Virus record (IMG/VR): IMGVR_UViG_3300009082_000016
Location: 32,001-96,000 of that record
From: a virus
Strand: one strand, 5' to 3'
Length of the DNA stretch: 64,000 nt
In this document: positions 1 to 64,000 of the stretch, one piece after another
How the letters are laid out: each line of letters starts with the position of its first letter
Position numbering within the stretch: position 1 is the stretch's first letter
The notes under the pieces: model-generated
What the model saw: only the letters and a program-made list of their open reading frames with translations
Database searches by the model: none
Told to the model about the DNA's origin: nothing
Translations under genes and position numbers: made by a program

Positions 1-819
1 CGCTACATGCGGCACAACGTGCCGCCCCAGTTCCAGACCCCGATGTTCGCCCGGGACAACCAGGGGACGGACGGCCGCCCGAAGTGGACGTCGCTGCCCT
101 GTTCCGCCGGCCCGGCGAACGACAGCCCGTGTCACATCTGCTCCATCCCCTCGGCGCAGGTGCGGGCGAAGCCGCGGTTCGTGTTCACCGTGATCCACCT
201 GGCCACCTACCACATGACGCCCAGCAAGAAGGACCCGGAGCGGCGCTACCCGAAGATCTGCCTCGAGGTGTACGACACCGAGTGCCCCGGCTGCAAGAAC
301 GACTACCCGACCGTCCCGGCGGCCCGGAAGTGGCTCAGCATGTCCAACCTGGACTGGGAGATCGTCAGCGAGGCCAACACCGAGCTGAAGAAGAGCTGCG
401 TCTGCGGTGGCACCCTCAAGACGGCGAAGCTGGTCTGCGGCGCCTGCGGCGACGACCTCATCGTCAGGACGGCGGAGAACAAGGAGGAGTTCCGCCGGGC
501 CCGCAAGGACGGCAAGTTCTACTGCCGCAAGTGCGGGATCGCCGTCCCGATCAAGGAGTGGAAGACCTGCTCCCAGTGCGGCAACCCCCGCGTGCGGGAC
601 GTGTTCAACTCCATCCTGTCCCTGAAGACGGTGAAGAAGGACAACTACTCGCAGATGGCCGTGACGGGCGTCCGCCCGGCGGGCGAGCTGCTGGAGCAGC
701 TGAAGGTCTACGCCGAGCCGTTCGACCTGCAGGCCATGTTCTCCCCGCGCACCCTCAAGGAGCAGAAGGAGATCGTCACGGTCCGGCGCTCGGACCAGGA
801 CTACTCCGAGGAGCGGTAG
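1..819 (+). CDS. Cys-rich multi zinc-ribbon protein, 5'-truncated; possibly an ssDNA-binding/replication accessory protein
   Basis: Frame is open from the window start; several CxxC pairs (CHIC, CPGC, CGAC, CRKC, CSQC); ends 1 nt before polA. Confidence 0.6.
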   Translation, partial: RYMRHNVPPQFQTPMFARDNQGTDGRPKWTSLPCSAGPANDSPCHICSIPSAQVRAKPRFVFTVIHLATYHMTPSKKDPERRYPKICLEVYDTECPGCKNDYPTVPAARKWLSMSNLDWEIVSEANTELKKSCVCGGTLKTAKLVCGACGDDLIVRTAENKEEFRRARKDGKFYCRKCGIAVPIKEWKTCSQCGNPRVRDVFNSILSLKTVKKDNYSQMAVTGVRPAGELLEQLKVYAEPFDLQAMFSPRTLKEQKEIVTVRRSDQDYSEER

Positions 820-820
820 C

Positions 821-3800
821 ATGCAGAGGCTGAATCTCGGTGCCGGTCGCCCGCAGATGCTCGAGACCCCCGACGCGGTTCTGGCAGCCTGCGCCTCCTT
901 CCGCGAGAAGGGGGTGGTGGCGATCGACACCGAGACGACCGGCCTCGACATCATCCGGGACGCGCCGCTCTTCGTCAGCATGAGTGACGGGGAGCGGCGC
1001 GTCGCCCTGCGGGTCGGAAGCGAGGAGTTCGCCGCCCTCGAAAGCCTGGTGGGCGACCCGCAGACCGTGAAGATCTTCCACAACTGCCTGACCGGGGACA
1101 GTAGGGTCTGGAAGGCGGACGGCACTCGGAAGACGCTGAGCAGGATGGTGGCCGAAAGGGACCCCGGACCCGTCTACTGCTTGAACGAGAAGACGGGGCA
1201 GGTCGAGGTCAGACCGGTCGTCGGGTGGGTGAACAACCCGCCGCGGGAGTGGAAGGACTGGCTCCGCATCCGCGTACGAGGCAAGGGCTGTCTGAGGCTC
1301 ACGAAGGACCATGAGGTCCTTACGGAACGTGGCCGCGTCCGGGCGGATCGGATCCAGATCGGGGACAGGATTCGCACGACCCGGCCGAACCTGTCCGCGG
1401 CCGAGCGGTCCCTCATCTACGGCTCCCTCCTGGGAGACATGTCCATCCGCCGGCAGAAGGGCGCAAAGTGCCGGAGCCCGATGCTTGTAGTCTCTCACGC
1501 CAGCGGGCAGTTCCCATACCTCTCGTTGAAGCAGATGGTGTTCAACGGCTCCCTGGGTGCCGTTCTGGAAAAGCCCTCCTTCCGTCACGGTGGGTTCTCC
1601 AACTCCAAGGGTACGCTGATGGCCCGGCTTCGTACCCAATCGGACCCCAGGCTTCTCGACGTGGAGAACGCCTGCCTCCGGCAGGGAAAGAAGACTCTGA
1701 CGCAGCCATGGTTGGAGCGCCTGGATGTTCCCGCCGTCGCGATCTGGATCTGCGACGACGGTTCCACGCAGGGGTGTTCGATGAACGCCTGCGTGACGGC
1801 CCTGGGGAAGACCGGTGCCGGGCAGCTGGCCGCAAACTTCCGGAAGCGCGGGTGGCCGGCCAGGATCGTGCCACGCAAGGACGGGCATCTGTACCTGCGA
1901 ATCTCGGGCTCGCAGGGTCCACTCATCGATCCCCGAATCGACCGATTCTGGGAACAGGTGGCGCCCTACATCCCGACCTGCATGAGCTACAAGGCCCCGA
2001 AGAAGTACCAGCACCTCTGCTCCGATTCCTACTGGTACTCCTCGGTGCCCGACAGCTCCTGGTCCGACGAAGTGACCGAGGTCGGTCCGCTCCTCCGGAA
2101 GTCGGGGACGAAAGGTCGGTACCGAGGGTACAGCCCGCGAAAGTACCGGAAGGGCCTCCGGCAGTACTGCCTCACCGTCGCAGGGCACTCCAACTTCTTC
2201 GCCGAAGGTCTGGCCGTCTCGAACTGCAAGTTCGACGTCCACATGCTGGCCAACGTCGGGATGAAGGTGAAGGGCCCCTGGCATGACACCCTCGTCATGG
2301 CCACCATGTCGGACACCAGCCGGTCGTCGAAGAGGCTGAAGGACCTGCTCGTCAGCCTGTACGGCCCGGACGACGAGCGGAGCATCCGCTACTCCGACTT
2401 CTCGGAGACGTTCGGGAAGGTGACGAAGAAGAAGACGGCGAAGCAGCTGCTCGAATCGGCCCCGATCGAGAAGGTGCTCCAGTACGCCACCTGCGACGCC
2501 TGGGGCACGTTCCAGATCTACCAGACGCTCCAGAAGCAGCTCAAGCGCATCCACAACTGGCGCGGCCAGGATCTCTGGCAGCTGTACACGTCCATCGAGG
2601 TTCCCTTCACCGAGGTGCTCTGGGGCATGGAGCGCCGGGGCGCGAAGATCGACGTTGGGAAGCTCGAGCAACTACGAGAGGACTGGACGAAGGAGATCCA
2701 GGACACGGAGCTGAAGTTCGCCCAGGCGGTCGGCCGACCCATCAACATCAACTCCGTTCCGCAACTGCGGGACTACTTCCTGCTCGAGCGAGGTCTCAAG
2801 ACCATCCGCCGCACCGTCGGCGGCGAGTCGGGCGAAGCCAAGGCCTCGCTCGACAAGGTCACCATGGGCATGTGGGTCGAACAGGGCGTGACGGAAGCGG
2901 CGCTCGTGCTTCGCTACCGGCAGCTCAGCAAGCTCGTCGGCACCTACGCCGACCCGCTGCTCAAGTTCCGTGACACGAACGACCGGGTCCACACGTCGTA
3001 CACGCAGATGGTGGACACGGGCCGGCTCGCATCCGACGAGCCGAACCTGCAGAACATCCCCGCCCGCTCGAAGGACGGGAAGAAGATCCGCGAGTGCTTC
3101 ATCGCGGACGACGGTTTCGAGCTGCTGGTCCGCGACTACGACCAGCTGGAGATGAAGCTGGCCGCCGCCCTCTCGGGCGACCCCAACATGATCAAGATCA
3201 TCCTGGAGGGGAAGGACATCCACTCCGGGAACGCGGCCATCGCGTTCGACATCCCGTACGAGGGCATCATCGCCGCCTCCCGGGCGAAGGACACGCTGGG
3301 CAAGGCGGCGCAGGCCGGCCTGCCCGGCGAGCCGCTGACCGACGAGCAGGTGTACTACCTCGTCTGCCGAGACCGCGCGAAGACCATCGGGTTCGAGACG
3401 CTCTACGGCGGCGGCATTCGCAAGCTGGCCGTCCTGCTGAAGTGCAGCGTCGACAAGGCCATCGAGATCCAGACCAAGTTCTTCGCCCCGTTCCAGGTCC
3501 TGCTCAAGTTCATCGAGCGCACGCACCAGGAGGCCCGGTCGACCCTGAGCGTCCAGACCATCACCGGCCGCTTCCGCACGCTGCCGGCCGCGGCGCTCGA
3601 CAAGACGCCGGCCCAGGCTGAAGCCTACCGACAGAGCTTCAACACCAAGATCCAGGGCAGCGGCGCCGACGCCGTGAAGCTGGCCATGATCCTGGTGTGG
3701 TTCGACGCGACGCTGCAGAAGCTGGGCAACCAGCTCGAGCTGCAGGTCCACGACGAGCTCGTCAACGAAGTTCCGAAGGAAACGGGCGAGGAGATCGACC

Positions 3801-3910
3801 GCCTCGTCGGCGAGCACATGCAGCACAGCCTCGAATCCGTGGGACTGAAACTGGCCGTGCCCCTGACCTCGTCGGGCAAGCGGGCGCAGAACTGGGCGGC
3901 CGCGAAATGA
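821..3910 (+). CDS. polA: Family A DNA polymerase (3'-5' exonuclease + polymerase, no 5'-3' exonuclease) with an intein
   Basis: ExoI DTETTG, ExoII HN..KFD, ExoIII YATCDA, TGRLAS..PNLQNIP, motif A DYDQLE, motif B RDRAKTIGF..LYG, motif C QVHDEL. Confidence 0.95.
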   Translation: MQRLNLGAGRPQMLETPDAVLAACASFREKGVVAIDTETTGLDIIRDAPLFVSMSDGERRVALRVGSEEFAALESLVGDPQTVKIFHNCLTGDSRVWKADGTRKTLSRMVAERDPGPVYCLNEKTGQVEVRPVVGWVNNPPREWKDWLRIRVRGKGCLRLTKDHEVLTERGRVRADRIQIGDRIRTTRPNLSAAERSLIYGSLLGDMSIRRQKGAKCRSPMLVVSHASGQFPYLSLKQMVFNGSLGAVLEKPSFRHGGFSNSKGTLMARLRTQSDPRLLDVENACLRQGKKTLTQPWLERLDVPAVAIWICDDGSTQGCSMNACVTALGKTGAGQLAANFRKRGWPARIVPRKDGHLYLRISGSQGPLIDPRIDRFWEQVAPYIPTCMSYKAPKKYQHLCSDSYWYSSVPDSSWSDEVTEVGPLLRKSGTKGRYRGYSPRKYRKGLRQYCLTVAGHSNFFAEGLAVSNCKFDVHMLANVGMKVKGPWHDTLVMATMSDTSRSSKRLKDLLVSLYGPDDERSIRYSDFSETFGKVTKKKTAKQLLESAPIEKVLQYATCDAWGTFQIYQTLQKQLKRIHNWRGQDLWQLYTSIEVPFTEVLWGMERRGAKIDVGKLEQLREDWTKEIQDTELKFAQAVGRPININSVPQLRDYFLLERGLKTIRRTVGGESGEAKASLDKVTMGMWVEQGVTEAALVLRYRQLSKLVGTYADPLLKFRDTNDRVHTSYTQMVDTGRLASDEPNLQNIPARSKDGKKIRECFIADDGFELLVRDYDQLEMKLAAALSGDPNMIKIILEGKDIHSGNAAIAFDIPYEGIIAASRAKDTLGKAAQAGLPGEPLTDEQVYYLVCRDRAKTIGFETLYGGGIRKLAVLLKCSVDKAIEIQTKFFAPFQVLLKFIERTHQEARSTLSVQTITGRFRTLPAAALDKTPAQAEAYRQSFNTKIQGSGADAVKLAMILVWFDATLQKLGNQLELQVHDELVNEVPKETGEEIDRLVGEHMQHSLESVGLKLAVPLTSSGKRAQNWAAAK
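1085..2224 (+). mobile_element. Intein (380 aa) with LAGLIDADG homing endonuclease
   Basis: Starts CLTGDSRV, block B TKDH, LAGLIDADG-like GSLLGDMSI and WICDDGS, ends NFFAEGLAVSN with +1 Cys; removing it restores IFHN-CKFD. Confidence 0.92.
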
Positions 3911-4341
3911 GCGTGACCATCCAGCCCGGCATCCACCCGAAGTTCGGGGGTGCTCTCATCACGAAGAGCGTGTACGACGCCAAGTTCGTGGACCGGGTGA
4001 AGAGCGAGATCCACTGGCAGAACCGGGTCTGGTGGAAGGAGAACCGGACCTGGATGTTCAACCCCACCTGCTGGAAGCAGGTGGTGACCATCAGCGTACA
4101 GGTGTTCGGGGATCGGGGCGTCCGCGTCAACGCCCACCTCTTCCCCGAGTTCGAGTGCCCCGAGCTGGTCAAGTTCTGGACGCACCAGCTCAACACGGAA
4201 GAAGAGCAGGAGGCCCTGAGCATGCTGCCGCCCTGGCTCGGCGGACAGGTGGCCGCCTCCGTGAAGGCGTACCACGAGACGAACGGGGCCAAGACGCCGG
4301 AAGAGCCGGAACCACAGAAGGGCCGGCTGATCGACCTGTAG
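3907..4341 (+). CDS. HARP-like domain protein
   Basis: ATGA overlap with the polA stop; YDAKFVDRVK...RVWWKENRTW pattern. Confidence 0.55.
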   Translation: MSVTIQPGIHPKFGGALITKSVYDAKFVDRVKSEIHWQNRVWWKENRTWMFNPTCWKQVVTISVQVFGDRGVRVNAHLFPEFECPELVKFWTHQLNTEEEQEALSMLPPWLGGQVAASVKAYHETNGAKTPEEPEPQKGRLIDL

Positions 4342-4356
4342 GTCGAGGAGGACACC

Positions 4357-4524
4357 ATGAAGGAGAAGTACGGCTACGAGAAGGACAACGACCTGACGAA
4401 GAAGGCGGCCGACTCGGGGAAGTGCCCGCAGTGCGGGTCGCCCCTCTCGGGCAACCCCCCGGTCTGCCCGAAGTGCGGGTCCGAACCGTTTGAGAAGAAG
4501 GAGAAGGAAACGAATGTCCACTGA
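4357..4524 (+). CDS. Small double zinc-ribbon protein (55 aa, not in ORF track)
   Basis: SD GAGGAGG; MKEKYGYEKD...CPQCG...CPKCG. Confidence 0.75.
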   Translation: MKEKYGYEKDNDLTKKAADSGKCPQCGSPLSGNPPVCPKCGSEPFEKKEKETNVH

Positions 4525-4891
4525 CGAGATCATCAAGGCGTTCGAGAACAACAAGTACGTGAAGGTCGTCGGGGAGACCGACACGCCGACCGGCATTCCC
4601 CTCATCGGTGTGGAAGTGACCGACATCTGCATCATGTCCGTGCTGGCCGGGACGAACTGCCCGAAAGGCGGTGACGCCGGACACGGGGGAGTGACAGTTC
4701 TCCTGATCAAGGATCTCGGCAGCGTCTGCATGGAGCTGCACGCCGACGGGAAGGAGGTGGCTTCTCAGCCCACGACGGTTCGCCTCGTTCTCCGCGGTGA
4801 CGCCGAGTGCAGCACGTTCATCGAGGGGATGAGCATGGCGATCCGCTTCCTCAAGGACCAGCGGCTGACGAACAGCGACAAGGAGACGTAG
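4514..4891 (+). CDS. Hypothetical phage protein
   Basis: SD AAGGA, typical codon usage, GGDAGHGG motif. Confidence 0.75.
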   Translation: MSTDEIIKAFENNKYVKVVGETDTPTGIPLIGVEVTDICIMSVLAGTNCPKGGDAGHGGVTVLLIKDLGSVCMELHADGKEVASQPTTVRLVLRGDAECSTFIEGMSMAIRFLKDQRLTNSDKET

Positions 4892-5001
4892 AAGAAGTGA
4901 AACGGAACCGGGGCGCCTGAAACTCGACGACTTCGTCGTTCCCGAGAAGCTGTTGTAGGGCGGGGCCCCCAGAAGGGGGCGAGGCCCAGAAAGGAAAAAA
5001 G

Positions 5002-6192
5002 ATGGTGAAGAAAGCTGTGGCCGTGAAGGACGAGATCAACAAGAAGGTGAAGGAGAAGTACGGGAAGGATCTCATCACGATGGCGAGCGACATCTCGCCG
5101 GTGTTTGACATCCGCATGCCGACCGGCCTGCCGGGGTTGGACGTGGCGATGGAGGGTGGCTTCCCGCGGGGGGTCATCGCGCAGATCGCCGGTCCGGACA
5201 GCACCGGCAAGAACGCGCTGTGCTACCAGACCGCCGGCATCTACCAGAAGATGCGGGGAAAGAAGTGCGGCATCGCGCTCTGCCCGATCGAGGGCGAGAT
5301 CGACAAGTACTTCGCCCGCAAGCTCGGGTTCCAGATCCCCCTGTCCGTGCCCGAACTCGTTCGGATGGAGCTGCGCCTGGGGCGCAAACTCACGAAGGAG
5401 GAGCGCGACGACTACACGCGCACCGTCGGGCGCGTCGGCTACATCGACCTGGACGTGGCGGAGGTCATGCTCCAGAAGGTGCTCAACGTCACCAAGACCG
5501 ATGACTTCGGCCTGATCATCGTCGACTCCGTCGCCGCCCTGCTGGCGCAGGATGACGTGGAGCGGAAGGAGCAGGGGAAGATGGTGGAGGTTCAGGTGGG
5601 CGGCGAGCGTCCGTACGCCCGCAACATCAACTCCGTCATCGGCTCCTTCACGAACCGGTTCCAGCAGGCCCGGAAGTCCAAGCCGCACGAGAAGGACAAC
5701 CTGACCACCTGCCTCATGATCAACCAGACGCGGGCCGACGTGAGCGCGAAGGGCCTTCCCTGGAAGGTCGCCGGCGCCAACGCCCTGAAGCACGCCAAGC
5801 GCGTCGACATCTGGCTCAACCACGGGCCGCGGCTTCGGCGGAACGACGTCGTCATCGGGCACACCACGTACTGGCAGATCGCGAAGGGCCAGTGCGGCGT
5901 CCACGAGGGCGCCCGGGGTGCCGTCGACTTCTACTACGATACCGGCTTCGACATCGTGAAGGACCTCTTCGATACGCTGCACGAGCACAACATGCTCGTT
6001 CACACCGGCGGTGGGAAGTGGGACTTGTGCGACGGCGAGGGCGACGTGGTGGAATCCTACGGCCGCGACATCGGCGGGAAGGACGGCCTGCTCGAGGCCG
6101 CCCGCTCGGACGAGAGCCTGCGGGAGAAGTGGAAGACCACGCTGACGACCGTGTACAGCATGCCCCCGATCTACGAAGGGTACGACGAGTAG
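5002..6192 (+). CDS. recA: RecA/UvsX-like recombinase
   Basis: PTGLPGLDVAMEGGFPRG, Walker A GPDSTGK, Walker B IIVDSVAAL, INQTR, NALKH. Confidence 0.9.
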   Translation: MVKKAVAVKDEINKKVKEKYGKDLITMASDISPVFDIRMPTGLPGLDVAMEGGFPRGVIAQIAGPDSTGKNALCYQTAGIYQKMRGKKCGIALCPIEGEIDKYFARKLGFQIPLSVPELVRMELRLGRKLTKEERDDYTRTVGRVGYIDLDVAEVMLQKVLNVTKTDDFGLIIVDSVAALLAQDDVERKEQGKMVEVQVGGERPYARNINSVIGSFTNRFQQARKSKPHEKDNLTTCLMINQTRADVSAKGLPWKVAGANALKHAKRVDIWLNHGPRLRRNDVVIGHTTYWQIAKGQCGVHEGARGAVDFYYDTGFDIVKDLFDTLHEHNMLVHTGGGKWDLCDGEGDVVESYGRDIGGKDGLLEAARSDESLREKWKTTLTTVYSMPPIYEGYDE

Positions 6193-6193
6193 C

Positions 6194-6991
6194 ATGGCGG
6201 TCCCGCAGGGAACGCACGGAAGCGTGATCGTAACCCGGGGGTCGGAGATGACTCTCTCTGACGCCCGGGAAGCGATCACGGCCTCCTACAGCGGGTTCGA
6301 CCCGCAGACGCTCCGGCGGATCGACCGGAACACGTTCCGGTTCGCCGTCAACGGGAGTCAGATGTTCCGCTTCTGGAACAGCGACATCGCCGAACTGTCC
6401 TACGACGGCAAACACATCCGGCTCTGGACCCGAGGTCACCGCACGCCCACGACCAAGGACCGGTTGAACATGATCCTGCGGTTGCTCGATTTCCCACAGC
6501 AGGTGTTCGTGCAGAACCGGGTCTGGATGATCGGGGACTCGAAGAAGGCGGTCCCGTTCGCCGAAGGCGTCATCGCCCGCATCAACGGGAAGGTTGAACT
6601 GCTCGTCGGTGGACTGGGCGAGGTCGCGAAGAAGAAGGCGCTTGAGATGCGAATCGAGAAGTTCATCGGACACGTCCGGAAGCAGCTCCACAAGGACTGG
6701 CCGGTCCCGGAAGATGGCGACTGCCTGTTGTGCAGACTGCCACTGGCAAAGGGCAACGGGTCCCCGAGCGAAGTGACGCTCGGCGGAGACTCGGATCACC
6801 TGCTGCAACACATGGACCAGAACTACGTCCACGGGTCCCTGCTACTTCGAGCCTACCGGTTCGCCGGCTACGGCTCGCCGGAGTACGTGTTCGAGTCGGA
6901 TCGTAGAGGCAAACGGGTCAGCAGCGCAGTCCGCAACCTGCGCCGTTATCTGAGGAGCCGGCTGATCGACAGCCCGCTGGGAAAGGTGTGA
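6194..6991 (+). CDS. Hypothetical protein
   Basis: Tightly packed in the operon, coherent ORF. Confidence 0.75.
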   Translation: MAVPQGTHGSVIVTRGSEMTLSDAREAITASYSGFDPQTLRRIDRNTFRFAVNGSQMFRFWNSDIAELSYDGKHIRLWTRGHRTPTTKDRLNMILRLLDFPQQVFVQNRVWMIGDSKKAVPFAEGVIARINGKVELLVGGLGEVAKKKALEMRIEKFIGHVRKQLHKDWPVPEDGDCLLCRLPLAKGNGSPSEVTLGGDSDHLLQHMDQNYVHGSLLLRAYRFAGYGSPEYVFESDRRGKRVSSAVRNLRRYLRSRLIDSPLGKV

Positions 6992-6992
6992 C

Positions 6993-7697
6993 ATGGCGTT
7001 CTTCGAATCGGCGTTCAGGGACATCCTGAAAAAGATGGGGAAGGAGGGCCACGACCCGTCGCCCTCGATCAAGCCCTCCTCCCTCTACTGCCCACGGAAG
7101 ATGACCTTCGAGATGATGCAGGTCCCGCCCAAGTACCACAACTCGGCGGAGAGCGTGCTGCGGATGGAGGACGGCAGCTCCGTCCACGAGATGATCGAGA
7201 AGATGTTCGACAAGCACCTCCCGGCCGTCCGCCCGGGCTGGACGTTCCAGTACGAGATCAAGCTGACGGCCGAGAACTGCACCCGGGCCGCCCCCCTGTT
7301 CATCCGCTGCAAGCTCGACGGCTACGGCAACGGGCCCGACGGCAACCACAAGGTGGTCGAGTTCAAGACCACCGGCGAGAACCAGATGGCTGCCCTCAAG
7401 ACCGCGAAGAAGGAGCACGTCGAGCAACTCAACACGTACATGTACCTGCTCGACGTCCGCGAAGGCGAGGTGCTCTACTTCAACCGCGGCAATCTGGCCG
7501 ACATCCGCGGGTTCGATCACATCTTCGACCCGGAACTCTGGGCGATGACGGAGGCGAAAATCCACCGTGTGCTCGAAGCGACCATGGAGGGCAAGCTCCC
7601 GCCCACGGACGTGAACCCGTTCTGGTGCCGGGATTGCCAGTACTCGTACTGCTGCAAGAACAGGGAGAAGTGGGTTGATGCGAACTGTGAAGAGTGA
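6993..7697 (+). CDS. Cas4-like PD-(D/E)XK exonuclease
   Basis: SSLYCPR, GSSVH, LDG, EFKT, QLNTY, C-terminal CRDCQYSYCC (probable Fe-S ligands). Confidence 0.85.
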   Translation: MAFFESAFRDILKKMGKEGHDPSPSIKPSSLYCPRKMTFEMMQVPPKYHNSAESVLRMEDGSSVHEMIEKMFDKHLPAVRPGWTFQYEIKLTAENCTRAAPLFIRCKLDGYGNGPDGNHKVVEFKTTGENQMAALKTAKKEHVEQLNTYMYLLDVREGEVLYFNRGNLADIRGFDHIFDPELWAMTEAKIHRVLEATMEGKLPPTDVNPFWCRDCQYSYCCKNREKWVDANCEE

Positions 7698-8166
7698 CGA
7701 GTCGTTCGAATACGCTACCCTCGAGATCGTGAAGCGGCGGCTCGAGCAGAAGGGCCTGAGGCAACCGTCGCAGCCGGAGGAAGAGCTGCCGGACACGCCG
7801 ACCCAGCTGGCGGACCTCCCGCCGGGAGAGGTGATCAACCTGTTCCGGCTCTACGAGGCCCACTACGAGCACGTCAACTACTCGCACGCGATCGCCGAGC
7901 TGCTCGTCGGCGAGTGGAAGAACAACCTCAAGCACATCCTGGCCTCCGTGAAGCAGGACCAGCCGGACGGGGACATCGAGCTCAACGAGCTCATCATCAG
8001 CGCCCGGAAGCGGCTGCAGATCCACGAGCAGGAGGCCGTGCTCCTGGGCACGCACAAGTCCGCGCTGCATCGCCGCATGGCGCTGGTCTCCCGGGCCATC
8101 GAGGGCCTGAAGCTCAGCTTCAGCGGCAGCATCCGCGGCGAGAACGCGGGGCGGGCGTGGGACTGA
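7675..8166 (+). CDS. Coiled-coil protein (start uncertain); possible recombination mediator
   Basis: Helical heptad pattern; lies next to the nuclease and recA. Confidence 0.6.
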   Translation: MMRTVKSDESFEYATLEIVKRRLEQKGLRQPSQPEEELPDTPTQLADLPPGEVINLFRLYEAHYEHVNYSHAIAELLVGEWKNNLKHILASVKQDQPDGDIELNELIISARKRLQIHEQEAVLLGTHKSALHRRMALVSRAIEGLKLSFSGSIRGENAGRAWD

Positions 8167-8747
8167 AGCACTGGAAGTTTCCGCGGGAAAAGACCGCGAT
8201 CCACCACCCGAACAACCTGTCGGTGGCGGCCAGCCGCGGCATCAAGGCGGGCATCATCAAGCCCTGTTCGATCATCCTGGACTACGGCTGCGGCTACGGA
8301 GATGACGTGCGCCAGCTCAAGATGTTGGGCTATCACCACGTCACCGGCTGGGACCCGCGAACCGAAACGCGGAGCGCCTTCAAAGCCATCACGGAGATGT
8401 ACCTGGGCATCTACCTGGCCAACGCCTGCCCGCGTCCCGTGGCGAACGTCGTCATCCTGTCCAACGTCATCAACGTGATCGAAGACCCGGAAGAGCGGCA
8501 CTGCGTGCTACTCGACGCCCTGAGCCGAGCGACCGAATGCCTGATCGTGACCGCCTACAACGGCTCGAGCGGGAAGAAGTGGGGTGACGGCGTGGTGACC
8601 CGGAAGGGCACGTTCCAGAAACCCTACTCGAAGGCCGGCTTCCGGCGCGTCATCCAGGGCACGCTGGGAAAGGTCTGCAAGAAGATCGAGTGGCACCCGC
8701 ACGCCAACCTGGCGTTCGTGTGGAAGAAGGAGGTACCCGGACCGTGA
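8157..8747 (+). CDS. Class I SAM methyltransferase resembling the DNA-phosphorothioation-associated methyltransferase family
   Basis: EKTAI..LS, LDYGCGYGDD, GWDP, VINVIEDPEER, GDGVVT.KGTFQK. Confidence 0.75.
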   Translation: MGLKHWKFPREKTAIHHPNNLSVAASRGIKAGIIKPCSIILDYGCGYGDDVRQLKMLGYHHVTGWDPRTETRSAFKAITEMYLGIYLANACPRPVANVVILSNVINVIEDPEERHCVLLDALSRATECLIVTAYNGSSGKKWGDGVVTRKGTFQKPYSKAGFRRVIQGTLGKVCKKIEWHPHANLAFVWKKEVPGP

Positions 8748-8971
8748 TCAGCATCAAGAACGAGAAGGGGTGGGAGTGCGTCGAGTACAGCCGCTGGACG
8801 GAAGGAGGCCAGTTGTACGAGACGTTCGTGTTCCGAGACCCGGAGAACCAGATGCTCCACGAGGCGGAGTGTTTCCGGCTCCAGCCGCATCTGCCGGGGG
8901 TACGCGTCCACGTCAACCTGGACGACAGTCAGCAGAAGCTGCCCGGCGTCGACGAGAAGAAGGACGGATGA
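8744..8971 (+). CDS. Hypothetical protein
   Basis: GTGA overlap with the upstream stop, SD GGAGG. Confidence 0.6.
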   Translation: MISIKNEKGWECVEYSRWTEGGQLYETFVFRDPENQMLHEAECFRLQPHLPGVRVHVNLDDSQQKLPGVDEKKDG

Positions 8972-9939
8972 ACGACAAGACCGTCGCCGAGTGGGGCAAA
9001 CGGTGGCTCGAGCAGCAACCGAAGCCTCCACGCCTGTTCGACCTGCAGAACTACGGCCGCCTGTGCGGCATGGCCCGCAGGAAGGACAGCCCACGGCAGC
9101 TGAGCCGCGGGGCCCTGTACAACATCCGGGTCCACCTCGAGAAGGCGATCATGAACCACGTCCGCGGGCGGAAGGACCGGTTCAACGTCCTGTTCAAGGG
9201 CGACGTCTTCGGGCGCAGCTCGAAGCAGGGCGTCTCGTTCCGGCTCGGCCTCGAGAGCTGCATGCCTTCGCCACTCTGCATCGACAAGTGCTACGCCCAT
9301 GACGGGCGCGACGCGGCCCCGATGTCCGTCCAACGCGGGGCGTACAACTCGCTCATCGCGGAACTGTGGGAGAACGGGGACCGGCAGGAGCACAACCAGC
9401 TGACGTACCTGCTGGTGCCCAAGATCCGCCAGGCCGTGAAGCTGTCCCTGAAGGATGCGAGGGAGTCGCCCTTCCGCCGGTCGCCGCGCATCCGGTTCTC
9501 CCACGTCGGCGACATCGCCCGCTACCCGCGGTTCGCCAACTGGGTCGCCGGCCAGTGCCAACTGGAAGTCGCGCTGCTGAAGGACAACCGTGCGCCTCTC
9601 ACCTGCGTGACCTACACCCGGCACAAGAAGGCGAAACTGCTCGACCCCGAGAAGTGGCAGATCGTGTTCTCGATGGATGCGTCGAGCTACCCCGGCCGCT
9701 TGAACTGGATTCCGAAGAACGCGATTCACGCCTGGGCCGCTTTCGACGGAATCGCTCAGGGAGCGGGTGTGGCCAACGTGGTGTTCGCAGAGCATCACGG
9801 GGCGAGGCGCCTGCCGGCCCGCGTGCAAGCAAACTGTCCGCTGCGTCTGCTCCCGTTCATCTGTCCGTCCACCCTGAAGGGAAATCCGCACGGCTGCGAC
9901 AACAACCGCTGCGACTTCTGCTACCGGCCGTTCCCGTGA
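8968..9939 (+). CDS. GP88-like Cys-rich (radical-SAM-related) phage protein
   Basis: SCMPSPLCIDKCYA, RIRFSHVGD, TYTR, FSMD, C-terminal CP...C..C..C. Confidence 0.65.
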   Translation: MNDKTVAEWGKRWLEQQPKPPRLFDLQNYGRLCGMARRKDSPRQLSRGALYNIRVHLEKAIMNHVRGRKDRFNVLFKGDVFGRSSKQGVSFRLGLESCMPSPLCIDKCYAHDGRDAAPMSVQRGAYNSLIAELWENGDRQEHNQLTYLLVPKIRQAVKLSLKDARESPFRRSPRIRFSHVGDIARYPRFANWVAGQCQLEVALLKDNRAPLTCVTYTRHKKAKLLDPEKWQIVFSMDASSYPGRLNWIPKNAIHAWAAFDGIAQGAGVANVVFAEHHGARRLPARVQANCPLRLLPFICPSTLKGNPHGCDNNRCDFCYRPFP

Positions 9940-9953
9940 GGAAGGAGAAAGAC

Positions 9954-10739
9954 ATGGATCGGAAGTTCCTGGACCTCCTGCTGGAGGTCACCGATGAGAA
10001 GGAGCTGCTCGAGATGCACAAGATGTTGGTCGGCCGGCTCAAGGACGTCCGGCACATCGCGGACGTGGGCAGTCTCTCGAAGCTGCGGGCCATCCCGATC
10101 GGGGCCCGCGTCGAGATCCGCTGGCGCGGCAACACCACCTACCACGGCACGTACACCGGCTTGGGGCGCTCGAAGGTTAGCGCCAACATCGACGAGTTGA
10201 ACGGCCGCGGCTACCGCTTCCCGCCCAACTGGATCGTGAAGGTGCTCGACGAGAAGGAGAAGCCCGCCGTCAAGGTCCTCGCGAAGGGCAAGATGACGAT
10301 CGTCGCGCCGCCGGGTACGTCGCCCACCATGATGGAGCGCGTGGCCGAAGCCCACGCCATCTTCGATGCGGCTCAGAAGATCCAGGATGAGGCGGACCGG
10401 ATCATGCTGGGCAACACCGGGGAGCACATCGACTGGGACGCCCGGGGGAAGGAGGAGGAAGCGATCTGGGAGCGGATGAAGAAGCTCGACGAGAGCTCCA
10501 AGCCCGGCCTGCAGATCGGGCGCGTCTGCTCCTGGCCGGTCGCCGACGGCCAGGCCCACTACATCGTGACCGGCGTCGGCTCGCGGGTGCGCCTGATGCA
10601 CATCCCGCTCTGGGACGCCTACCGGAGCGACGCTGTGGACGACCGCGGCACGGCCACCCGCTCCACGGTCGAGAAGTGCCTGGGGTTCCACGACTCGATG
10701 AGCGAGCTGTTCGGGAAGAAGAAGGCGCAGGAGGGCTGA
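9954..10739 (+). CDS. Hypothetical protein with SH3-like segments
   Basis: SD AAGGAG; IGARVEI and IGRVCSW beta-barrel-like patterns. Confidence 0.7.
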   Translation: MDRKFLDLLLEVTDEKELLEMHKMLVGRLKDVRHIADVGSLSKLRAIPIGARVEIRWRGNTTYHGTYTGLGRSKVSANIDELNGRGYRFPPNWIVKVLDEKEKPAVKVLAKGKMTIVAPPGTSPTMMERVAEAHAIFDAAQKIQDEADRIMLGNTGEHIDWDARGKEEEAIWERMKKLDESSKPGLQIGRVCSWPVADGQAHYIVTGVGSRVRLMHIPLWDAYRSDAVDDRGTATRSTVEKCLGFHDSMSELFGKKKAQEG

Positions 10740-11191
10740 TGATCCAGGTCCACACCGACGGCTCGATCCAGGAGAAGAACCCGGGCGGTGTGGCCTGCTG
10801 GGGATGGATTGCGTTCGAGGACGTCGCCACTCCCCTGAGCAAGCCCTACCTCGAAAGGATCCGCATTGGGTACGGCTACGGCATCGCCTGCGAAGGCGAA
10901 GGGGCCACGAGCAACGTGGCGGAGTACCAGGCGGTCATCGAGGCGCTCACCTGGCTGGCCGAGCACTGCCCCGGCTCGCGGATCATGATCGTGTCCGATA
11001 GCCAGCTCGTGGTATACCAGCTCACCGGCAAATACGGGGTGAGCAAGGAGCACCTGAAGGCGCTCCGCGATCGAGTCCGGGGGATGATGTCGAAGTTCGC
11101 CGAAGTTCGATTCACCTGGGTGCCGCGGGAGCAGAACACCCAGGCCGACGAGCTGTCCCGGAGGGCGTACTTGGAAAGGAAGGCAGGATGA
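10739..11191 (+). CDS. rnhA: Ribonuclease HI
   Basis: TDGS...NPG, TSNVAEY, SDSQLV, WVPREQNTQADELS. Confidence 0.92.
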   Translation: MIQVHTDGSIQEKNPGGVACWGWIAFEDVATPLSKPYLERIRIGYGYGIACEGEGATSNVAEYQAVIEALTWLAEHCPGSRIMIVSDSQLVVYQLTGKYGVSKEHLKALRDRVRGMMSKFAEVRFTWVPREQNTQADELSRRAYLERKAG

Positions 11192-11610
11192 AGAAGCTCG
11201 CCCTGGAAGTGCTGATCGCCGAGATCGGGCCCAGCGTGAACCACATGTACTTCACGCTCCCGCATGGCCGCGGGAAACGCGTCCTGACGGAGGAGGGCGG
11301 CGCCTTCAAGAACGCGCTGCACACGGCCGTGACCGAAGCCTGGAAGGCGGCAGGGATGCCGTCGTTCGAGGCCAGCGCGAAGTTCGAGCTGGAAATCTGG
11401 TGCCGCTTCCCGTCGCTGTACGACAAGAAGGGGAAGCTGATCAAGATGGACGCCAGCAACCGGATCAAGGTCACGGAGGATGGCCTGATGGAGGGCCTGG
11501 GGATCGACGACCGCCAGAACTTCCGGGTCGTCATCACGAAGCTCGAAGGGCCGGCGGCCACCCTGATGCGCCTGTACGAACTGGATGAGGTGCCCCCGTG
11601 GCCGATCTGA
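11188..11610 (+). CDS. rusA: RusA-family Holliday junction resolvase
   Basis: PSVNHMY, DASNRIKVTEDGL, IDDRQ. Confidence 0.85.
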   Translation: MKKLALEVLIAEIGPSVNHMYFTLPHGRGKRVLTEEGGAFKNALHTAVTEAWKAAGMPSFEASAKFELEIWCRFPSLYDKKGKLIKMDASNRIKVTEDGLMEGLGIDDRQNFRVVITKLEGPAATLMRLYELDEVPPWPI

Positions 11611-12815
11611 ACGAGTTCAACGACACGGAGCTGCGGGCCGTGCTGCGGGAGCAGGGGCTCCGGCTCCCGTACTACGTCGAGCGGCAAACCATGGAGGACA
11701 TCCTGGCGCCTGGCCCTGCCAGTTCCGATGTCGACGTGACCCTGGAGCCGTGCCTGATCGAGAGCTGGCGCTACTACATCATGGACTGGGCCGCGAAGAA
11801 CTGGGAGGACGTCTACTACCAGGTGGAATGTCCCCTGCAACAGGACGGGTGCGTTACGTGCCCGGACTTCACGGTGGTGAGTTGCCTCGTGCATAACCGC
11901 CATGTCTTCAATCTGGAGAAGGAGGTCGAACCGATGCCGATGTCGTGGACCGCGATGATGGTGTCCCTCAACAAGAGCGAACGTACCCAGGCCGCCGCGA
12001 TTCTTCGGGAGAATGCCAAGGAGAAGCACGACGACACGAGGGCGAACCGGCTGGCCCTGATGAAGGTCGCCACCGCCGCGTTCGACCTGGCCAACGGCTT
12101 GCCGACGAAGCCGGTCACGGCCTACATGAGCCTGACCCAGGCGACGTTCCCGCCGGAGGTCAAGGGCCTGGCGGACGACGGCGCGACGTCCATCCCGGCC
12201 GTGCTGAACGCCCTCGCCGACCTGCTCGAGTCCGGCTCGACGGCGCCGGCCGCCCCGTCGAACACGGAGGAGAAGAAGCCGGAGAAGAAGGCCAAGCCGG
12301 CCGAGAAGAAGCCGGAGCCCTACTACCCGGGCGTGCAGGACGCCTCCGCCGTCACCAGCAAGAGCAGCGACGATGACGACGACGATGACGACGATGACGC
12401 CCCGGCCCCGCCGAAGCCGGTGAGCGACGACGCCCCGCTCCCGCCCAAGCAGGACGCGGCCAAGTTCGCGAAGGGACAGGAGAAGCCGAAGGCCACGCCC
12501 GCGCCGGCCGCTCCGCCCACCCCGCAGGAGCTCCAGGAGATCGCCAAGGAACCCCTGCCGAAGACGGCCCCTTCCGCCGAGATGTCGGTCCGGAAGGACT
12601 TCGTCTTCTTGTCGGCGGCCCAGATGACCGACATCCGGGACATCGTCCGGGGCGAGATTCGAGACGCCTTCGCCCTGGTCGGGGCGTCCCTGTCCGGCAT
12701 GTTCGGTATGGTGGTGGACGCGCCCGCCACGGTGTCCGAGCCTGCCCCCAAGGTGGGGAAGGGCAAGCAGGAGGAGACGATCCCCGAGATGGACGGGGAC
12801 GACGAGGACGACTGA
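11598..12815 (+). CDS. Hypothetical protein with Cys-containing N-terminus and acidic/Pro-rich C-terminus
   Basis: Long ORF with a poly-Asp tract; strong in-frame internal SD at 11919-11926. Confidence 0.75.
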   Translation: MADLNEFNDTELRAVLREQGLRLPYYVERQTMEDILAPGPASSDVDVTLEPCLIESWRYYIMDWAAKNWEDVYYQVECPLQQDGCVTCPDFTVVSCLVHNRHVFNLEKEVEPMPMSWTAMMVSLNKSERTQAAAILRENAKEKHDDTRANRLALMKVATAAFDLANGLPTKPVTAYMSLTQATFPPEVKGLADDGATSIPAVLNALADLLESGSTAPAAPSNTEEKKPEKKAKPAEKKPEPYYPGVQDASAVTSKSSDDDDDDDDDDAPAPPKPVSDDAPLPPKQDAAKFAKGQEKPKATPAPAAPPTPQELQEIAKEPLPKTAPSAEMSVRKDFVFLSAAQMTDIRDIVRGEIRDAFALVGASLSGMFGMVVDAPATVSEPAPKVGKGKQEETIPEMDGDDEDD

Positions 12816-12822
12816 CCCCAGG

Positions 12823-12852
12823 TTGACGGTCCTGCCCATTCTCCTGTATTCC
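12823..12852 (+). promoter_or_regulatory. Putative promoter TTGACG-18-TATTCC followed by a 5' GCAA-loop hairpin
   Basis: Intergenic; same 18-bp spacer as other promoters in the window, but the -10 is imperfect. Confidence 0.45.
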
Positions 12853-12931
12853 TAGAACCTCAACAGCAGTAGGGGGGGCCCTTGGGGGCAACCCCGGGGC
12901 TCCCGCTTACTGCAGGAGAAGGAGAAAGACT

Positions 12932-13732
12932 ATGGTTATCGAATGGTTGGTCGCTCTCATCATCGCCATCGCGCCGCACTGGGGACCGGGCGACTGCGAG
13001 GAGGAGGACACGGTCTGCGTCTCGCGCAACGAGGCGAAGGCCGAACGCGTCCACTCCATCGCGGAGGCGATCCTGGGAGGAAGCGAGAGGGAGAAGATCG
13101 ACGACCCCGTCCTGATCGCCTCCGTCATCGCCCGGGAATCGAGCTTCCTCACCGAGCCGTGCGAACGGGTCATTCCGCTGTCGAAAATCGTCAGCCGGAC
13201 TCCCAACCCCAATCGCGAGGGACAGGAGCACATCGAGTGGTCCTGCGGGTCCAGGACCTGTGCCCGCGATGCCATCAACGTCAGCACCGTGGGTGACAAG
13301 CTGAACTTCTGGGTCTGCTCCGCGGGCGAGCTGGGCATGATGCAGCTCCACCCGGCCGACCGCTGGGTGCGTTCGGGGATGCGGATCCCGGGGACGGACA
13401 TCACGCTCCCCCGCAGCCCTTCGGACAGGCGGGAACTCGTCCTGGACCCGGCGAACAACATCGCCCTGGGATGTGCCGAGATGGCCTCCCACCGCGAGGC
13501 GTACGTTCGGGCGCACCCGAACGACGACGAGCTCATCTGGATGGACTGGATCGGACGCTACAACAGCGGCCGGGACGGGAACACCACCTACCTGAATCGC
13601 ATCCTGGCTCAGTACCGGGTGCTCTGCAACACGGAGATTCCGAACACGATCGACGGCGTGACCACGATGGTCCCGTTGCGGGATGTCTGGGAGGGGTGCG
13701 CTGCAGTGGACGAATACCTGGCGAACGAGTGA
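12932..13732 (+). CDS. Lytic transglycosylase (SLT-like) with hydrophobic N-terminus
   Basis: VIARESSF, GMMQL, DPANNIALG, RYNSG...YLNRI. Confidence 0.8.
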   Translation: MVIEWLVALIIAIAPHWGPGDCEEEDTVCVSRNEAKAERVHSIAEAILGGSEREKIDDPVLIASVIARESSFLTEPCERVIPLSKIVSRTPNPNREGQEHIEWSCGSRTCARDAINVSTVGDKLNFWVCSAGELGMMQLHPADRWVRSGMRIPGTDITLPRSPSDRRELVLDPANNIALGCAEMASHREAYVRAHPNDDELIWMDWIGRYNSGRDGNTTYLNRILAQYRVLCNTEIPNTIDGVTTMVPLRDVWEGCAAVDEYLANE

Positions 13733-14187
13733 AGGTGACGACCCAGGAATGTGCCGGCTGCTCGGAGCAGGTCATCGCGACCCGTAGGCTCTGCTTCAAC
13801 CCCTCGGGCAAAGCCTACGTCTGCCGCAGCTGCCGGCACTGGCATCTCGGGTTCGCCTCCAAGCCCGACCTCTGCCACGCGTGCGGAGAGAAGGAGCTGT
13901 ACGAGAAGGACATGGACCGGGCGCTCTGCCCGGAATGCACGAGGAAGCTCGAGGAGGCCGACAAGATCGTGAAGGCAGGCGGGGTCTACTGGTCCTGCTC
14001 CGGCTGTCACTCGGAAGGCGTCCTCAAGCCGGACCACCCGCTGGCGAAGAAGATGCGGGCCACGTACCGCGTCCAGCCGCCCGATCCGATCGTGCTCAAC
14101 CTCGAGCACTGCCCGTTCTGCAAGGAGAAGGAGACGGAGAAGGAGAAGAAGGCGCCGGCCCACCGCGTTGACACCGCGGCGAACTGA
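13729..14187 (+). CDS. Multi zinc-ribbon protein
   Basis: Six CxxC pairs; GTGA overlap. Confidence 0.75.
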   Translation: MKVTTQECAGCSEQVIATRRLCFNPSGKAYVCRSCRHWHLGFASKPDLCHACGEKELYEKDMDRALCPECTRKLEEADKIVKAGGVYWSCSGCHSEGVLKPDHPLAKKMRATYRVQPPDPIVLNLEHCPFCKEKETEKEKKAPAHRVDTAAN

Positions 14188-14197
14188 CTGCTACCAT
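14168..14197 (+). promoter_or_regulatory. Promoter TTGACA-18-TACCAT (extended TGn), leaderless start at 14205
   Basis: Consensus -35; -10 lies 7 nt before the ATG; no SD. Confidence 0.7.
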
Positions 14198-14204
14198 CCG
14201 GCTC

Positions 14205-16055
14205 ATGGATCCCCTGTTCGCTAAGTTGGCGATCTCCTCCCACATGCTGCGAGGAGGGAAACTGCTGAAGTCCAGGGGCAAGTCCACCCCGATGCGTCTG
14301 GCGACGCTCCTGAAGAAGATGGGTGCCACTGGGCCTGCGGCACCGTCGCCGATCACGAACACGCCGGGAGCCGGGAAAGTCACCGCACCTTCCAGCAAGG
14401 GGCTCGGCGGGGCCAGCTACAAACTGACCCCGCCGCCCCCTGTTGGAGGGATGCAGCTGCAACGCAATCTTTTTGCCAAGTCGCAGAAGCCGGGCGAGTT
14501 CCACGGCAATACGACCGTCGGGACCATGAATCCGGCGGGAACGTCGGCGCAGGACCTCGGTTTGCCACCCGTGGTCGCGAGCCTGCGAATCGGGCGCATC
14601 GACAAGTTGGGCGCGGACCCGGCGCCCCTTCCGCCTCCCCCGGTTCCGCCGGTCAGCGGCAACCTTCCGCCACCGCCTGCGCCGGCGGTGCCGAACTACA
14701 TCCCGCCCGCCCCGGACGTACCGACCGCCCCTCCGCCGTCGACGAGCACCCCCTCCGGGTTCTCCGACATCCCTGGCGGGGGTGGTGGCCAGGTCTGGAC
14801 TCCGCCGACCGATTGGACGACCCCCCGTCCGTGGGGCGACCAGAGCGGATGGCAGAAGACGAAGGACATCGGCCTTCAGGCTCTCGGTGGTGCCCTCAAC
14901 CCGTTCGGCATGGGCACGACCGGCATGCTGGCAACGGCCCCCCTGATGATGATCCCCGGTGTCGGCGCACCCCTCGCGGTCGGGATGGCTTTGGGCGGCG
15001 CCGTCTGGAACCCGATCAAGAACTACATCGACCGTACGCAAGGCGGAACGGCCATCGGTCAGATCCGCAAGGATATGCCCACGACCACAGGCGAAGCGCA
15101 GAACGCCACGGGCATCGAGTCGAAAGAGCAGTTCCTCGAGCGGTACGGCAACGACCTCCCGACTGCCATGGCGGACCCCGTGCTTCGGAGCCTCGCTGTC
15201 AACTTCGGCATCGCCCCCGGGGGCTTCTCCATCTCGAACGACATCAACAAGGGCGAATGGATGGAACGCGAGGGCGGCGGCGGGGAGTGGTCCGGTGAAG
15301 CGGCCGCCTGGCAACAGGCGATGGCGGAGAAGGCGATGCAGAATCCCGAGCAGTACCCGGAACTGGCAGCCGCACTGGCGCAGAGCCAGGAGGGGAAGAC
15401 CGCGGCGCTCGTCGTCCGCAACCGCATCGCGTTCCAGCGGGCGATGCCCAAGACGGCCAGCCCGATCGCTGCGGCCCTGCGTGCGGCCCAGCGGATGCAG
15501 GAGAAGAGGGCCGACATCGCGTGCCGTCTCGATCGCGACGCGGTGCAGGAGATCCTGAAGAAGGCGGGCTTGGAGAAGCAGTCTTTCGGTCTGGTCGGCA
15601 AGGGCCTTCTCGGCCTCGGCCTCGGTGCCTACGGCCTCGGATCGGCCATCACCCCCAGCGCCCAGGAAGCACCGGGAGTCGGCGGCCTCGGTCGATTCGG
15701 ACTCGGCCTGGCCGGCCTGTACGGCGGCTACAAGATGGCCGACAAGGTCGGACTCCCCGGCTGGCTCGGCGCCATGGTCGGCGCCGGCGTCCTGCCCGGC
15801 CTCGTCGGCAGCGTGACCAGCGGCGGCCAGGGGGGCTTGATGGGTCCTGGTGGCCTCACGGGTCTCACGCAGAACCCGCTGCTCACCGGCGCCCTGGGCT
15901 ACTGGCTTGCCAACAAGTACCCGTCGATTGGCAACGCCCTGCCCGGCGGCAAGTGGGGCGGCGCGGCTCTCGGCGCTCTCCTCGGTCCCAGCCTCATGGG
16001 CGGGATGGGCAACATGATGGGCATGGGCGGCGGGATGCGCGGCCCGTACGGCTGA
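14205..16055 (+). CDS. Gly/Pro-rich putative internal virion protein with glycine-zipper segments and K-x-A motifs
   Basis: KLA, KMG, KLG, KTA x2, EKRA, KKA and EKQS punctuate Pro-rich and GxxxG blocks. Confidence 0.65.
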   Translation: MDPLFAKLAISSHMLRGGKLLKSRGKSTPMRLATLLKKMGATGPAAPSPITNTPGAGKVTAPSSKGLGGASYKLTPPPPVGGMQLQRNLFAKSQKPGEFHGNTTVGTMNPAGTSAQDLGLPPVVASLRIGRIDKLGADPAPLPPPPVPPVSGNLPPPPAPAVPNYIPPAPDVPTAPPPSTSTPSGFSDIPGGGGGQVWTPPTDWTTPRPWGDQSGWQKTKDIGLQALGGALNPFGMGTTGMLATAPLMMIPGVGAPLAVGMALGGAVWNPIKNYIDRTQGGTAIGQIRKDMPTTTGEAQNATGIESKEQFLERYGNDLPTAMADPVLRSLAVNFGIAPGGFSISNDINKGEWMEREGGGGEWSGEAAAWQQAMAEKAMQNPEQYPELAAALAQSQEGKTAALVVRNRIAFQRAMPKTASPIAAALRAAQRMQEKRADIACRLDRDAVQEILKKAGLEKQSFGLVGKGLLGLGLGAYGLGSAITPSAQEAPGVGGLGRFGLGLAGLYGGYKMADKVGLPGWLGAMVGAGVLPGLVGSVTSGGQGGLMGPGGLTGLTQNPLLTGALGYWLANKYPSIGNALPGGKWGGAALGALLGPSLMGGMGNMMGMGGGMRGPYG

Positions 16056-16089
16056 TTCCCTCTTCTTTTTTCACCCGCCAACCCTCCAG

Positions 16090-16119
16090 TTGTCCTCGGG
16101 CCTGACCCTGATGTATCCT
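16090..16119 (+). promoter_or_regulatory. Promoter TTGTCC-18-TATCCT, probable leaderless start at 16127
   Basis: -10 lies 7 nt before the ATG. Confidence 0.55.
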
Positions 16120-16126
16120 GAGGGCC

Positions 16127-16849
16127 ATGAGCGGCACTTCGACCCAGGATCTCCAGCTCTGGAACCAGTGGAACCAGGGCGGCCGCAAGCGCGGAGACCT
16201 CGAACCGCTGCTCGACAACCTCGATCCGCTCGTTCACAACGCCGTCAACCAGTACGCCGGGAAGGTGAACATCCCGTCGGAGGCCATCCAGTCGAAGGCG
16301 GAAGACCTCGCGATCAAGGGGATCAAGTCCTTCAACCCCGGGAAGGCCCAGCTGTCCACGCACGTCGCCTGGCAGCTGCGCGGCCTCAACCGCTTCGTGA
16401 CGACCTACCAGAACCCGGCCCGCATCCCGCAGCACCAGACCCACAAGATCCAGGCGCTGATCACGACGCGGGACCGGATGACCTCCGCGATGGGGCGGCC
16501 GCCGACCGACTACGCGCTGGCGAGAAAGCTGCACTGGACGCCGCGGCAGGTGGGCTCGCTCCAGAAGGGGCTCTCCCGCCGAGTGCTCGACCCGGAGATG
16601 TTCAAGCTGCGCGACCCGCGCTCGTTCTCGCCGTCCCGCTTCAAGGAGGTCATGCAGCTGTTGCCCTCCGAGCTCGGGCCGCGGGAGAAGTTCGTGTTCA
16701 AAGCTACGTACGGGATCGGCCGCCAGAAACCGCTGTCGGCGTCCCAGATGGCAAAAAAGTTGCGGACGTCGCAGGCGACGATCTCCCGCACGCGAAAGCG
16801 GGTCGCCGGCATCATCGCCCGCTACATGAACGTCGGAGGTGAACGATGA
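16127..16849 (+). CDS. Sigma-70 family RNA polymerase sigma factor (group 3-like)
   Basis: Region 2 IKSFNPGKAQLSTHVAWQLR, region 3 MGRPPTDYALA, region 4 REKFVF...HTH SQATISR. Confidence 0.8.
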   Translation: MSGTSTQDLQLWNQWNQGGRKRGDLEPLLDNLDPLVHNAVNQYAGKVNIPSEAIQSKAEDLAIKGIKSFNPGKAQLSTHVAWQLRGLNRFVTTYQNPARIPQHQTHKIQALITTRDRMTSAMGRPPTDYALARKLHWTPRQVGSLQKGLSRRVLDPEMFKLRDPRSFSPSRFKEVMQLLPSELGPREKFVFKATYGIGRQKPLSASQMAKKLRTSQATISRTRKRVAGIIARYMNVGGER

Positions 16850-17481
16850 ACCTGGTGCGCCAAGTGGAGATCGCGTCCTTCTGTGGAGCGATGGAGAAGT
16901 GGGCGCAGGACCAGGGGTTCAGCGGCACGCTCGCGGACCTCATGAAGCCGGTCGTGTACGGGATCGGTGGCTACGCCGCGTCCCGCGCCCTCGGCGGCGA
17001 GCGTGCGACGGGCATCCCGGACTATCTGCTCGGCCCCGCGCTCGGTGTCGGCGCCGCCATGCCAGCTATGGGCGCCATCGGCCGCAGCATCAGCAACTAC
17101 CGGGCCCGCAAGCAGATGGCCCATCTCGATGCCCAGCAGCAAGCCCAGCTCGAACAGGCACTCGCCCGGGAGCAGGAACTCCAGGCCCAGATGCAGGCCC
17201 CGTCCCAGGACATGCTGAACCAGCTGGCCGCCTACCAGATGGGCGTGCCGCCGGACGCGATGATGGGCCAGAAGATGGGCCAGCTGCGCGTCCCGGCCCA
17301 GCAAGCTGACCAGATCGCGACCAACGCGCAGCAGCAGTACATGCAGGGCCAGCAGCAGCAGATGCAACAGCAGATGCAGCAGGCCGCGATCGCCCAGCAG
17401 ATCAAGGGCCAGTTCCGCGGCCTCCAGCAGAACCAGGCGCGTCAGGCGCGTCAGCAGCCGCAGCAGGGAGCCGGCCGGTGA
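16846..17481 (+). CDS. Glycine-zipper/Gln-rich protein with N-terminal MEKWA leader
   Basis: ATGA overlap; hydrophobic GxxxG segments followed by a Q-rich tail. Confidence 0.7.
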   Translation: MNLVRQVEIASFCGAMEKWAQDQGFSGTLADLMKPVVYGIGGYAASRALGGERATGIPDYLLGPALGVGAAMPAMGAIGRSISNYRARKQMAHLDAQQQAQLEQALAREQELQAQMQAPSQDMLNQLAAYQMGVPPDAMMGQKMGQLRVPAQQADQIATNAQQQYMQGQQQQMQQQMQQAAIAQQIKGQFRGLQQNQARQARQQPQQGAGR

Positions 17482-17672
17482 ACGAGAAGCTCACCAAGCT
17501 CAAGGAAGCCGTCACCGCCTGGCACAGCACGGCGAAGAAGGAGCTGGAGTCGGAAGCGGCATTCCTCGAGAAGGTGCAGGCCAGCGGGGATGACGTCCAC
17601 ATCTCCCGGTACACGACCGGGGCGTCGTACTCCGACCTCATCGCCGACACGATCGCGGAGCTGACGGCATGA
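17478..17672 (+). CDS. Small hypothetical protein
   Basis: Start and stop overlap neighbouring genes on both sides. Confidence 0.7.
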   Translation: MNEKLTKLKEAVTAWHSTAKKELESEAAFLEKVQASGDDVHISRYTTGASYSDLIADTIAELTA

Positions 17673-18616
17673 ACTTCGAGATCACCAGGGTTCGAACCGA
17701 TCTCCTGTTGTACGCCCAGGACGTTGCCACCCTGCTGACGCTCTACACGCACATCCGGATCGACCGCGCGATGTCCGGCGGCGGCCCGTGGTCACCGCTC
17801 ACGGACACGACCGCAAAGCCGGCGTCCACCCGCTGCCGGAAGGACGGGCCGTACGCCATCAGCGGGAAGTACCTGAACCTCACGCTGCCGGACGGGACGC
17901 TGTTCAGCCACATCTTCACGACGCCGGACCCGGTGTCGGCGACGGACGCGATGACGGAGCTCAACGGGGCGTCCGCCCAGCTCGACTGCGTGGTCGACGG
18001 GGACACGCTCGTGCTCCGCACGCTCGACACGGGCACCGACGCCTGCCTGAAGGTGGATGGCGGGGACGCCTGCGTGAACCTGGGTGTCGCGCTCAACGAC
18101 ACCGCGTTCGGCCTCGCCGGCGACGTCCTGCTGGTCGCGGGCCAGGTGATCTACCCGTTCACCGACGAGAACGGCGATTCGGACTGGTCGTACCGCTACC
18201 GCTTCATCAACGCTGCGCCGCCGCGGGAGTCGGAGCCGCTGTTCTCGTACCCAGGTACGGAACTCAGCCTGGACCTCGACCTGCTCGCCGTCGGTCACGC
18301 CCACGCGGTCGACACCGACGGCCGGGCTGCAGCGGGCGCCATCGCTCATGTCGGCAACCGCTACGTCCCGCCCTCCGTCTCCGGAAGGCTGGTGATCGGC
18401 GGCCAGTCGAAGGTGATCGACCGACACGGCGACGTCTGGTTCCCGCTGGTGCGGGGGGCGCAGATCGAGTTCTGGATCGCCGGGACCCCGCTCCACCGCA
18501 TCATCGAGGTGCCCGACGCGGCCGAGTTCGACATGCTCGACCCCAGCCTGGTACGCGACGATCCGTGGGGCATCGTCGTGCCCCCCTACACCGGACTCCC
18601 GAGGACGACGCCATGA
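17669..18616 (+). CDS. Putative virion structural protein (beta-rich)
   Basis: C-terminal domain resembles part of 40404..41303. Confidence 0.6.
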   Translation: MNFEITRVRTDLLLYAQDVATLLTLYTHIRIDRAMSGGGPWSPLTDTTAKPASTRCRKDGPYAISGKYLNLTLPDGTLFSHIFTTPDPVSATDAMTELNGASAQLDCVVDGDTLVLRTLDTGTDACLKVDGGDACVNLGVALNDTAFGLAGDVLLVAGQVIYPFTDENGDSDWSYRYRFINAAPPRESEPLFSYPGTELSLDLDLLAVGHAHAVDTDGRAAAGAIAHVGNRYVPPSVSGRLVIGGQSKVIDRHGDVWFPLVRGAQIEFWIAGTPLHRIIEVPDAAEFDMLDPSLVRDDPWGIVVPPYTGLPRTTP

Positions 18617-19470
18617 CACTCGAACAGGTGAGGTGGGAGGCCTTCCAGAAGGAGGCCCAGTGGGCCTTGTTGGGAAGGCTCCTGGGAGGGGCGGGGAAAC
18701 TGATGGCCCGGGCAGGAAGCCAAGGGGGGCTGCTGGCCCGGATGGGCGGCACCGCGGCCAAAGCCGGCACCCGAATGGTGGAGTCCTCTCCGCTGCGGAA
18801 TCTCCTTCAGAACGCCCCACGAGTCCTGCAAGGGAAACCCTTCCTCTCCCCGCGAAACATGGCGGCCGGCGAAACCATGATCGACCCCCTTGGGCGCATG
18901 AGAACAGGCCAGGCTCTCCCGCTCTGGTTCAAACGCCGCCCCCTTCCGCAGATCGCCCCCCTTCGGCCCAGCTATGAAGGCGTGACAAGGGCGACGATCA
19001 TCAAGCCCCAGACGCCCGTGAACCCGATCGGGCCGACGGCCTACCAACCTCCCACACCGGCCCAGGTCAACCCGCTAGGCAGGACAGTCGGCAGGACGGC
19101 AGTGGGTCCCATGCCTAGCGCCCCCGGGGTAACTCAGTCCAGCATCCCCCAGGTGACGCAAGCCGGGATCCTTCCGCCCGCTCCCACGGTGAGCACGATT
19201 CCTGTGACCCCGCCGATTCCCGGGACGGCCGCGTACAGTCGGAACATGTTCAGCTCGGGCGGCGCCGCCATTCGGGCAGGAACCCTTCAACGATCGATGA
19301 ACAACGTCCTGGGCCCGACCGGAACGGCTTTTGCTCGGGCACCCAACCCCATCGATCAGACCTTCCGCAGCCTTTCCAGTTCGCCCTTGCTCTCCAAGTT
19401 CAACTCGCTCATCGAGCAGGTGGAACAGGCCACCTTCCTCGAGGCGATCATGCGTCAGAACTCCAGATAG
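18613..19470 (+). CDS. Basic Pro/Thr-rich protein with N-terminal FQKEA leader
   Basis: ATGA overlap; leader followed by amphipathic QWALLGRLLGGAGKLM. Confidence 0.6.
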   Translation: MTLEQVRWEAFQKEAQWALLGRLLGGAGKLMARAGSQGGLLARMGGTAAKAGTRMVESSPLRNLLQNAPRVLQGKPFLSPRNMAAGETMIDPLGRMRTGQALPLWFKRRPLPQIAPLRPSYEGVTRATIIKPQTPVNPIGPTAYQPPTPAQVNPLGRTVGRTAVGPMPSAPGVTQSSIPQVTQAGILPPAPTVSTIPVTPPIPGTAAYSRNMFSSGGAAIRAGTLQRSMNNVLGPTGTAFARAPNPIDQTFRSLSSSPLLSKFNSLIEQVEQATFLEAIMRQNSR

Positions 19471-19550
19471 AGCAGCGGCGGGAGGCGCCGTGATCCGGGG
19501 GGAGCAGAAGACGGCACCTCTCCGCCGCCGGGGTCAGAATACCACGAAAT

Positions 19551-20018
19551 CTAGCGGAGCCAAACCGGGGGCTTGACCGTCTCGCCGACGGTGGTGATGC
19601 TCCGAAGGGCCTGCGCCTGTTCGGGCGGCAGCACCTTCAGACGGGCAGCAAGTCGCTTCGCCGCAGTAGGCAGCGCCGGCGGAAGAACACCCGCGGCCCG
19701 AGAGAAGAAGCTGCCCATCGGCAGCGGGCCCGCGTACTTCAGGAACTCCTCGACGAAGGTGTTGAACTCGACGGCGGCTTCCTTGTGCGTGTGCTGCCCC
19801 TTCTTCCGACGTTCCGAAGCAGTGCGGGCCAAGGCCTTGGCCAACCGAGCCGCCCCTCGCCCCCGCCCGACGGACTTGAAGGCCTTCGGTGTAACATCCG
19901 TGGCAACGACATCCCAGGGGATATCGTCAAAGAGTCCAGTCAGCGGGCTGCCCCGCCGGAGACGCCCCACGCCGTGCAGGCGGCCGATTCCCTTTCCAAC
20001 GGCTCGAAGTTCACCCAT
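19551..20018 (-). CDS. Basic protein with K-x-A motifs
   Basis: Starts 2 nt after the upstream stop; HKEA, EEFLKYA. Confidence 0.6.
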   Translation of the reverse strand: MGELRAVGKGIGRLHGVGRLRRGSPLTGLFDDIPWDVVATDVTPKAFKSVGRGRGAARLAKALARTASERRKKGQHTHKEAAVEFNTFVEEFLKYAGPLPMGSFFSRAAGVLPPALPTAAKRLAARLKVLPPEQAQALRSITTVGETVKPPVWLR

Positions 20019-20020
20019 CG

Positions 20021-20725
20021 CTATTGTTCTACCTCAGGTTGGCTAGCCGCCTGCTTCACCCCACTCGCCAAATCCCACTTGTCTCCCACCCGCTTGGTGA
20101 ACTTGAACAGCGTCGGCTTTCGCTTGATCCCGTGACCGACAGCCTTCTCCTTGTTGATGAGGAGCTTGCCGTCCTGCTTGGTGACCTCGTACGGTTCCTG
20201 CTTCTCTCCCCTGAAGGTGCGCGGACCCGTACACGACTTCAGCTCACCGTGCTGCCTGCTGTGGAAATGCCACGGAACGGACCCGACGGGGAACCCCCTA
20301 GCAGCTAGCTTCAGACTGCCGCTGCGTACCTGCTGCTTGAGGTCGCCAAGGCTGATCTGGCGGATCTTACCGATCGTGATGTGGTGGTGCTTGGCACTGC
20401 GTAGGACGTCCCGCTTCGTACCGAAGTTGAGGTAGACCTTGTGCTCGTCGAACTTGGACGGGTCGTGCCAGTCCATCTTGTCGACCACGTAGGCCCGGCG
20501 CGAGTTCTTGTTGGGGCCGACGAACACGTCGAGTGGATCCTTGTCCGCTCCCATCGTTCCCGGGAACGAGCCGTAGTTGTGCGTGTATCGTTCCCGCTTG
20601 TTGATGAACAACGTCCCGATGGGCCGCTCGATGTTGATATTCAGCCCGTGAATACGGGTCTTCCACCGGGTGACGTCACCTTCCCAGGCTGTCTTGAGGA
20701 ATGCCGACTTCTCGGCTAGCCCCCG
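20021..20725 (-). CDS. Inorganic pyrophosphatase-like (InPase) domain; probably the -1 frameshift extension of the upstream gene
   Basis: HGLNINIERPIG...YGSFPGTMGADKDPLDVFVGP...FDEHKVYL; the domain begins upstream of the first available start codon (TTG 20611). Confidence 0.75.
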   Translation of the reverse strand, partial: RGLAEKSAFLKTAWEGDVTRWKTRIHGLNINIERPIGTLFINKRERYTHNYGSFPGTMGADKDPLDVFVGPNKNSRRAYVVDKMDWHDPSKFDEHKVYLNFGTKRDVLRSAKHHHITIGKIRQISLGDLKQQVRSGSLKLAARGFPVGSVPWHFHSRQHGELKSCTGPRTFRGEKQEPYEVTKQDGKLLINKEKAVGHGIKRKPTLFKFTKRVGDKWDLASGVKQAASQPEVEQ

Positions 20726-23703
20726 AAAGGGCTTCCGCCGCCCTGTTGCATCGCCATCTCCTGCATCGCCTGCTGCTCGAGCTGGCGACGGCGGCGATTG
20801 CGGGCACGCTGCGCGAGCGCGTAGCCGGTGACACCACCGGCGACGCCGCCGAGCGCGGACATCTCCGGCATCGGGGTCGCGCCGTAGAGCTTCTGCAGGA
20901 GCGGCAGGGCCGCGGCGCCGGCGAGGGCGCCCCCGCCCGCGGTCAGCATCGGGTGACGCTCGGCGAACCCCATCTGCTCCTGGGCCCGCTTGAGGAAGGC
21001 ACCGTGCTTCGCCTTCCCCCGCGCCCGCTGGTAGGACTGCGACACCGCCGACGTTCCGAGCATCCCGCCGAGACCGCCGGCGAGGCCGGACGCGGCACCC
21101 GTGAACACAGGGTGACGACCGGCGAAGGAGAGGTGCTTGCGGATCTTCTCCTTCTCCTTCTCCGTCATCCCTTCCTCGAGCGAGTGACGCAGGACCGAGC
21201 CCGCCGCTCCACCGCCGATGGGGCCTCCCGCCCAGCCGCCGAGGAATCCGGTGGCCATCGGATGCCGCTCGACCCAGCCCGCCTCCCGGGCCTGCTTCTC
21301 GCGCGTGAAGTCGGCGAACGAGCCCTGCTTGTAGTAGGACTCCGGCGACTTCTTGCCGAACAGCGCCTTCGCGCCCCAGAGACCCGCCAACGCGCCACCG
21401 CCGATCAGGCCGGCGCGAGGAAGGGCCTTCATGAGGGGCTCACCGACGCTCTTGCCCACGAGACGGGGCCGCCTGGCGATGTACCCCGGGGTCTTCTTGA
21501 TCTCCGCGTCGATCGCGGCGCGAGCCGCATCGCGGGCCTGCTGGTCCACGATTTTCGCAGGCATCCCACGAGCGTCGCGCATCGCACCCGTCGGCAGGGC
21601 CTCACGCTCCGCCCACAGGTTCTGCAGTCGCTCCAGCTCACGGGCCTCCAGTCCCCTCTGGGCCTTCCGCCCGACGTGCGCCCCCACGCCCAGGGCCGCC
21701 GCACCGGGGAGGATGCCGATCTCGCGGTCCCGGATCTCCCTCAGGGAGTTCGGCGCCGGAGTGCCGTACTGCGCGTACTTGTACTTCGCCTCCTGGAACG
21801 ACCGCTCCTGCAGGTTGCCCAGGATGGACTCGAAGTCCTCGAGTCCGGCCGTACGCGTGGTCGGGGAGGGGCCGATGCTTCCGCGGGTCGCGTCTCCGGT
21901 GCTGGGGCTGGCGAACGTGGTCGGCTGGCCCGTGACACCGGCGCTCGAACCACCACCCATCGTCATGGGGACGGAGGTGGCTCCACCGCCGGCCGCGCTG
22001 GCAACACCACCGCTGGGCGAACCGACGGCGACCTTCGTGAGCATCGCCCGCTTCTCCGCCATCTGCGGATCGAACGCCGCCATGCGCCGCATGCCGGGCG
22101 CGTACGGGTCCATGCCGCGAGAGATCGGCGACGGGTGCCCACCACCCATCCGGCTGTGACTGAGCTCGTGGCCCAGCACGCCCGAATCCCCACCGCGGGA
22201 GATCGACGCCGGGCCACCGCCGCGCATCCGGCGGTAGATCTCGCCCGCGCCGAGGCCGAGGCCGCCACCGGCCGCCGCGCCGCCCGCGATCGCCAACCCG
22301 CGGCGCTTCTTGTCCTTCATGCCCCGCGTCGCCAGCGCCGTACCGGCGCCGCCGGCCACCGCGCCGCCGAGACCGCCGATGACCCGCGGGTCGGAGAAGA
22401 ACGAACCGATGTCGCTGCTGCTGAGCGCCTGCTTCTTCATGGTCATCCTCGCCTGCTTCTGGAACGACGCCTGGACCTTCATGCCGCCACCACCGGGGAC
22501 GGCAGCCTTGGCCACTTCCGTGGGGGCCGGAGCGGCCGGAGGCGGAGCGGCAGCCACCTGCGGGGCAGCCGCAGGCCCGGCGGCCGCAGGAGCCGGGACG
22601 GGCGCAGCAGCCGGGCCCATCACCATCGACTCGTAGTTCGGGGCCCCCTCCGCGTTCAGCGCGAGCATCTGCTGCAACGCCGGCGTGCCGAGCTGCTGAC
22701 CACCCTGCTGGAGGGCCTGCGCGGCCGCCTGCGGACCGAACAGGGCCGTCATCTCCTGGAGGGCGGCCTGGGACGGCCCACCTTGAGCCGCGGCGTTCGC
22801 GGTCTCGGGCCCCATCATTGCCTGCAGGCCCGCCGCACGGCGCACGGCCTCCAGGGACTGGGTCTCGTCCGTCAGCCCGGCCGCCGGAGCTTCTCCCCTG
22901 GCCACAGGGCCGCCGAAGCCGCCCTGATCGAACCGGCTGGGCATGTCCATGGGCGAACCGCTGGCGTAGCCGCCGCCCATGCCCTGGATGGCGGCCGCCA
23001 GGCCCGGGTCCATGCCCGTCGGGGCCTGCGGCGCGTTCATCGCGCCCATCAGGCCCTCGAGCTGGCCCCGCTTCTCCCGCGGGATGCCCAGGATTTCCTC
23101 CACCACCGAACGGGCCTGCGCTTCCTTGACCGCCCGCGGGGAGAACTCCCCGAGCTTCTGCTTCCTGAGGTTCCGGGGAGCCGTCGGGTTCTGTCCGGTT
23201 CGTTCCACGTGGTGCTCCTTGAGGCCGGGAAAGCGTGCATAGACCTTCGAGCGTACCGTGGCCCGCTCCGCAGGCGTACCGTGCTGCGACACCCTGGCCA
23301 AGGCGTTGCGGGCATGCGGTGCGTCGTGGATCGGGTACTTCTCCTGCTTGGGAAGCGCGAAGTTCTTCGGCTTGATCTTCTCCCGACCGGCAGCCGTCAG
23401 GTTTGCAGCTTCCTTCTGCATGGCTCCGAGCGTACCACGGGTCAGCGCGTCCTGGGAAGCCCGCCACAGGTCGTAGTTCAGGGAGCCGGTCTTGAGCGAC
23501 TTGTACTCGCTCTTCGGCTTGTCGAACTTCGCCTTCGCCTCGCGCTTCCCCTGGGGGGTGCCGAAGCCCTTGGGCGCCTGCCCCTTGGCGTGCGCCTGCT
23601 GCGTGGCGACGGCAAAAGCGACCGACTTCGCCTTCTTCGGTGGGTACGTCTCCTTCATCGAGGGAAGGAGGTGCATAGCCCGGTCGTGAATGGCCTTCGG
23701 CAC
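20716..23703 (-). CDS. Large multi-module putative internal virion polyprotein (995 aa) with DUF6582-like domain and glycine zippers
   Basis: GTG start with SD AGGAG; FALPKQEKYPIHDAPHARNALAR motif; more than 10 K-x-A/G sites. Confidence 0.7.
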   Translation of the reverse strand: MPKAIHDRAMHLLPSMKETYPPKKAKSVAFAVATQQAHAKGQAPKGFGTPQGKREAKAKFDKPKSEYKSLKTGSLNYDLWRASQDALTRGTLGAMQKEAANLTAAGREKIKPKNFALPKQEKYPIHDAPHARNALARVSQHGTPAERATVRSKVYARFPGLKEHHVERTGQNPTAPRNLRKQKLGEFSPRAVKEAQARSVVEEILGIPREKRGQLEGLMGAMNAPQAPTGMDPGLAAAIQGMGGGYASGSPMDMPSRFDQGGFGGPVARGEAPAAGLTDETQSLEAVRRAAGLQAMMGPETANAAAQGGPSQAALQEMTALFGPQAAAQALQQGGQQLGTPALQQMLALNAEGAPNYESMVMGPAAAPVPAPAAAGPAAAPQVAAAPPPAAPAPTEVAKAAVPGGGGMKVQASFQKQARMTMKKQALSSSDIGSFFSDPRVIGGLGGAVAGGAGTALATRGMKDKKRRGLAIAGGAAAGGGLGLGAGEIYRRMRGGGPASISRGGDSGVLGHELSHSRMGGGHPSPISRGMDPYAPGMRRMAAFDPQMAEKRAMLTKVAVGSPSGGVASAAGGGATSVPMTMGGGSSAGVTGQPTTFASPSTGDATRGSIGPSPTTRTAGLEDFESILGNLQERSFQEAKYKYAQYGTPAPNSLREIRDREIGILPGAAALGVGAHVGRKAQRGLEARELERLQNLWAEREALPTGAMRDARGMPAKIVDQQARDAARAAIDAEIKKTPGYIARRPRLVGKSVGEPLMKALPRAGLIGGGALAGLWGAKALFGKKSPESYYKQGSFADFTREKQAREAGWVERHPMATGFLGGWAGGPIGGGAAGSVLRHSLEEGMTEKEKEKIRKHLSFAGRHPVFTGAASGLAGGLGGMLGTSAVSQSYQRARGKAKHGAFLKRAQEQMGFAERHPMLTAGGGALAGAAALPLLQKLYGATPMPEMSALGGVAGGVTGYALAQRARNRRRRQLEQQAMQEMAMQQGGGSPFGG

Positions 23704-23711
23704 GGCTTCTC

Positions 23712-26700
23712 CTACGCCGGCGGACGAATGTTGGTCATCGTGTACTTGATGCGGATGCCGTACAAGTACTCTTCGGTCGGTTGCCCGCCAGCCTGATTCT
23801 TCGCGGAGCGCACGCGCACGTAGTACTGGCTCCGCGTCTCGGAAGCCACAACGTGAGCGCACGCACCGACGAACGTCTGGAAGTTGGTAAGCGCGGGAAC
23901 GCCGACGCTGACCAAGGCCTCGACGATGGGCGGGTCCGCGAGCGGAACGGAGGGGTGGTAGGGGGACGGACCCGGGTGCGTCTGCCATCCATCCGGCGCC
24001 GCGCCAACCGGGCGGGCGATGAGCTGGGCCCTAGCCTGGGCGCTGAACGCACCGTCCGCCGGAACACCAGTGATGGAGGCGTACTGCAACTCCAGTTCCG
24101 TGACGATCGCGCCCTCCGGCAGATGGACCGGGAAGATGATCTGCTGATCCTCGTGCTCGTCGGCGGAATACCCGGCGTTGAACGTGATCGACCAGTACGT
24201 GGCGGGGGAAGGGTACTGCGGGTTGCGGTAGAAGAACTTGTACACCCAGTCGTTCGTCGCCGCGTCGTTGGGCTCCGGCAGGATGCCATCCGCCAGGTTG
24301 ACGTGGTGGTACAAGGTCCTGGCCGTAGGGGAGAACCGGTGGTCCAGCCCGTCCACGTTTCCGACGGGGGCTCTGACGTCACCCGCCGTCGCCTCGATGT
24401 CCCCGGTGTCGGCGATGATGTCGCCACCCGTCGAGGTGATGTCGGTGGCCACCTCGACCTCGCCCATCTTCATCAGGCCGTCAGCAAACGCCTCGATGAC
24501 CTCGTTGTAGTAGCCACCCGACGCCCACGCCCGGACCGACAGCACCTTGTCCGGCCCGACGGGCACGCCACCGATGTCCGGAAGCAGACCCGTCCAGTCC
24601 CGGCCGTACACGGAGAGGCCCGGCAGCTGGCTGTAGCCCAACGAGAGCGGGAACGGCGGCCCGGCGACGGGCTCGGGAACGTGCAAGCGCAAGCCGTCCC
24701 CGATCCGCACCGGGGTACCGGCGTCAACAGACACCATGTTGCCGGCCTGGTGCAGCCGGGGCCGGAGAATGCGGCAGGTTCCCCCGGGCACGAGATCCGC
24801 ACCCGACTGGTCGCCGTCGATGCGGATCAGCTGGGCCGTGACATTGTCGATGAAGTGGTGGATCGTCCAAAGCGACGTGGTCTTGGTCACCGCGTTGGTG
24901 AACTCGACCAGGTCGTGGCGAAGGAAGAGATCGGTGTCAGGAAGATTCCCCCACCGCTTCCCGCCACCAAGTACCAGCAGGGGCGGGACAGCGGCCGTAC
25001 AGGGGTTTCCGCTACTGGCCACGTCCATGATCGTCGCCCGGCTGAAACCCACAGGCTGGACGTGCAGGTAGGCGGCGAAGCCCGTCTTCGTGGCGCTCGA
25101 AGGCCCACCGTCATCGACCTCATCGTACGCGGCAACGGCACTGCTGCCACGGCGGTTGAACTCCAGATGCGCCTCCGCGTCCCACGCGCTGAAGGTGAAC
25201 AGCGGGAAGTCCAGAAGGGATGCGGCCAAGATGTGAAGGGCCGTCGGCTGCGTCAAGCCGTCGTAGCGCATGGAGAAGACGCCACGGAGAGTACCCACGG
25301 CGGTCTTCTGGTAGCCCCGCAGCAGCCAGAAAGACTCCCCGTTGATGAGCTTCAGCGGGATGCTTTCGGTCCCGCCACTCTTCGTGCCGATCAGTGTCAT
25401 CATCCCGGGGATGCTCTGGCTGGGACCCGCGATACCGGTGGTGTCCAGCACGATGGGCCGCACGAACCGGACGTACCCGTTGGCCGCGGGGAGCTCGGAG
25501 CTGGTGACCCGCCCATCGATCGTCAGCAGCGTGGCGATCTGACCGGCCGGATCGAGCGCCTGGATGAAGTAGACGCCCAGCAGGTCTCCGACCGCGCCGC
25601 CGGTCTTGTCGTAGACCTCGACCATGTCGGTCCCGATGATGATGTCGGTGTCCCCCGTGCCGGGGTTCAGCCATCGGTTTCCACCGAGCAGATCGATCTT
25701 CCCCGCCCCGCCGCCCGGCTGGAACTCGTTGTTGATCGGCAGCCGGCCGAGAACCGTGTCCCCCGTGAACTCCATGGCCATCAGATGGACGAAGCCGTAG
25801 CCCGCGTGGCGGTTCCCGGCACCGCTGTCCTCTTCGCAGGCGACGACGAAGCCGGTCTTGATGCGCGGTCCAAGGGGGAAGAGGCTCGCGCCACGGAGGT
25901 CGGCGAAGAACATCGCCCCCAGGCCGTCGTAGTCGTACGGGCTGTTGGGCCCCCCGCCGGGCGTCTGCGGCATCCGGCCGACGATGGTCGGCGTGAGATC
26001 CCGAGCTCGGCTGACCTCCTTCACGAGCTCCCGAACGGTGCCCGCGTCATCCCGGTTGCTCGCACGATCGAACGACCCGAACAGGAGACAGATGTCCGAT
26101 CCGCTGTAGTCGAACACGCGGTCGAACTCGACCTGCGGCGTCAGGGCAACCGTCGTCAGGTAGATGACGTCACCAACCTGCCAGTCCTGCGCTGCGACCA
26201 AGTCCCAGTCGGTCGTGAGAAAGTTGCCGGCGCCGGCCACGTGGTTGTTGACGACGGCGAACGCCTTCCAGAACTGGTCCCGCTGGTTCTGCGCCAGACG
26301 CGCCAGGCGAGAGTAGTTGAACAGACAGAGCTGGGCCAAGGAGACGAGGTCGGTATCCGGGCCGCCGACATCTTCCTCAGCGAGACGGCACTTCCTGCCG
26401 TCCATCCAGTCGAACTCGATCACCTTCCCGCACTTCCCGTCCGGGAAATAGCCAGGGCCGGGCAGGGCAAGCGGGTACAACGAGAGGCCGCCACTGTCCT
26501 GGACGTCGATGACGGTCACCAGCTGCAGGTCGTTGTCACGAAGCGGAACCCAGTTGTCGTCCCCGAACTTGATCAGGGCCGCAACATACTCCTTCGCCCC
26601 GGCCGACGCGGTCCCGGGGGGGCCAAGGTACACGAGCTGATCGTTCGACGGGCACGTCACACCCCAGGTGGCGTCGGCCAAGTTGACCTTGGAAACGGAC

Positions 26701-27023
26701 CCACCAGGGCCAAGCAGGCCGTAGACCCGCTGCATGACGTAGCGCGGACGGTCGGCCAGCGAGTCGATGGAGCTGTGCAGCGCGTAGAGCGCCCGGTTGA
26801 CCGTCTTCGACTCGACGTCCTCACCGAAACCGATGAGGGTCGTACCGGCAGGGTACGTCGTTCCGGGCGGATTCTCGGGAAACCCCTTCGCAGGAGGCTC
26901 GCCGATGTACGGGCGCCGGTTGGCATTCGGAGCGCCCTCGTAGCGGGTCACCAGGTTGTCGGTGTCTCCGGCAGGGACGTGACGATGGATGAAGCCGGGG
27001 TAGTTCTTGGTCGGAAACGTCAT
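23712..27023 (-). CDS. Tail fibre/baseplate-associated structural protein
   Basis: 1103 aa, beta-rich, internal duplicated module, in the baseplate operon. Confidence 0.65.
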   Translation of the reverse strand: MTFPTKNYPGFIHRHVPAGDTDNLVTRYEGAPNANRRPYIGEPPAKGFPENPPGTTYPAGTTLIGFGEDVESKTVNRALYALHSSIDSLADRPRYVMQRVYGLLGPGGSVSKVNLADATWGVTCPSNDQLVYLGPPGTASAGAKEYVAALIKFGDDNWVPLRDNDLQLVTVIDVQDSGGLSLYPLALPGPGYFPDGKCGKVIEFDWMDGRKCRLAEEDVGGPDTDLVSLAQLCLFNYSRLARLAQNQRDQFWKAFAVVNNHVAGAGNFLTTDWDLVAAQDWQVGDVIYLTTVALTPQVEFDRVFDYSGSDICLLFGSFDRASNRDDAGTVRELVKEVSRARDLTPTIVGRMPQTPGGGPNSPYDYDGLGAMFFADLRGASLFPLGPRIKTGFVVACEEDSGAGNRHAGYGFVHLMAMEFTGDTVLGRLPINNEFQPGGGAGKIDLLGGNRWLNPGTGDTDIIIGTDMVEVYDKTGGAVGDLLGVYFIQALDPAGQIATLLTIDGRVTSSELPAANGYVRFVRPIVLDTTGIAGPSQSIPGMMTLIGTKSGGTESIPLKLINGESFWLLRGYQKTAVGTLRGVFSMRYDGLTQPTALHILAASLLDFPLFTFSAWDAEAHLEFNRRGSSAVAAYDEVDDGGPSSATKTGFAAYLHVQPVGFSRATIMDVASSGNPCTAAVPPLLVLGGGKRWGNLPDTDLFLRHDLVEFTNAVTKTTSLWTIHHFIDNVTAQLIRIDGDQSGADLVPGGTCRILRPRLHQAGNMVSVDAGTPVRIGDGLRLHVPEPVAGPPFPLSLGYSQLPGLSVYGRDWTGLLPDIGGVPVGPDKVLSVRAWASGGYYNEVIEAFADGLMKMGEVEVATDITSTGGDIIADTGDIEATAGDVRAPVGNVDGLDHRFSPTARTLYHHVNLADGILPEPNDAATNDWVYKFFYRNPQYPSPATYWSITFNAGYSADEHEDQQIIFPVHLPEGAIVTELELQYASITGVPADGAFSAQARAQLIARPVGAAPDGWQTHPGPSPYHPSVPLADPPIVEALVSVGVPALTNFQTFVGACAHVVASETRSQYYVRVRSAKNQAGGQPTEEYLYGIRIKYTMTNIRPPA

Positions 27024-27033
27024 CGGCTACACC

Positions 27034-27720
27034 TCAGACCCGGTACGTCCACTGGACCTCGAGCTCGTAGTCGACCGCTTTCACCACCGGCCGGAAGTTC
27101 TCGTAGGACGAAGCCGCGATCTTCATGTCCGCCAGGGAGAGCTCCTTGAAGTTGCCGCCGCCGTCGTCGATGTACGGGTACATGGCAGCCTCGGTGATGG
27201 GCACGTCGTCCCCGCCGTAGGCGTTGTTGATCTCGCCGACCGTCCAGAGCGCCGTGTACTTGACCCAGACCTGGAATCCGGGAGCCGGCCCGACCGGCGC
27301 CGAGTAGGTCACCGACAGGATCGGCTTGGCGTAGACGCCCCCCGAAATCAGGGCCGGAACTTCGAGCCCCGTCTTCGTGACGTCGGTGTCGTCCTGCAGG
27401 AACGTGGCCAGCGGGTCGACATTGGCGATGACCCAGGCCTGATCGGCGGGAGCGGACTGCTCGCGGCCGCCACAGCCCAGGCCCATGAAGGCGATGCGGC
27501 GGTCGAACGTCGGGGGCGGGATGGGGTCTCCCGCCGCGATCGGGTAGGCACCCAGCGAGATCTGCTGGATCAGCCAGTCGCGCCCCACGTTGAGGAAGAT
27601 GTTGTGGCCCTTGTGCTGGTCGACCACGCGGCCCTTGTGCAACGTCCGAACTCGGACGTTGGCCACGATCGGGATCGTCTGCTTCAGATTCCGGCTGGGC
27701 TGGCGGCGCATCGTGGTCAT
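27034..27720 (-). CDS. Baseplate/tail-fibre attachment protein
   Basis: HNIFLNVGRDWL, ITEAAMY and K...LEVQW patterns typical of myovirus baseplate-proximal proteins. Confidence 0.6.
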   Translation of the reverse strand: MTTMRRQPSRNLKQTIPIVANVRVRTLHKGRVVDQHKGHNIFLNVGRDWLIQQISLGAYPIAAGDPIPPPTFDRRIAFMGLGCGGREQSAPADQAWVIANVDPLATFLQDDTDVTKTGLEVPALISGGVYAKPILSVTYSAPVGPAPGFQVWVKYTALWTVGEINNAYGGDDVPITEAAMYPYIDDGGGNFKELSLADMKIAASSYENFRPVVKAVDYELEVQWTYRV

Positions 27721-30700
27721 GGTACCTCACTCGTCGGTTCCGGTCCAGGGTACCCGGCCGGAGGCGGCTCGATCAACTCATCGACCAGGACACCCGGCGC
27801 TCCACCGGACATGTCCCGGAGGAAGATGTGAACATAGTCGCGCAGGTAGAACACCATGTCATCGAACCCGGCCCAGTTCGACTTCCCGCTGATGGGCTCG
27901 CAACTGATGGTGAACAGGTAGGTGTTGTCCGTCGGGAGCGGGGCGGGCAGCGTGAGGGTGATGTCGGTGGCCGTGACCACCGTGATCGGGTCCGGTGTCG
28001 CACCCACCAAGCAGAACAGGGCGCCCGGGATGATGCCGTACCGCAACGGGTCGACCAGATCCCCGATCGTCCCGTCCGGCTGGACGTGGTGAATCTCGAT
28101 CTTCGCGATGGCCGGAGGTCCAGCATCGACACGCACCGCGGCGTAGTGCTCACGCCCGTCCAGGACCGTATCGAAGTAGTTGTGGACCCCCGTCTCCGGG
28201 GGGAGGGCAGGAGTGAAGAACATCCCCCAAGGCACCATCCGGCCCGACAGCTGGTGGCGATCGAACATCGGGGCGCCCCAACGTGCGCCGGGGTAGGCCA
28301 CGAAGTGCATGATCACCTTGAGCGTCATGTGGTCGTGGATCAGCACGTCGTCCATCAGGTTCTTGAGCAAGGCGAAGAACGGGTAGTTGTAGGTGGTCCG
28401 AAAACCGATCAGCCACTCGTAGGCGGCCCGGACGGCGGCCGAGCTCCCGGACTCGATGATGTCGGCGTCCACGGCGAGCCAGAAGTGGTGGATCTTCTCC
28501 GGCTCGGTGATGATACCCGCGGCGATCAGACCGCGGATGAAGTCCGGGTCCCGGATGTAGTCCTGGTAGATGGCGGCGTTCGACACCGTGTCGAACCAGC
28601 GGACGGTGTCCCCGACCGCGTACTCCTTGCCCGTCGCGGGATTGATGTCGAGCCCGACGCTGAACGGGTAGACGTAGCCGCGGACGATCTCCGGGTGCTT
28701 CAGGTCACGGACAACGAGGTAACCCTTCTCGGCCGAGAGCACACGGGCGTCGATGATGACACCGTCCTCCTCGAAGAACGGGGCGCCGCAGATGATCGAC
28801 ATGCCGCGCTCGATGAAACCGGGCTTGCTGCCGTGGATGTAGCAGTACCACAGACCGAGCAGGGCCCGCTGGTAGCTGAAACCGGTCCGTGTCGGCGAGT
28901 CTTCGAGCTCCAGCCCCAACCCCGTACCGAACCGGGCGGAGAGGTCGGGACGCTGGTCGACGTACACGATCTCCGCCCACATCCGGGCTGCCGGGTAGGG
29001 CTTGTCCGTCACGGCCGGCGCAAACGCGCGAGTCACAGACGGGTAGCCGGCATCCTGCAACTCCGAGTTGAAGTCGAACACCAGCGCCCGCTGGCCCCAC
29101 CGGTCGGAGACGACGTAGTGCTCGTACTCCTTCCACCCCTTCCGGGCCTCGGCGTCCTCTTTCAAGACGGGGACGGACAGGTGGGTGGAGTCAATCGGAA
29201 CGTAGAACAGGCGCAGCACCGACTTGAGCAGCACCGTCCGGTCCTTGCAGAAGAAGTACGGGCTGGTCACGCCGAGCCTATAGAAGCCAGCGCCCATCAC
29301 CGTCTCCGAACCCTCCGTCCGGACGCCCGCCGAATCGGTGACCTCGACGAACACCAGATCGCCCGGAACGACCAGCTCGTCCCGGTAGTCCACCTCGGAC
29401 GACTCGAAGTACGAGGGGACGACAAAGGGGTACGAGTAGCCGATCCCCAGGTCCGGAATCTCTTCTTCCGTCGACACGTACGTGAACGGGTACGACACCC
29501 CGCCGGCGTCCGTCATGTTGGCTGCCGCGATGGTGAAGTTGGTCCCGCCGAGGTTGATGATGTCACCCTTCTTCAAGGTGAGGTCGGCGTCGTAGTTCGT
29601 CTTGTAGAAGTCCATCGGCGTGACCGGGGCCGTGACCAGGTACAACGTGTGCTCGTCGATCCGCAAAGCCTGGCCTTCCAGATGGTTCCTGCGCCCCGGC
29701 CCGAAGATGCCCGCCACCTCGATCACGTAGTTGTCGGAACGGATGGACAGGTGCCGAGTCCCGTTGAACATCTCGACCCGCGCCTTGACACCGGCGATGC
29801 CCGCCGCATCCATGGCAGCGTTGAACGAATCGGGCAGGGTCGTCACGTTCAGCGTGAGCGGCAGGGACATCCCCTCCGGGACGTCGAAGACGGTGATCAG
29901 GATGGAGACGTTGCCGGCTACCGGCAGCTCTTCCGAATAGACCGGGACGAAGCGGCGGTTCAGCAGGGCCGTGTCGGGGTTGGTCTCCTCGAGCAGCGGC
30001 TCGTAGCCGATCCAGCGGCTCATCATCACGTCCTGGCAGTTTCCCAGGGAGTAGGACAGCTGGACGTTCCACGCCTCTTGGATCATGGCGCCAAAGGCAC
30101 GGATGAAGGTGCGCCACGACGTCTCCATCCAGGTCTTGTCCGACACCGTCGTCCAGAAATCGGCGATCGAGCGCCACAGCCACGACGCGTCGACGGGCAG
30201 GCCAGTCGCCGTGTTGGCCGCCAGTACCGAAATGATGCTCACGTCGGCGTCGCTTCGGGTGGGCGGAACGACGGCGGAGTCGTAGACGTACAGTCGGACG
30301 GCGTAGACCCCTTGCACCGCGGGGACGAACGACGGGTAGGGCGACGTCGCATTGATCAGGATGGCCGATCGAATCACCATCGCGTAGTCGAACGACTCGC
30401 CGGCGAACGGCACGGCGTCCTCGACGTCGATGGTGGTCGGGCCGGGGAGACCGACGATCTTCGTCGCTCGTCCCCCGATGAGCAGTACGTCCCCCAGCGA
30501 CGTGGCCGCCGGGTCGTAGTTCATGGTGACCCGGTGCGAGTCGGCCGCGCAGACGGCGTAGGCCACCGTCGTCTCGAGGGCTGCCAGCGGTCGGTCGACT
30601 TCGAGCCGATCAAAGCCTGCGCCGAACGGCGTGCTGGTCACGTAGTACAGGCCGGCGTTCGGGCCGGCGCTGATGATCAGGTGGTCACCTACCACAGGCC

Positions 30701-31022
30701 TCTGGGCCGCCGGCAGGGAGGTGAGGTCGAACGGGAAGCCGCCGACGCTGAAATGGACTTCGGCGCTGCCCGGATCGCAGTTGAGATCGACCGTCGTCCC
30801 ATCCACGCGGATGGTCTCCGGCTCGATGACGAACGGCCCGGGGAAGCCGGCCTGCGGGTAGTGGATCAGGTGCGGATCGCCCTCGGGCACCTGGATCATG
30901 CGCCAGTCGTACTGGATGCTGCCGGACGGGGTTGTGCTACGCGTCCCGTCCAGCCCCAGCACGAACCCGTTGGGGGCGACCCGGTCGGGACCGGCGATGG
31001 CTCGCAGGGCGCCGATGCCCAT
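27717..31022 (-). CDS. Baseplate wedge-type structural protein with PKD-like N-terminus
   Basis: SD AAGGAGG; LDGTRS...YDW and GVYAVRLYVYD PKD-like motifs. Confidence 0.6.
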   Translation of the reverse strand: MGIGALRAIAGPDRVAPNGFVLGLDGTRSTTPSGSIQYDWRMIQVPEGDPHLIHYPQAGFPGPFVIEPETIRVDGTTVDLNCDPGSAEVHFSVGGFPFDLTSLPAAQRPVVGDHLIISAGPNAGLYYVTSTPFGAGFDRLEVDRPLAALETTVAYAVCAADSHRVTMNYDPAATSLGDVLLIGGRATKIVGLPGPTTIDVEDAVPFAGESFDYAMVIRSAILINATSPYPSFVPAVQGVYAVRLYVYDSAVVPPTRSDADVSIISVLAANTATGLPVDASWLWRSIADFWTTVSDKTWMETSWRTFIRAFGAMIQEAWNVQLSYSLGNCQDVMMSRWIGYEPLLEETNPDTALLNRRFVPVYSEELPVAGNVSILITVFDVPEGMSLPLTLNVTTLPDSFNAAMDAAGIAGVKARVEMFNGTRHLSIRSDNYVIEVAGIFGPGRRNHLEGQALRIDEHTLYLVTAPVTPMDFYKTNYDADLTLKKGDIINLGGTNFTIAAANMTDAGGVSYPFTYVSTEEEIPDLGIGYSYPFVVPSYFESSEVDYRDELVVPGDLVFVEVTDSAGVRTEGSETVMGAGFYRLGVTSPYFFCKDRTVLLKSVLRLFYVPIDSTHLSVPVLKEDAEARKGWKEYEHYVVSDRWGQRALVFDFNSELQDAGYPSVTRAFAPAVTDKPYPAARMWAEIVYVDQRPDLSARFGTGLGLELEDSPTRTGFSYQRALLGLWYCYIHGSKPGFIERGMSIICGAPFFEEDGVIIDARVLSAEKGYLVVRDLKHPEIVRGYVYPFSVGLDINPATGKEYAVGDTVRWFDTVSNAAIYQDYIRDPDFIRGLIAAGIITEPEKIHHFWLAVDADIIESGSSAAVRAAYEWLIGFRTTYNYPFFALLKNLMDDVLIHDHMTLKVIMHFVAYPGARWGAPMFDRHQLSGRMVPWGMFFTPALPPETGVHNYFDTVLDGREHYAAVRVDAGPPAIAKIEIHHVQPDGTIGDLVDPLRYGIIPGALFCLVGATPDPITVVTATDITLTLPAPLPTDNTYLFTISCEPISGKSNWAGFDDMVFYLRDYVHIFLRDMSGGAPGVLVDELIEPPPAGYPGPEPTSEVP

Positions 31023-31070
31023 CAGGCAGCCTCCTTGCAACGCCCCGCGGAATGCTGGAGACTGATCGGC

Positions 31071-31355
31071 ATGGGCGTCGAGTTCATGAAGGAAGAGGAC
31101 ATCAAGGCGATCCTGGCGCCGGAAGTGGACATGCTCGTCCCCCGGATGAACATGGGACCGAAGCTCTGCCCCGGCTGCGGCTGCGCCCTCTCCATCCAGG
31201 CGGGCACGAGCAGCATCACCCGACTCGTTTGCCTGGCATGCGACCTCGCGCTCGACCCGGAGACCGGTTTCATCTCCCGCCTCGGGAACGCGGCACGCAC
31301 GGTGGAGCCGGAGTTCCGCATGATCGTCAAGCCTACCCGAGTCTCCGGAGAGTGA
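31071..31355 (+). CDS. Small zinc-ribbon protein on the opposite strand
   Basis: CPGCG...CLAC; fills the gap between two minus-strand baseplate genes. Confidence 0.6.
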   Translation: MGVEFMKEEDIKAILAPEVDMLVPRMNMGPKLCPGCGCALSIQAGTSSITRLVCLACDLALDPETGFISRLGNAARTVEPEFRMIVKPTRVSGE

Positions 31356-34300
31356 GCCGCCCGACCGAGAACGCCGCCAACCGCGACACGCTCACGCGGT
31401 CCTTCGCCACCACCAGGTTGTACGTCCTGTCCTGGCGCAGGAACGCCGCGCCGATCTCGATCGGAAGCTCGACCGACGTCGCCCCGAGTTGCTGCATCCG
31501 ATAGATGATCTCGCTCACGTCGAGCGTGTCCATCTGGGCCTCGATGAGCTTGTCGATCTCCTTCCGCATCTCGGTTTCGGCCAGACCACCGGAGTACTCG
31601 ACGGTGAGGAAGACCTCGCACGGACGCATGCAGCGGGCCAGGATGGACTCGTTGTTCTCCCGCTCATCCTCGCTGTCCGCCAACGTCTGCACCGCCGCCA
31701 CCGTCGGATCGCGATCGTAGTTGAGCCGCAGCCCGGAACCGTAGACGGGCGTCTGATCGACGTAGCCGTCCGACACCGACGGGTCCTGGATGTAGGGCGT
31801 GGCGCTGAAGATGGGGGTCTCGCGCACGCTGAACGACAGGACTTCGTTGACCGGCCGGATGCTGTAGCCCAGCGCCTTCCAACCCGTCAACTCTTCGAAC
31901 GTCACGTCAGGACCGAGGTTCCACTCGTCGCCCGTGCCGAGCGACATGAGCTCCACGTCGGCGTAGTACAGGCCGCTGTCATGGATGCTCTCGGAGATCT
32001 TCTTCGCCGAGAACCGCTGGGCGCCGAGCCGCTGCACCACGAACTGGACGTTCGCCAGGGCGCTGTCCTCGTACGGAGGCGTGATCGTGCTGCCCGTGAC
32101 CCGGATGTAGTTCGGCGTGCTCGGGGAACCCAGGAAGAAGAAGAACGAGCTGTTGTTCTGGCCCAGGTAGGACAGGTTCCCCTGGGTCCCGTACGTCGTG
32201 GGCTCCATGCCGCCGAGGCTCACGATACCGTTGCCCGTGATGGACGTGATCCGCTCTTGCGTCGAGATACCCAGGTACTGCAGCGGCCCATCGTCGATGT
32301 CGACGGCGATGGGGCTCGTCCCGCCAGGGTCCAACACGGCGTTGAAAATCGTCTCGAGCTGGGTCCGAGTATACGGCACCGCTCCCGGCGTGGTGATGCT
32401 GACGGTGAGCGTCGACCCGTTCTCGAAGGCGAAGTTGAACTCGTACGTGCCGGCCGCAGGCGTCCACGCCCCGCCACCACCACCGAAGTCGTGCAGGAAC
32501 CAGATGTCCCGGCAGCCGGCCACAATCCGGTCGAAGAACTCGATGTTGTACTCGGGGTAGAAGTCCGGAAGGGCCAGCCACTGCTCACCAGGGACGAAGG
32601 TCGAATCGAAGTACAGGCCGGTCGGCTTGAGCGTCTCGGGGTAGCCGGGCGTCTTGGTAGTCCAAAGACGAACGTCGGGAGCGAACAGCAGATCGCCGGC
32701 CGCGTACCGAGTCGCCTCGCTGACCTCGAACAGGGTCGGGTCACGGAAGAAGGTACGACCAAGCCCGATCGACGGGCTGCCGATGCGGGCGATGGTGTTC
32801 CGCTGCGGGAGCAGGTCGACCCACGGGAAGAGCTGCAGGTGCAGGTTTCCGAAGCTGGACGTGAGCTCGAGGATCGGCCATGCCTTGCCCGAGTTCGCGC
32901 CGTTCTCGATCTGCACGAGGTCGTTCCAGGGCGAAATCCCGGAGCCCAGAGTCGCGATGTTGACGTCGAAGAACGTGATCGTCCTGGTGGTACGCGTCAC
33001 GTGGGTGCCGCCGGCGTCCAGGAAGAAGGTCGCCGTGCCGAAAGCCTCCAGCTTGCTGCTTTCCTCGGCCCCCTCATCCGAGTCGTGGTTCGCCACGCAC
33101 AGGTAGAGCGGTTCCAGATCGACGATGGTCGCCGGATCGGCGATCGATCCATCCGGCCGCATCGCGTAGAAATACGTGATCGGCAGGTACCTGTTGAGGT
33201 CGCTCAGCAGCTGCACGACATCCACCGCGAGCGCGAGATTGTACGGGCCCCCCGAGTTGAGCGTCTTTTCGACGTGTCCCCACGTCTTGCTGTACAGGCT
33301 CAACTCCAGGCGGTTCGCGCCGCTGGGCGTGAAGGTGTAGACGCCCGTGAACGGGAAGAGACCGACGATGCCGACCACGGCGTTGTAGCCGCGATGCTTG
33401 ATCCCGCTCCCGGCGTTCGAGAACTGGCTGCTCACCGCACCGAGCGGCTGGCCCAACGGGACCACCGAGCTGGTCGTGCCCGCCGTCGAATCGAGCAGGT
33501 TGGCCTCGGTCACGTCCATGAGCGGGAGGGTGACGGGCGTCTGCGGGGAGAAGATCTCGTAGGCCACCGTGCCCGGGGACTTGAGCCGGTCCTGCAACAG
33601 GATGACGGCCTTGCCCGGCCCGCTGGGGTCGGCGGCCACGACGTAGTCGTTCTTGTCCGGACCGCTCAGGATGCGGAGGATGTCGTCCTTCTTGACCCCG
33701 ACCTCTTCCATGTTCCGGCCGATGACCGTCGTGACGGCGTTGGAGCCGGAGACGGTCACGAGGTCAGGGCCGTCCGCCCGCAGCCGCTTCGGGTCGGAGA
33801 GGTCGACGTCCACGTCGTCCACGAGCAGCCACGACTCGCCGGTCGGGTAGGTGCTGCCGGCGTCGGGCAGCGGGTACAAACGGACTTCGGCCCGGTAGTT
33901 CGCCGGGTCGTTGTCGGTCCCCTGGTAGAACCCGTTGCGCCACTCGACGATGCGGTACATCTCGGGCGGGGTGCGCTGGATGACCAGCATGCTCCGTCCG
34001 TCCTCGATGCCGTCAACTGACGGGCGAACGATGCGAGCCGGCGTGGGGACCGGGAGCGGGTCGGGCAGGATGTCCCGCTCGGTCCAAAAAACAGCTTGGG
34101 AACCGGGGCCCCCCGCGGAAGTGAGCGCCACCATCTGGTAGCGCACCCACTGGCCGGCGATCAGGATCTCGAGGATATCCGAATGGGGCGATCCCCCTTC
34201 GGCATCCCGATGGCCGGGGGAAATGCGGATGTTCGACAGGTCCGAGACCTCACGCTGGATCGCGTTCAGTTGCACGCCGCGAGGCCGCAGCAGCGCATCC

Positions 34301-35739
34301 TTCACGATCGTGATCGCGTTCTCCTCGAGGAGGACGGTCTCGGGCGGGTTGATGCGGACCCAACCCGCGGGGTTGGGCCACGTCGCCACGCCACCGGCAA
34401 CGGCCGTGTCACCGGAAGCCAGCTCGTCCTCGTCCGACGCCACCTCGATGTCGGTCGACACCTGTTCCGCGTCGCCAAGGGTGTAGATGTCGGTCATCCC
34501 GCCAACGTGAATCTCGTCATCCTTGATTTCGACTTCGCTCCCGGCCGGGGGTTCGAGCAGGAACCCGCCCGGGACATCGGAAAGCGTGATGCGCCGGCGC
34601 CGGATCTCCCAGACGAGGCCCTGCATCACGTCGGGCAGGACCGACTCGTCGAGCTCCAGCCTGGCCGGAAGCGCCGTTCGAAGGACGCTCTTGATGCGCC
34701 CCTCTCCCATCACCGACGGCGTGGACGTGGTGTGGACGATCAGGTAGTAGTCCTCGGTGAGCACACCACTGCCGATGATGGAAACGTCGGACAGGGCGTC
34801 TCCCTCGAACAGGTTGGACTTGAGGTCCAGCGTGAACGCCGGCAGGGCATACCCCCCGACGCCGAACACCGAGGCCGGTCCGAAGTTCCCGCCGCGGATG
34901 ATGTCCCGCAGCATGTCGGGATCGCCCATCCCGACGACCTCGATACGCTTGATCCCACTCCCGAACTCGTTGGACAGGATGGCCTTGATGCCCCGGGCCA
35001 CGGAGAAGGAGAGCTGCGTGGGGTAGTTGCGGGCCCTCGAGAGGTAGCTGACAACCGTGTCGGCATCTTCGCCGCCCACGAACAGCTGCTTGTTCTCCAC
35101 GCCGATGGAGCGGGTGACAGACGGACAACGAGCCGACGTGCCAGGCGGGATCTTGCCCGCCGACCCCGGCGTCGTGGCGATGGTGTCGACGTCGAAGTAG
35201 TACTTCCCGTCCTCGTAGTTGAGCTGCATCTCCGCCGCCGAAATGCTCTGGGTTTCGGTCGGGACGAAGCGCATGCCGTTGGAGACGATGATGACGCTCT
35301 CCGGGCGGATGATCTCGGAGATGGGGGCCGTGTAGTAGAACCGGAACTTCCCGAAAGCCTTGCTGCCCTCGATGAGCGGGACGAACAGGGCGCCCATCAG
35401 GTCCTGGGCCGACTGCAAGGTGTGGATGCGCGGGTCCGCCTTCTGCCGGCTCCGCAGGAGCATGATCTCGCGGGCAACACCGAAGGCCAACGTCGAGAAC
35501 GGCTTGGCCACGGTGTCATCGATCACCCCGTCCGGGCGTACCCCGAGATCGGGGTGGACGTTTCGAAGGGTGTCCAAGGCGAACGACCGGATGTCCGTCT
35601 TGAAGAGGTCCGCCCCGAAGTACTGCAGGACGGGCTGGATGACCTCCGTGTCGGCCCGGCTCCCCGAAGACACGTCCCGAAGGGGATCCAACGCCGTCAG
35701 GCGCTCCCGGAGAAACTGCTCAAGATCCTTTCGAGGCAT
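31333..35739 (-). CDS. Baseplate J-like wedge protein (1468 aa)
   Basis: KAFGKFRFY, GMRF, ATTPGSAGKIPPG, VENKQLFVGGEDADT...RAR signature. Confidence 0.8.
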   Translation of the reverse strand: MPRKDLEQFLRERLTALDPLRDVSSGSRADTEVIQPVLQYFGADLFKTDIRSFALDTLRNVHPDLGVRPDGVIDDTVAKPFSTLAFGVAREIMLLRSRQKADPRIHTLQSAQDLMGALFVPLIEGSKAFGKFRFYYTAPISEIIRPESVIIVSNGMRFVPTETQSISAAEMQLNYEDGKYYFDVDTIATTPGSAGKIPPGTSARCPSVTRSIGVENKQLFVGGEDADTVVSYLSRARNYPTQLSFSVARGIKAILSNEFGSGIKRIEVVGMGDPDMLRDIIRGGNFGPASVFGVGGYALPAFTLDLKSNLFEGDALSDVSIIGSGVLTEDYYLIVHTTSTPSVMGEGRIKSVLRTALPARLELDESVLPDVMQGLVWEIRRRRITLSDVPGGFLLEPPAGSEVEIKDDEIHVGGMTDIYTLGDAEQVSTDIEVASDEDELASGDTAVAGGVATWPNPAGWVRINPPETVLLEENAITIVKDALLRPRGVQLNAIQREVSDLSNIRISPGHRDAEGGSPHSDILEILIAGQWVRYQMVALTSAGGPGSQAVFWTERDILPDPLPVPTPARIVRPSVDGIEDGRSMLVIQRTPPEMYRIVEWRNGFYQGTDNDPANYRAEVRLYPLPDAGSTYPTGESWLLVDDVDVDLSDPKRLRADGPDLVTVSGSNAVTTVIGRNMEEVGVKKDDILRILSGPDKNDYVVAADPSGPGKAVILLQDRLKSPGTVAYEIFSPQTPVTLPLMDVTEANLLDSTAGTTSSVVPLGQPLGAVSSQFSNAGSGIKHRGYNAVVGIVGLFPFTGVYTFTPSGANRLELSLYSKTWGHVEKTLNSGGPYNLALAVDVVQLLSDLNRYLPITYFYAMRPDGSIADPATIVDLEPLYLCVANHDSDEGAEESSKLEAFGTATFFLDAGGTHVTRTTRTITFFDVNIATLGSGISPWNDLVQIENGANSGKAWPILELTSSFGNLHLQLFPWVDLLPQRNTIARIGSPSIGLGRTFFRDPTLFEVSEATRYAAGDLLFAPDVRLWTTKTPGYPETLKPTGLYFDSTFVPGEQWLALPDFYPEYNIEFFDRIVAGCRDIWFLHDFGGGGGAWTPAAGTYEFNFAFENGSTLTVSITTPGAVPYTRTQLETIFNAVLDPGGTSPIAVDIDDGPLQYLGISTQERITSITGNGIVSLGGMEPTTYGTQGNLSYLGQNNSSFFFFLGSPSTPNYIRVTGSTITPPYEDSALANVQFVVQRLGAQRFSAKKISESIHDSGLYYADVELMSLGTGDEWNLGPDVTFEELTGWKALGYSIRPVNEVLSFSVRETPIFSATPYIQDPSVSDGYVDQTPVYGSGLRLNYDRDPTVAAVQTLADSEDERENNESILARCMRPCEVFLTVEYSGGLAETEMRKEIDKLIEAQMDTLDVSEIIYRMQQLGATSVELPIEIGAAFLRQDRTYNLVVAKDRVSVSRLAAFSVGRLTLRRLG

Positions 35740-35742
35740 TTT

Positions 35743-36387
35743 TCACCCGCTCGGGACCGATGCTACACCGGACGCGGGCGTCCGGGCAATATCGTGTCCC
35801 GGCGGGCAGTAGTCGAGCAGTCCCTTTTCCCACAGCCGGTAGTGGATGGCGTTCACGGCGCGGTTCCGCAGCCGGCGTACCGCCTCGTGGGAGAGGCCCA
35901 GTTTCTGACCGACCTGACGGTAGGATCGACCTTTGAGGACGCTGTGGGCCACGATGATACGCAGCCGCTTGGGCATCTGGTCCAGGACCTCGCGCACCAC
36001 CCGGTCCCGCTCCAGCAGGAGAATCGGGCTGAGCGGCTCGAGCACCAGCGGCGACGGGTCGTACTCGAGGCTGTCGAGCGACACCATCTGCGGCTTGAAC
36101 TGGTGCTCCCCGGTGAGCCCAGTGCGAAGCAGACCGCGGCGGACGTGGAGCCAGATGTAGTAGCGGGCCCAGGTCATGAACATGGTCCTGCGGGACGAGT
36201 CGTAGCGCAAGGCGGCCCAGAAGGCGGCCAGCCGGGCCTGCTGCTCGGCGTCCTCGACCACGGTCCGGAAAGTGGAAGGTCGCAGACGCCGAACGATGAA
36301 CCGGGCGTAGTTCAGAATCTCGCGGTCGTGCTCCACCACCATGGACCACGCCTGTTTCTCGGTACGAAGCAGCTTCGTCTTCGTCAT
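35743..36387 (-). CDS. Second sigma-70 family sigma factor
   Basis: EDAEQQARLAAFWAALRYDSSRRTMFMTWARYYI; region 4 SYRQVGQKLGLSHEAVRRLRNRA. Confidence 0.85.
   Translation of the reverse strand: MTKTKLLRTEKQAWSMVVEHDREILNYARFIVRRLRPSTFRTVVEDAEQQARLAAFWAALRYDSSRRTMFMTWARYYIWLHVRRGLLRTGLTGEHQFKPQMVSLDSLEYDPSPLVLEPLSPILLLERDRVVREVLDQMPKRLRIIVAHSVLKGRSYRQVGQKLGLSHEAVRRLRNRAVNAIHYRLWEKGLLDYCPPGHDIARTPASGVASVPSG
35760..35789 (-). promoter_or_regulatory. Promoter TTGCCC-18-TAGCAT for the baseplate operon
   Basis: Same architecture as the other promoters; 20 nt upstream of the ATG. Confidence 0.5.
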
Positions 36388-36437
36388 GCCCCCGGATCGT
36401 CCTTCCGGGAGAGTTCTGCATGATGTTCTGGAGAAAG

Positions 36438-37088
36438 TCAAGCGGCCGTGTCCAGCGGGCTGACGCCCACCCGCGCCTTGGTCCCCGCCTGGCTCGTGAT
36501 CTCGATGTCGGCCGTGTAGCCGGTGCGGTCGGCGGACATCGAGATCTTCAGCAGCTTGGCGTTGAGCAGCTTTTCGGAGCTGGGGGAGTTGGTGTCAAGC
36601 GCCTGCCGGGCGATCATCTGCTTCGTCGTCTCCCGCACGGCGATCGCCAGCGCGGAGTTGTACGGCCCCTCGGCCGACGACGACCGCTTCACGATGCCCA
36701 GGCCCCCGCCGCCCCACTTCAGGCTGAACGGGTCGGTACCCGGCGTGGAAAGGAAGCACTTCAGCCAGTCCTGGACCAGCTTCTGCAGCCCCCGGGTGGT
36801 GGTGAGGAACTTGGTGAAGCCGAAGTAGCACTCGGCCTCCTTCGCGTCACCCATCTCCCGTCCCAGAACGGCAACGGTGCGGACCATGAACGGGTGCGGC
36901 AGATCGATTGCAACGACGTTGGAGCCGATCGCCGTCCAGGCGTAGCCCTGGTCGCCGTTGATCTCGACGGCAGAGACCTCGGCGGCCGACGGACCCGAGA
37001 TGTAGAAGCGGTGCGGCGGGCCCGGCACGTCGAGCATCTTCGCGATGGGCAGGATCTTGCGAAGGTGAATGACACGCAGGTCCATCAC
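36438..37088 (-). CDS. gp25-like baseplate wedge/sheath initiator protein
   Basis: GLQKLVQDWLKCFLSTPGTDPF..WGGG motif. Confidence 0.65.
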   Translation of the reverse strand: MMDLRVIHLRKILPIAKMLDVPGPPHRFYISGPSAAEVSAVEINGDQGYAWTAIGSNVVAIDLPHPFMVRTVAVLGREMGDAKEAECYFGFTKFLTTTRGLQKLVQDWLKCFLSTPGTDPFSLKWGGGGLGIVKRSSSAEGPYNSALAIAVRETTKQMIARQALDTNSPSSEKLLNAKLLKISMSADRTGYTADIEITSQAGTKARVGVSPLDTAA

Positions 37089-37399
37089 GGCACCTTCTCG
37101 GGAATCAGCTTCTGGGGGGTCACCGGCACCCTTTCGGGCGTCCGCAGGATGGGGGCACTCGGCCCCGCCGAGGCCGCGGGCCGGTTCACCCGGATCCGAG
37201 CCGCCGGCTTGATTTCGATGTCCCAGCCGTGCTTGATGGCCTCCACCTGAAGTTTGACCACGCTCTCCTCCAGCTGGCCCACCCGCACCTGGAGTTCGCC
37301 GTACTCGTGGTAGTCGACGGCCACCTTCGCGATCAGACCGACCAGCGTACCCAGGAGCAGGTACGGCTGGATCTGCTTCACCAGGTTCTTGATCATCAT
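37085..37399 (-). CDS. Membrane-anchored coiled-coil protein
   Basis: Hydrophobic N-terminal segment followed by a coiled coil. Confidence 0.6.
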   Translation of the reverse strand: MMIKNLVKQIQPYLLLGTLVGLIAKVAVDYHEYGELQVRVGQLEESVVKLQVEAIKHGWDIEIKPAARIRVNRPAASAGPSAPILRTPERVPVTPQKLIPEKVP

Positions 37400-37680
37400 G
37401 TCGGGTTCTCCTCCTCGGAGGTCTCGAGCTGCTGGATCACCCGGTCGAACTCCGCCTTCACCGAATCGACCTCCTCGATGCGGGACGGCAGACCCTGCGG
37501 GTGTGGCCCGCGGATCTCGTCGATGCGATCCTGCAGGACCTGCCCAAAGGTCGTCGACGCCAGCGCCCGGACCTGCTCCTGCCCGTGGACAAACGAGTAC
37601 GAATCGGCCAGGGCCTTGAACAGATCGGTGTTGATGGCCTCCTGCCGATCATGCTCGTCACGGAGGGTCTCTTCGGCCAT
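37396..37680 (-). CDS. Hypothetical protein
   Basis: Abuts both neighbouring genes. Confidence 0.7.
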   Translation of the reverse strand: MAEETLRDEHDRQEAINTDLFKALADSYSFVHGQEQVRALASTTFGQVLQDRIDEIRGPHPQGLPSRIEEVDSVKAEFDRVIQQLETSEEENPT

Positions 37681-40071
37681 CTAGTCCTGCATCCCCATCA
37701 CGATCCGTTCGATCGCATTGAGCCGGAGCACGAAGTCCTGGGCCAGGGTCGTCGCCTCTTCCGCCGTGATGCCGGTGTCGGTGGTCCGACGCGTGTCCTG
37801 GGAAAGCCCCCCGAGGTCCGCCACCTGGAGCTGCTTGTAGAAAGCGCCCAGGCCCAGCCGGCGTACGGCCCGCAGAACCGTCACGGTCGCAGGCGACTGG
37901 AACGGGTGGTTGTTGAACGTGTCGATGAAGCCACGGAGCTTGGCCAACGACGACGCCAGGGCCTGGCCACGTGCGATCAGCAGGTTGATGGCGCTCCCGT
38001 CCCGGGTGCGGTTCGCCTGCTCGATCGCCCGCTCGTAGGCGTCGACGTCGAACGTCGGCAGAGCAAACGACTGCAACATCGTCTCCCAAGCCGCACGGAC
38101 GGCGTTGAAGAATCGGGGGCCCAGGACGGGCTTGTTCACGTTGACAGCACCAGCCAGGCGGAGATACCCGTCGTGGACTTCGGACACGTAGCGCGTGATG
38201 CCGGTCTGGTCGACGATGAAGTCGCCAGGCCGCAGGCGCGAGCGGAACCCGTCCTTCTCCGTCGAGTTGCAGGTCCACTCGAAAGCCTGGGCGTGGTCCG
38301 CCGATCCGCTGAAGCCGATCTCGGCCATGAGGGCATCGTTGCCGGAAGAGATCTTGAGGTAGCTGGCGGTCGTCTTGTTCAGCGACTCGAGCGTCTCGGA
38401 CTGCTGGATGATGGTGAAGTCGAGAGCCGAGCCTCCCTCGTAGTGCCCGTGGGTCGCTCCGAGATCGACGTAGCGGAGGCCGCCACTGATCCGCCAATCG
38501 GTGCTCTCGAACCGGTACCAGCGATTCCCGAGATGAAGCGCCCACCCAACATGGTCCACCTTGCAGACGAGCGGTGGGGAAACGCTGAACGACCCCGGCC
38601 CGGTCCCAACATCCTGATCGACCACGAGCCTGTCGGACCTGACCTCCACGACCGTGGTCACCGTCGACGGGGCAATGATGCACTCGTCGCCGACCGACAC
38701 CGTGCTCAACTCGCCGTTGTCTGGGATGACCTCAGTGCCGGAAAGAGTGCAGAGGCCGAACGTCTTGGCAAACGCCACGCAGCTGAGGGTCGGGACGCCG
38801 GCGTAGGCATACTTGCCGGAGGCGATGACGTCTTCGGTGCCAACAAAGCGGGCGCCGGGGGCCACCGGGTTGAGGTCGGCCGCCAGGTCGGCCGCCGAGC
38901 GATAGTTGGTCGACACGTACACGTCCTGCGGGAAACACTGCTTGAGCCCGTCGTCCGAATACGAATGGAAACGCAACCAGCCGGACGGCCCTTCGACGGG
39001 GTAGGAGCAGGTGAGGCGTACGAACGTCAACTGCGTCGGCGCAAGCTCCACCGAAGCGACGCAGTTGGGCGGGCTCGCCGCGTTGATGGCATCCCGCAGG
39101 TCAACCGCCCGGATGCGCGAGCCGGCGAAACTGTGGATGAGGGTGACGTCCACGGCCACCCCCGGCATCACGTTGGTCGCCAGCCCCACGAGGTACTTGC
39201 CGGGGGCGAGCCCGTAGAAGTAGTAGTAGCCGTCGCTGTACGCGGGCGCGAAGTCGACCACCAGGCCGGGCATCGCATCCCGCTGGGCCGCGCCACTCAG
39301 GGTCTCCGTCTGGTACGTGATCTTCCGGCAGGCCTGCGACACCCGGTACGGACCCGAGTACCGCCCCAACCGGGTCGCCGGGACGCAGACGCCCTGCGGG
39401 GTGCCCAGCGTGTTGGGCAGCTCGAGCGGCGGGACGATAGACCGCTGGCGCAGGCGCACGTAGACGAGCGACGCCAGGACCGCGTCGATCATCTCCCGGC
39501 GCTTGTTCGGGTCGTTCTGCCACGACGCGTCGAGCGCCCAGTCGGCCAGCTTGTTTCCGAAGTACGCCATATCGATCGGCGGGATGGCCTCGAGCGACGT
39601 GTAGAAGTTCCGGCAGCCGGTGTCCGCTGCCAACAGCGTGCGCCACGACGCCGCCAGGATGCGGGCCGACTCCAGACCGATGTCGTAGTTCTCCTGGGCC
39701 GTACCCGACACGAGCAGCTCGGTGGCCAGAGCCCGGGTGCTCTTCTCCGCGGCGTGAAGCACCTCGGGCATCGACGTGACCGTCATCCGGCGCACGAACG
39801 TGGAGAGCTTCGTCACCTCGATGGGGTCAATCGACGGCACCGGCGCCGTCCGCAGCAGATCCAGCCCGGGGCCCGCGGTCGTGATGGAGTCAATCGAGCG
39901 GATCATCTGGCCCGTCGCGAGACGACCCAGAACGAACACGCCGTCCCGCTCGGTGCGGAAGTCGGTCAGGAGCAGCGAGCGCAGCTCGGCCCAGTGGTTG
40001 TCGGGCGTGTTGAGCGTCGCTCGAAATGCGGCAACCAGACGCTCAGTCGTCGCTGGGGTCGTCACCTGCAT
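37681..40071 (-). CDS. Putative tail/baseplate structural protein (796 aa)
   Basis: SD GGAGG; position in the structural operon. Confidence 0.6.
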   Translation of the reverse strand: MQVTTPATTERLVAAFRATLNTPDNHWAELRSLLLTDFRTERDGVFVLGRLATGQMIRSIDSITTAGPGLDLLRTAPVPSIDPIEVTKLSTFVRRMTVTSMPEVLHAAEKSTRALATELLVSGTAQENYDIGLESARILAASWRTLLAADTGCRNFYTSLEAIPPIDMAYFGNKLADWALDASWQNDPNKRREMIDAVLASLVYVRLRQRSIVPPLELPNTLGTPQGVCVPATRLGRYSGPYRVSQACRKITYQTETLSGAAQRDAMPGLVVDFAPAYSDGYYYFYGLAPGKYLVGLATNVMPGVAVDVTLIHSFAGSRIRAVDLRDAINAASPPNCVASVELAPTQLTFVRLTCSYPVEGPSGWLRFHSYSDDGLKQCFPQDVYVSTNYRSAADLAADLNPVAPGARFVGTEDVIASGKYAYAGVPTLSCVAFAKTFGLCTLSGTEVIPDNGELSTVSVGDECIIAPSTVTTVVEVRSDRLVVDQDVGTGPGSFSVSPPLVCKVDHVGWALHLGNRWYRFESTDWRISGGLRYVDLGATHGHYEGGSALDFTIIQQSETLESLNKTTASYLKISSGNDALMAEIGFSGSADHAQAFEWTCNSTEKDGFRSRLRPGDFIVDQTGITRYVSEVHDGYLRLAGAVNVNKPVLGPRFFNAVRAAWETMLQSFALPTFDVDAYERAIEQANRTRDGSAINLLIARGQALASSLAKLRGFIDTFNNHPFQSPATVTVLRAVRRLGLGAFYKQLQVADLGGLSQDTRRTTDTGITAEEATTLAQDFVLRLNAIERIVMGMQD

Positions 40072-40444
40072 CCAGGACCGTTACCTCCGCCTGCTCGCAG
40101 GCCTTGATCCGCTGCAGCAGATCGTCCTTGCGGAGCTTGCGAATCTTAGCACGCATCTCCTCCGGGGAGGGAAGGTCCAGGATGTCGCAGAGGTCGGCGA
40201 AGCTCAGCAGCGTTCCACGCCAGATCTCGGCCGCCTCGCCGACGTCGAAGATCCAGCAATGTGCCAGCTCCGCCTGCTCCCGCAGCTGGCGGTCTTTCGA
40301 ATCGTGGTACAGGACGTAGTCGCGGATCTTGCGGTACATGAAGGCGGCGTAGGGGCGGTACGGCTCACGGCTCGAAACACTACCCCCCGCAGGTTGAAGC
40401 TCGTCAGGGAGCAACGACCACCGGGAATGTCCAACTGCTGACAC
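40043..40444 (-). CDS. Small phage protein (start uncertain, possibly 40339)
   Basis: A..WIF...SF.DLC..L motif. Confidence 0.55.
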   Translation of the reverse strand: MSAVGHSRWSLLPDELQPAGGSVSSREPYRPYAAFMYRKIRDYVLYHDSKDRQLREQAELAHCWIFDVGEAAEIWRGTLLSFADLCDILDLPSPEEMRAKIRKLRKDDLLQRIKACEQAEVTVLDAGDDPSDD

Positions 40445-41303
40445 GGTCCGGCACCACCCTGAACGCCTTGTCCGTTCTCGTCACCACCACGTTCGCCGTC
40501 CCCGGCGTATTGCCGGTGAGGACCACCACCGAACCCGATCGCGACAGCGTGAGAATCGCCAGGTCGTCCGACTTGTAGTCGACGTAGATCCCGCCATCGG
40601 ACCAGTCGTTCCAGTCGCTCCCGATGACGTGCGGGGTCAGATTGAAGGGCACACCGACGTGGACGAGATACGGACCCGCCGGGTCGAACGTCACGTCCAC
40701 CGGAATCGGGTACACGAGGTCACCGAACAGCAGGCCCGCCCGCTCCGGGATCTTCACCCGCCGGCGCAGCTCCGCCCGGTCGGCCACCACGACCTCGTAC
40801 GTCCCGCCGCACATCGCGTCGAACAGGACCTTCCCATCGTCGTCCGACTGCGTTTCGATGATGCTCGCCACCAGCCCAGCGTAGTACACCCGCGGAGAGC
40901 CGTGGTATGGCACCAGCCGGATCATCGCGTTCGGGAGCGGCTTGCCGTCCTGCCCGTACAGGAAGCCCGACACCCGGCAGATCCCGGGCAGCGTGGAGTT
41001 CGCCACCTCGAAGATGTTCACGTCCATCAGGAAGTCGTTGTTGTCGGGAGCAGGCAGAGCGGGCTCGAAGACGGTGATCGAGAACGGGCTGGCGAACGAG
41101 CAGCCCGGCTTGTACGCCCTCACGTAGTAGACCACGCCGGCCGGCGACGCCGCGCCCGGCAGCAGCACGCTCACCTTCCCGAGAGCATCGGTGACGGCCT
41201 GCGTGATGAAGGTGTTGAGCGTATCGTAGAAGCGGACGGTGGCACCGACGACCGGGTCGTGCGCGATGGTCGTGTCCTTCAACGTGACGGAGACCAACTC
41301 CAT
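40404..41303 (-). CDS. Carboxypeptidase-regulatory-like/Ig-like structural protein
   Basis: PVVGATVRF..TDALG, GKPLPNAMIRL, C-terminal Ig-like PGTANVVV. Confidence 0.7.
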   Translation of the reverse strand: MELVSVTLKDTTIAHDPVVGATVRFYDTLNTFITQAVTDALGKVSVLLPGAASPAGVVYYVRAYKPGCSFASPFSITVFEPALPAPDNNDFLMDVNIFEVANSTLPGICRVSGFLYGQDGKPLPNAMIRLVPYHGSPRVYYAGLVASIIETQSDDDGKVLFDAMCGGTYEVVVADRAELRRRVKIPERAGLLFGDLVYPIPVDVTFDPAGPYLVHVGVPFNLTPHVIGSDWNDWSDGGIYVDYKSDDLAILTLSRSGSVVVLTGNTPGTANVVVTRTDKAFRVVPDRVSSWTFPVVVAP

Positions 41304-41309
41304 GTCGGG

Positions 41310-41339
41310 ATTCTGCACCGAAGATCCTGCAGAGCGCAA
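41310..41339 (-). promoter_or_regulatory. Promoter TTGCGC-18-CAGAAT, leaderless start at 41303
   Basis: -10 lies 6 nt before the ATG; no SD. Confidence 0.5.
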
Positions 41340-41347
41340 GACCCACC

Positions 41348-41856
41348 AAAAAAAGAAGGCGGGTCGTGGTCGCCTCCCCGGGATTTCTCTCCCGAGGAGG
41401 CGACCGAGAACCTACCGACGCGCCTTCTGGGAGGCTGCAACGCCTTTCCCGTACGCGTTCGACGGTCTCTCCGCGGGGGCTGGGCGACCCTGCCGCGGCA
41501 TCCGGCACCGACCCGGTGCCGAGTCCATGCCCTCAGGGATTTCCGTTCTCTCCTTGGGCCAAGCGGAGGACTGCCGCTACCCTCTGGCTGTCCCTGACCA
41601 GAGGTCTCATCCATACAGCACGAACCGGCGTGCGGGACCCCGGGTGGGAGGGTCCCGCACGCCGAATCGAAATCCACTCCCCCGGGAGGAAGGAAGGGAC
41701 CTCCCGGGGGAGCCGCTGCGAACAACGTCGGCTACGCTCCGACGGTGTTCTGACGAACGGGAGCCGGAAGACGGGGGCGGTTCGGGATAACCCTTGCCGT
41801 GCTCCCCCGTCGTTCCGGACTCCCTAGCCGAGCATGTGGTACCACACACCCGGCAC
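41348..41856 (-). ncRNA. Unclassified structured RNA(s) downstream of tmRNA, ending in a hairpin plus U-run
   Basis: About 10 consecutive hairpins, a 7-bp loop pseudoknot, terminal AGAAGGCG/CGCCTTCT-TTTTTT. Confidence 0.6.
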
Positions 41857-42253
<397 letters not shown>

Positions 42254-42267
42254 ACGAGCTACGGCTG

Positions 42268-42297
42268 ACCGTAGCATGGAGCTGCGCCGGGTGTCGA
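42268..42297 (-). promoter_or_regulatory. tmRNA promoter TCGACA-18-TACGGT (extended TGn)
   Basis: Closely resembles the promoter at 14168. Confidence 0.55.
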
Positions 42298-42329
42298 ACC
42301 CGGGTACCCGCGGACGCGGGCACGCACCT
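42277..42329 (-). other. Minimal tRNA-like element (acceptor, one hairpin, T-arm, CCA)
   Basis: CCGGG-TTCGACA-CCCGG, GTGCG/CGCAG, terminal CCA; overlaps the tmRNA promoter. Confidence 0.35.
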
Positions 42330-42480
42330 ACCGCAGCGACTTGACGTGGTCGAGGGGGAGACGCGTCCTCATGAAGGGGCCGATCCGGACGACCACGAAG
42401 TCCGGACCGACTTCCTCCACGGTGCCCACCCGACCAGTGAGCACGCCCCCCACGACACGGACGAGTGCGCCAATCGTCAT
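42328..42480 (-). CDS. Stand-alone KOW (NusG C-terminal-like) protein, 50 aa
   Basis: IGALVRVVGGVLTGRVGTVEEV. Confidence 0.75.
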   Translation of the reverse strand: MTIGALVRVVGGVLTGRVGTVEEVGPDFVVVRIGPFMRTRLPLDHVKSLR

Positions 42481-42902
42481 GGCGGCAGCTCCGTCTCGCG
42501 CAGCGCCTGCGCCAGGATGCTCTTGAGCTGACGGAGCCGCTCGCCCAATCGCGGTGCGTGGGCGACCAACCACGCCCGGCAGCCGTCGGGCACCTTCTTT
42601 CGGCGCATCGCCTTCGCCAAGGCGACGTCGATGTCGACCTGGTGCCGCACGTCCACCAGCCCGAGCTGAATGTCGATCAGATCCGACGTCAGCCCGTCGG
42701 GCGCCAGGACCTTCGTCCTGACTTCCGTCCAGGCCACGCGGGCCCGGAGGTTGAGAACCGCCTGGGCAGCATCCTGCCGGCGCCTGTGCGCCGCCTCGAA
42801 AACCTCGAGGTCGGAGATGAAGGCGATCGCCATCGCCCTCTCCTCCTGTTCGACCACCCCCTGGAGACGGGTGATCTCCTCCCGCGCCTCTCGCAGCTTC
42901 AC
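42477..42902 (-). CDS. Helical hypothetical protein
   Basis: SD GGAGG; GTGA and ATGA overlaps. Confidence 0.7.
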   Translation of the reverse strand: MKLREAREEITRLQGVVEQEERAMAIAFISDLEVFEAAHRRRQDAAQAVLNLRARVAWTEVRTKVLAPDGLTSDLIDIQLGLVDVRHQVDIDVALAKAMRRKKVPDGCRAWLVAHAPRLGERLRQLKSILAQALRETELPP

Positions 42903-43258
42903 GGTGCCCTCCAGTCCTGGGACCACTCCCCGTCGGGGTGGTCCCACCCGTCGCAGCGGGCTGCGACGAGGTTGCGCGGCAGCAGCTGCCCACCGCCGCG
43001 CCTGATGTCCTCGGCCATGACCTCGAACAGGTCGTGGCCGAGAACGACGAACCCGTCGACGCCGGAGGCATCGGTGCCGACGGGTTCAATGTCGGGCGGG
43101 AGGCCAACGACCTCGAGCCGCGGCTCTTGGTCACCGGCCTCCTTCGCGGCGAGCGCGGCGGCAACAGCCGCCATCTCGCCCGCCGCGAAGCCCGCCCGAC
43201 CGGCCCTCCGGCCGTGGATCCGGACCTCAGGGTCCGGCCACGGCACCTTACCTCGCAT
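42899..43258 (-). CDS. Hypothetical protein
   Basis: SD AAAGGAGG. Confidence 0.65.
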   Translation of the reverse strand: MRGKVPWPDPEVRIHGRRAGRAGFAAGEMAAVAAALAAKEAGDQEPRLEVVGLPPDIEPVGTDASGVDGFVVLGHDLFEVMAEDIRRGGGQLLPRNLVAARCDGWDHPDGEWSQDWRAP

Positions 43259-43294
43259 CTTCCCTCCTTTCGCGGTGAGGGTTGCGTAGCCCAC

Positions 43295-43439
43295 CGCCTC
43301 GGGTTCCCGACCTATCCCGTTTTCCAGCAGACCATCAGATCCAGGCGCTCCGATGGTGGCTGGGGTACCTAAGAGTCACCCTTGCTGAGGGTGCTACCAA
43401 CCCTGGCCCCAGGTTGGCTTCAGTCGGGAATCCGAGGCG
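43295..43439. ncRNA. Four-way-junction structured RNA
   Basis: 17-bp closing stem (43295-43311 with 43423-43439) enclosing three hairpins. Confidence 0.55.
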
Positions 43440-43460
43440 AGGGGCTCTCGCCTGTGGGGA
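43436..43460 (-). repeat. 25-nt hairpin repeat, copy 2
   Basis: TCCCCACAGGCGAGAGCCCCTCGCC. Confidence 0.85.
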
Positions 43461-43463
43461 TTG

Positions 43464-43703
43464 CTAGAGGCGGGAGGGCCGCAGCACGAACGTGCGGCCC
43501 TGGAACAGAACCTCGAAACCGGCCCGGGGGGCCGGGTGGATCTCGTCGGCCTCGGACGCCGACAGACCCACCGCCTCCAGAGCGGTCTCGAGGTCGCGGG
43601 CACGGACCGTCACTCCCCCGGCGGGGCCCGTCACCCGCCAGGGTCCCCACGTCGAGCCAGCATCCAGCCGGCCCTCCGTGGATCGAATCCTCAGTCCCTC
43701 CAT
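43464..43703 (-). CDS. Hypothetical protein
   Basis: SD GGAGGT. Confidence 0.6.
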   Translation of the reverse strand: MEGLRIRSTEGRLDAGSTWGPWRVTGPAGGVTVRARDLETALEAVGLSASEADEIHPAPRAGFEVLFQGRTFVLRPSRL

Positions 43704-43782
43704 GGGACCTCCCCTCCTGCCGCCTGTTGGTGAACCCGCACGGTGGTCAGGCGCAGGGAAACGCGCCGTGCGGGGGGGGCTA

Positions 43783-44079
43783 CTAGTCGATCACCCGCAC
43801 ATAGCGGGTATTCCGGCTGCACTCCTGCAGCCAGATCTGGTAGCCCTCGTCGTCGTCCTGGTCCGGAGACCAGGACGGAACCGAAACGAGCCCGAAGACC
43901 GTCTCTCGACGGCCATCGGGCCGGACCCGGGTCGACTCGACATCGACCCGGGTCCAAGGGAACGACGGGGGCCATCCCCGCTCGTTCCCTCGAACGACCT
44001 CGATCTCCTCCAGGACCGTGCCGGTCCTGGAGAAGACCCTCTTCGCCCAACTCTTGTTGGGCTCGAACTGGTGTGCCAC
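43783..44079 (-). CDS. Hypothetical protein
   Basis: SD AAGGAGGT with GTG start. Confidence 0.65.
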   Translation of the reverse strand: MAHQFEPNKSWAKRVFSRTGTVLEEIEVVRGNERGWPPSFPWTRVDVESTRVRPDGRRETVFGLVSVPSWSPDQDDDEGYQIWLQECSRNTRYVRVID

Positions 44080-44188
44080 CGCGCACCTCCTTCCCCAGGC
44101 CACCACCCCGGGGGAACGTGAACTCGCGCCTGCTGGTGTTGCAGGCTTTGGTCCCCCCTCCCAGCGCAAGCCAGGAGGGGGCGGGCCG

Positions 44189-44494
44189 TCAGAGGGAGCG
44201 GGCGATTTCTCGCCACTCCCTCGCAGCCTCGAAGAACCGGAGGGACGCCTCGTCGGGCGTCTCCCCGGTTCCCCAAAAGAACCCGCTCCAGAGGGCGGGG
44301 TCGAGGGCCGCCGCCGAGGCCCTCGTGTACCACTGTTCCGCCTCAAGCGCCTGGGCGGCGGAACAGTGCCACGCCGCCAGCGCCTCGGCGGCGCTCTCGG
44401 CCGCCTCGACCGCGTGGTCGATGCAGCGCGACATCCACTCGCCGGGGCTCACCCCGGCGAGCAGCAACCACGCACCGTTAGGAAGGCCGTCCAT
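44189..44494 (-). CDS. Hypothetical protein
   Basis: SD AAAGGAGGT. Confidence 0.65.
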   Translation of the reverse strand: MDGLPNGAWLLLAGVSPGEWMSRCIDHAVEAAESAAEALAAWHCSAAQALEAEQWYTRASAAALDPALWSGFFWGTGETPDEASLRFFEAAREWREIARSL

Positions 44495-44509
44495 GACGAC
44501 CTCCTTTCT

Positions 44510-44765
44510 TGGCCCTTGCCATCGGGCCTCGAGCGAAAACTCCCCGTTGGCGGCGGGGAGGTTTGGAGGCTGCTAAGTCACCGGGGACGTCAACCCCGAC
44601 GACCGCGACCTCCCTACTCCGGATTTTGCTGGTTCTCAGCCAGGTGCCAGAGGGTTCACCTGCCTCGGGATTGACGCACCCGAGGGACGCGGCCTGACAT
44701 GAAGGGGGCGGGGCGCACGCCCTTTCTGCACCCCTTTGGGGGGGCTCCATGTCGACCCTTGCGGC
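44510..44765 (-). ncRNA. Highly structured leader RNA with a kissing loop
   Basis: Two multibranch domains plus hairpins; loops CGTCAA and TTGACG are complementary. Confidence 0.55.
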
Positions 44766-44766
44766 T

Positions 44767-44791
44767 GGCGAGGGTCTCTCGCCTGTGGGGA
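44767..44791 (-). repeat. 25-nt hairpin repeat, copy 1
   Basis: TCCCCACAGGCGAGAGACCCTCGCC; one loop mismatch to copy 2. Confidence 0.85.
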
Positions 44792-44792
44792 G

Positions 44793-44870
44793 GTAGAAAA
44801 GAAGGCCGAGAAACAACCGGCCTTCTTTTCTACATCTACCTTATAGCAGAGCAGATCTTGCTTTTTTCAC
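44793..44870 (-). promoter_or_regulatory. AT-rich putative early promoter (AAAAAAG-N15-TATAAG) followed by a perfect 16-bp hairpin
   Basis: Shares architecture with 58278-58351. Confidence 0.45.
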
Positions 44871-44924
44871 GTCTGCGCGGTGGAATGGGGGCGCTTCCGA
44901 CGGAGCTCGGAGAAGGAGGAAACG

Positions 44925-45452
44925 ATGAAGAAGTGGTTGCTCGGGATCGTGGCCCTCGGGTTGCTGACCGGCTGCCCGAGGCCGTACGTCGCCGCCCAGC
45001 GGACCATCCTCAACGCCGTGGATGCGCTGCACATCGCCGACGAGGCGATCGTGGCCGCGTACCCCTCGGTGGAGGGGACGGACGAAGAGCGGGTGGCGTG
45101 GCTGACGAAGGCGGTCTGCGCCCTCCGCATCAGCCGGGACACGCTCCAGATTGGCTGGGACGTGACGTTCTACTGGGCGGAGGACGACAAGGTCTGCACC
45201 AAGGACGGGGAGGTGGTTCCACCGGAAACGGAAGGTGCCGTCTGCGTCGCCGGCGATCGATCGTGGCAGGACTGGGTGATGATCTCGGTGCCCGTCGTCC
45301 TCCACGCTGTCCAGTTGCTCAAGGACTTCGGGGTGAACATCCCGGACACCATCCTCACCATTCTGCAGGGGCTGGCGTCCGCCGGAGAGTTCGAGGCAGA
45401 ACCGTTCGACGAGGACTTCAACGCCTGCGTCGAGGCACTGGGAGAGGGGTGA
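44925..45452 (+). CDS. Lipoprotein
   Basis: MKKWLLGIVALGLLTG-C lipobox; SD AAGGAGG. Confidence 0.85.
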   Translation: MKKWLLGIVALGLLTGCPRPYVAAQRTILNAVDALHIADEAIVAAYPSVEGTDEERVAWLTKAVCALRISRDTLQIGWDVTFYWAEDDKVCTKDGEVVPPETEGAVCVAGDRSWQDWVMISVPVVLHAVQLLKDFGVNIPDTILTILQGLASAGEFEAEPFDEDFNACVEALGEG

Positions 45453-45455
45453 GCC

Positions 45456-45641
45456 ATGAAGGTCGCCGAACTGATCATCGGCTTGGTGCCGACCGTCCTG
45501 AAGGACATCCTGGAGTGGATCAACGGCCGTGACTCGGTCTACGACTACACCGAGTTCGCCAAGCGCGTCGGCGGGAAGTTCAAGTCCGAGATCCTGCTCG
45601 AGCGCGAGAAGAACCGCGTCAAGAACAAGCCGAACGGCTGA
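45456..45641 (+). CDS. Small amphipathic protein
   Basis: SD GAGGGG; follows the lipoprotein. Confidence 0.7.
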   Translation: MKVAELIIGLVPTVLKDILEWINGRDSVYDYTEFAKRVGGKFKSEILLEREKNRVKNKPNG

Positions 45642-45678
45642 CCCCCCTATTTGCGTTGGAAGACGACGTCCAAACCCG

Positions 45679-45709
45679 CCTGCTACGCTACGCCTCGTAG
45701 CGTAGCAGG
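45679..45709. terminator. Perfect 14-bp inverted repeat between convergent genes
   Basis: CCTGCTACGCTACG-CCT-CGTAGCGTAGCAGG; no U-run. Confidence 0.45.
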
Positions 45710-45751
45710 GGCCTCCAGGAAGTCCGGTCGCAGTTACTCGGTAGATGAACG

Positions 45752-45967
45752 TCAGGGGATGCAGCAGGTCAGCCGCTGGGCGACCGGGCACCGCTGGTCC
45801 AAGAACACGGGCTCACCCCACACGAGGTAGTACGGCCGGCCACTCGCGTCGGCCTTCCGGATGCCCTCGAGCTTCTCGGTGATCATGCTGGCGATGGTCT
45901 CCCCCACACGCACCGTGCCGAGGTTGGCTTCCGGTTTCCTGAGCAGATCGCTGTTCATCGGTGCCAC
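45752..45967 (-). CDS. Hypothetical protein
   Basis: SD AAGGAG. Confidence 0.5.
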   Translation of the reverse strand: MAPMNSDLLRKPEANLGTVRVGETIASMITEKLEGIRKADASGRPYYLVWGEPVFLDQRCPVAQRLTCCIP

Positions 45968-46047
45968 CAGTCTCCTTCGCCAAGTCGGCGAAGTGCCCTT
46001 CTACCAGTTCGCTCGGCAGACGGCAACACCACCACGGGCCTCGAACG

Positions 46048-46695
46048 TCACGCCGCCCTCCCGTACCGCTCGTCCAACCAGACCGCCGCCTCCTTCGAAG
46101 ACGGTTCGATGAGCGTATCGGTCCGGACGACCGGAAGGCTGTGCCGCAGCTCCTTCTCGGTGACCTCGCAGTCGAGCAGCGAGCAACCGTAGTTGAGCAG
46201 CTTCGTCGACAGGGCGTAGGGGTCGAGCAGGCGCCCCTGGTAGCGCCACTCCATCTCCAGGTCAGAGCGGTAGGCGCCGGACTCGTAGTGCGCCCGCTCC
46301 GCGGGGTTGGTGAGGTAGTCCCAGGAGAAGCTGAGCTCGCCGGTCTTGTCCGCCTGGATGAGGTGATCGATCTCGTGGACGCAGATTCGCATCTGGCCCC
46401 AAAGGCTGTAGTCCTCGTGCGGCTCGCCCGGCGTGAACGGAGCATAGATTCCACGGAACGGCATGAGCGGGACGGTCGTCGTGTAGTGCTGCAGGAACTC
46501 CTCCCGGGAGAGGATGCCCATCGCATTGAGCACGTCGGCGACGAACTTCATCTCCTTGGAGTTGTGCTTGTCGATCAGGCGCACGGTGTGCCGGGAGCAC
46601 ATGTAGTCCCAGAACTCGCGCACGTCCTCGGGCGTGGGGTTGACCGGGTAGATCAGCCGGCGGGCCATCGGATAGCGAATGAGCAGCTTCTTCAC
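46048..46695 (-). CDS. Zincin-like HExxH protein
   Basis: CVHEIDH...RAHYESGAY. Confidence 0.7.
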   Translation of the reverse strand: MKKLLIRYPMARRLIYPVNPTPEDVREFWDYMCSRHTVRLIDKHNSKEMKFVADVLNAMGILSREEFLQHYTTTVPLMPFRGIYAPFTPGEPHEDYSLWGQMRICVHEIDHLIQADKTGELSFSWDYLTNPAERAHYESGAYRSDLEMEWRYQGRLLDPYALSTKLLNYGCSLLDCEVTEKELRHSLPVVRTDTLIEPSSKEAAVWLDERYGRAA

Positions 46696-46955
46696 GGTAC
46701 ACCTTCAGGGCAGCCGGCGCCCTCGACGCACGTACAGCCGGCCGGAACACCCAGCTCCACGTCCTCGGGCATCCAGCAGCAGGTCCAGTCGATCATCTGC
46801 CCGCCCAGCTCCTCGCAGTCCAAGAACGTCCGCCACCGCTGATCGCTGCCGCAGATCTGCGCCCGGTTGTTGAAACACCGGGTCTCGGCTGGCGTGCAAT
46901 CGTCCGGCATCGGGCAACCGGACAACAGGAGCACCAGCACCAGAAAAGTCCGCAT
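46692..46955 (-). CDS. Cys-rich lipoprotein
   Basis: LLLSG-C lipobox; CTPAETRC...QIC...W...DC module. Confidence 0.8.
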   Translation of the reverse strand: MRTFLVLVLLLSGCPMPDDCTPAETRCFNNRAQICGSDQRWRTFLDCEELGGQMIDWTCCWMPEDVELGVPAGCTCVEGAGCPEGVP

Positions 46956-46958
46956 GGC

Positions 46959-47405
46959 TCACCTCCCCTTGCGCTGCGCCTGCTTCACGACCTCCCGCGC
47001 GACCGACCAGGTCAGCGGGTCGGCCAGGGCCCCCCGGAAGTCGAACAGCGCCTCCGCCGCTTCCTTCTCCCGAACTTCGTTCCGCCCCTTCTCGATGAGC
47101 GCGGACTCCTCCGGGGCCAGGCGCTCCAGGATCTCCAGGAACTCGCCGACGTGGACCCGCTCTTCCTTGGCGATGTCCCGGAAGATGTCGGCGACCGTCT
47201 CGTTGTCGGTCGCGGCCGCCACGGCGTCGTAGAAGTGAGCCGCTTCCTCCTCGGCAGCGATCGCCTGCCGGGTGGAGCTGATCAGCTCTTCCGTCGAGAG
47301 CTTGTGGTCCGGCTGCAACCCGGGGAACGGGGTGATGAACTCGGCGGCCGTCTTCTCCGTCGTCTCGACGACCGACCTCTGCAACTCGCCCCACAGCTTG
47401 CCCAT
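46959..47405 (-). CDS. Ferritin-like (rubrerythrin/encapsulated-ferritin-type) protein with N- and C-terminal extensions
   Basis: EFITPF.G...KLS.EEL, IAAEEEAAHFY, DIAKEERVHVGEF. Confidence 0.85.
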   Translation of the reverse strand: MGKLWGELQRSVVETTEKTAAEFITPFPGLQPDHKLSTEELISSTRQAIAAEEEAAHFYDAVAAATDNETVADIFRDIAKEERVHVGEFLEILERLAPEESALIEKGRNEVREKEAAEALFDFRGALADPLTWSVAREVVKQAQRKGR

Positions 47406-47413
47406 GGTGCCTC

Positions 47414-50400
47414 CTAGCCGTTCCGAATCCGGTAGGCCAGCAACTCCTGCTGGTACGCCTGGATCAGAACGCGCCTGCGGCCGCGCACGTCCAACCGCGC
47501 CCGTGCCGCCGTATCCGTCTCGTTGATCCCCAACAGCTTCGCCGTGTCTGCCGGCGCCAGACCGAACAGGTCGGAATACGGCCCGAAGGAGTGGGAGTGG
47601 AATCCCATCACGCCCTTCACGATCGTCCCGTCGCCCTTCAGCTCCAGGTCCTTCGAGCCGAACATGTCGAACAGCGTGGCAATCGGGCGCCAGGTGTACT
47701 CGTCGGCGAACAGGGCCGCGCTGTAACCCTCGCTGCGGATCTTGGCGTAGGTGTGGGACAGGAAATCAACCGAGCCTTGGACCGTCGCGCCGTGCATGAT
47801 GCTCCCGATCACCTCGGGCGACGCCTCGCTCTCCTCGTCGGGATTCGCTTCGGACACGGCCGGGTAGCCCTGCTGCAGCGCCGCGGCGTCAGGCAGGGCG
47901 CCGTCCGACATCACGGAAATCGGGTCGGTGATCGCACCGACGCCCAGGAGCGGCATGTACACCCCGCCACCGACGCGCCCGTTGAGCCAGATGGCAGGAA
48001 ACCATGGCGGGCGAACGATGTCCTCGACCGCGAAGTCGACCGTCGACGCGCCATCCGACACGTCCTCGATGAACGCGTAGGCGTTGAGCGTCACCTTCAC
48101 GTCCGGGCTCCCGACGTAGCTCACCACGTCCGCGCCGAACTCTCGGGCGGGGTGCTCGGTGCCGATCAGGTCGCTGCGGATGGTGGCGGCCGGCAGCCGC
48201 TGCCCGTTCGGGTAGACACCGTAGAGAGGCAGAGCACGCGGTCGGGCGTTGCGAGGCTGCAGGGAAGACCTGCGCCGGGACAACGCGGACAGACGCTCGT
48301 TGAGTGCCGCGAGGGAAGCCCGCGCTTCAGGCGTATTGGCCGCGAGAGCCACCCTCAGCTGCTGGGTGACCTCTGTCGTCTGCTGACCGATGGACCGAAT
48401 CTCCCGGTCGACATCAACCGAATGCACCGTGGCCGGCGTGTACTGGTCGGTGACGTCCCGGACCTCCTTGATCGGACCGCCCCAAGGTCCCTGGGCACCC
48501 ACCACGGGCGGGTTGTCGGCGAACGCCGCGACCACCCACTGCTTGTCCGTGATCTGCTCGCCACGGACCGTGCGCTCGACCGTCTGGGGACCCGTGAACA
48601 GGCTGGCGATCACGCCACCCAGCGCACCAACCGCGCCGGCGGTCGCCGCCGTCATCTCATCGCGGGTCTCCTGGGTGACGACCACCGGCTCCTGACCCGG
48701 TCCGTGGACGTAGGACTCGTTCGGCTGCCGCTCCGGCGGGGTCCGGTCCATCCTTTCCCCCACCTCGTCGTGGACGAGGTCGAATCCGGCAACCGCGCCG
48801 CGGACCGCATTTCCCAGCGGGTCCCAGGTTGCGACCTGCTGCTTGACGTAGCGGTACAACTGCCGGCGACGACGCGCCTCCTGGACGTCTTGCCCGAAGA
48901 ACTCCACCGATTCCCGATGGTCGCGGGCGTAGGACAGCGTCATCGTCGTGCCGCACTGCCCCGACGCATCCATCGTGTGCGCCACGGTCTCGACGATCCC
49001 CAGGAAATGGACGCCGGTACGACCCTGCAGCAGGTCCAGGATCTCGCCCTTGAACGGCGGCGGCTCGCCCGTCGTCTCCTGGGTGAGCTGGTTGAGCGCC
49101 CGCTCGCCGTACTGGAGGATGAGCTCGTTGTTGCGTGTCTCGATGTACGACGGGGGGGCGCTGAGCACCAGCCCCGGGTAGCCCGGCACCAGATAGGGGT
49201 TGAACTTGCACTGCAGCTGCAACGTCCGGGCAGCGAAGCGGGTCTTGAAGAACAGGTAGTTGGTCACCCGTTGGAAGTAGTCGAGCGCCTGCCCGTTCAC
49301 CGTCTCGTTCTCCCGGCCGGCGCGGAGGATGTTCTTCCCGATGGTCATCTCCCGGTCGGACATCGTCTGGAAGAAGGGGACGATACCCGTGTAGATCTCG
49401 TGGGCCATCAGGTCGGACGAGATGTGCGCGTCGCCCTGGGCGAAGCTGCCACCCGAACGGCGGATGATGGGGCGGTCCCGCAGCAGCCCCGAGGCCATCG
49501 GCGTGAAGTACCAGTTGTCAAAAAAGGGCACCGAGCCCAGGAACGCCGAGTAGCCCTTGATCATCAGCCGCGTCGGTTCGGCGAAGAAGTTGCGGCTGAA
49601 CGACACGCTCGAGTACTGGTCAGGGAACACGACGTTGCAGCGCGGCGGCGGGCAGAACCAGATGTCGGGACGGAACAGCTGCGTGTAGAGGAAAGCCGGC
49701 TCACCGACATCGACATCGGGCCTGCGTGCCGACGACCCGTACGCCTCCCCCAGAATGAGGTCGCAGAGCTTGACGATCTCCTTGAGGTAGTCGTAGGGCT
49801 TCGAAGCGGTGGGGTCGGAACTTCCGAGGATGCTCCGCCCGGAACTTCCCTTGTAGGCCAGCAGCGCCAGGTTGAGCGTGACGTGCCCTTGACGCTCGCC
49901 CCGGTCCCGGAGCGCCTGCCGCAAGGACGTACCCAGCTGTTCCGCCCGGCGGAAGATGGCTCGCGTCTCCTCAAAGTACAGGGCGTTGATCCGCACGGTG
50001 TAGCCCTGCTCCGACAACGGGCTCCCCGCCCCCACTCGGGCGATCAGATCCTCCGTGGCCTTCTTCAGCACCCGGATGGGGCCGCGAACATTGATGGCCG
50101 CCACCTCCGGTTCCGCACCTTCGGACTCCGCGCACCAACCCATCATCTTCGCGTAGTCCCCGGAGGGCGGCCGATACGACGGCGTCGACAACGGGTACAC
50201 CGAGTAGAAGGTGTACTGCATCAGGGCCTGCATGAGCGTGCGGAAGTTGAACTGCCTGGGCAGTCCGCGGATGCTGGTCCGCCACAGCGAGCCGAAACCC
50301 TGGCTGGCCATCAACCGGACGGGTGTCGAGTCCCCGGGCGGGATGCCCATCTGCTGCAGGAGGCGCAGCCGCAGCTCGGCCATCGCGGCAAACGGGTTGG

Positions 50401-51097
50401 GCGACGTGATGACCTGTGCCCCCCCGAGCCTGCGATGGTAGACGCCGAACACCTCCTCCATCAGGTGCATGATGCCGGCCAGGTACGACGTGTTCACCTG
50501 ACCAGTCGACGGGTCCCGGGTGACCAGCTGCGGGAACGAGCTCGGCGGCTTGGTCAGCTTGTCGTACAGGGCGCCTGTCTCACCGCCCAGGAGGTCGTAG
50601 AACGCGCCCGTCGCGTGCCCTTCAAACGTGGGCATGCGCGTCGGCGCGAACAGCCCCCCTGACCGATCGTGAATCACCGAGTCCCAGTAGTTCGACAGGT
50701 CCTGGCACTGCAGAACGACGCCGCGGTTGGACTCGTTCTTGGTGTAGGACAACCCCATGACCTCGCCGACGAACAGGAGTCGGTAGCGGGTGTACTCGGC
50801 CGGGACATCGGGGACAACAACGTCCTCCTCCCCCTCGATCACCGGCGTTTCGTACGAGGTGTTGACCGCCTCGATCTGCGAGCTGCCGGGGACGCCCACC
50901 ACGTAGTCGGGGTTGGCCGTGTCGCAGTAGAAGACGTGGATCAGCGTCCGGGGCAGGATCATGAACGCCAGGGGGCTCGGGACGATCTGGATGGACGCAG
51001 AAGCCGGGCTGTCCCGCTGCATGGAGACAGCGATGCTGACGATGGGAAGCTCGACGCCCTCGGCGAAGAACTTGAGATGGAGCTTGTCCGCCCTCAC
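47414..51097 (-). CDS. Baseplate hub-like tail protein (1227 aa)
   Basis: LKFFAEGVELP, LLFVGEV, LQCQDLSNYW, PPRCNV.FP, FNPYLVPGYP; downstream of the tape measure. Confidence 0.65.
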   Translation of the reverse strand: MRADKLHLKFFAEGVELPIVSIAVSMQRDSPASASIQIVPSPLAFMILPRTLIHVFYCDTANPDYVVGVPGSSQIEAVNTSYETPVIEGEEDVVVPDVPAEYTRYRLLFVGEVMGLSYTKNESNRGVVLQCQDLSNYWDSVIHDRSGGLFAPTRMPTFEGHATGAFYDLLGGETGALYDKLTKPPSSFPQLVTRDPSTGQVNTSYLAGIMHLMEEVFGVYHRRLGGAQVITSPNPFAAMAELRLRLLQQMGIPPGDSTPVRLMASQGFGSLWRTSIRGLPRQFNFRTLMQALMQYTFYSVYPLSTPSYRPPSGDYAKMMGWCAESEGAEPEVAAINVRGPIRVLKKATEDLIARVGAGSPLSEQGYTVRINALYFEETRAIFRRAEQLGTSLRQALRDRGERQGHVTLNLALLAYKGSSGRSILGSSDPTASKPYDYLKEIVKLCDLILGEAYGSSARRPDVDVGEPAFLYTQLFRPDIWFCPPPRCNVVFPDQYSSVSFSRNFFAEPTRLMIKGYSAFLGSVPFFDNWYFTPMASGLLRDRPIIRRSGGSFAQGDAHISSDLMAHEIYTGIVPFFQTMSDREMTIGKNILRAGRENETVNGQALDYFQRVTNYLFFKTRFAARTLQLQCKFNPYLVPGYPGLVLSAPPSYIETRNNELILQYGERALNQLTQETTGEPPPFKGEILDLLQGRTGVHFLGIVETVAHTMDASGQCGTTMTLSYARDHRESVEFFGQDVQEARRRRQLYRYVKQQVATWDPLGNAVRGAVAGFDLVHDEVGERMDRTPPERQPNESYVHGPGQEPVVVTQETRDEMTAATAGAVGALGGVIASLFTGPQTVERTVRGEQITDKQWVVAAFADNPPVVGAQGPWGGPIKEVRDVTDQYTPATVHSVDVDREIRSIGQQTTEVTQQLRVALAANTPEARASLAALNERLSALSRRRSSLQPRNARPRALPLYGVYPNGQRLPAATIRSDLIGTEHPAREFGADVVSYVGSPDVKVTLNAYAFIEDVSDGASTVDFAVEDIVRPPWFPAIWLNGRVGGGVYMPLLGVGAITDPISVMSDGALPDAAALQQGYPAVSEANPDEESEASPEVIGSIMHGATVQGSVDFLSHTYAKIRSEGYSAALFADEYTWRPIATLFDMFGSKDLELKGDGTIVKGVMGFHSHSFGPYSDLFGLAPADTAKLLGINETDTAARARLDVRGRRRVLIQAYQQELLAYRIRNG

Positions 51098-51445
51098 CTA
51101 CACTCCCGGAGGGGGCGGCAGTTCTGCCCCATCCGGGCCAACGATACTCTTTCCCCGCGGAAGAGCCAAGCCGGTGGTCGCCTCGCGGTAGGCGATCTGG
51201 ATCTCCTCGTAGAGGTCCACCTCGTCCTTCTTCGCCGGCCGCCACGGGTAGCGCATCGGCATGTGGTAGTCGCCATCCGGGAACGACATGTTCATCCGCA
51301 TCGCCGGCCCCTTCTCGGACTTCACCAGCTCGTTGCTGACGAAGCACATGCCCTTCAGCAGGTAGTTGGCCTTCTCGGGGTATTCCTGGACGACCCCGAT
51401 CATCCGGCGGCCTTCGGCGATCACGATGATGGTCTTGGACATCAA
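51098..51445 (-). CDS. Hypothetical protein
   Basis: SD GGAGG. Confidence 0.7.
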   Translation of the reverse strand: MMSKTIIVIAEGRRMIGVVQEYPEKANYLLKGMCFVSNELVKSEKGPAMRMNMSFPDGDYHMPMRYPWRPAKKDEVDLYEEIQIAYREATTGLALPRGKSIVGPDGAELPPPPGV

Positions 51446-51493
51446 GCACCTCCTACGGCACCCTCTATCCGGGTTGCAGTCGTATGTCTACGG

Positions 51494-52735
51494 TCAGATG
51501 GAGGTCGGGAGACGGCTCGGGTCGATGGTGCCGGTGGTGACGGTCGATCCATGGGACGGCGGACCGCCCGGCGCCGACTCGAACGTCGACCCGGTGTCGG
51601 GCGGCAGGTCTTCCGGCAGGTGTGACACCCCGGGGTAGGACGACTCGGTCGGCAGGTCTTCGGGAAGGCGGCTGACGTTGATGGCCTCCGCCGCCTGACC
51701 GCCGTCGAGCACGTCCGGATCGTGCTTCTGGGTCTGCGGAGATTCCGTCGGGCGCAGGACGTACTCGTCCGTGTTGTCGTAGATCTTGCTGCGAAGTGGC
51801 AGGATCCGGTCCCGCATCCAGCCGGACGGACTCGCCGCCCGCTGGGTCTCACCCACGGCCCCGTACATCATGAACTGGTCGAGCGAGATCAGCTGGGGCT
51901 GGAAGGACTCGCTCGGCGGGATGTCGCCCGACATCGCCGCCTTCAGCAGCACGCCCAGCTTGTCGATCGACTTCAGGCCCATCCGCTCCCGCTCGTAGCG
52001 GATCTTGTTCAGCTGGTTGTTCTGGGCCCCCTTGTACTGGTCCAGGAATCCCTGGCGCTCGTCCTCCGTCATCTGCGCCAGTTGCTCGTACGCCTGCGGA
52101 TCGGCCAGGTCGATCACCTGCCGGTTGACCGGGAAGTCGAGCGAGTACGAGCAGAGCATCTCGAGCGACGTGACCAGCAGCGTCATGCTGAACGGCACGA
52201 GGTTGGGGACGTCCGACGTCTGGCTCGGCTGGTAGGAGATGGGGTAGCCCTCGAGCAGCACGCCGTCGTAGTACAAGTACAGCCGGGCGCCAGCTTCGGC
52301 CAGCTTCGTGCCGCGAATCAGCTCGTTGTAGTTCTTCCACATCTCCTCGGACCACGGGAAGTCCGGGGTATGCAGCAGGCCCCCGTTGAGCTGCGCCTGG
52401 ATCGGGTGCTGCCCGAAGAAGAAGACGTACGTCTCCCCGAAAGTCGGGACGACCTGGAACTTCTCCGTGCAGCTGAAGGAGAGCGCCTGGATGAGGTAGT
52501 TGGCATAGGACGCGCTGAGCGGCTGTCCGTCCATCCCCGCCCCGCTGGTGTTGTGGAACGGAAGGAGATTCCCGCTCTCGTTGACGACCCGCATGTACGA
52601 GTAGGTCGGCTCGCGGATCTCGATGCCACGAAGGGGACGGCGCACGGCCACGTCCACCGGCGCGTCCTGGACCTCCCCCAGGATCATCCGCTGGTTGATG
52701 GTGAAGGGATCGGTTTCGGCTTCCAGAAAAACCAC
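51494..52735 (-). CDS. Tail tube initiator/distal-tail-like protein
   Basis: EKFQVVPTFGETYVFFFG motif; follows the tape measure; C-terminal VSxLPEDLP repeat. Confidence 0.55.
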   Translation of the reverse strand: MVFLEAETDPFTINQRMILGEVQDAPVDVAVRRPLRGIEIREPTYSYMRVVNESGNLLPFHNTSGAGMDGQPLSASYANYLIQALSFSCTEKFQVVPTFGETYVFFFGQHPIQAQLNGGLLHTPDFPWSEEMWKNYNELIRGTKLAEAGARLYLYYDGVLLEGYPISYQPSQTSDVPNLVPFSMTLLVTSLEMLCSYSLDFPVNRQVIDLADPQAYEQLAQMTEDERQGFLDQYKGAQNNQLNKIRYERERMGLKSIDKLGVLLKAAMSGDIPPSESFQPQLISLDQFMMYGAVGETQRAASPSGWMRDRILPLRSKIYDNTDEYVLRPTESPQTQKHDPDVLDGGQAAEAINVSRLPEDLPTESSYPGVSHLPEDLPPDTGSTFESAPGGPPSHGSTVTTGTIDPSRLPTSI

Positions 52736-52743
52736 GGCCCCTC

Positions 52744-53004
52744 CTAGAACACCAGGCTCGTGCGGGCCAGGATGTCACGCAGCTTGCGCGGCGTGTCCGG
52801 GCGCTCGTAGCCGCGGCCCGTGTACAGCGAGAACAGGAACGCCTTGCCCATGTTGACGCTCACGTCGTCCACCGAGTACAGGTCGCGCAGGATGAGCGAG
52901 TGCATCCGCCGGTCGGACCCGAGGTAGCGCACGCGCTGCTCGATACGGCCCGTGAGCACGTCCGCCGGCGGGGCACCGGCCGGGATCAATCCGAAGTCGG
53001 CCAT
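52744..53004 (-). CDS. Small tail-associated protein
   Basis: TGATG overlap with the tape measure. Confidence 0.65.
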   Translation of the reverse strand: MADFGLIPAGAPPADVLTGRIEQRVRYLGSDRRMHSLILRDLYSVDDVSVNMGKAFLFSLYTGRGYERPDTPRKLRDILARTSLVF

Positions 53005-56000
53005 CAGCCGGCACCTCCTGAAGCCGCAGCGCCGCCCCCGCCCCCGCTGCGGCGGAGCACGGCCATGCCCAGCCCGCCGCTGCCGCCACCCGACGCGGTC
53101 CCCTGGGCGCCACCGGTCTCCGCAGATGAACCGGGCGTGGTGGGCGTTTTTCCACCAGTACCCCCGGTGGGCACTGCGGCAGCGGCCGCACCGGGAACGG
53201 TGACTTTCGTGAGGTCAATCTCCCAGGTGATCGCGCCAATGGCGTTGGCAATGTCCGTGGGCAACTGCTGCTGCGCCTGGGTCGCCTTGCTCTCCTGCTG
53301 CCGGACCCCCGAGGCGAAGCGGCCGTAGATGTCGCCGACCTGCCGCCCGAGAGCCCCCTGATCGAGCCCCTTGCCGGTCTCGAGGTACTTCCGGACATCG
53401 ACCCCGGATCCACCAAGTCCCGCTTCCTGGGCTGCCGTGGTGAGAGCTTCGACGCTGGCCCCCTGCAGACCGCTGACATCCCGGACCCTGCCGATGACGT
53501 CGAGCAGGGCCTTCCGACGCGCATCCGTACTCCCACGGCCGGCACGCTGGAGGCGGCGCAGGCTGTTACCCGCCCCCTCGACCGCGGCGAGGGCGTCGGT
53601 ATAGCCAACCGCCGACAGGGCGCCGAGCCGGCGCTGGTGTTCCTTCGGGTCGGAGCCGGCATAGACGTTGGCAACGAGCTCGCCGACACGGCCGGGATCG
53701 ATCGTATCCCCCGCCAGGCCGGAAAGGGTGCCGACCAGATTCCCGAGAGCGGGATCGCTTTTCGCGAGCTCCTTGAGCTTGTCGACCTGCTCCGGGCTCG
53801 CACCGAACATCGTCTTGGTGGCCTTCGAGACGTCCTGCCAACCGATGACAGCATTCCCCCGGCCGATCATCAGCGTGGCGTTGAGCGCCTCGCGGACACC
53901 GTCATCCCCACCACGGTTCAAAGCCTCCTGGATGGGACCCTGTTCCATGATCTCGTCGACCTGGGCCCGGCTGAGCCCCTTCCCCTCAAGGGCCGCCAGG
54001 AAGATGCCGCGAGAATCCGCCCCAGGTTGCACAGCACTCTTTCCCGCCGAGAGCAGATCGTCGGCACTCTTGCCGAACAAGGCACCACCCTTCTGCTCCG
54101 TGAGCTCCATCATCTTCCCGGAGAGGTCGGACGTCGCACGCAGGAAGCCGCGGATCTTCGACATCTCCCACGAGACGACGTCCTTGCCCTTGCCCTCCGT
54201 CCGGAACATGCCGCGGAGCGCCTGGTCGTAGGCGTCACCGCCCTGGCCCATGAGCGGCCCGCCCTTCAGAAGCTCCTGGTAGGAGAACGCGCCGATGCCG
54301 AGCTCACCAGGCTTGAGCCAACCCTTCTCGATCGCCTCGCGCTCTTCCGGCTTGAGCACCTTCCCCATCGCGAGCTCGGCGGCCTGCTGGTAGACCTGAC
54401 CCGAAATCTGGTTCCGCGTGACCTTCGTCAGATCGTAGCCGCGCTCCGCCATGGTCGTCTGGAGGTTCTGAACGATGCCCTGCATCTCCGCCTGGGTGAC
54501 TTCCACCTTCCGACCCAGGATGCTGAACTCCTGCGTTCCCGTCCACAGCTCGGAAATGCCCTTGGCTGCGGAGTAACCTTCGCTCTCCACGTTGTACGTC
54601 CCTGAACGAATGTCCGTGGCAATCTGCTCGGCGCGTCTCTGCATGAACGAGGCGTGCCGCTCCGCGCTCGCCGTCGTCTCGTCGACAGCGCCCGCGATCG
54701 GCCGCAGCCACTGCGACATGGCCCCGCCCCGCATCGCGTTCGCCTGCCGCAGCATGGCATCGTGCCGTTCGGACGAAACGCCGGTGGCGTGGGCCTGCGC
54801 TTCCAGCTCCTTGGCCTTGCGGAAGGTTTCCGTGACCTGGGAGGGGATCTCGCCGATGAGCTGACCACCCCAGTTCGAGGTCAGGGACGACAGCCCCGTG
54901 TACACGGCTTTGGCCTGCTGTTCGAGACGATGCTGCTCGTGCCACGGCAACTTCTCGAGCTGCTTCTGGGCTTCCGTGATAGCGGCGTTGACATCACCCG
55001 TCGCCCCGACGATGTACGAACCGGCATTGAGCATCCGGGCCTGGGTCTGAAGCGTCGCAATCTGGTTGGGGTCCGTGATTCCAGGAGCCACCGGCCCGGA
55101 GAAAGTGGAAAGACCCGGCCCGGCCCCCGCGCCCGCAGCCTGGTAGCGGCTCATGATGCCCTGGATCTGCTTCGACGAGCCGGGCCGGAACATCATGTCC
55201 TGCAGCGGGGCCGCAAGCCACGAGTCCGCCGCATCCACGGCGGCGCCCATCCGCTCCATCATCAGCTGCTCGAACGACTTCTGGACCTGCTCGCCCTTCT
55301 GCTCGAGCTTCTGGACCCAGCCCTGCACCCGCTCCTGGAACCCGCGCATGAACTGCGGGCCGCCGGCCTGCATGTTGCGGGCAAAGTTGGAGGACGCCTG
55401 CCGGGCGCGAATGTTGTTCGCCTGCTCTTCGATGCGGATGGTGTCGATGTTCTGGATCATCTCCGCATACGGCGCGACCTGCTCGGCGTTCATGCCCGTG
55501 AGCCGCCCCAACGTGATGCGCCCACGGCTGCTGGTCACGTCGTCGATGCCCCGCTCCTGGAGGACGTTGCGGTACATCAACATCTCGGCGTACGGCTCGG
55601 CCTGCATCATGTTGGAGGCGAGCTTGCCGCGGTTCGCAACCCAGTTGGCCTGACCGTACTGCCCCGCCCGGCGGGAGGCCTGACGCTGCAGCTCACCCAT
55701 CGAGAGCGTGCCGCCACGCAGCCCGGCCATCATCTCCTGATCGACGCCGCCCGTCGTCGGGTCAAGCATCGCCGCCGTGAGCCAGGCGCCGCGGCTGCTG
55801 TGCCGCATGCGCTGCGACATCTGCCCCAGGAACTGCGAGCCCATCGCCTGGATGCCGCCCTGCTCAGGGGACATGCCCGTCGCCTGGAACACGTCCTCGG
55901 GGTTGAGGATGCCGAGGTTGTAGGCCGTGCCCATCGTGCGCTGCATCATCAGGGACGCGCCCATCGCCTGGGGGGCGCGGATGCCGGCCTGCATCATGCC

Positions 56001-56666
56001 GGGCAGCGCCTGCTGCATGCCCTGCATCACCGCCTGCGGGCTCATCCCCGTGCCGTAGGCGACGCCCTGGACCTGCGACAGCGCGTTCGCGCCGGCCTGC
56101 CCGAAGAGGCCCATGCCGCGCACCTGCTGCATGAGCGCCATCGACTCCTGCAGCGACGTGCCGAGCGTCTGCGTGACCGTCTTCACCGCCTGGAGCAGCT
56201 CGGTGAACTTCTGCTTGAAGTCGCTGACCGTGCGCGTCGCCTGGAACGCGCCCATCTGCGTGCCGGCGCCGATGATCTGCGACAGCTCGCCCATCGTCGC
56301 CTGCGGCATGACCTGCTGCTGCTTGACCTGCTGGAAGATGGCCTCGCGCTCCTGGAAGCCGAAGCCCTGGCCCATCGGGCCGCCGCCGCCCGGGAAGGCG
56401 ATCTGCCCGATCGCCCCCATCACGTTCGCCCGGTTCATCGCGCCCTGGGTGATGGCACCGAGAATCGGGGTCTGCGGGGAGATGAGCGAGCCGAGGACGG
56501 CGGGGCCCATCTGCTGCGCTGCCTGCAACCCGGCGGGCGTCTGCGGGCCGTACATCAGGCCCTGCATCAACGTCGGCCAGATCGGCGGGGGTGCCATGTT
56601 CTGCTGCCCCATCATGGCCAGCTGCATGATCTGGGCGGAGCTCATCACGGTCGGTGGCGTTCCCAC
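53004..56666 (-). CDS. Tape-measure-like protein (about 1220 aa)
   Basis: Long helical A/G/Q/M-rich ORF upstream of hub genes; GTG start 7 nt after TGCTAGGAT. Confidence 0.75.
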   Translation of the reverse strand: MGTPPTVMSSAQIMQLAMMGQQNMAPPPIWPTLMQGLMYGPQTPAGLQAAQQMGPAVLGSLISPQTPILGAITQGAMNRANVMGAIGQIAFPGGGGPMGQGFGFQEREAIFQQVKQQQVMPQATMGELSQIIGAGTQMGAFQATRTVSDFKQKFTELLQAVKTVTQTLGTSLQESMALMQQVRGMGLFGQAGANALSQVQGVAYGTGMSPQAVMQGMQQALPGMMQAGIRAPQAMGASLMMQRTMGTAYNLGILNPEDVFQATGMSPEQGGIQAMGSQFLGQMSQRMRHSSRGAWLTAAMLDPTTGGVDQEMMAGLRGGTLSMGELQRQASRRAGQYGQANWVANRGKLASNMMQAEPYAEMLMYRNVLQERGIDDVTSSRGRITLGRLTGMNAEQVAPYAEMIQNIDTIRIEEQANNIRARQASSNFARNMQAGGPQFMRGFQERVQGWVQKLEQKGEQVQKSFEQLMMERMGAAVDAADSWLAAPLQDMMFRPGSSKQIQGIMSRYQAAGAGAGPGLSTFSGPVAPGITDPNQIATLQTQARMLNAGSYIVGATGDVNAAITEAQKQLEKLPWHEQHRLEQQAKAVYTGLSSLTSNWGGQLIGEIPSQVTETFRKAKELEAQAHATGVSSERHDAMLRQANAMRGGAMSQWLRPIAGAVDETTASAERHASFMQRRAEQIATDIRSGTYNVESEGYSAAKGISELWTGTQEFSILGRKVEVTQAEMQGIVQNLQTTMAERGYDLTKVTRNQISGQVYQQAAELAMGKVLKPEEREAIEKGWLKPGELGIGAFSYQELLKGGPLMGQGGDAYDQALRGMFRTEGKGKDVVSWEMSKIRGFLRATSDLSGKMMELTEQKGGALFGKSADDLLSAGKSAVQPGADSRGIFLAALEGKGLSRAQVDEIMEQGPIQEALNRGGDDGVREALNATLMIGRGNAVIGWQDVSKATKTMFGASPEQVDKLKELAKSDPALGNLVGTLSGLAGDTIDPGRVGELVANVYAGSDPKEHQRRLGALSAVGYTDALAAVEGAGNSLRRLQRAGRGSTDARRKALLDVIGRVRDVSGLQGASVEALTTAAQEAGLGGSGVDVRKYLETGKGLDQGALGRQVGDIYGRFASGVRQQESKATQAQQQLPTDIANAIGAITWEIDLTKVTVPGAAAAAVPTGGTGGKTPTTPGSSAETGGAQGTASGGGSGGLGMAVLRRSGGGGGAAASGGAG

Positions 56667-56673
56667 GTCGGCT

Positions 56674-56682
56674 ATCCTAGCA
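56674..56682 (-). promoter_or_regulatory. Extended -10 TGCTAGGAT, leaderless start at 56666
   Basis: In-frame GTG exactly 7 nt downstream. Confidence 0.55.
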
Positions 56683-56829
56683 CCGAACGGCGGCAAAGAA
56701 GAAGGGGCCCTCACCAGGGTCCTCCCTTCCCACGAACCGGGCACGCTCGACCGCGAGTCCCCGGGCGACTATGTCGCCGGCTTCCGCTTCACGGAACGCC
56801 TCAGAACGACGGGGACGGTCGGTAGACGA

Positions 56830-57210
56830 CTAGAGGCTGGCGCCCGAGAGCATGTCGGTCACCTCGGCCGGCAGGCCGGCGTGGCGGCCGACCTCCAAAA
56901 GGAAGTCGGGGTCCACGCCCTCGAAGAGGGCGTGGATCTTGTCGAGGCGGGGAGCCGAGAACGGGGCGGGCGGCCTCGGCCGCTGCCAGCCGCCCTCGAC
57001 GGCCCGCTTGTCGTCGAGGTTGTAGTACGCCACGTCCCGGGCGTGCTTGGCGGCGGCGATGACCGCCTTTGAGAAGAGCTTCATGCCCTCCTCGACGCGG
57101 TCGGCGTTGTCACGGGCCGACTCGATGGTCCGGAGGGCCAGCTTCTGGCCCTCCTCGGTGTCCCAGCGGACGACGGCGGTGGTGGGGGTGGGGGTGTTCT
57201 TGTTGGCCAT
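56830..57210 (-). CDS. Hypothetical protein
   Basis: Strong GC3 bias; ATG after AGGTGA. Confidence 0.7.
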   Translation of the reverse strand: MANKNTPTPTTAVVRWDTEEGQKLALRTIESARDNADRVEEGMKLFSKAVIAAAKHARDVAYYNLDDKRAVEGGWQRPRPPAPFSAPRLDKIHALFEGVDPDFLLEVGRHAGLPAEVTDMLSGASL

Positions 57211-57266
57211 GGTACTCTCACCTGCCACGGTGACGCGCCCAGAAATCGGGCTATGTCCACCGCGCA

Positions 57267-57334
57267 TGGCCCACGTCAGCGGCATCGAACCGCCACGCCT
57301 CCGCTTCACGAAGGCGCCCGGACTCGGTACGTGG
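57267..57334 (-). tRNA. Degenerate tRNA-like RNA (GAA anticodon-like loop, reduced D-arm, encoded CCA)
   Basis: CCACGT/ACGTGG-G-CCA; T-arm GGCGG-TTCGATG-CCGCT; CGCCTTC-GTGAAGC-GGAGGCG. Confidence 0.5.
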
Positions 57335-57349
57335 ATTGGATGGGAACGA

Positions 57350-57547
57350 TCAGCCCTTCGCGGGCGGAGCGTGGTCGCAGCCCCAGCAGTCGCTGGACGG
57401 GTAGCAGCCCCAGGGGCATGAGGGGCCGGCGGGCTCGGGGTAGAAACGGGCTTCGTCAGCCCGCTCCATCTCCTCCTTCTCCGCCAACTCCTGCTCTTCC
57501 GCCTGGTCGGCGGCGAGCTGATCGAGGCACTCTCGGCAGACGCACAT
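57350..57547 (-). CDS. Small Cys-rich protein
   Basis: SD GGAGGTGA; TGATG overlap. Confidence 0.65.
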   Translation of the reverse strand: MCVCRECLDQLAADQAEEQELAEKEEMERADEARFYPEPAGPSCPWGCYPSSDCWGCDHAPPAKG

Positions 57548-57813
57548 CAGTTCACCTCCTCGGGCCGGCGCACGGGAGAGACGATGTCGGGCGGGTTGAG
57601 GGCGGCGGCGAGAGAAGCATTCTCAACCATCACGAGCTGCGCCTTCAGCTCCTGCTCGACCTTCTCGAGCTCGAGAAGCCGCTTGTAGCCCAGACTTTGC
57701 TGCTCGAGCGTGAGCCGACCCGCAAGGCGCTTGAGCAAGGTCTCGAGACTGTCGATCGCCCCACGGGCAGAACGGATCCGTACCCGGAGGATGTCCTTCG
57801 TGGAATACATCAC
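57547..57813 (-). CDS. Coiled-coil hypothetical protein
   Basis: Overlaps both neighbouring genes. Confidence 0.65.
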   Translation of the reverse strand: MMYSTKDILRVRIRSARGAIDSLETLLKRLAGRLTLEQQSLGYKRLLELEKVEQELKAQLVMVENASLAAALNPPDIVSPVRRPEEVN

Positions 57814-58262
57814 AGCACCTTCCAGCCGAAGGCTCGCGCCCGGCCAATCTGGTCGTCCGTAGACCAGTGTGTCAGGAGCGTTAGGATGGGACGACCATCG
57901 TCGTGGTCGAAGATGCCGACGACATGGCTTGCCGGTTCACCACCGACCAGCCGCTTTGCCTCGTACTCACGAAGCTTGGCCACGATGGCCTGCGAGTACG
58001 AGCCGGGGTGCTGGTCGAGCACCACGCAGATCTGGACCTCGAGCCCGTGGTCGTTCCAGCAGTCGAAGAACGGGGCCAGGAACTCGACCCCGCCGATCTC
58101 CTCGATGGTCTCGAGCGTCTCCTTCGCCCAGGACCTGGACGGATCGCCCTTTCGGGCCCAGTTCTCCAAGGCCTTCCGGATGCCGTCGGCGTCCGTCTTG
58201 CCCTGGGCGTCGGGCTCCCGGGGGACGGGAGCGGGAGGGGGGACGAGCTGCAGGTGCGCCAT
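57810..58262 (-). CDS. Hypothetical protein
   Basis: SD AAGGAG. Confidence 0.7.
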   Translation of the reverse strand: MAHLQLVPPPAPVPREPDAQGKTDADGIRKALENWARKGDPSRSWAKETLETIEEIGGVEFLAPFFDCWNDHGLEVQICVVLDQHPGSYSQAIVAKLREYEAKRLVGGEPASHVVGIFDHDDGRPILTLLTHWSTDDQIGRARAFGWKVL

Positions 58263-58277
58263 GGCGTAGCTCCTTCA

Positions 58278-58351
58278 CCAACAGGGGAAAGGGAGCAGCA
58301 ATCCCCTCCTGTTGGCATAGTTCTTATGCCCGTTCGAGCGGTCTTTTTTGC
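58278..58351 (-). promoter_or_regulatory. AT-rich putative early promoter (AAAAAAG-N14-CATAAG) followed by a 5' hairpin
   Basis: Shares architecture with 44793-44870. Confidence 0.45.
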
Positions 58352-58420
58352 AGCTATTTTGGCTGAAAAAGACGAGGCTGCCGCCGACGTCGGATGAGCC
58401 TTCCCCCAGGAGCCTCCGGG

Positions 58421-58651
58421 CTACGCGGCAGCGGCTTCGAGCGTCTCCATCCGGTTCCGGACCTGCCGGTACCGGCGGCTCAGCTCCTTCCGCTCCGCGT
58501 TGAGCCGCTCCAGCTCCCCATCAATCTCGCCCATGGGGGCGACGTTGATGACGTCGTGAGCCAGGTCGATGATCCGCAGGAATCCCTGCCGGATCTCTTC
58601 CAGCTCACCACCCAGCCGTCGCAGCTCGCTCTGTCGCTCCATGGTGCCCAC
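58421..58651 (-). CDS. Small coiled-coil protein
   Basis: SD AGGAGG. Confidence 0.7.
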   Translation of the reverse strand: MGTMERQSELRRLGGELEEIRQGFLRIIDLAHDVINVAPMGEIDGELERLNAERKELSRRYRQVRNRMETLEAAAA

Positions 58652-58669
58652 GGCACCCTCCTAATGTTC

Positions 58670-58697
58670 AGTGTACGTGCGAGTGGGAGGATGTCAA
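58670..58697 (-). promoter_or_regulatory. Sigma-70-type promoter TTGACA-16-TACACT
   Basis: Near-consensus elements directly upstream of the SD. Confidence 0.6.
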
Positions 58698-58710
58698 CTG
58701 GAACGTGCAG

Positions 58711-59094
58711 TTAGGTGGCAGGCTCTTCGGAGGCGGGTTCATCCTTCGCCCCCTTCCCCTTCTTCTTGCCTGCCTTTTCGGCCGGCTCGGGAAGGGGGGT
58801 CACAACAGCCTCCGACTTCTTGACCGCGGGCTTCACGACCGACCACCCGCTGAGCTCGTGCTGGGCGTGCTCCAGGAAGGCGATCAGCGCCTCGATGTCG
58901 TTGAGCACCTCCTGGATGATGTTCGGGTCGGCTGCCTCCTGAAGATGCTCCTTCACGTGGAAGGAGATGTCGCTCCAGACGGCGTGCGCGTTCTTCAGGC
59001 GGTCGAGCGCGTTGAGCACCGACTGGATGTCCTTGGCTTCGGCCGCCGTCTGCTGCAGGCGCCGAATGTGCTCGAAGTAGATGTTGGGTTGCAT
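58711..59094 (-). CDS. Hypothetical protein
   Basis: Operon packing. Confidence 0.7.
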   Translation of the reverse strand: MQPNIYFEHIRRLQQTAAEAKDIQSVLNALDRLKNAHAVWSDISFHVKEHLQEAADPNIIQEVLNDIEALIAFLEHAQHELSGWSVVKPAVKKSEAVVTPLPEPAEKAGKKKGKGAKDEPASEEPAT

Positions 59095-59097
59095 GTC

Positions 59098-59682
59098 CTA
59101 CTCCTCCCGGGTCGCCTTGCGCGTCCGGGCCTTCACCTGATCGAACGACAACCGCTCGGGGCCGAAACCCAGCACGCGCTTCTCGTAGGTGTACATGTAC
59201 TTGGGGATGAGAAGCAACCGCTCGGCGAACAGGTAGCCGTAGTGCGTCAGCCGCCACATCCCCTTCATCTCCTCGCTCGGCTCGGCCTCCCGGGACTGCG
59301 GCTCGATCAGCTTCCAGGCCCAGTTGCACGATCCGCCGAGACGCGCCCGCAGCTTCTGCTTCTCCGTCAAGCCCGGCAAGGTCATCACGTAGTCGGGCAG
59401 GTTGACCCATGCGTACTCGGACGCACCGCTCTTGTCGTGGTCATCGTGCAGGCCTTCGCAGATGGAGGCGAAGTTCCAACGGGCGCCGTTGCGCTGGATG
59501 GAGACGGAGCCGTCGATCACGCGCAGGGCAGCTTTGCCCTTCTCGATCAGCGCGTCGTTGATCTCCGCCCGGATGGCGTTGACCTCGGGCGTCTCGAACG
59601 GGTTGGGAGCGACCAGCGTGAGAGTCCGCATCTTGGGCTCCCACAGGGGGAACAGGTCCGCCGGCTCCGGCTCGAAAGTCAC
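59098..59682 (-). CDS. Hypothetical protein, possible winged-helix C-terminus
   Basis: SD GGAGG; WKLIE...GMWRLTHYG. Confidence 0.65.
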   Translation of the reverse strand: MTFEPEPADLFPLWEPKMRTLTLVAPNPFETPEVNAIRAEINDALIEKGKAALRVIDGSVSIQRNGARWNFASICEGLHDDHDKSGASEYAWVNLPDYVMTLPGLTEKQKLRARLGGSCNWAWKLIEPQSREAEPSEEMKGMWRLTHYGYLFAERLLLIPKYMYTYEKRVLGFGPERLSFDQVKARTRKATREE

Positions 59683-59719
59683 GGCGCCTCCCGCTTGCAG
59701 CCCTGGCACCTGTCGGCCA

Positions 59720-59980
59720 TCAGTTCTTCTCCCTGCTCCCCTTACTGGGGAAGCCCGCCACCTCCGGCTTCAACACGATCTCGTACGCGATGTTGTTCGG
59801 ATCTCCGGTCTCCTTGAACTCGATCGACTCGCACTTCAGGCGGCGGAACGGACTGGGCGCCTGGTCGACCATCTCCGCCTCTCCGTAGTGGCCGCAGTCG
59901 GAGCAGGAGACGTGCTTCGCCGTGCCCATCACCCACAGGACATGGCCGGAGCCGCACGCCGGGCAGGTGGGGTACTTCAC
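59720..59980 (-). CDS. Zinc-ribbon protein
   Basis: CPACGS...CSDCG. Confidence 0.7.
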   Translation of the reverse strand: MKYPTCPACGSGHVLWVMGTAKHVSCSDCGHYGEAEMVDQAPSPFRRLKCESIEFKETGDPNNIAYEIVLKPEVAGFPSKGSREKN

Positions 59981-60228
59981 CGGCCCTTGCCCCACTTCCT
60001 AATCGTGTTGACGCTCATCAGGTAGAGACCCCGGTCCACGCTCAGCACCACCCGCTCCCCCTTCGAGTTGATGGTGACGAGCTCGTACTGGATCTCGCCC
60101 TTCCCCTTCGGGGTGATCCGGAAACGGCCGGGGTTGTCCGGGTCCGGGATCGACTCGTGCTCGACCCACGCCCGGGCTTCGACGATCGGCCCCAACGAGC
60201 CCTCGTCCGGTTTCCCGCTGATGATCAT
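59977..60228 (-). CDS. Hypothetical protein
   Basis: 4-nt overlaps with neighbours. Confidence 0.7.
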   Translation of the reverse strand: MIISGKPDEGSLGPIVEARAWVEHESIPDPDNPGRFRITPKGKGEIQYELVTINSKGERVVLSVDRGLYLMSVNTIRKWGKGR

Positions 60229-60572
60229 CCCTTCTTCTCCAGCTTGTCGATCTCCAGACTCACCACCTTCTCCGGCTCATCGAGCGACTTCTCCAGCTCT
60301 GCGCCAACCTCCTGCAAGTAGCCGGCCAGACGGCGCAGGCGGAGCAGACCGCGCCGCGCTTCGTAGAAGCTCCCACTGGCCGGCACCAGGTACCCGTCCC
60401 GGATGATGGAGATCACCGTGTCGAGATCGAACTCGAACGGGACTTCGCTGTAGCCGAGGTAGCCCTCCATCAGAGCGTACAGCTCGGGGCTGAGTGGGTC
60501 ACGCTCGCCCTGCGCGTTCGCCCGCCAGCTGACCAGCTTCTGAACGAACGCGAATGCCTGCTCACGGGTCAC
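60225..60572 (-). CDS. Hypothetical protein
   Basis: GTGA overlap. Confidence 0.65.
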   Translation of the reverse strand: MTREQAFAFVQKLVSWRANAQGERDPLSPELYALMEGYLGYSEVPFEFDLDTVISIIRDGYLVPASGSFYEARRGLLRLRRLAGYLQEVGAELEKSLDEPEKVVSLEIDKLEKKG

Positions 60573-60793
60573 AGGCCTTCCCCCTCGCGGAACTTCCACT
60601 GCTCGTCTTCGTAGTACCACTCCAGCCAGCGGCCGGAGTCCAGGAAGAAGATCGTCACCCGCTCGTCGTCGACCGGCTCTTTCAGCTTCCGCATGGTGCC
60701 GGCCTCGGTGATCGCAACATCGAAATCGATCACGTCCTTGGAGGCGTGCGGGGTATCCGAGAACGGGTGCCACCGGGTCACGTTGAAGTTCAT
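60569..60793 (-). CDS. Hypothetical protein
   Basis: Operon packing. Confidence 0.65.
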   Translation of the reverse strand: MNFNVTRWHPFSDTPHASKDVIDFDVAITEAGTMRKLKEPVDDERVTIFFLDSGRWLEWYYEDEQWKFREGEGL

Positions 60794-60797
60794 CGCC

Positions 60798-61163
60798 CTA
60801 CTCCCGAATCCACTGCCGGGCGATCTCGCAGAGGGCGATGAACACGGCGTCCTTGTCCCGCTCCAGCTCGCCGAGGTCGGCGTACGGCACGAGGTCCGGG
60901 TGGACCTTCTTCTCCCGGTCGTACTTCTCGCCGTACACCCAGCCCATTGCGAAGTACGACTGCATCCAGCTGCCGTGCAGCTCTTCGGGCGACTTCGACC
61001 GCTGCTCGCCGCACTGCCGCTCGATGACCTTGATGAACTGGTCCTTGAACGGCTGCTCCCGGTCCCGCCAAGCCGACGGGATGACGGGAGCGTGCGCTGC
61101 GATTGCCGCCAGCCGGGCCGCCTCGTAGACGAAGATCGCCCGCTCGACCATCACGTCGCCCAT
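60798..61163 (-). CDS. RyR-domain protein
   Basis: HGSWM...GWVYG...KKVHPDLVPYADL...DKD. Confidence 0.85.
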   Translation of the reverse strand: MGDVMVERAIFVYEAARLAAIAAHAPVIPSAWRDREQPFKDQFIKVIERQCGEQRSKSPEELHGSWMQSYFAMGWVYGEKYDREKKVHPDLVPYADLGELERDKDAVFIALCEIARQWIRE

Positions 61164-61166
61164 CGA

Positions 61167-61601
61167 CTAATCCTTCCCCATCAGCCAAAGGATGGCCATG
61201 GGGTCCTTGCACTTCACGGAGAGGTAGGAGGAGTAGACCAAGCCGCTCCGCAGGTGCTTCTTGGCAAACTCCATCAGCTTCCTCCGGGCCACGGTACCCC
61301 CGAAGTGGCCCCGCTTCAGGCAGTCAACCGAGCAGAAGTTGAGGGAGATGCCCGTGGGGATGTTGCCGAGCCGCTTGACCATGGCCTCCATCTTCTTCGT
61401 GCTTTGCTTGAGCTTCCTCAACACCTCCTTGGTGTCCTTGGAGCTAATGAGGTAGATGGTCTCACAGTGAGGACGCTCAGCCACGACGTGGAGGGAGACC
61501 GAGAGATCCGGGTCCCACTTGAACTCCCGGCCGCAACCGTCGCACTTCGGATTCTCCGTGAGCGTCTTCTTGTTCTCCGGCTTCTTGCTCTTCACGGTCA
61601 T
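61167..61601 (-). CDS. Hypothetical protein with CxxC motifs
   Basis: CDGCG...FCSVDCL. Confidence 0.65.
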   Translation of the reverse strand: MTVKSKKPENKKTLTENPKCDGCGREFKWDPDLSVSLHVVAERPHCETIYLISSKDTKEVLRKLKQSTKKMEAMVKRLGNIPTGISLNFCSVDCLKRGHFGGTVARRKLMEFAKKHLRSGLVYSSYLSVKCKDPMAILWLMGKD

Positions 61602-61604
61602 CGG

Positions 61605-62177
61605 CTACTCCCCCTTCACCCCGAAGAACTCGCCCAGCCGGCTGAGCACGTCCTTCAGATCCACGATGACCTCCTGCACCGACTCGTCGATCTCGATCTC
61701 CTGCGCCGGCGGCGTGCCCATGCCCTGCGCCTGCGCCAGCAGGGCGAGCTGCTGGAAGCGGGGCGCCAACGACTGGAAGCGGGGCGCCAACGACAGCTTC
61801 GCCTTCACCCGCTGGGTGGCATCGATCATGTAGCCGCCCTTGAGCCGGCTCACGACCGCCAGCCGCTTGTTGCTGTTGTCGAGATTGCCGATGATGCGGC
61901 TCGACGCGAACGGCTCCCGGGACTCGAACTCGCTCAGCAGGTGCGCCAGCATGTTCAGCATCTCGACGCCGCTGCGGGCGACGAACTTGCAGAACCGTAC
62001 GGTAGGTCCTTCGACCATCGGCACCGTCTCGGCGTCGGGCGTCGTCTGCACCACGCCCATCGGCTGCGGCGCTCCCGGCATCTCGACGTCGATCACCCAG
62101 CCGTTCTCGACCTCGCGCACCAGCAGCGTGGTGCTTGGCCCCATGTCCGATCCGATCCCTCTCATCATGGCTCGCAT
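61605..62177 (-). CDS. Hypothetical protein
   Basis: SD GGAGG. Confidence 0.7.
   Translation of the reverse strand: MRAMMRGIGSDMGPSTTLLVREVENGWVIDVEMPGAPQPMGVVQTTPDAETVPMVEGPTVRFCKFVARSGVEMLNMLAHLLSEFESREPFASSRIIGNLDNSNKRLAVVSRLKGGYMIDATQRVKAKLSLAPRFQSLAPRFQQLALLAQAQGMGTPPAQEIEIDESVQEVIVDLKDVLSRLGEFFGVKGE
61752..61793. repeat. Perfect 21-nt tandem duplication (SLAPRFQ x2)
   Basis: ctggaagcggggcgccaacga occurs twice in a row. Confidence 0.95.
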
Positions 62178-62193
62178 GTTCCTTCCTCCCTTC

Positions 62194-63102
62194 CTACTTC
62201 CAGAGCTCCGGGACGATGATCTGCTGCATCGCCTTGTTGATCGCCTCGGCCACCTTCTGGTAACGGGACGTGTACGGCTTCTCCGCCTTCTTGGCCTTCC
62301 CCACGCCCCACCGACCGAAGCTCGTGTTGGCGAACAGCTTGGCCAGCCGTCTCAGGTGATCCAGATTCTCCAGCGGAATGAAGAAGCCACGGGCGGCGGT
62401 GTCCAGCAGCTGCTCAGCCTTCCGCGGACTGTTCTGCCACATCCCCCAGAACAAGGCCCTGGCCGCCGCCACCGAGGGGTTCACCATGTTCGTGTCGTCG
62501 TCCCAGCCGTCGGGGTACAGGTAGGTGCCGATGGTGGCTCCGCCCATCATCGGCCGCTTGAAGGTGATCTCCTTCCTGAGCTCCTCGCGGAAGAAGTCGA
62601 TCTGCACCTTCTGGGCGATGGGGTTCTCACCGAGCTTGGAGAAGAGCAGGGCGATGGCCTTCGCCTTCTCCCAGTTCTTGCCGACCTTGGGGCACTGACC
62701 GTTGGGCGGGGTGCAGACGTCGCGCAGGGAGAAGAAGTCGATGACCTTCTTGTTGTCCCCGAGGTAGAGAACCCCATTCGTGGAGTCGACATTCAGGCCG
62801 GTGAGCTCCTGGAGCGGGTGCCCCAGAAGGTCGAAGTAGGAACCCGCGGGCATCGCGTTCATCGTGGCGTAAAGCAGCTTGTGCAGCCGGCCGCTCGTGA
62901 ACGTCCACTGCAGCAGACCGTAGGTCACCGCCGTGCCGTCGTAGGCGACGAAGGTGTCGTAGTCGCCCCCCTCGGGCTTGGCGATGGCTGCCACGATGAT
63001 GTCGAACCCGGTCGGGTTGGCCGGCAGAACGTACGGGACCGTGCCCTTGATGTACGGGCCCGACCAGCTGCCGAACTTCGCCCACTTCACGATGCTGCCC
63101 AT
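62194..63102 (-). CDS. Lysozyme-fold peptidoglycan hydrolase
   Basis: PEGGDYD...YDG..VTYGLLQWTF.SGRL..LL. Confidence 0.6.
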   Translation of the reverse strand: MGSIVKWAKFGSWSGPYIKGTVPYVLPANPTGFDIIVAAIAKPEGGDYDTFVAYDGTAVTYGLLQWTFTSGRLHKLLYATMNAMPAGSYFDLLGHPLQELTGLNVDSTNGVLYLGDNKKVIDFFSLRDVCTPPNGQCPKVGKNWEKAKAIALLFSKLGENPIAQKVQIDFFREELRKEITFKRPMMGGATIGTYLYPDGWDDDTNMVNPSVAAARALFWGMWQNSPRKAEQLLDTAARGFFIPLENLDHLRRLAKLFANTSFGRWGVGKAKKAEKPYTSRYQKVAEAINKAMQQIIVPELWK

Positions 63103-63150
63103 CTCACACCTCCAACACGGGCCCCAGATCCTGGGGCGCTGTGTTCACGC

Positions 63151-63771
63151 TCAGTTCCCCTTGTTCCAGCCGGAGGCGGTCGAGCCGGAGCGCATGCTCC
63201 GCACCGCGCAGGACGAACTGGCGATGCCCTTCGAGAGGCTGACACCGTCATGGGCGAAGCTCAACACCTGCGCGTTCGGATCGATCGCGAGGTTCTGGAG
63301 CGTCATCTGCGCCTCCATGCCGGCGGCGAGGTAGAGGAACTTCCAGGAGTAGACCTGCTCCTGGTTGGCGATCATCCCCTTCAGCTGATCGAGCTGGTAC
63401 TCCCTCGACGCGTTCTCGAAGCCGTCGGTGAGGATGACGAGGATGACCTGCTCCGGCCGCTCGGGCTCGGGCATAGCGGCGAGCTTCACGCCCAGCTCGG
63501 TGATCGTCTTGCCGACGGCGTCGTACAGCGCCGTGGTCCCCCGCGGGAGGTACGTCTTGTCGTCGAGGGGCTTCACGTCCTTGACCGGGACGTCGCGGAA
63601 GATGACCTGGTACTCGTGGTCGAACTGGACGAGCGTCATCGCCGCCTCGCCCGGCGCCTTCTTCTGGTCGTCGACGAACGCGTTGAAGCCCCCGATGGCC
63701 TCCTTGACCATGGCCTCCATCGAGCCGGAGCGATCGAGCACGAACACGATGTGGCACGAGTTCTTCTTCAC
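63151..63771 (-). CDS. vWA-domain protein
   Basis: MIDAS motif DRSGSM, GTTALYDA, LTDGFEN. Confidence 0.92.
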   Translation of the reverse strand: MKKNSCHIVFVLDRSGSMEAMVKEAIGGFNAFVDDQKKAPGEAAMTLVQFDHEYQVIFRDVPVKDVKPLDDKTYLPRGTTALYDAVGKTITELGVKLAAMPEPERPEQVILVILTDGFENASREYQLDQLKGMIANQEQVYSWKFLYLAAGMEAQMTLQNLAIDPNAQVLSFAHDGVSLSKGIASSSCAVRSMRSGSTASGWNKGN

Positions 63772-63776
63772 GACTA

Positions 63777-64000
63777 CTAACCCTCCTTCTTCTCCTCAGG
63801 ATAGAGATTCAACTTCTCGATCGCCTTCACGCTGCCGCAGTACTGGCCGTTGAAATAGCACCTGTCACCGACGACCTCGAACTTGCACTCCGGGATGCAC
63901 GTCGGACCCTCGGCGTCCAGCATGTCCCGTTCCTCCTGCGTGAGCTTCCACCAGAGCTCAGCGCCCTCGGCGATGATGGGGTCCTCGAGACGGGAGCCGA
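63777..64000 (-). CDS. Hypothetical protein, 5'-truncated
   Basis: Open frame from the window end to TAG at 63777. Confidence 0.6.
   Translation of the reverse strand, partial: GSRLEDPIIAEGAELWWKLTQEERDMLDAEGPTCIPECKFEVVGDRCYFNGQYCGSVKAIEKLNLYPEEKKEG

Follow-up and report, generated by a model that had tools for sequence, protein, structure and literature searches.

How can an enzyme domain be produced when the conserved N-terminus of that domain lies in an open frame without a start codon of its own? The question is raised by a locus in the window analysed here, a stretch of 64,000 nucleotides of viral DNA, in which a large ORF, referred to as the carrier in the following, is followed in the −1 frame by an InPase-type pyrophosphatase domain (Table 1). 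The carrier gene originates from an uncultured phage of 173 kb. A sequence-only reading of the locus had proposed a programmed −1 frameshift that fuses both parts and had named as alternative the loss of one G from the run of five at the junction. The analysis described below points to a programmed −1 ribosomal frameshift giving a 1227-aa carrier–enzyme fusion as the probable answer.

Table 1. Features of the carrier–InPase locus, in window positions.
Feature	Position	Strand	Remarks
Carrier ORF, 995 aa	20716..23703	minus	GTG start with Shine–Dalgarno sequence; orthologue is P0174 in the relative L009
−1 frame extension, 234 codons plus stop	20021..20725	minus	would be read after the slip, RGLAEKSAF...
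InPase (PF18823), predicted type-I pyrophosphatase-like OB-fold domain	20330..20680	minus	Pfam, E 3e-18, 66.4 bits vs. cutoff 26.8
C-terminal small domain	20060..20290	minus	residues 145–221 of the extension; no Pfam family
TTG start of 196-aa ORF	20609..20611	minus	gene callers' choice; inside InPase domain
Slippery heptamer C CCT TTC	20725..20731	minus	X XXY YYZ phase of carrier ORF
0-frame stop TAG	20716..20718	minus	two codons past heptamer
Small hairpin GCCGA-GAAG-TCGGC, 5 bp	20703..20716	minus	8-nt spacer; possible weak frameshift stimulator
G5 run	20720–20724	minus	

The junction between carrier and enzyme

The carrier is read from GTG 23703, located 5 nt past the Shine–Dalgarno sequence TAGGAGAAG, to a 3′ end of ...GGC GGA AGC CCT TTC GGG GGC TAG, which corresponds to a protein end of ...SPFGG. 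It comprises a conserved N-terminal domain, a DUF6582-like unit, Ala/Pro/Gln-rich linkers as well as three RHP plus Gly/Ala-rich hydrophobic repeats, and the large protein is otherwise mostly predicted to be disordered. DUF6582/phrog_16160 was the only match in Pfam and PHROGs; neither collection gave a tail chaperone family match, and no MuF or portal anchoring domain was detected with Pfam. The Atlas model of the carrier (pLDDT 0.49) provided no useful fold match. The gene lies downstream of baseplate-like genes, after a Baseplate_J-like gene. The label "polyprotein" that the sequence-only reading had given to this ORF is not established.

After a slip at the carrier end, translation would give RGLAEKSAFLKTAWEGDVTRWKTRIHGLNINIERPIG... 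in a −1 frame that is open down to position 20021. The same frame also contains no stop codon in the 239 codons ahead of the junction or in the 230 codons past the TAG, and it has no ATG, GTG or TTG for 276 codons until TTG 20611. The GC content by codon position in the extension is 0.54/0.49/0.78 and thus coding-like from the junction onward. Since the PF18823 match covers residues 15–131 of the −1 translation (profile positions 7–133 of 135), the domain begins 23 codons before TTG 20611, which bears out the earlier statement that its conserved N-terminus has no start of its own. An exhaustive search retrieved 4009 InPase relatives, and most of the 150 listed begin matching at residues 14–22. 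Among 1.84 billion cluster representatives, no relative of the InPase part exceeded about 50% identity, and a search for proteins of similar length together with a scan of viral contigs returned only the protein itself plus one distant polyvalent protein (L002). All nine invariant InPase columns are kept (G36, Y50, G51, D60, D65, G69, D92, E93, K95), as is the conserved acidic E32 of an IERP motif; E32 and the invariant G36 both precede TTG 20611. In the AlphaFold model, the extension forms a beta-rich core with block-mean pLDDT of 90–97 over residues 21–130. Judged by profile match and model, the extension is predicted to be a member of the InPase family with acidic metal-binding residues and an OB-fold core. 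The small C-terminal domain that follows shares 55% identity with the C-terminus of an SNF2-helicase protein (P0003) and is also found in a Phage_Mu_F domain protein (P0061). Two K-x-A motifs in the −1 frame, EKSA and LKTA, may mark cleavage sites.

The ORF end, the heptamer, the hairpin after 8 nt and both K-x-A motifs were all found in the sequence as they had been described. C CCT TTC is the sole A/U-type in-frame heptamer of the 995-aa ORF. Heptamers of this type occur in frame about 22 times per 47,943 codons in the genome of the window phage, CCCTTTC itself only 2 times, which speaks against a chance occurrence at the junction. CCT is a minor Pro codon in this genome (7% genome-wide). 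The motif C_CC.U_UU.C has been named among the high-level frameshifting motifs in E. coli as part of the H_HH.U_UU.Y class (PMC4066793); its shift-prone status is that reported for E. coli. Rfam contains no known element matching at the slip site, and neither a promoter nor a terminator was found between the carrier and InPase ORFs. Two further heptamers near stop codons of the genome were considered as candidate slip sites and rejected. G GGA AAG (window 6194–6991) is followed by just 11 open −1 codons and resembles the Shine–Dalgarno sequence of the next gene, and C CCG GGA (genome 21974–23032) belongs to an ordinary ATGA-coupled gene pair.

According to the proposed mechanism, most ribosomes on the carrier ORF would stop at the TAG. 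A fraction would stall while CCU and UUC are occupied by tRNA-Pro and tRNA-Phe, respectively; both tRNAs could then slip one base back to CCC and UUU, and reading would go on in the −1 frame. The product would be a fusion of the carrier, the InPase-type pyrophosphatase domain and the small C-terminal domain, for which the computed 1227 aa agree with the about 1230 aa estimated earlier. The polypeptide would join DUF6582, InPase and the small domain, their presence in a single chain depending on the frameshift. The fusion is expected to be the minor product and may set the copy number of the enzyme cargo.

A related phage with a different enzyme behind the same heptamer

The sequence-only reading had suggested a comparison of heptamer, stop and hairpin in homologous genes. 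One close relative was found, the syntenic L009, and it has all three, which supports the frameshift. Its carrier orthologue (P0174) is 779 aa long with 74% identity over the first 74 aa and ends with CAC CCT TTC TAG, that is, with the identical heptamer directly followed by TAG. The heptamer is again the sole A/U-type in-frame heptamer of the gene, and CCT is a minor Pro codon in the L009 locus too (16% of Pro codons). In the −1 frame, 475 further open codons lead into LigD_N (LigD 3′-phosphoesterase) plus ligase domains. GC3 periodicity is coding-like directly past the junction in this frame, as in the window phage.

A hairpin, here of 6 bp, likewise follows after an 8-nt spacer. The 35-nt hairpin stretches of the window phage and L009 gave z scores of −2.79 and −1.48, respectively, with hairpins of only 5–6 bp, and wider downstream folding was no better than that of shuffled sequences (z −0.42 for 116 nt; −0.05 and +1.05 for 65 nt).

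The junctions of the two phages cannot be aligned at the DNA level, and the heptamer therefore forms a conserved island. Conservation of CCT TTC could in part reflect a conserved C-terminal G-x-P-F peptide. The L009-type junction is kept in ten assemblies; these ten additional assemblies carry at most 5 single-base changes each, and in all of them together a single change lies in the junction region, where it is non-synonymous and uninformative. The frameshift is not strictly required in L009: ahead of its LigD_N domain lies TTG 2529, which is in frame, is preceded by a weak AAGG and could serve as an independent start of the cargo gene.

The arrangement of heptamer, stop and cargo was found in two lineages only, the window phage and L009. 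It is absent from the more distant relatives L010, L012 and L013–L019, and seven viral contigs with the carrier N-terminal domain have a different gene organisation without such a junction. Further relatives of the locus were sought by scanning viral contigs with the 1103-aa neighbour, the L009 cargo and the sigma-like gene and by scanning metagenomes, which gave nothing useful. Carrier and cargo parts are linked by domain fusions elsewhere, which is counted in favour of the proposed fusion: P0028 combines InPase and DUF6582 in one protein, and P0024 contains LigD_N, ligase and two InPase domains.

Other ways to account for the locus

An arrangement of two ordinary genes, with a coincidental heptamer and an InPase gene starting at TTG 20611 (and then truncated) or at ATT (residue 24) or CTG (residue 27), is regarded as unlikely. 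TTG 20611 was chosen by gene callers in five assemblies, downstream genes in the −1 frame are common in the window phage through ATGA overlaps, and TTG 2529 of L009 is a usable start as well. However, the product from TTG 20611 would lose, together with the conserved acidic residue, two confidently modelled core strands (residues 20–24 and 27–33; block-mean pLDDT of 97 and 91 for residues 21–40). No GGAG-type Shine–Dalgarno sequence precedes TTG, ATT or CTG, unlike in most genes of the window phage, which have GGAGG or AGGAG. Separate genes would moreover leave a 105-nt "gap" with coding periodicity and conserved-domain sequence, and they leave unexplained why L009 has the identical rare-codon heptamer at the corresponding position.

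The alternative raised by the sequence-only reading, a broken in-frame fusion in which a G6 run became G5 through a mutation or an error of assembly, leaving the InPase part as pseudogene or artefact, is contradicted by the comparison of assemblies and is highly improbable. Although the G5 homopolymer lies exactly at the junction and a single added G would create one ORF, five independent assemblies from at least 4 samples show 100% identity in the stretches that were compared (1.2–4.0 kb), G5 included. L009 shows the same 0-frame stop and −1 continuation in ten assemblies with the junction sequence TTC TAG GGC, which is devoid of a G run. With G5 present in all five assemblies and no such run in L009, this alternative is effectively excluded. 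In addition, the InPase ORF is intact over 233 codons, with all invariant residues kept and coding GC3.

Recoding could also take place elsewhere than at the heptamer, either by a slip of a single P-site tRNA-Gly on G GGC with TAG in the A site or by transcriptional slippage on G5. The stop codon adjoins the G run, and slow termination favours P-site slippage, but for RNA polymerase to slip, longer A or T runs are usually required, and it is the heptamer, not a G run, that the two phages have in common. Moreover, the tetramers found to be shift-prone in E. coli did not include G_GG.N (PMC4066793). Such a mechanism is accordingly rated as quite improbable. Read-through of the TAG was rejected as a candidate: the 0 frame is closed by a TGA roughly two dozen codons further on and is not the InPase frame. 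A programmed −1 frameshift at C CCU UUC is the favoured reading.

Relation to known frameshifts and polyvalent proteins

Late −1 frameshifts that yield C-terminally extended phage proteins include those of the T7 capsid protein 10A/10B and the lambda tail chaperone G/GT. The latter type is recognised by a pair of short, overlapping ORFs located between the genes for tail tube and tape measure. A tail assembly chaperone was rejected for the present locus: the upstream ORF encodes 995 aa, has no gpG/gpT-type family match and lies downstream of baseplate-like genes. Another late −1 frameshift is that of the major head protein of Lactobacillus phage A2 (cited in PMC10885494). In all three systems, as in the window phage, the slippery site lies in the last codons of the upstream ORF and is closely followed by the 0-frame stop; the N-terminal body is common to two products, as it would be here, and the longer form is expected to be minor. 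In contrast, the carrier has no sequence relation to those proteins, and its gene follows a baseplate-like module instead of lying between tail tube and tape measure genes as in the lambda G/GT type. The extension also differs, being an enzyme (InPase here, LigD phosphoesterase plus ligase in L009) rather than a structural part and changing between close relatives.

IS3-family orfA/orfB and dnaX share with the locus the bacterial X XXY YYZ heptamer and a downstream structure 5–9 nt away, in the present locus a weak candidate stimulator. The IS3 and dnaX sites mostly use A AAA AAG with strong pseudoknots or hairpins and often an upstream Shine–Dalgarno-like stimulator, whereas the present site has C CCU UUC, a hairpin of only 5–6 bp and no Shine–Dalgarno-like element common to the two phages. 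Comparable in architecture are pairs of MuF-like and VIP2 ADP-ribosyltransferase genes, for which PRFect indicated a possible join by frameshifting, a prediction mentioned only briefly (PMC10885494). They likewise combine a carrier, virion-associated as is presumed here, with an enzyme cargo that follows it. In some genomes they are a single fused gene, in others they occupy two frames. The families of carrier and cargo are not those of the present locus, however, and no common slip site has been described.

To our knowledge, polyvalent proteins built by frameshifting have not been described. The polyvalent proteins with InPase domains reported by Iyer, Burroughs, Anand, de Souza and Aravind (2017, PMC5512222) resemble the proposed fusion in that PF18823 is joined to other modules within one phage polypeptide. 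The associated domains recur as well, with LigD_N, ligase and InPase in P0024 and the small C-terminal domain next to MuF in P0061. The known proteins, however, are single in-frame ORFs, and the word "frameshift" is absent from that paper (PMC5512222), while here the join would be made by recoding and the carrier lacks the usual MuF/portal anchors by Pfam. With recoding, carrier alone and carrier with cargo would therefore both be produced, as is proposed here.

Delivery into the virion and then the host has been proposed for InPase domains of phage polyvalent proteins (PMC5512222). By analogy, the number of enzyme copies that travel with the carrier may be limited, and their destination would probably be the virion and later the host cell; a possible packaging of the fusion in the virion is suggested by the gene position after the Baseplate_J-like gene. 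Enzyme modules could in that case be exchanged at the end of the carrier gene, which would act as a junction. More tentatively, C CCU UUC, TAG and the short hairpin may constitute a conserved recoding junction behind which related large phages swap enzymes, InPase in one case and LigD phosphoesterase plus ligase in the other, and which would generate a frameshift-built polyvalent protein at a set low ratio to the carrier, with few, interchangeable enzyme copies loaded for delivery to the host.

In tailed phages, the well-established cases of programmed −1 frameshifting are mostly those of tail chaperones and a small number of capsid proteins. In the present locus, the frameshift would attach an enzyme to a large carrier, and L009 would attach a different enzyme at the same slip site. 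Gene callers now truncate such enzyme genes, which in the present case costs 38 residues of the domain, and C CCU UUC beside a stop codon could serve annotation tools as an added signal. If confirmed, the arrangement would explain seemingly start-less enzyme genes after large structural genes in metagenomic phage genomes, and it would offer phages a simple means of dosing the enzymes that they deliver and of exchanging them.

Reading frames at the carrier–InPase junction

The carrier ORF starts 5 nt downstream of TAGGAGAAG and ends in ...AGC CCT TTC GGG GGC TAG, with the heptamer C CCT TTC shortly ahead of the stop. Past the slip site, the −1 frame reads ...PF/RGLAEKSAFLKTAWEGDVTRWKTRIHGLNINIERPIG... 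and is open as far as 20021, and upstream of the junction it is open for another 239 codons. On re-reading of the sequence, everything that an earlier sequence-only reading had stated on the ORF end, heptamer, −1 frame and hairpin was borne out. The −1 frame contains no ATG, GTG or TTG ahead of TTG 20611, and nothing like GGAGG or AGGAG is found upstream of this codon, whereas the genes of this phage normally carry such a motif 5–8 nt ahead of the start. Likewise, no promoter-like or terminator-like site lies between the two reading frames. GC3 of the −1 frame just past the junction is coding-like, both here (0.78) and in the syntenic relative locus L009 (0.74).

Coordinates of the features discussed (window positions unless a locus is named)
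Feature	Position	Strand	Remark
Carrier ORF, start GTG	23703-20716	−	995 codons
Slippery heptamer C CCT TTC	20731-20725	−	X XXY YYZ phase of carrier ORF
Carrier stop TAG	20718-20716	−	
Hairpin GCCGA-GAAG-TCGGC		−	starts after 8-nt spacer
Linker motif AEKSA	20695-20711	−	5 residues past slip
First TTG of −1 frame	20611	−	
Small C-terminal domain	20060-20290	−	extension residues 145-221
tmRNA gene, full-length	41856-42253	−	
143-aa ORF, outside window	G000:C1:109123-109554	−	
L009 linker motif SEKGA	2496-2507	+	~20 residues past slip
L009 TTG	2529		ahead of cargo domain
L009 called cargo start GTG	2640		25 codons inside LigD_N domain
P0028	L033 1634-2332		232 aa
P0024	L032 1798-4101		767 aa
RNA polymerase beta-like / DUF6582 locus	L008 3-3533	+	DUF6582 protein of 764 aa

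The motif C_CC.U_UU.C is among the high-level frameshifting motifs, and H_HH.U_UU.Y among the most efficient frameshift classes in E. coli (Sharma et al., PMC4066793). Given this shift-prone motif, the lack of a separating promoter or terminator and the missing GGAGG/AGGAG before TTG 20611, the junction is read as a programmed −1 frameshift, which we consider probable. Termination would yield the 995-aa carrier and a −1 slip the 1227-aa carrier–InPase fusion; for L009, products of 779 aa and 1256 aa are predicted. The putative stimulatory structure is weak (35-nt stretches with the hairpin, z −2.79 in the window and −1.48 in L009), so that frameshift efficiency may be low. Longer stretches at the junction fold no better than shuffles, and Rfam gives no match there.

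The extension carries the Pfam InPase domain (PF18823) at residues 15–131 (66.4 bits, cutoff 26.8; profile positions 7–133 of 135). Searched exhaustively, 1.84 billion representatives yielded 4009 relatives, and in most of the 150 listed the match begins at residues 14–22; self excluded, no relative of the domain exceeds 46% identity among the matches listed. When aligned with 21 short relatives, the extension keeps 9 of 9 invariant positions, and the AlphaFold model built from this alignment has block-mean pLDDT values of 90–97 over residues 21–130, with strands at residues 20–24 and 27–33. As these strands and the conserved segment GL.I.IE.P.G, which sits upstream of TTG 20611, precede residue 38, initiation at this TTG would leave the product without two strands of the core and an acidic residue that is conserved. 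A small domain without a Pfam family (WHFHSRQHG...GPRTFRG...AVGHGIKR) follows further downstream; it shares 55% identity with the C-terminus of P0003, an SNF2-helicase protein, and recurs near the N-terminus of a Phage_Mu_F protein (P0061). It may serve virion-delivered proteins as a common adaptor module.

Conservation of the putative slip site and rival explanations

The protein most closely related to the carrier has 779 aa and is encoded on L009, a 25.5-kb Logan contig. Both proteins are orthologous along their length, with 74% identity over the first 74 residues and 49% across 178 residues of the DUF6582 region, and the downstream genes are syntenic (315-aa gene 48% and sigma-like gene 69% identical). 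The L009 carrier ends in ...GGC CAC CCT TTC TAG, i. e. the identical heptamer immediately followed by the stop; here, too, the spacer to a hairpin (6 bp) is 8 nt long. Heptamer and stop are thus both kept in this homologue, together with a −1 frame that is open from 76 codons ahead of the stop through 475 codons past it. In this frame, translation from the slip site would yield a LigD 3'-phosphoesterase domain (PF13298; 35.4 bits, cutoff 31.1) as well as a ligase OB domain. MAFFT fails to bring the two junctions into register, which makes the heptamer a conserved island amid diverged DNA. The L009 junction is kept in 10 assemblies. An E-K-x-A motif is present in both post-junction linkers, which fits an earlier idea that carrier and cargo may be separated by processing at K-x-A.

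In this genome, 159 likely genes with 47,943 codons contain 109 in-frame X XXY YYZ heptamers, and in most of these the Y bases are G or C. About 22 are of the A/U type, including two CCCTTTC, so that a shift-prone heptamer at most 2 codons from a stop is expected in ~0.1% of genes. That an orthologue whose flanks cannot be aligned should carry the identical heptamer in the corresponding position would be far less likely still, unless it is conserved. CCCTTTC is the sole A/U-type in-frame heptamer of either carrier ORF. Peptide-level constraint could contribute, since both carriers share a C-terminal G-x-P-F, but it would not explain the choice of CCT, which is used at both sites and makes up 7% of the Pro codons in the window phage genes and 16% at the L009 locus.

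Could the cargo ORF instead initiate independently? This would fit L009, where a TTG precedes the cargo domain, but not the window, where TTG 20611 lies inside the InPase domain without GGAGG/AGGAG, and we regard it as unlikely. Recoding at a position other than the heptamer appears very unlikely, as G_GG.N tetramers shift poorly and the heptamer is the element common to both phages. The alternative raised by the sequence-only reading, loss of a G from the G5 run or an assembly error, is contradicted by L009, which has the same junction with no G run, and by four further assemblies (three other JGI samples and one Logan run) that are 100% identical across the compared stretches (1.2–4.0 kb), G5 included. 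These represent a single population and hence argue against random assembly error without bearing on conservation; loss of a G is scarcely credible. The frameshift interpretation of that reading is instead supported by the L009 comparison, the −1 frame without a start codon ahead of TTG 20611 and the shift-prone heptamer.

The junction is known from two lineages only, the window phage and L009. Among the more distant relatives, L010 and L012 have the sigma-like gene directly after a full-size carrier and no such slip site; the site is also lacking in L013–L019, where the N-terminal domain is found in ORFs of 100–544 aa. The carrier is modular and split differently across the group. L013–L019 are seven viral contigs of 113–191 kb in which the carrier N-terminal domain is located from about 10001 onward.

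Genome setting and possible function

The window covers bases 32001–96000 of a 172,723-bp IMG/VR virus record (G+C ~66%), which has direct terminal repeats and is rated complete; no GenBank phage is similar at the DNA level. On the minus strand, the junction closes a run of large genes including a Baseplate_J-like protein, and beyond it a sigma-factor-like gene and further genes lie on the opposite strand. Elsewhere in the window, Rfam detects a tmRNA gene (RF00023; 86.9 bits, cutoff 47, E 2.5e-32); ARAGORN reported no tRNA or tmRNA over the whole window. The 143-aa ORF carries G GGT TTC four codons ahead of its TGA, and the −1 frame is open for 75 codons more; frameshifting may occur here as well, as in a tail chaperone pair, for instance.

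The carrier is mostly of low complexity, with three RHP-x-x-T and Gly/Ala-rich hydrophobic repeats (Atlas model pLDDT 0.49); DUF6582 is its one recognisable domain. On a 60-kb viral contig (L008), a large RNA polymerase beta-like gene (phrog_25354, phrog_3015) is followed, three genes later, by that of another DUF6582 protein. InPase domains of this family occur in phage polyvalent proteins; their packaging and injection have been proposed, with roles in clearing pyrophosphate or attacking a nucleotide-like signal (PMC5512222). In PHROGs, the domain falls in 'minor head protein' families, and in Pbunavirus phages tblastn places its match partly over the 3' end of the gene for the minor head protein. 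In P0028, InPase is fused directly with a DUF6582 unit, while P0024, whose gene adjoins tail-fibre-like genes (Mtd_N), combines LigD_N, an ATP-dependent ligase and two InPase domains in a single protein. Hence, parts split over two frames here occur in one frame in other elements, and both cargo types, the window InPase and the L009 LigD_N and ligase, occur together in P0024. This arrangement suggests a supporting role of InPase in pyrophosphate-releasing ligation or repair. The frameshift junction would represent a known recoding mechanism in a new form, with cargo swapping between relatives.

Follow-up and report, generated by a model that had tools for sequence, protein, structure and literature searches.

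A tailed-phage ferritin of the encapsulated type with an N-terminal leader, a C-terminal tail and K-x-A motifs at the boundaries of its core

An uncultured tailed phage encodes a 148-amino acid protein that belongs, as a divergent but true member, to the encapsulated-ferritin lineage and whose ferritin core is extended by an N-terminal leader and a C-terminal tail, and the K-x-A marks that flank this core are not there by chance when they are judged across homologues. Our main reading, to which we assign a probability of about 45%, is that the protein is a processed EncFtn ferroxidase carried in the virion, the K-x-A leader and probably also K114-E-A116 serving as processing and addressing signals common to the phage's head proteins. 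The window that we analysed is 64,000 nucleotides long, positions 32001–96000 of a 172,723-bp (173 kb) virus record that has direct terminal repeats and 66% G+C. The whole gene occupies 46959..47405 on the minus strand and encodes, in order, the leader (residues 1–20, 47346..47405), an EncFtn-family half-ferritin core (residues 21–116, 47058..47345) and the tail (residues 117–148, 46962..47057).

The 148-amino acid open reading frame is a real gene, and its codon-position GC has the same pattern (GC1 > GC2 << GC3) as the real genes of the phage. A strong ribosome-binding site, AGGAGG, precedes the ATG and lies over the TAG stop codon of the 1227-amino acid gene upstream (47406..47416, minus strand), an arrangement that points to translational coupling. 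There is no second start codon for the ferritin gene near residue 21, so the 20-amino acid leader belongs to the translated product. Several studies have yielded freshwater-sediment and soil/wetland metagenomes that contain DNA nearly identical to this phage, and contigs from a wetland metatranscriptome match positions 46586–47279 at 100%, a stretch that takes in a lipoprotein gene and the greater part of the ferritin gene; that RNA library may contain carried-over DNA, and the parts not covered (for example 47280–47405) are uninformative.

The core is made up of the AEFITPFPG segment, a two-helix hairpin and the start of a third helix, and it carries E52, Y59, E82 and H85. Pfam matches the 148-amino acid protein to Rubrerythrin over half a domain (5.8e-9) and, below threshold, to the EncFtn-like family PF22277 (0.0025; 18 bits against a cut-off of 27). 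The best NCBIfam model is NF058679, EncB_fam, which describes encapsulin ferritin-like cargo (2.9e-22; 78.9 bits against a cut-off of 90), and TIGR04535 is matched at 6.5e-14 (51.9 bits, cut-off 125); a cellular homologue, P0156, lies above the NF058679 cut-off at 114 bits. When a profile of 20 homologues (alignment A1) was compared with proteins of known structure, it matched the P. furiosus virus-like particle PfV (2E0Z, an encapsulin with a fused ferritin domain) at 2.2e-23, the isolated EncFtn domain 5N5E at 6.3e-23 and M. xanthus EncC (7S8T) at 7.5e-20. The AlphaFold model of the whole protein (pLDDT 89.7) has helices at residues 3–16 (the leader), 38–65 and 69–96 (the hairpin), 98–127 (a long third helix) and 130–147, with a less confident loop at 17–37, and its best Foldseek match in the PDB is 5N5E (TM 0.83, rmsd 2.2), with 7S8T at TM 0.82 and 7S5K/7S5C, 5N5F and 5DA5 also in the top-ranked set. 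E52, Y59, E82 and H85 are invariant in alignments of 20 (A1) and 77 (A2) sequences, so that all four ferroxidase ligands are present, with Tyr at +7, Glu at +30 and His at +33 from E52, which we take to be the ligand spacing of the ferroxidase centre of R. rubrum EncFtn. Because of these profile, NCBIfam, fold and invariant-ligand results we place the phage protein within the encapsulated-ferritin lineage as a divergent but genuine member. A sequence-only reading of this DNA had pointed to the strings K18-T-A20 followed by AEFITPFPG, EEEAAHFY (E52...Y59), EERVH (E82 and H85), GRNEVREKEA and VKQA (K141-Q-A143), all of which are there, and its suggestions of ferroxidase-type residues and of kinship with encapsulin cargo both hold, given the invariance and EncFtn spacing of the four ligands and the encapsulin-cargo type of the ferritins matched.

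The resemblance to cellular encapsulated ferritins of the EncFtn and EncB-EncC type, the cargo of Family 1 encapsulins (PfV 2E0Z/5N5E, EncC 7S8T, EncB 7S5C, R. rubrum 5DA5), extends from the half-ferritin fold (TM 0.82–0.83, 37–39% identity) to the N-terminal x-x-F-x-N-P-F segment that it has in common with EncC and to the same E / Y / E-x-x-H ligand set with the same spacing, and the partner shells of those proteins have the HK97 fold, as does the capsid protein of this phage. Unlike them, the present ferritin comes from a tailed phage and lacks a neighbouring encapsulin gene, has no G-S-L peptide, scores under the curated cut-offs and has a leader and K-x-A boundaries that are absent from the cellular members. 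An encapsulin targeting peptide of the C-terminal G-S-L type after a linker is absent from the tail, AEALFDFRGALADPLTWSVAREVVKQAQRKGR, as read from its sequence, and no shell gene of the Linocin_M18 type was seen among the scanned neighbours of the ferritin gene; the only HK97-fold protein identified among the scanned proteins was the capsid protein of the phage. A capsid that itself works as an iron-storing encapsulin is an unsupported idea. A second known comparison is N. europaea NE0167 (3K6C), a short, shell-less ferritin-like protein that is among the profile and Foldseek matches of the phage ferritin; it too has a small EncFtn-like fold with neither an encapsulin partner nor a targeting peptide, but proteins of its type are far more distant in sequence than EncC and PfV and have no leader and no K-x-A boundaries.

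The leader, MGKLWGELQRSVVETTEKTA, is modelled as a helix (residues 3–16) followed by K18-T-A20, and from the model and the homologues it is a candidate propeptide or targeting tag, with A20 as its candidate cut point (between A20 and A21). A phmmer search against 1.8 billion representatives gave 1037 homologues, of which 148 could be anchored for analysis of the junction. The conserved part in the phmmer matches is query residues 21/22–114, and most matches align query residue 21 or 22 to their own residue 2 or 3; 96 of the 148 anchored homologues begin exactly at the core, as MAQF or MPEF, without a leader, which bears out the earlier suggestion that free-standing members start at about AEFITPFPG. 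Where at least 10 upstream residues are present (37 homologues), K-x-[AGS] with its P1 three residues before the invariant Phe occurs in 18, and at each of 24 other offsets it occurs in 0–3 of the 37. In these 18 junctions P3 is always K, P1 is A in 16 and G in two, and P2 is T, E, K, Q or L. The sequence before the junction motif is unrelated between families and may be MLKEVLE-, MNTDLFFTGFAGESI- or a whole GNAT domain (in proteins of 510–941 amino acids). The W-x-x-L helix of the leader recurs in the syntenic orthologue P0004 (53% identity), and P0004 and P0002 (62% identity) both keep the two boundary sites, as KTG/KTG and KQA/KEA, respectively; the leaders of the two have diverged and the boundary motifs have been kept. 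One conceivable origin of the junction lysine, as a translated remnant of a Shine-Dalgarno sequence, was rejected: P3 corresponds to nucleotides -6 to -4, which is off the Shine-Dalgarno position, and P1 would need a change of ATG to GCN.

The candidate C-terminal boundary site is K114-E-A116 (47058..47066, minus strand), which is KEA in P0002 and KTG in P0004 and lies inside predicted helix 98–127. In the AQF subfamily of homologues K-x-[AGS] is found 5–12 residues past the G-x-x-E anchor in 9 of 16 sequences, against 2.6 ± 1.4 in shuffled ones, and the maximum in 500 shuffles was 7, so none reached 9; in the mostly untagged PxF subfamily the C-terminal motif occurs in 12 of 69, against 9.6 ± 2.7 shuffled. 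The C-terminal boundary motif is accordingly enriched only in the AQF subfamily, which is mainly phage-borne. The tail itself consists of amphipathic helices (parts of AlphaFold helices 98–127 and 130–147) with K141-Q-A143 near its end; this third site, VKQA, has similar counterparts in P0008 (V-K-Q-A) and P0002 (K-N-A-Q) and is not kept in P0004. Both K114-E-A116 and K141-Q-A143 lie within helices predicted at pLDDT of at least 88. Protease sites are unusual inside confidently predicted helices, and the placing of the second K-x-A in one counts against a simple head-cargo reading. The bracketing of the domain by K-x-A motifs, as put forward from the sequence, stands when taken across homologues, where both ends show positional enrichment, but not within the single protein, where three K-x-A among eight lysines (1.2 expected) are not significant. 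The extensions themselves are absent from cellular and free-standing homologues when these are aligned, and they end exactly at the K-x-A.

The motif is also frequent elsewhere in the phage. Its 181 called proteins contain 268 K-x-A, against 214 ± 13 in within-protein shuffles, and no other X-x-A triplet in the proteome is over-represented to the same degree. The ratio of observed to expected K-x-A is 1.54 in head-cluster proteins and 1.01 in the tail operon preceding the ferritin gene, an enrichment in the head cluster that agrees with the motif hypothesis made earlier. A 675-amino acid head-cluster protein has 13 K-x-A against 3.1 expected, in the context hydrophobic-x-K-[T/E/S/D/N]-A followed by S, A, Q, D or G, and the acidic, scaffold-like proteins adjoining the capsid gene have five and eight; the scaffold-like genes lie at 170431–172413 of the record, and the head cluster as a whole covers 1–26153 and 165000–172723. 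We estimate that about 17% of the proteins have a K-x-A in their first 40 residues, which is not clearly over the compositional expectation. It was the ESM Atlas (score 0.99; clusters of phage capsids matched at TM about 0.8) that revealed the capsid protein, encoded at 168812–169936 of the record, and its HK97 fold. There is a visible resemblance between the N-terminus of the capsid protein, DDPTTKTKTA followed by ELIGG, and the end of the ferritin leader, ETTEKTA followed by AE. Across 40 homologues of the capsid protein, the most distant at 47% identity, K24 and A26 never change and P2 does; the whole N-arm of the capsid protein is conserved, so this invariance is not specific proof.

No prohead protease was matched in the genome at E ≤ 10 by PF04586, PF03420, PF00574 or PF01343 (S78, S77, ClpP and S49), and neither Pfam nor PHROGs gave a protease among the 20-odd head-cluster proteins. 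The phage is very divergent, and the two libraries likewise fail to recognise its capsid and candidate portal proteins. The K-x-A pattern resembles what a maturation-protease motif would look like, and because no protease was found and the capsid N-arm is conserved throughout, such a role for K-x-A is one that we infer. A prediction of a complex between capsid protein and ferritin scored 0.00, a value that counts neither for nor against binding.

The closest known parallels for such a tag are the internal proteins IPI–III and Alt of phage T4, with their capsid-targeting sequences, and the head-protein propeptides of phiKZ and SPN3US, which are cut by a prohead protease (PMC5694885, PMC7411985, PMC10052503). 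Common to those phages and the present one are a short N-terminal tag whose last three residues form a motif fixed at P3 and P1, many further copies of the motif in proteins of the scaffold or the head interior as well as close to the N-terminus of the capsid protein, and a cargo, here a putative one, that is an enzyme unrelated to assembly. Their motif is (L/I)-x-E or (A/S/G)-x-E, whereas in the present phage it would be K-x-A; the case here also differs in that no gp21-type protease is detectable, that the ferritin gene is outside the head module and that cleavage and packaging of its product are predictions.

A minus-strand operon of 24 called genes stretches from about 63.8 kb down to about 45.7 kb, and the ferritin gene is the 21st of them. 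Nothing resembling a promoter or a terminator separates it from the genes on either side, and terminator-like sites come later, at about 44.8 and 44.5 kb. The ferritin gene is far from the head genes and, as had been correctly noted, 23 kb from the main cluster (14205–23703). Upstream are genes for a 1246-amino acid helical protein rich in Q, M, G and A (tape-measure-like), for proteins of 86, 413 and 115 amino acids and, separated from the ferritin gene by a gap of 8 nt, for the 1227-amino acid protein (47414..51097, minus strand), which is tail hub/Tal-like by the fold matches of its N-terminal ~140 residues and by a GpP/gp44-like lead in the Atlas. For this N-terminus VIA gave Z scores of 9.3 to the HFTV1 tail and 8.6 to the phi812 baseplate, with further matches to the pyocin R2 hub, VgrG, the AFP/PVC spike complexes and the MuSo2 43-kDa protein; the underlying model of residues 1–450 has a pLDDT of 48 and is usable for residues 1–140 only. 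Downstream are an 87-amino acid Cys-rich lipoprotein gene with an LLSGC lipobox (46692..46955, minus strand; phrog_14364, 8e-11; syntenic in L007–L009 and L005/L006) and a gene for a conserved 215-amino acid protein to which no function is assigned (46048..46695, minus strand; phrog_13834, 3.8e-35; copies 56–71% identical by the ferritin gene in L004–L008), and on the opposite strand, 1.5 kb past the operon's last genes, is a 190-amino acid lipoprotein gene. PHROGs and Pfam left almost all of about 45 neighbouring and head-cluster proteins blank, so each module assignment depends on a single Atlas call, together with a single weak fold model.

The ferritin gene is conserved in three related phage lineages. 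The gene order from the tape-measure-like 1246-amino acid protein through 86, 413, 115 and 1227 to the ferritin is kept in one related phage (L007–L009), and in another (L004–L006) the ferritin gene sits after the lipoprotein and 215-amino acid genes, away from the hub gene. It is thus a stable but locally mobile member of an accessory block that ends the tail-tip operon. Among cultured phages there is no match, either to the protein (tblastn) or to 8 kb of the DNA (blastn), in 50,697 records.

Related domains are found both in cells and in other viruses. The cellular homologue P0156, on a 1.05-Mb contig, is one of the 96 that begin at the core and has neither a leader nor K-x-A; its neighbours are oxidative-stress genes (Rrf2, hybrid-cluster protein, flavodiiron, rubrerythrin and ferritin), with no encapsulin nearby. 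In the tree the tagged forms occupy one broad part, mixed with untagged AQF forms, and those of the latter that were checked are on phage-like contigs. The proposal that the phage added tags to a host enzyme is therefore right in that the extensions are absent from cellular forms, but simple capture of a host enzyme is too simple, since the tagged forms lie in a mainly phage-borne subfamily. The EncFtn-like domain occurs in 70 IMG/VR viral contigs, where most copies are free-standing and untagged. Others are fused: L070 and its relatives have a 1582-amino acid viral protein with the order portal (with inteins), DUF7218, EncFtn-like, MuF; L054 has a NUDIX, DUF6496, EncFtn-like fusion; GNAT fusions to the EncFtn-like domain have KKxA junctions, and one of them is in a phage-like stretch of unannotated genes with a 1191-amino acid protein close downstream; and in a further type the domain is followed by sigma-70 region 4. 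Proteins of 340–345 amino acids with an N-terminal EncFtn-like domain (P0007, P0114, L016) were considered as PfV-like encapsulin fusions and rejected, as Pfam found no Linocin_M18 in them. Portal and MuF proteins are head-internal components, and the fusions support a head-internal placing of the EncFtn-like domain in at least some phages, which is not proof for the present one. They also recall the polyvalent proteins of phages and conjugative elements, described as architectures that are packaged and then processed to give separate units (Iyer et al. 2017, PMC5512222): fusions with GNAT, NUDIX, MuF and portal modules are a hallmark of those multi-domain, virion-type proteins, and it is with such modules that relatives of the ferritin domain are joined. 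That paper describes no ferritin or di-iron domain ("ferritin" and "diiron" have 0 occurrences in it), and the present ferritin differs from polyvalent proteins in being a single module with short tags only and in lacking a built-in peptidase domain.

Cleavage, the protease, head loading and the physiological role of the ferritin are all steps that we infer, and they might fit together as follows. The 148-amino acid precursor would comprise a 20-residue N-terminal tag, a 96-residue half-ferritin core and a 32-residue helical tail, and two cores would pair head-to-head, as in EncFtn decamers, so that E52, E82 and H85 of both chains, with Y59 nearby, form a di-iron ferroxidase centre. The K-x-A motifs at 18–20 and 114–116 would most likely be recognition or cleavage sites of a phage maturation protease, which would also act on the scaffold and head-cluster proteins rich in K-x-A and cut the capsid protein behind K24-T-A26. 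The leader would act like a T4 capsid-targeting sequence, bringing the ferritin into the prohead and then being removed, and the free mini-ferritin left in the particle might then oxidise Fe(II) close to the packaged DNA or, alternatively, enter the next host along with that DNA.

Several observations fit a different explanation, in which the protein is a late accessory ("moron"-type) ferroxidase that is not packaged and acts, free and shell-less, in the infected cell, where it might limit Fe(II) or peroxide damage to replicating and packaged DNA or perturb the iron balance of the host; its leader and tail would then influence how the protein oligomerises or how stable it is, and K-x-A would serve as a conserved linker, as a docking feature or as the site of a protease other than that of the capsid. 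The 3' end of a tail-tip operon among small lipoprotein genes is a typical place for non-structural accessory genes, and the position of the ferritin gene in the accessory block is the main argument for such an auxiliary role: the gene follows the hub/Tal-like gene and adjoins the 87-amino acid lipoprotein gene, with the 190-amino acid one 1.5 kb past the operon, a location that also counts against a simple head-cargo reading. The shuffled position of the gene within the small-gene block of one relative, the untagged, free-standing state of most copies on viral contigs and the lack of both a detectable prohead protease and an encapsulin-type targeting peptide likewise favour a non-packaged enzyme and count against a virion-carried one, and the cellular homologue among rubrerythrin, ferritin and flavodiiron genes shows the domain without an encapsulin. 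What a non-packaged enzyme leaves unexplained is why K-x-[AGS] should be fixed at the junction of 18 out of 37 otherwise unrelated extensions, why K-x-A should be enriched in head-cluster and scaffold-like proteins, and why the domain should be embedded in portal-MuF, GNAT and NUDIX polyproteins, and we regard this explanation as plausible in outline but on balance rather unlikely.

The translational coupling to the 1227-amino acid gene (AGGAGG over its stop codon, 8 nt gap), the tail-tube-like hub fold at the N-terminus of its product and the gene order kept in L007–L009 would suit a tail-tip protein made in step with the hub/Tal, which might supply or hold iron for a metal-loaded spike, help in assembly or form an accessory part of the tail tip; P2 and phi92 have spike tips loaded with iron. 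Against this, the ferritin gene is apart from the hub gene context in L004–L006, the tail-operon proteins have neither K-x-A enrichment nor leaders, the fusions elsewhere are to head proteins (portal, MuF) and not to tail proteins, and no His-rich or spike-like partner was identified, which together make a tail-tip role improbable. That the K-x-A bracketing is a matter of chance in a protein containing Ala and Lys, and that the extensions are meaningless drift, would agree with the insignificant count within the ferritin and with our estimate that N-terminal K-x-A is about as frequent proteome-wide as composition predicts, but it is very hard to believe in view of the single favoured offset at the junction, of a C-terminal count never reached in 500 shuffles and of orthologues at 53–62% identity that keep the motif while their leaders diverge.

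The reading of the protein as processed and virion-carried has a broader form, which we put forward tentatively and consider doubtful: many tailed phages, most of them uncultured, would use the cargo ferritin of encapsulins as a head-internal module, either tagged with K-x-A or built into portal, MuF, GNAT and NUDIX polyproteins, and would free it with an unrecognised maturation protease. Encapsulins and HK97-type phage capsids are considered to have a common ancestry, and we know of no encapsulin-type enzyme cargo shown inside a phage head so far. The possibility that virus-encoded, cargo-like proteins co-assemble in procapsids has been raised in general terms (PMC13669383), and if the broader form is true, phage proheads would carry an active ferroxidase and provide a living example of the cargo/scaffold interchange between HK97 capsids and encapsulins that the same paper puts forward as a possibility. 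Our literature search found no published description of a phage EncFtn or of a K-x-A protease site. The ferritin gene and its relatives offer a concrete test case, with predicted cleavage points between A20 and A21 and between A116 and A117. Should the ferritin prove not to be packaged, it would still be a widespread and apparently undescribed auxiliary ferroxidase of phages; if its processing and packaging are confirmed, they would reveal how phages can direct foreign enzymes into the head, would establish K-x-A as a new specificity of maturation proteases and would give iron chemistry a part in the stability of virions or in early infection.

The K-x-A motif, a candidate maturation-protease site, is concentrated in a 675-aa protein of the head cluster (G000:C1:8227-10254 in full phage record coordinates, outside the window, minus strand, locus L002), in which it was counted 13 times where 3.1 occurrences are expected. 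Most of these sites fit the pattern hydrophobic-x-K-[TESDN]-A with S, A, Q, D or G as the next residue. The protein resembles a polyprotein or scaffold that carries numerous candidate processing sites. The same cluster, likewise outside the window, encodes a 225-aa DUF192/COG1430 protein (G000:C1:12108-12785, minus strand, L002; domain match 1.8e-28 over residues 120-221), whose gene adjoins that of the giant RNA polymerase.

The EncFtn-like domain is also found fused to other domains in other proteins. The 403-aa ferritin homologue P0021 carries it at residues 2-97, joined to a sigma-70 region 4 (residues 131-184, 2.2e-10), and the IMG/VR viral contig L070 encodes, in a single frame (823-5568, plus strand), a 1582-aa protein in which a portal domain with internal Hint/LAGLIDADG inteins is followed by DUF7218, the EncFtn-like domain and MuF, in that order; similar proteins are encoded by the viral contigs L067 and L068.

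Within the window, a 1246-aa protein (53004-56744, minus strand) is rich in Gln, Met, Gly and Ala and mostly helical, with a Gly-rich C-terminus. A family search with this protein gave no match, and it is probably the tape-measure protein heading the tail-tip module; its gene is followed by genes of 86, 413, 115 and 1227 aa, in that order. Upstream of it, among small genes, lies one for a 121-aa RyR-domain protein (60798-61163, minus strand; PF02026, 2.7e-10; phrog_5154), and a 206-aa phrog_7371 protein (2e-55) is encoded at 63151-63771 (minus strand), near the start of which the stretch HIVFVLDRSGSM resembles a von Willebrand A (MIDAS) motif. Two lipoprotein genes lie close to the tail-tip genes, one for a Cys-rich 87-aa protein with an LLSGC lipobox (46692-46955, minus strand) and one for a 190-aa protein with an LPAM_1 match of 0.0077 (44880-45452, plus strand). 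One known form of superinfection exclusion uses lipoproteins encoded beside receptor-binding genes, such as Llp of phage T5.

Metagenomes from several studies, of freshwater sediment (2017) and of soil/wetland (2024), contain DNA nearly identical to window positions 45500-49000. An 11,257-nt soil contig spans this entire interval with 8 differences, all of them outside the ferritin gene.

The major capsid protein is a 374-aa protein encoded outside the window (G000:C1:168812-169936, which is L015:8812-9936, minus strand) by a gene with a GC3 of 0.99; it gave an ESM Atlas score of 0.99 and a TM of ~0.8 against phage capsid clusters. In 40 homologues K24 and A26 are invariant and the residue between them varies. 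The homologues number 837 in all and several are on contigs of 160-200 kb, and the capsid protein is therefore a marker of a large uncultured phage clade.
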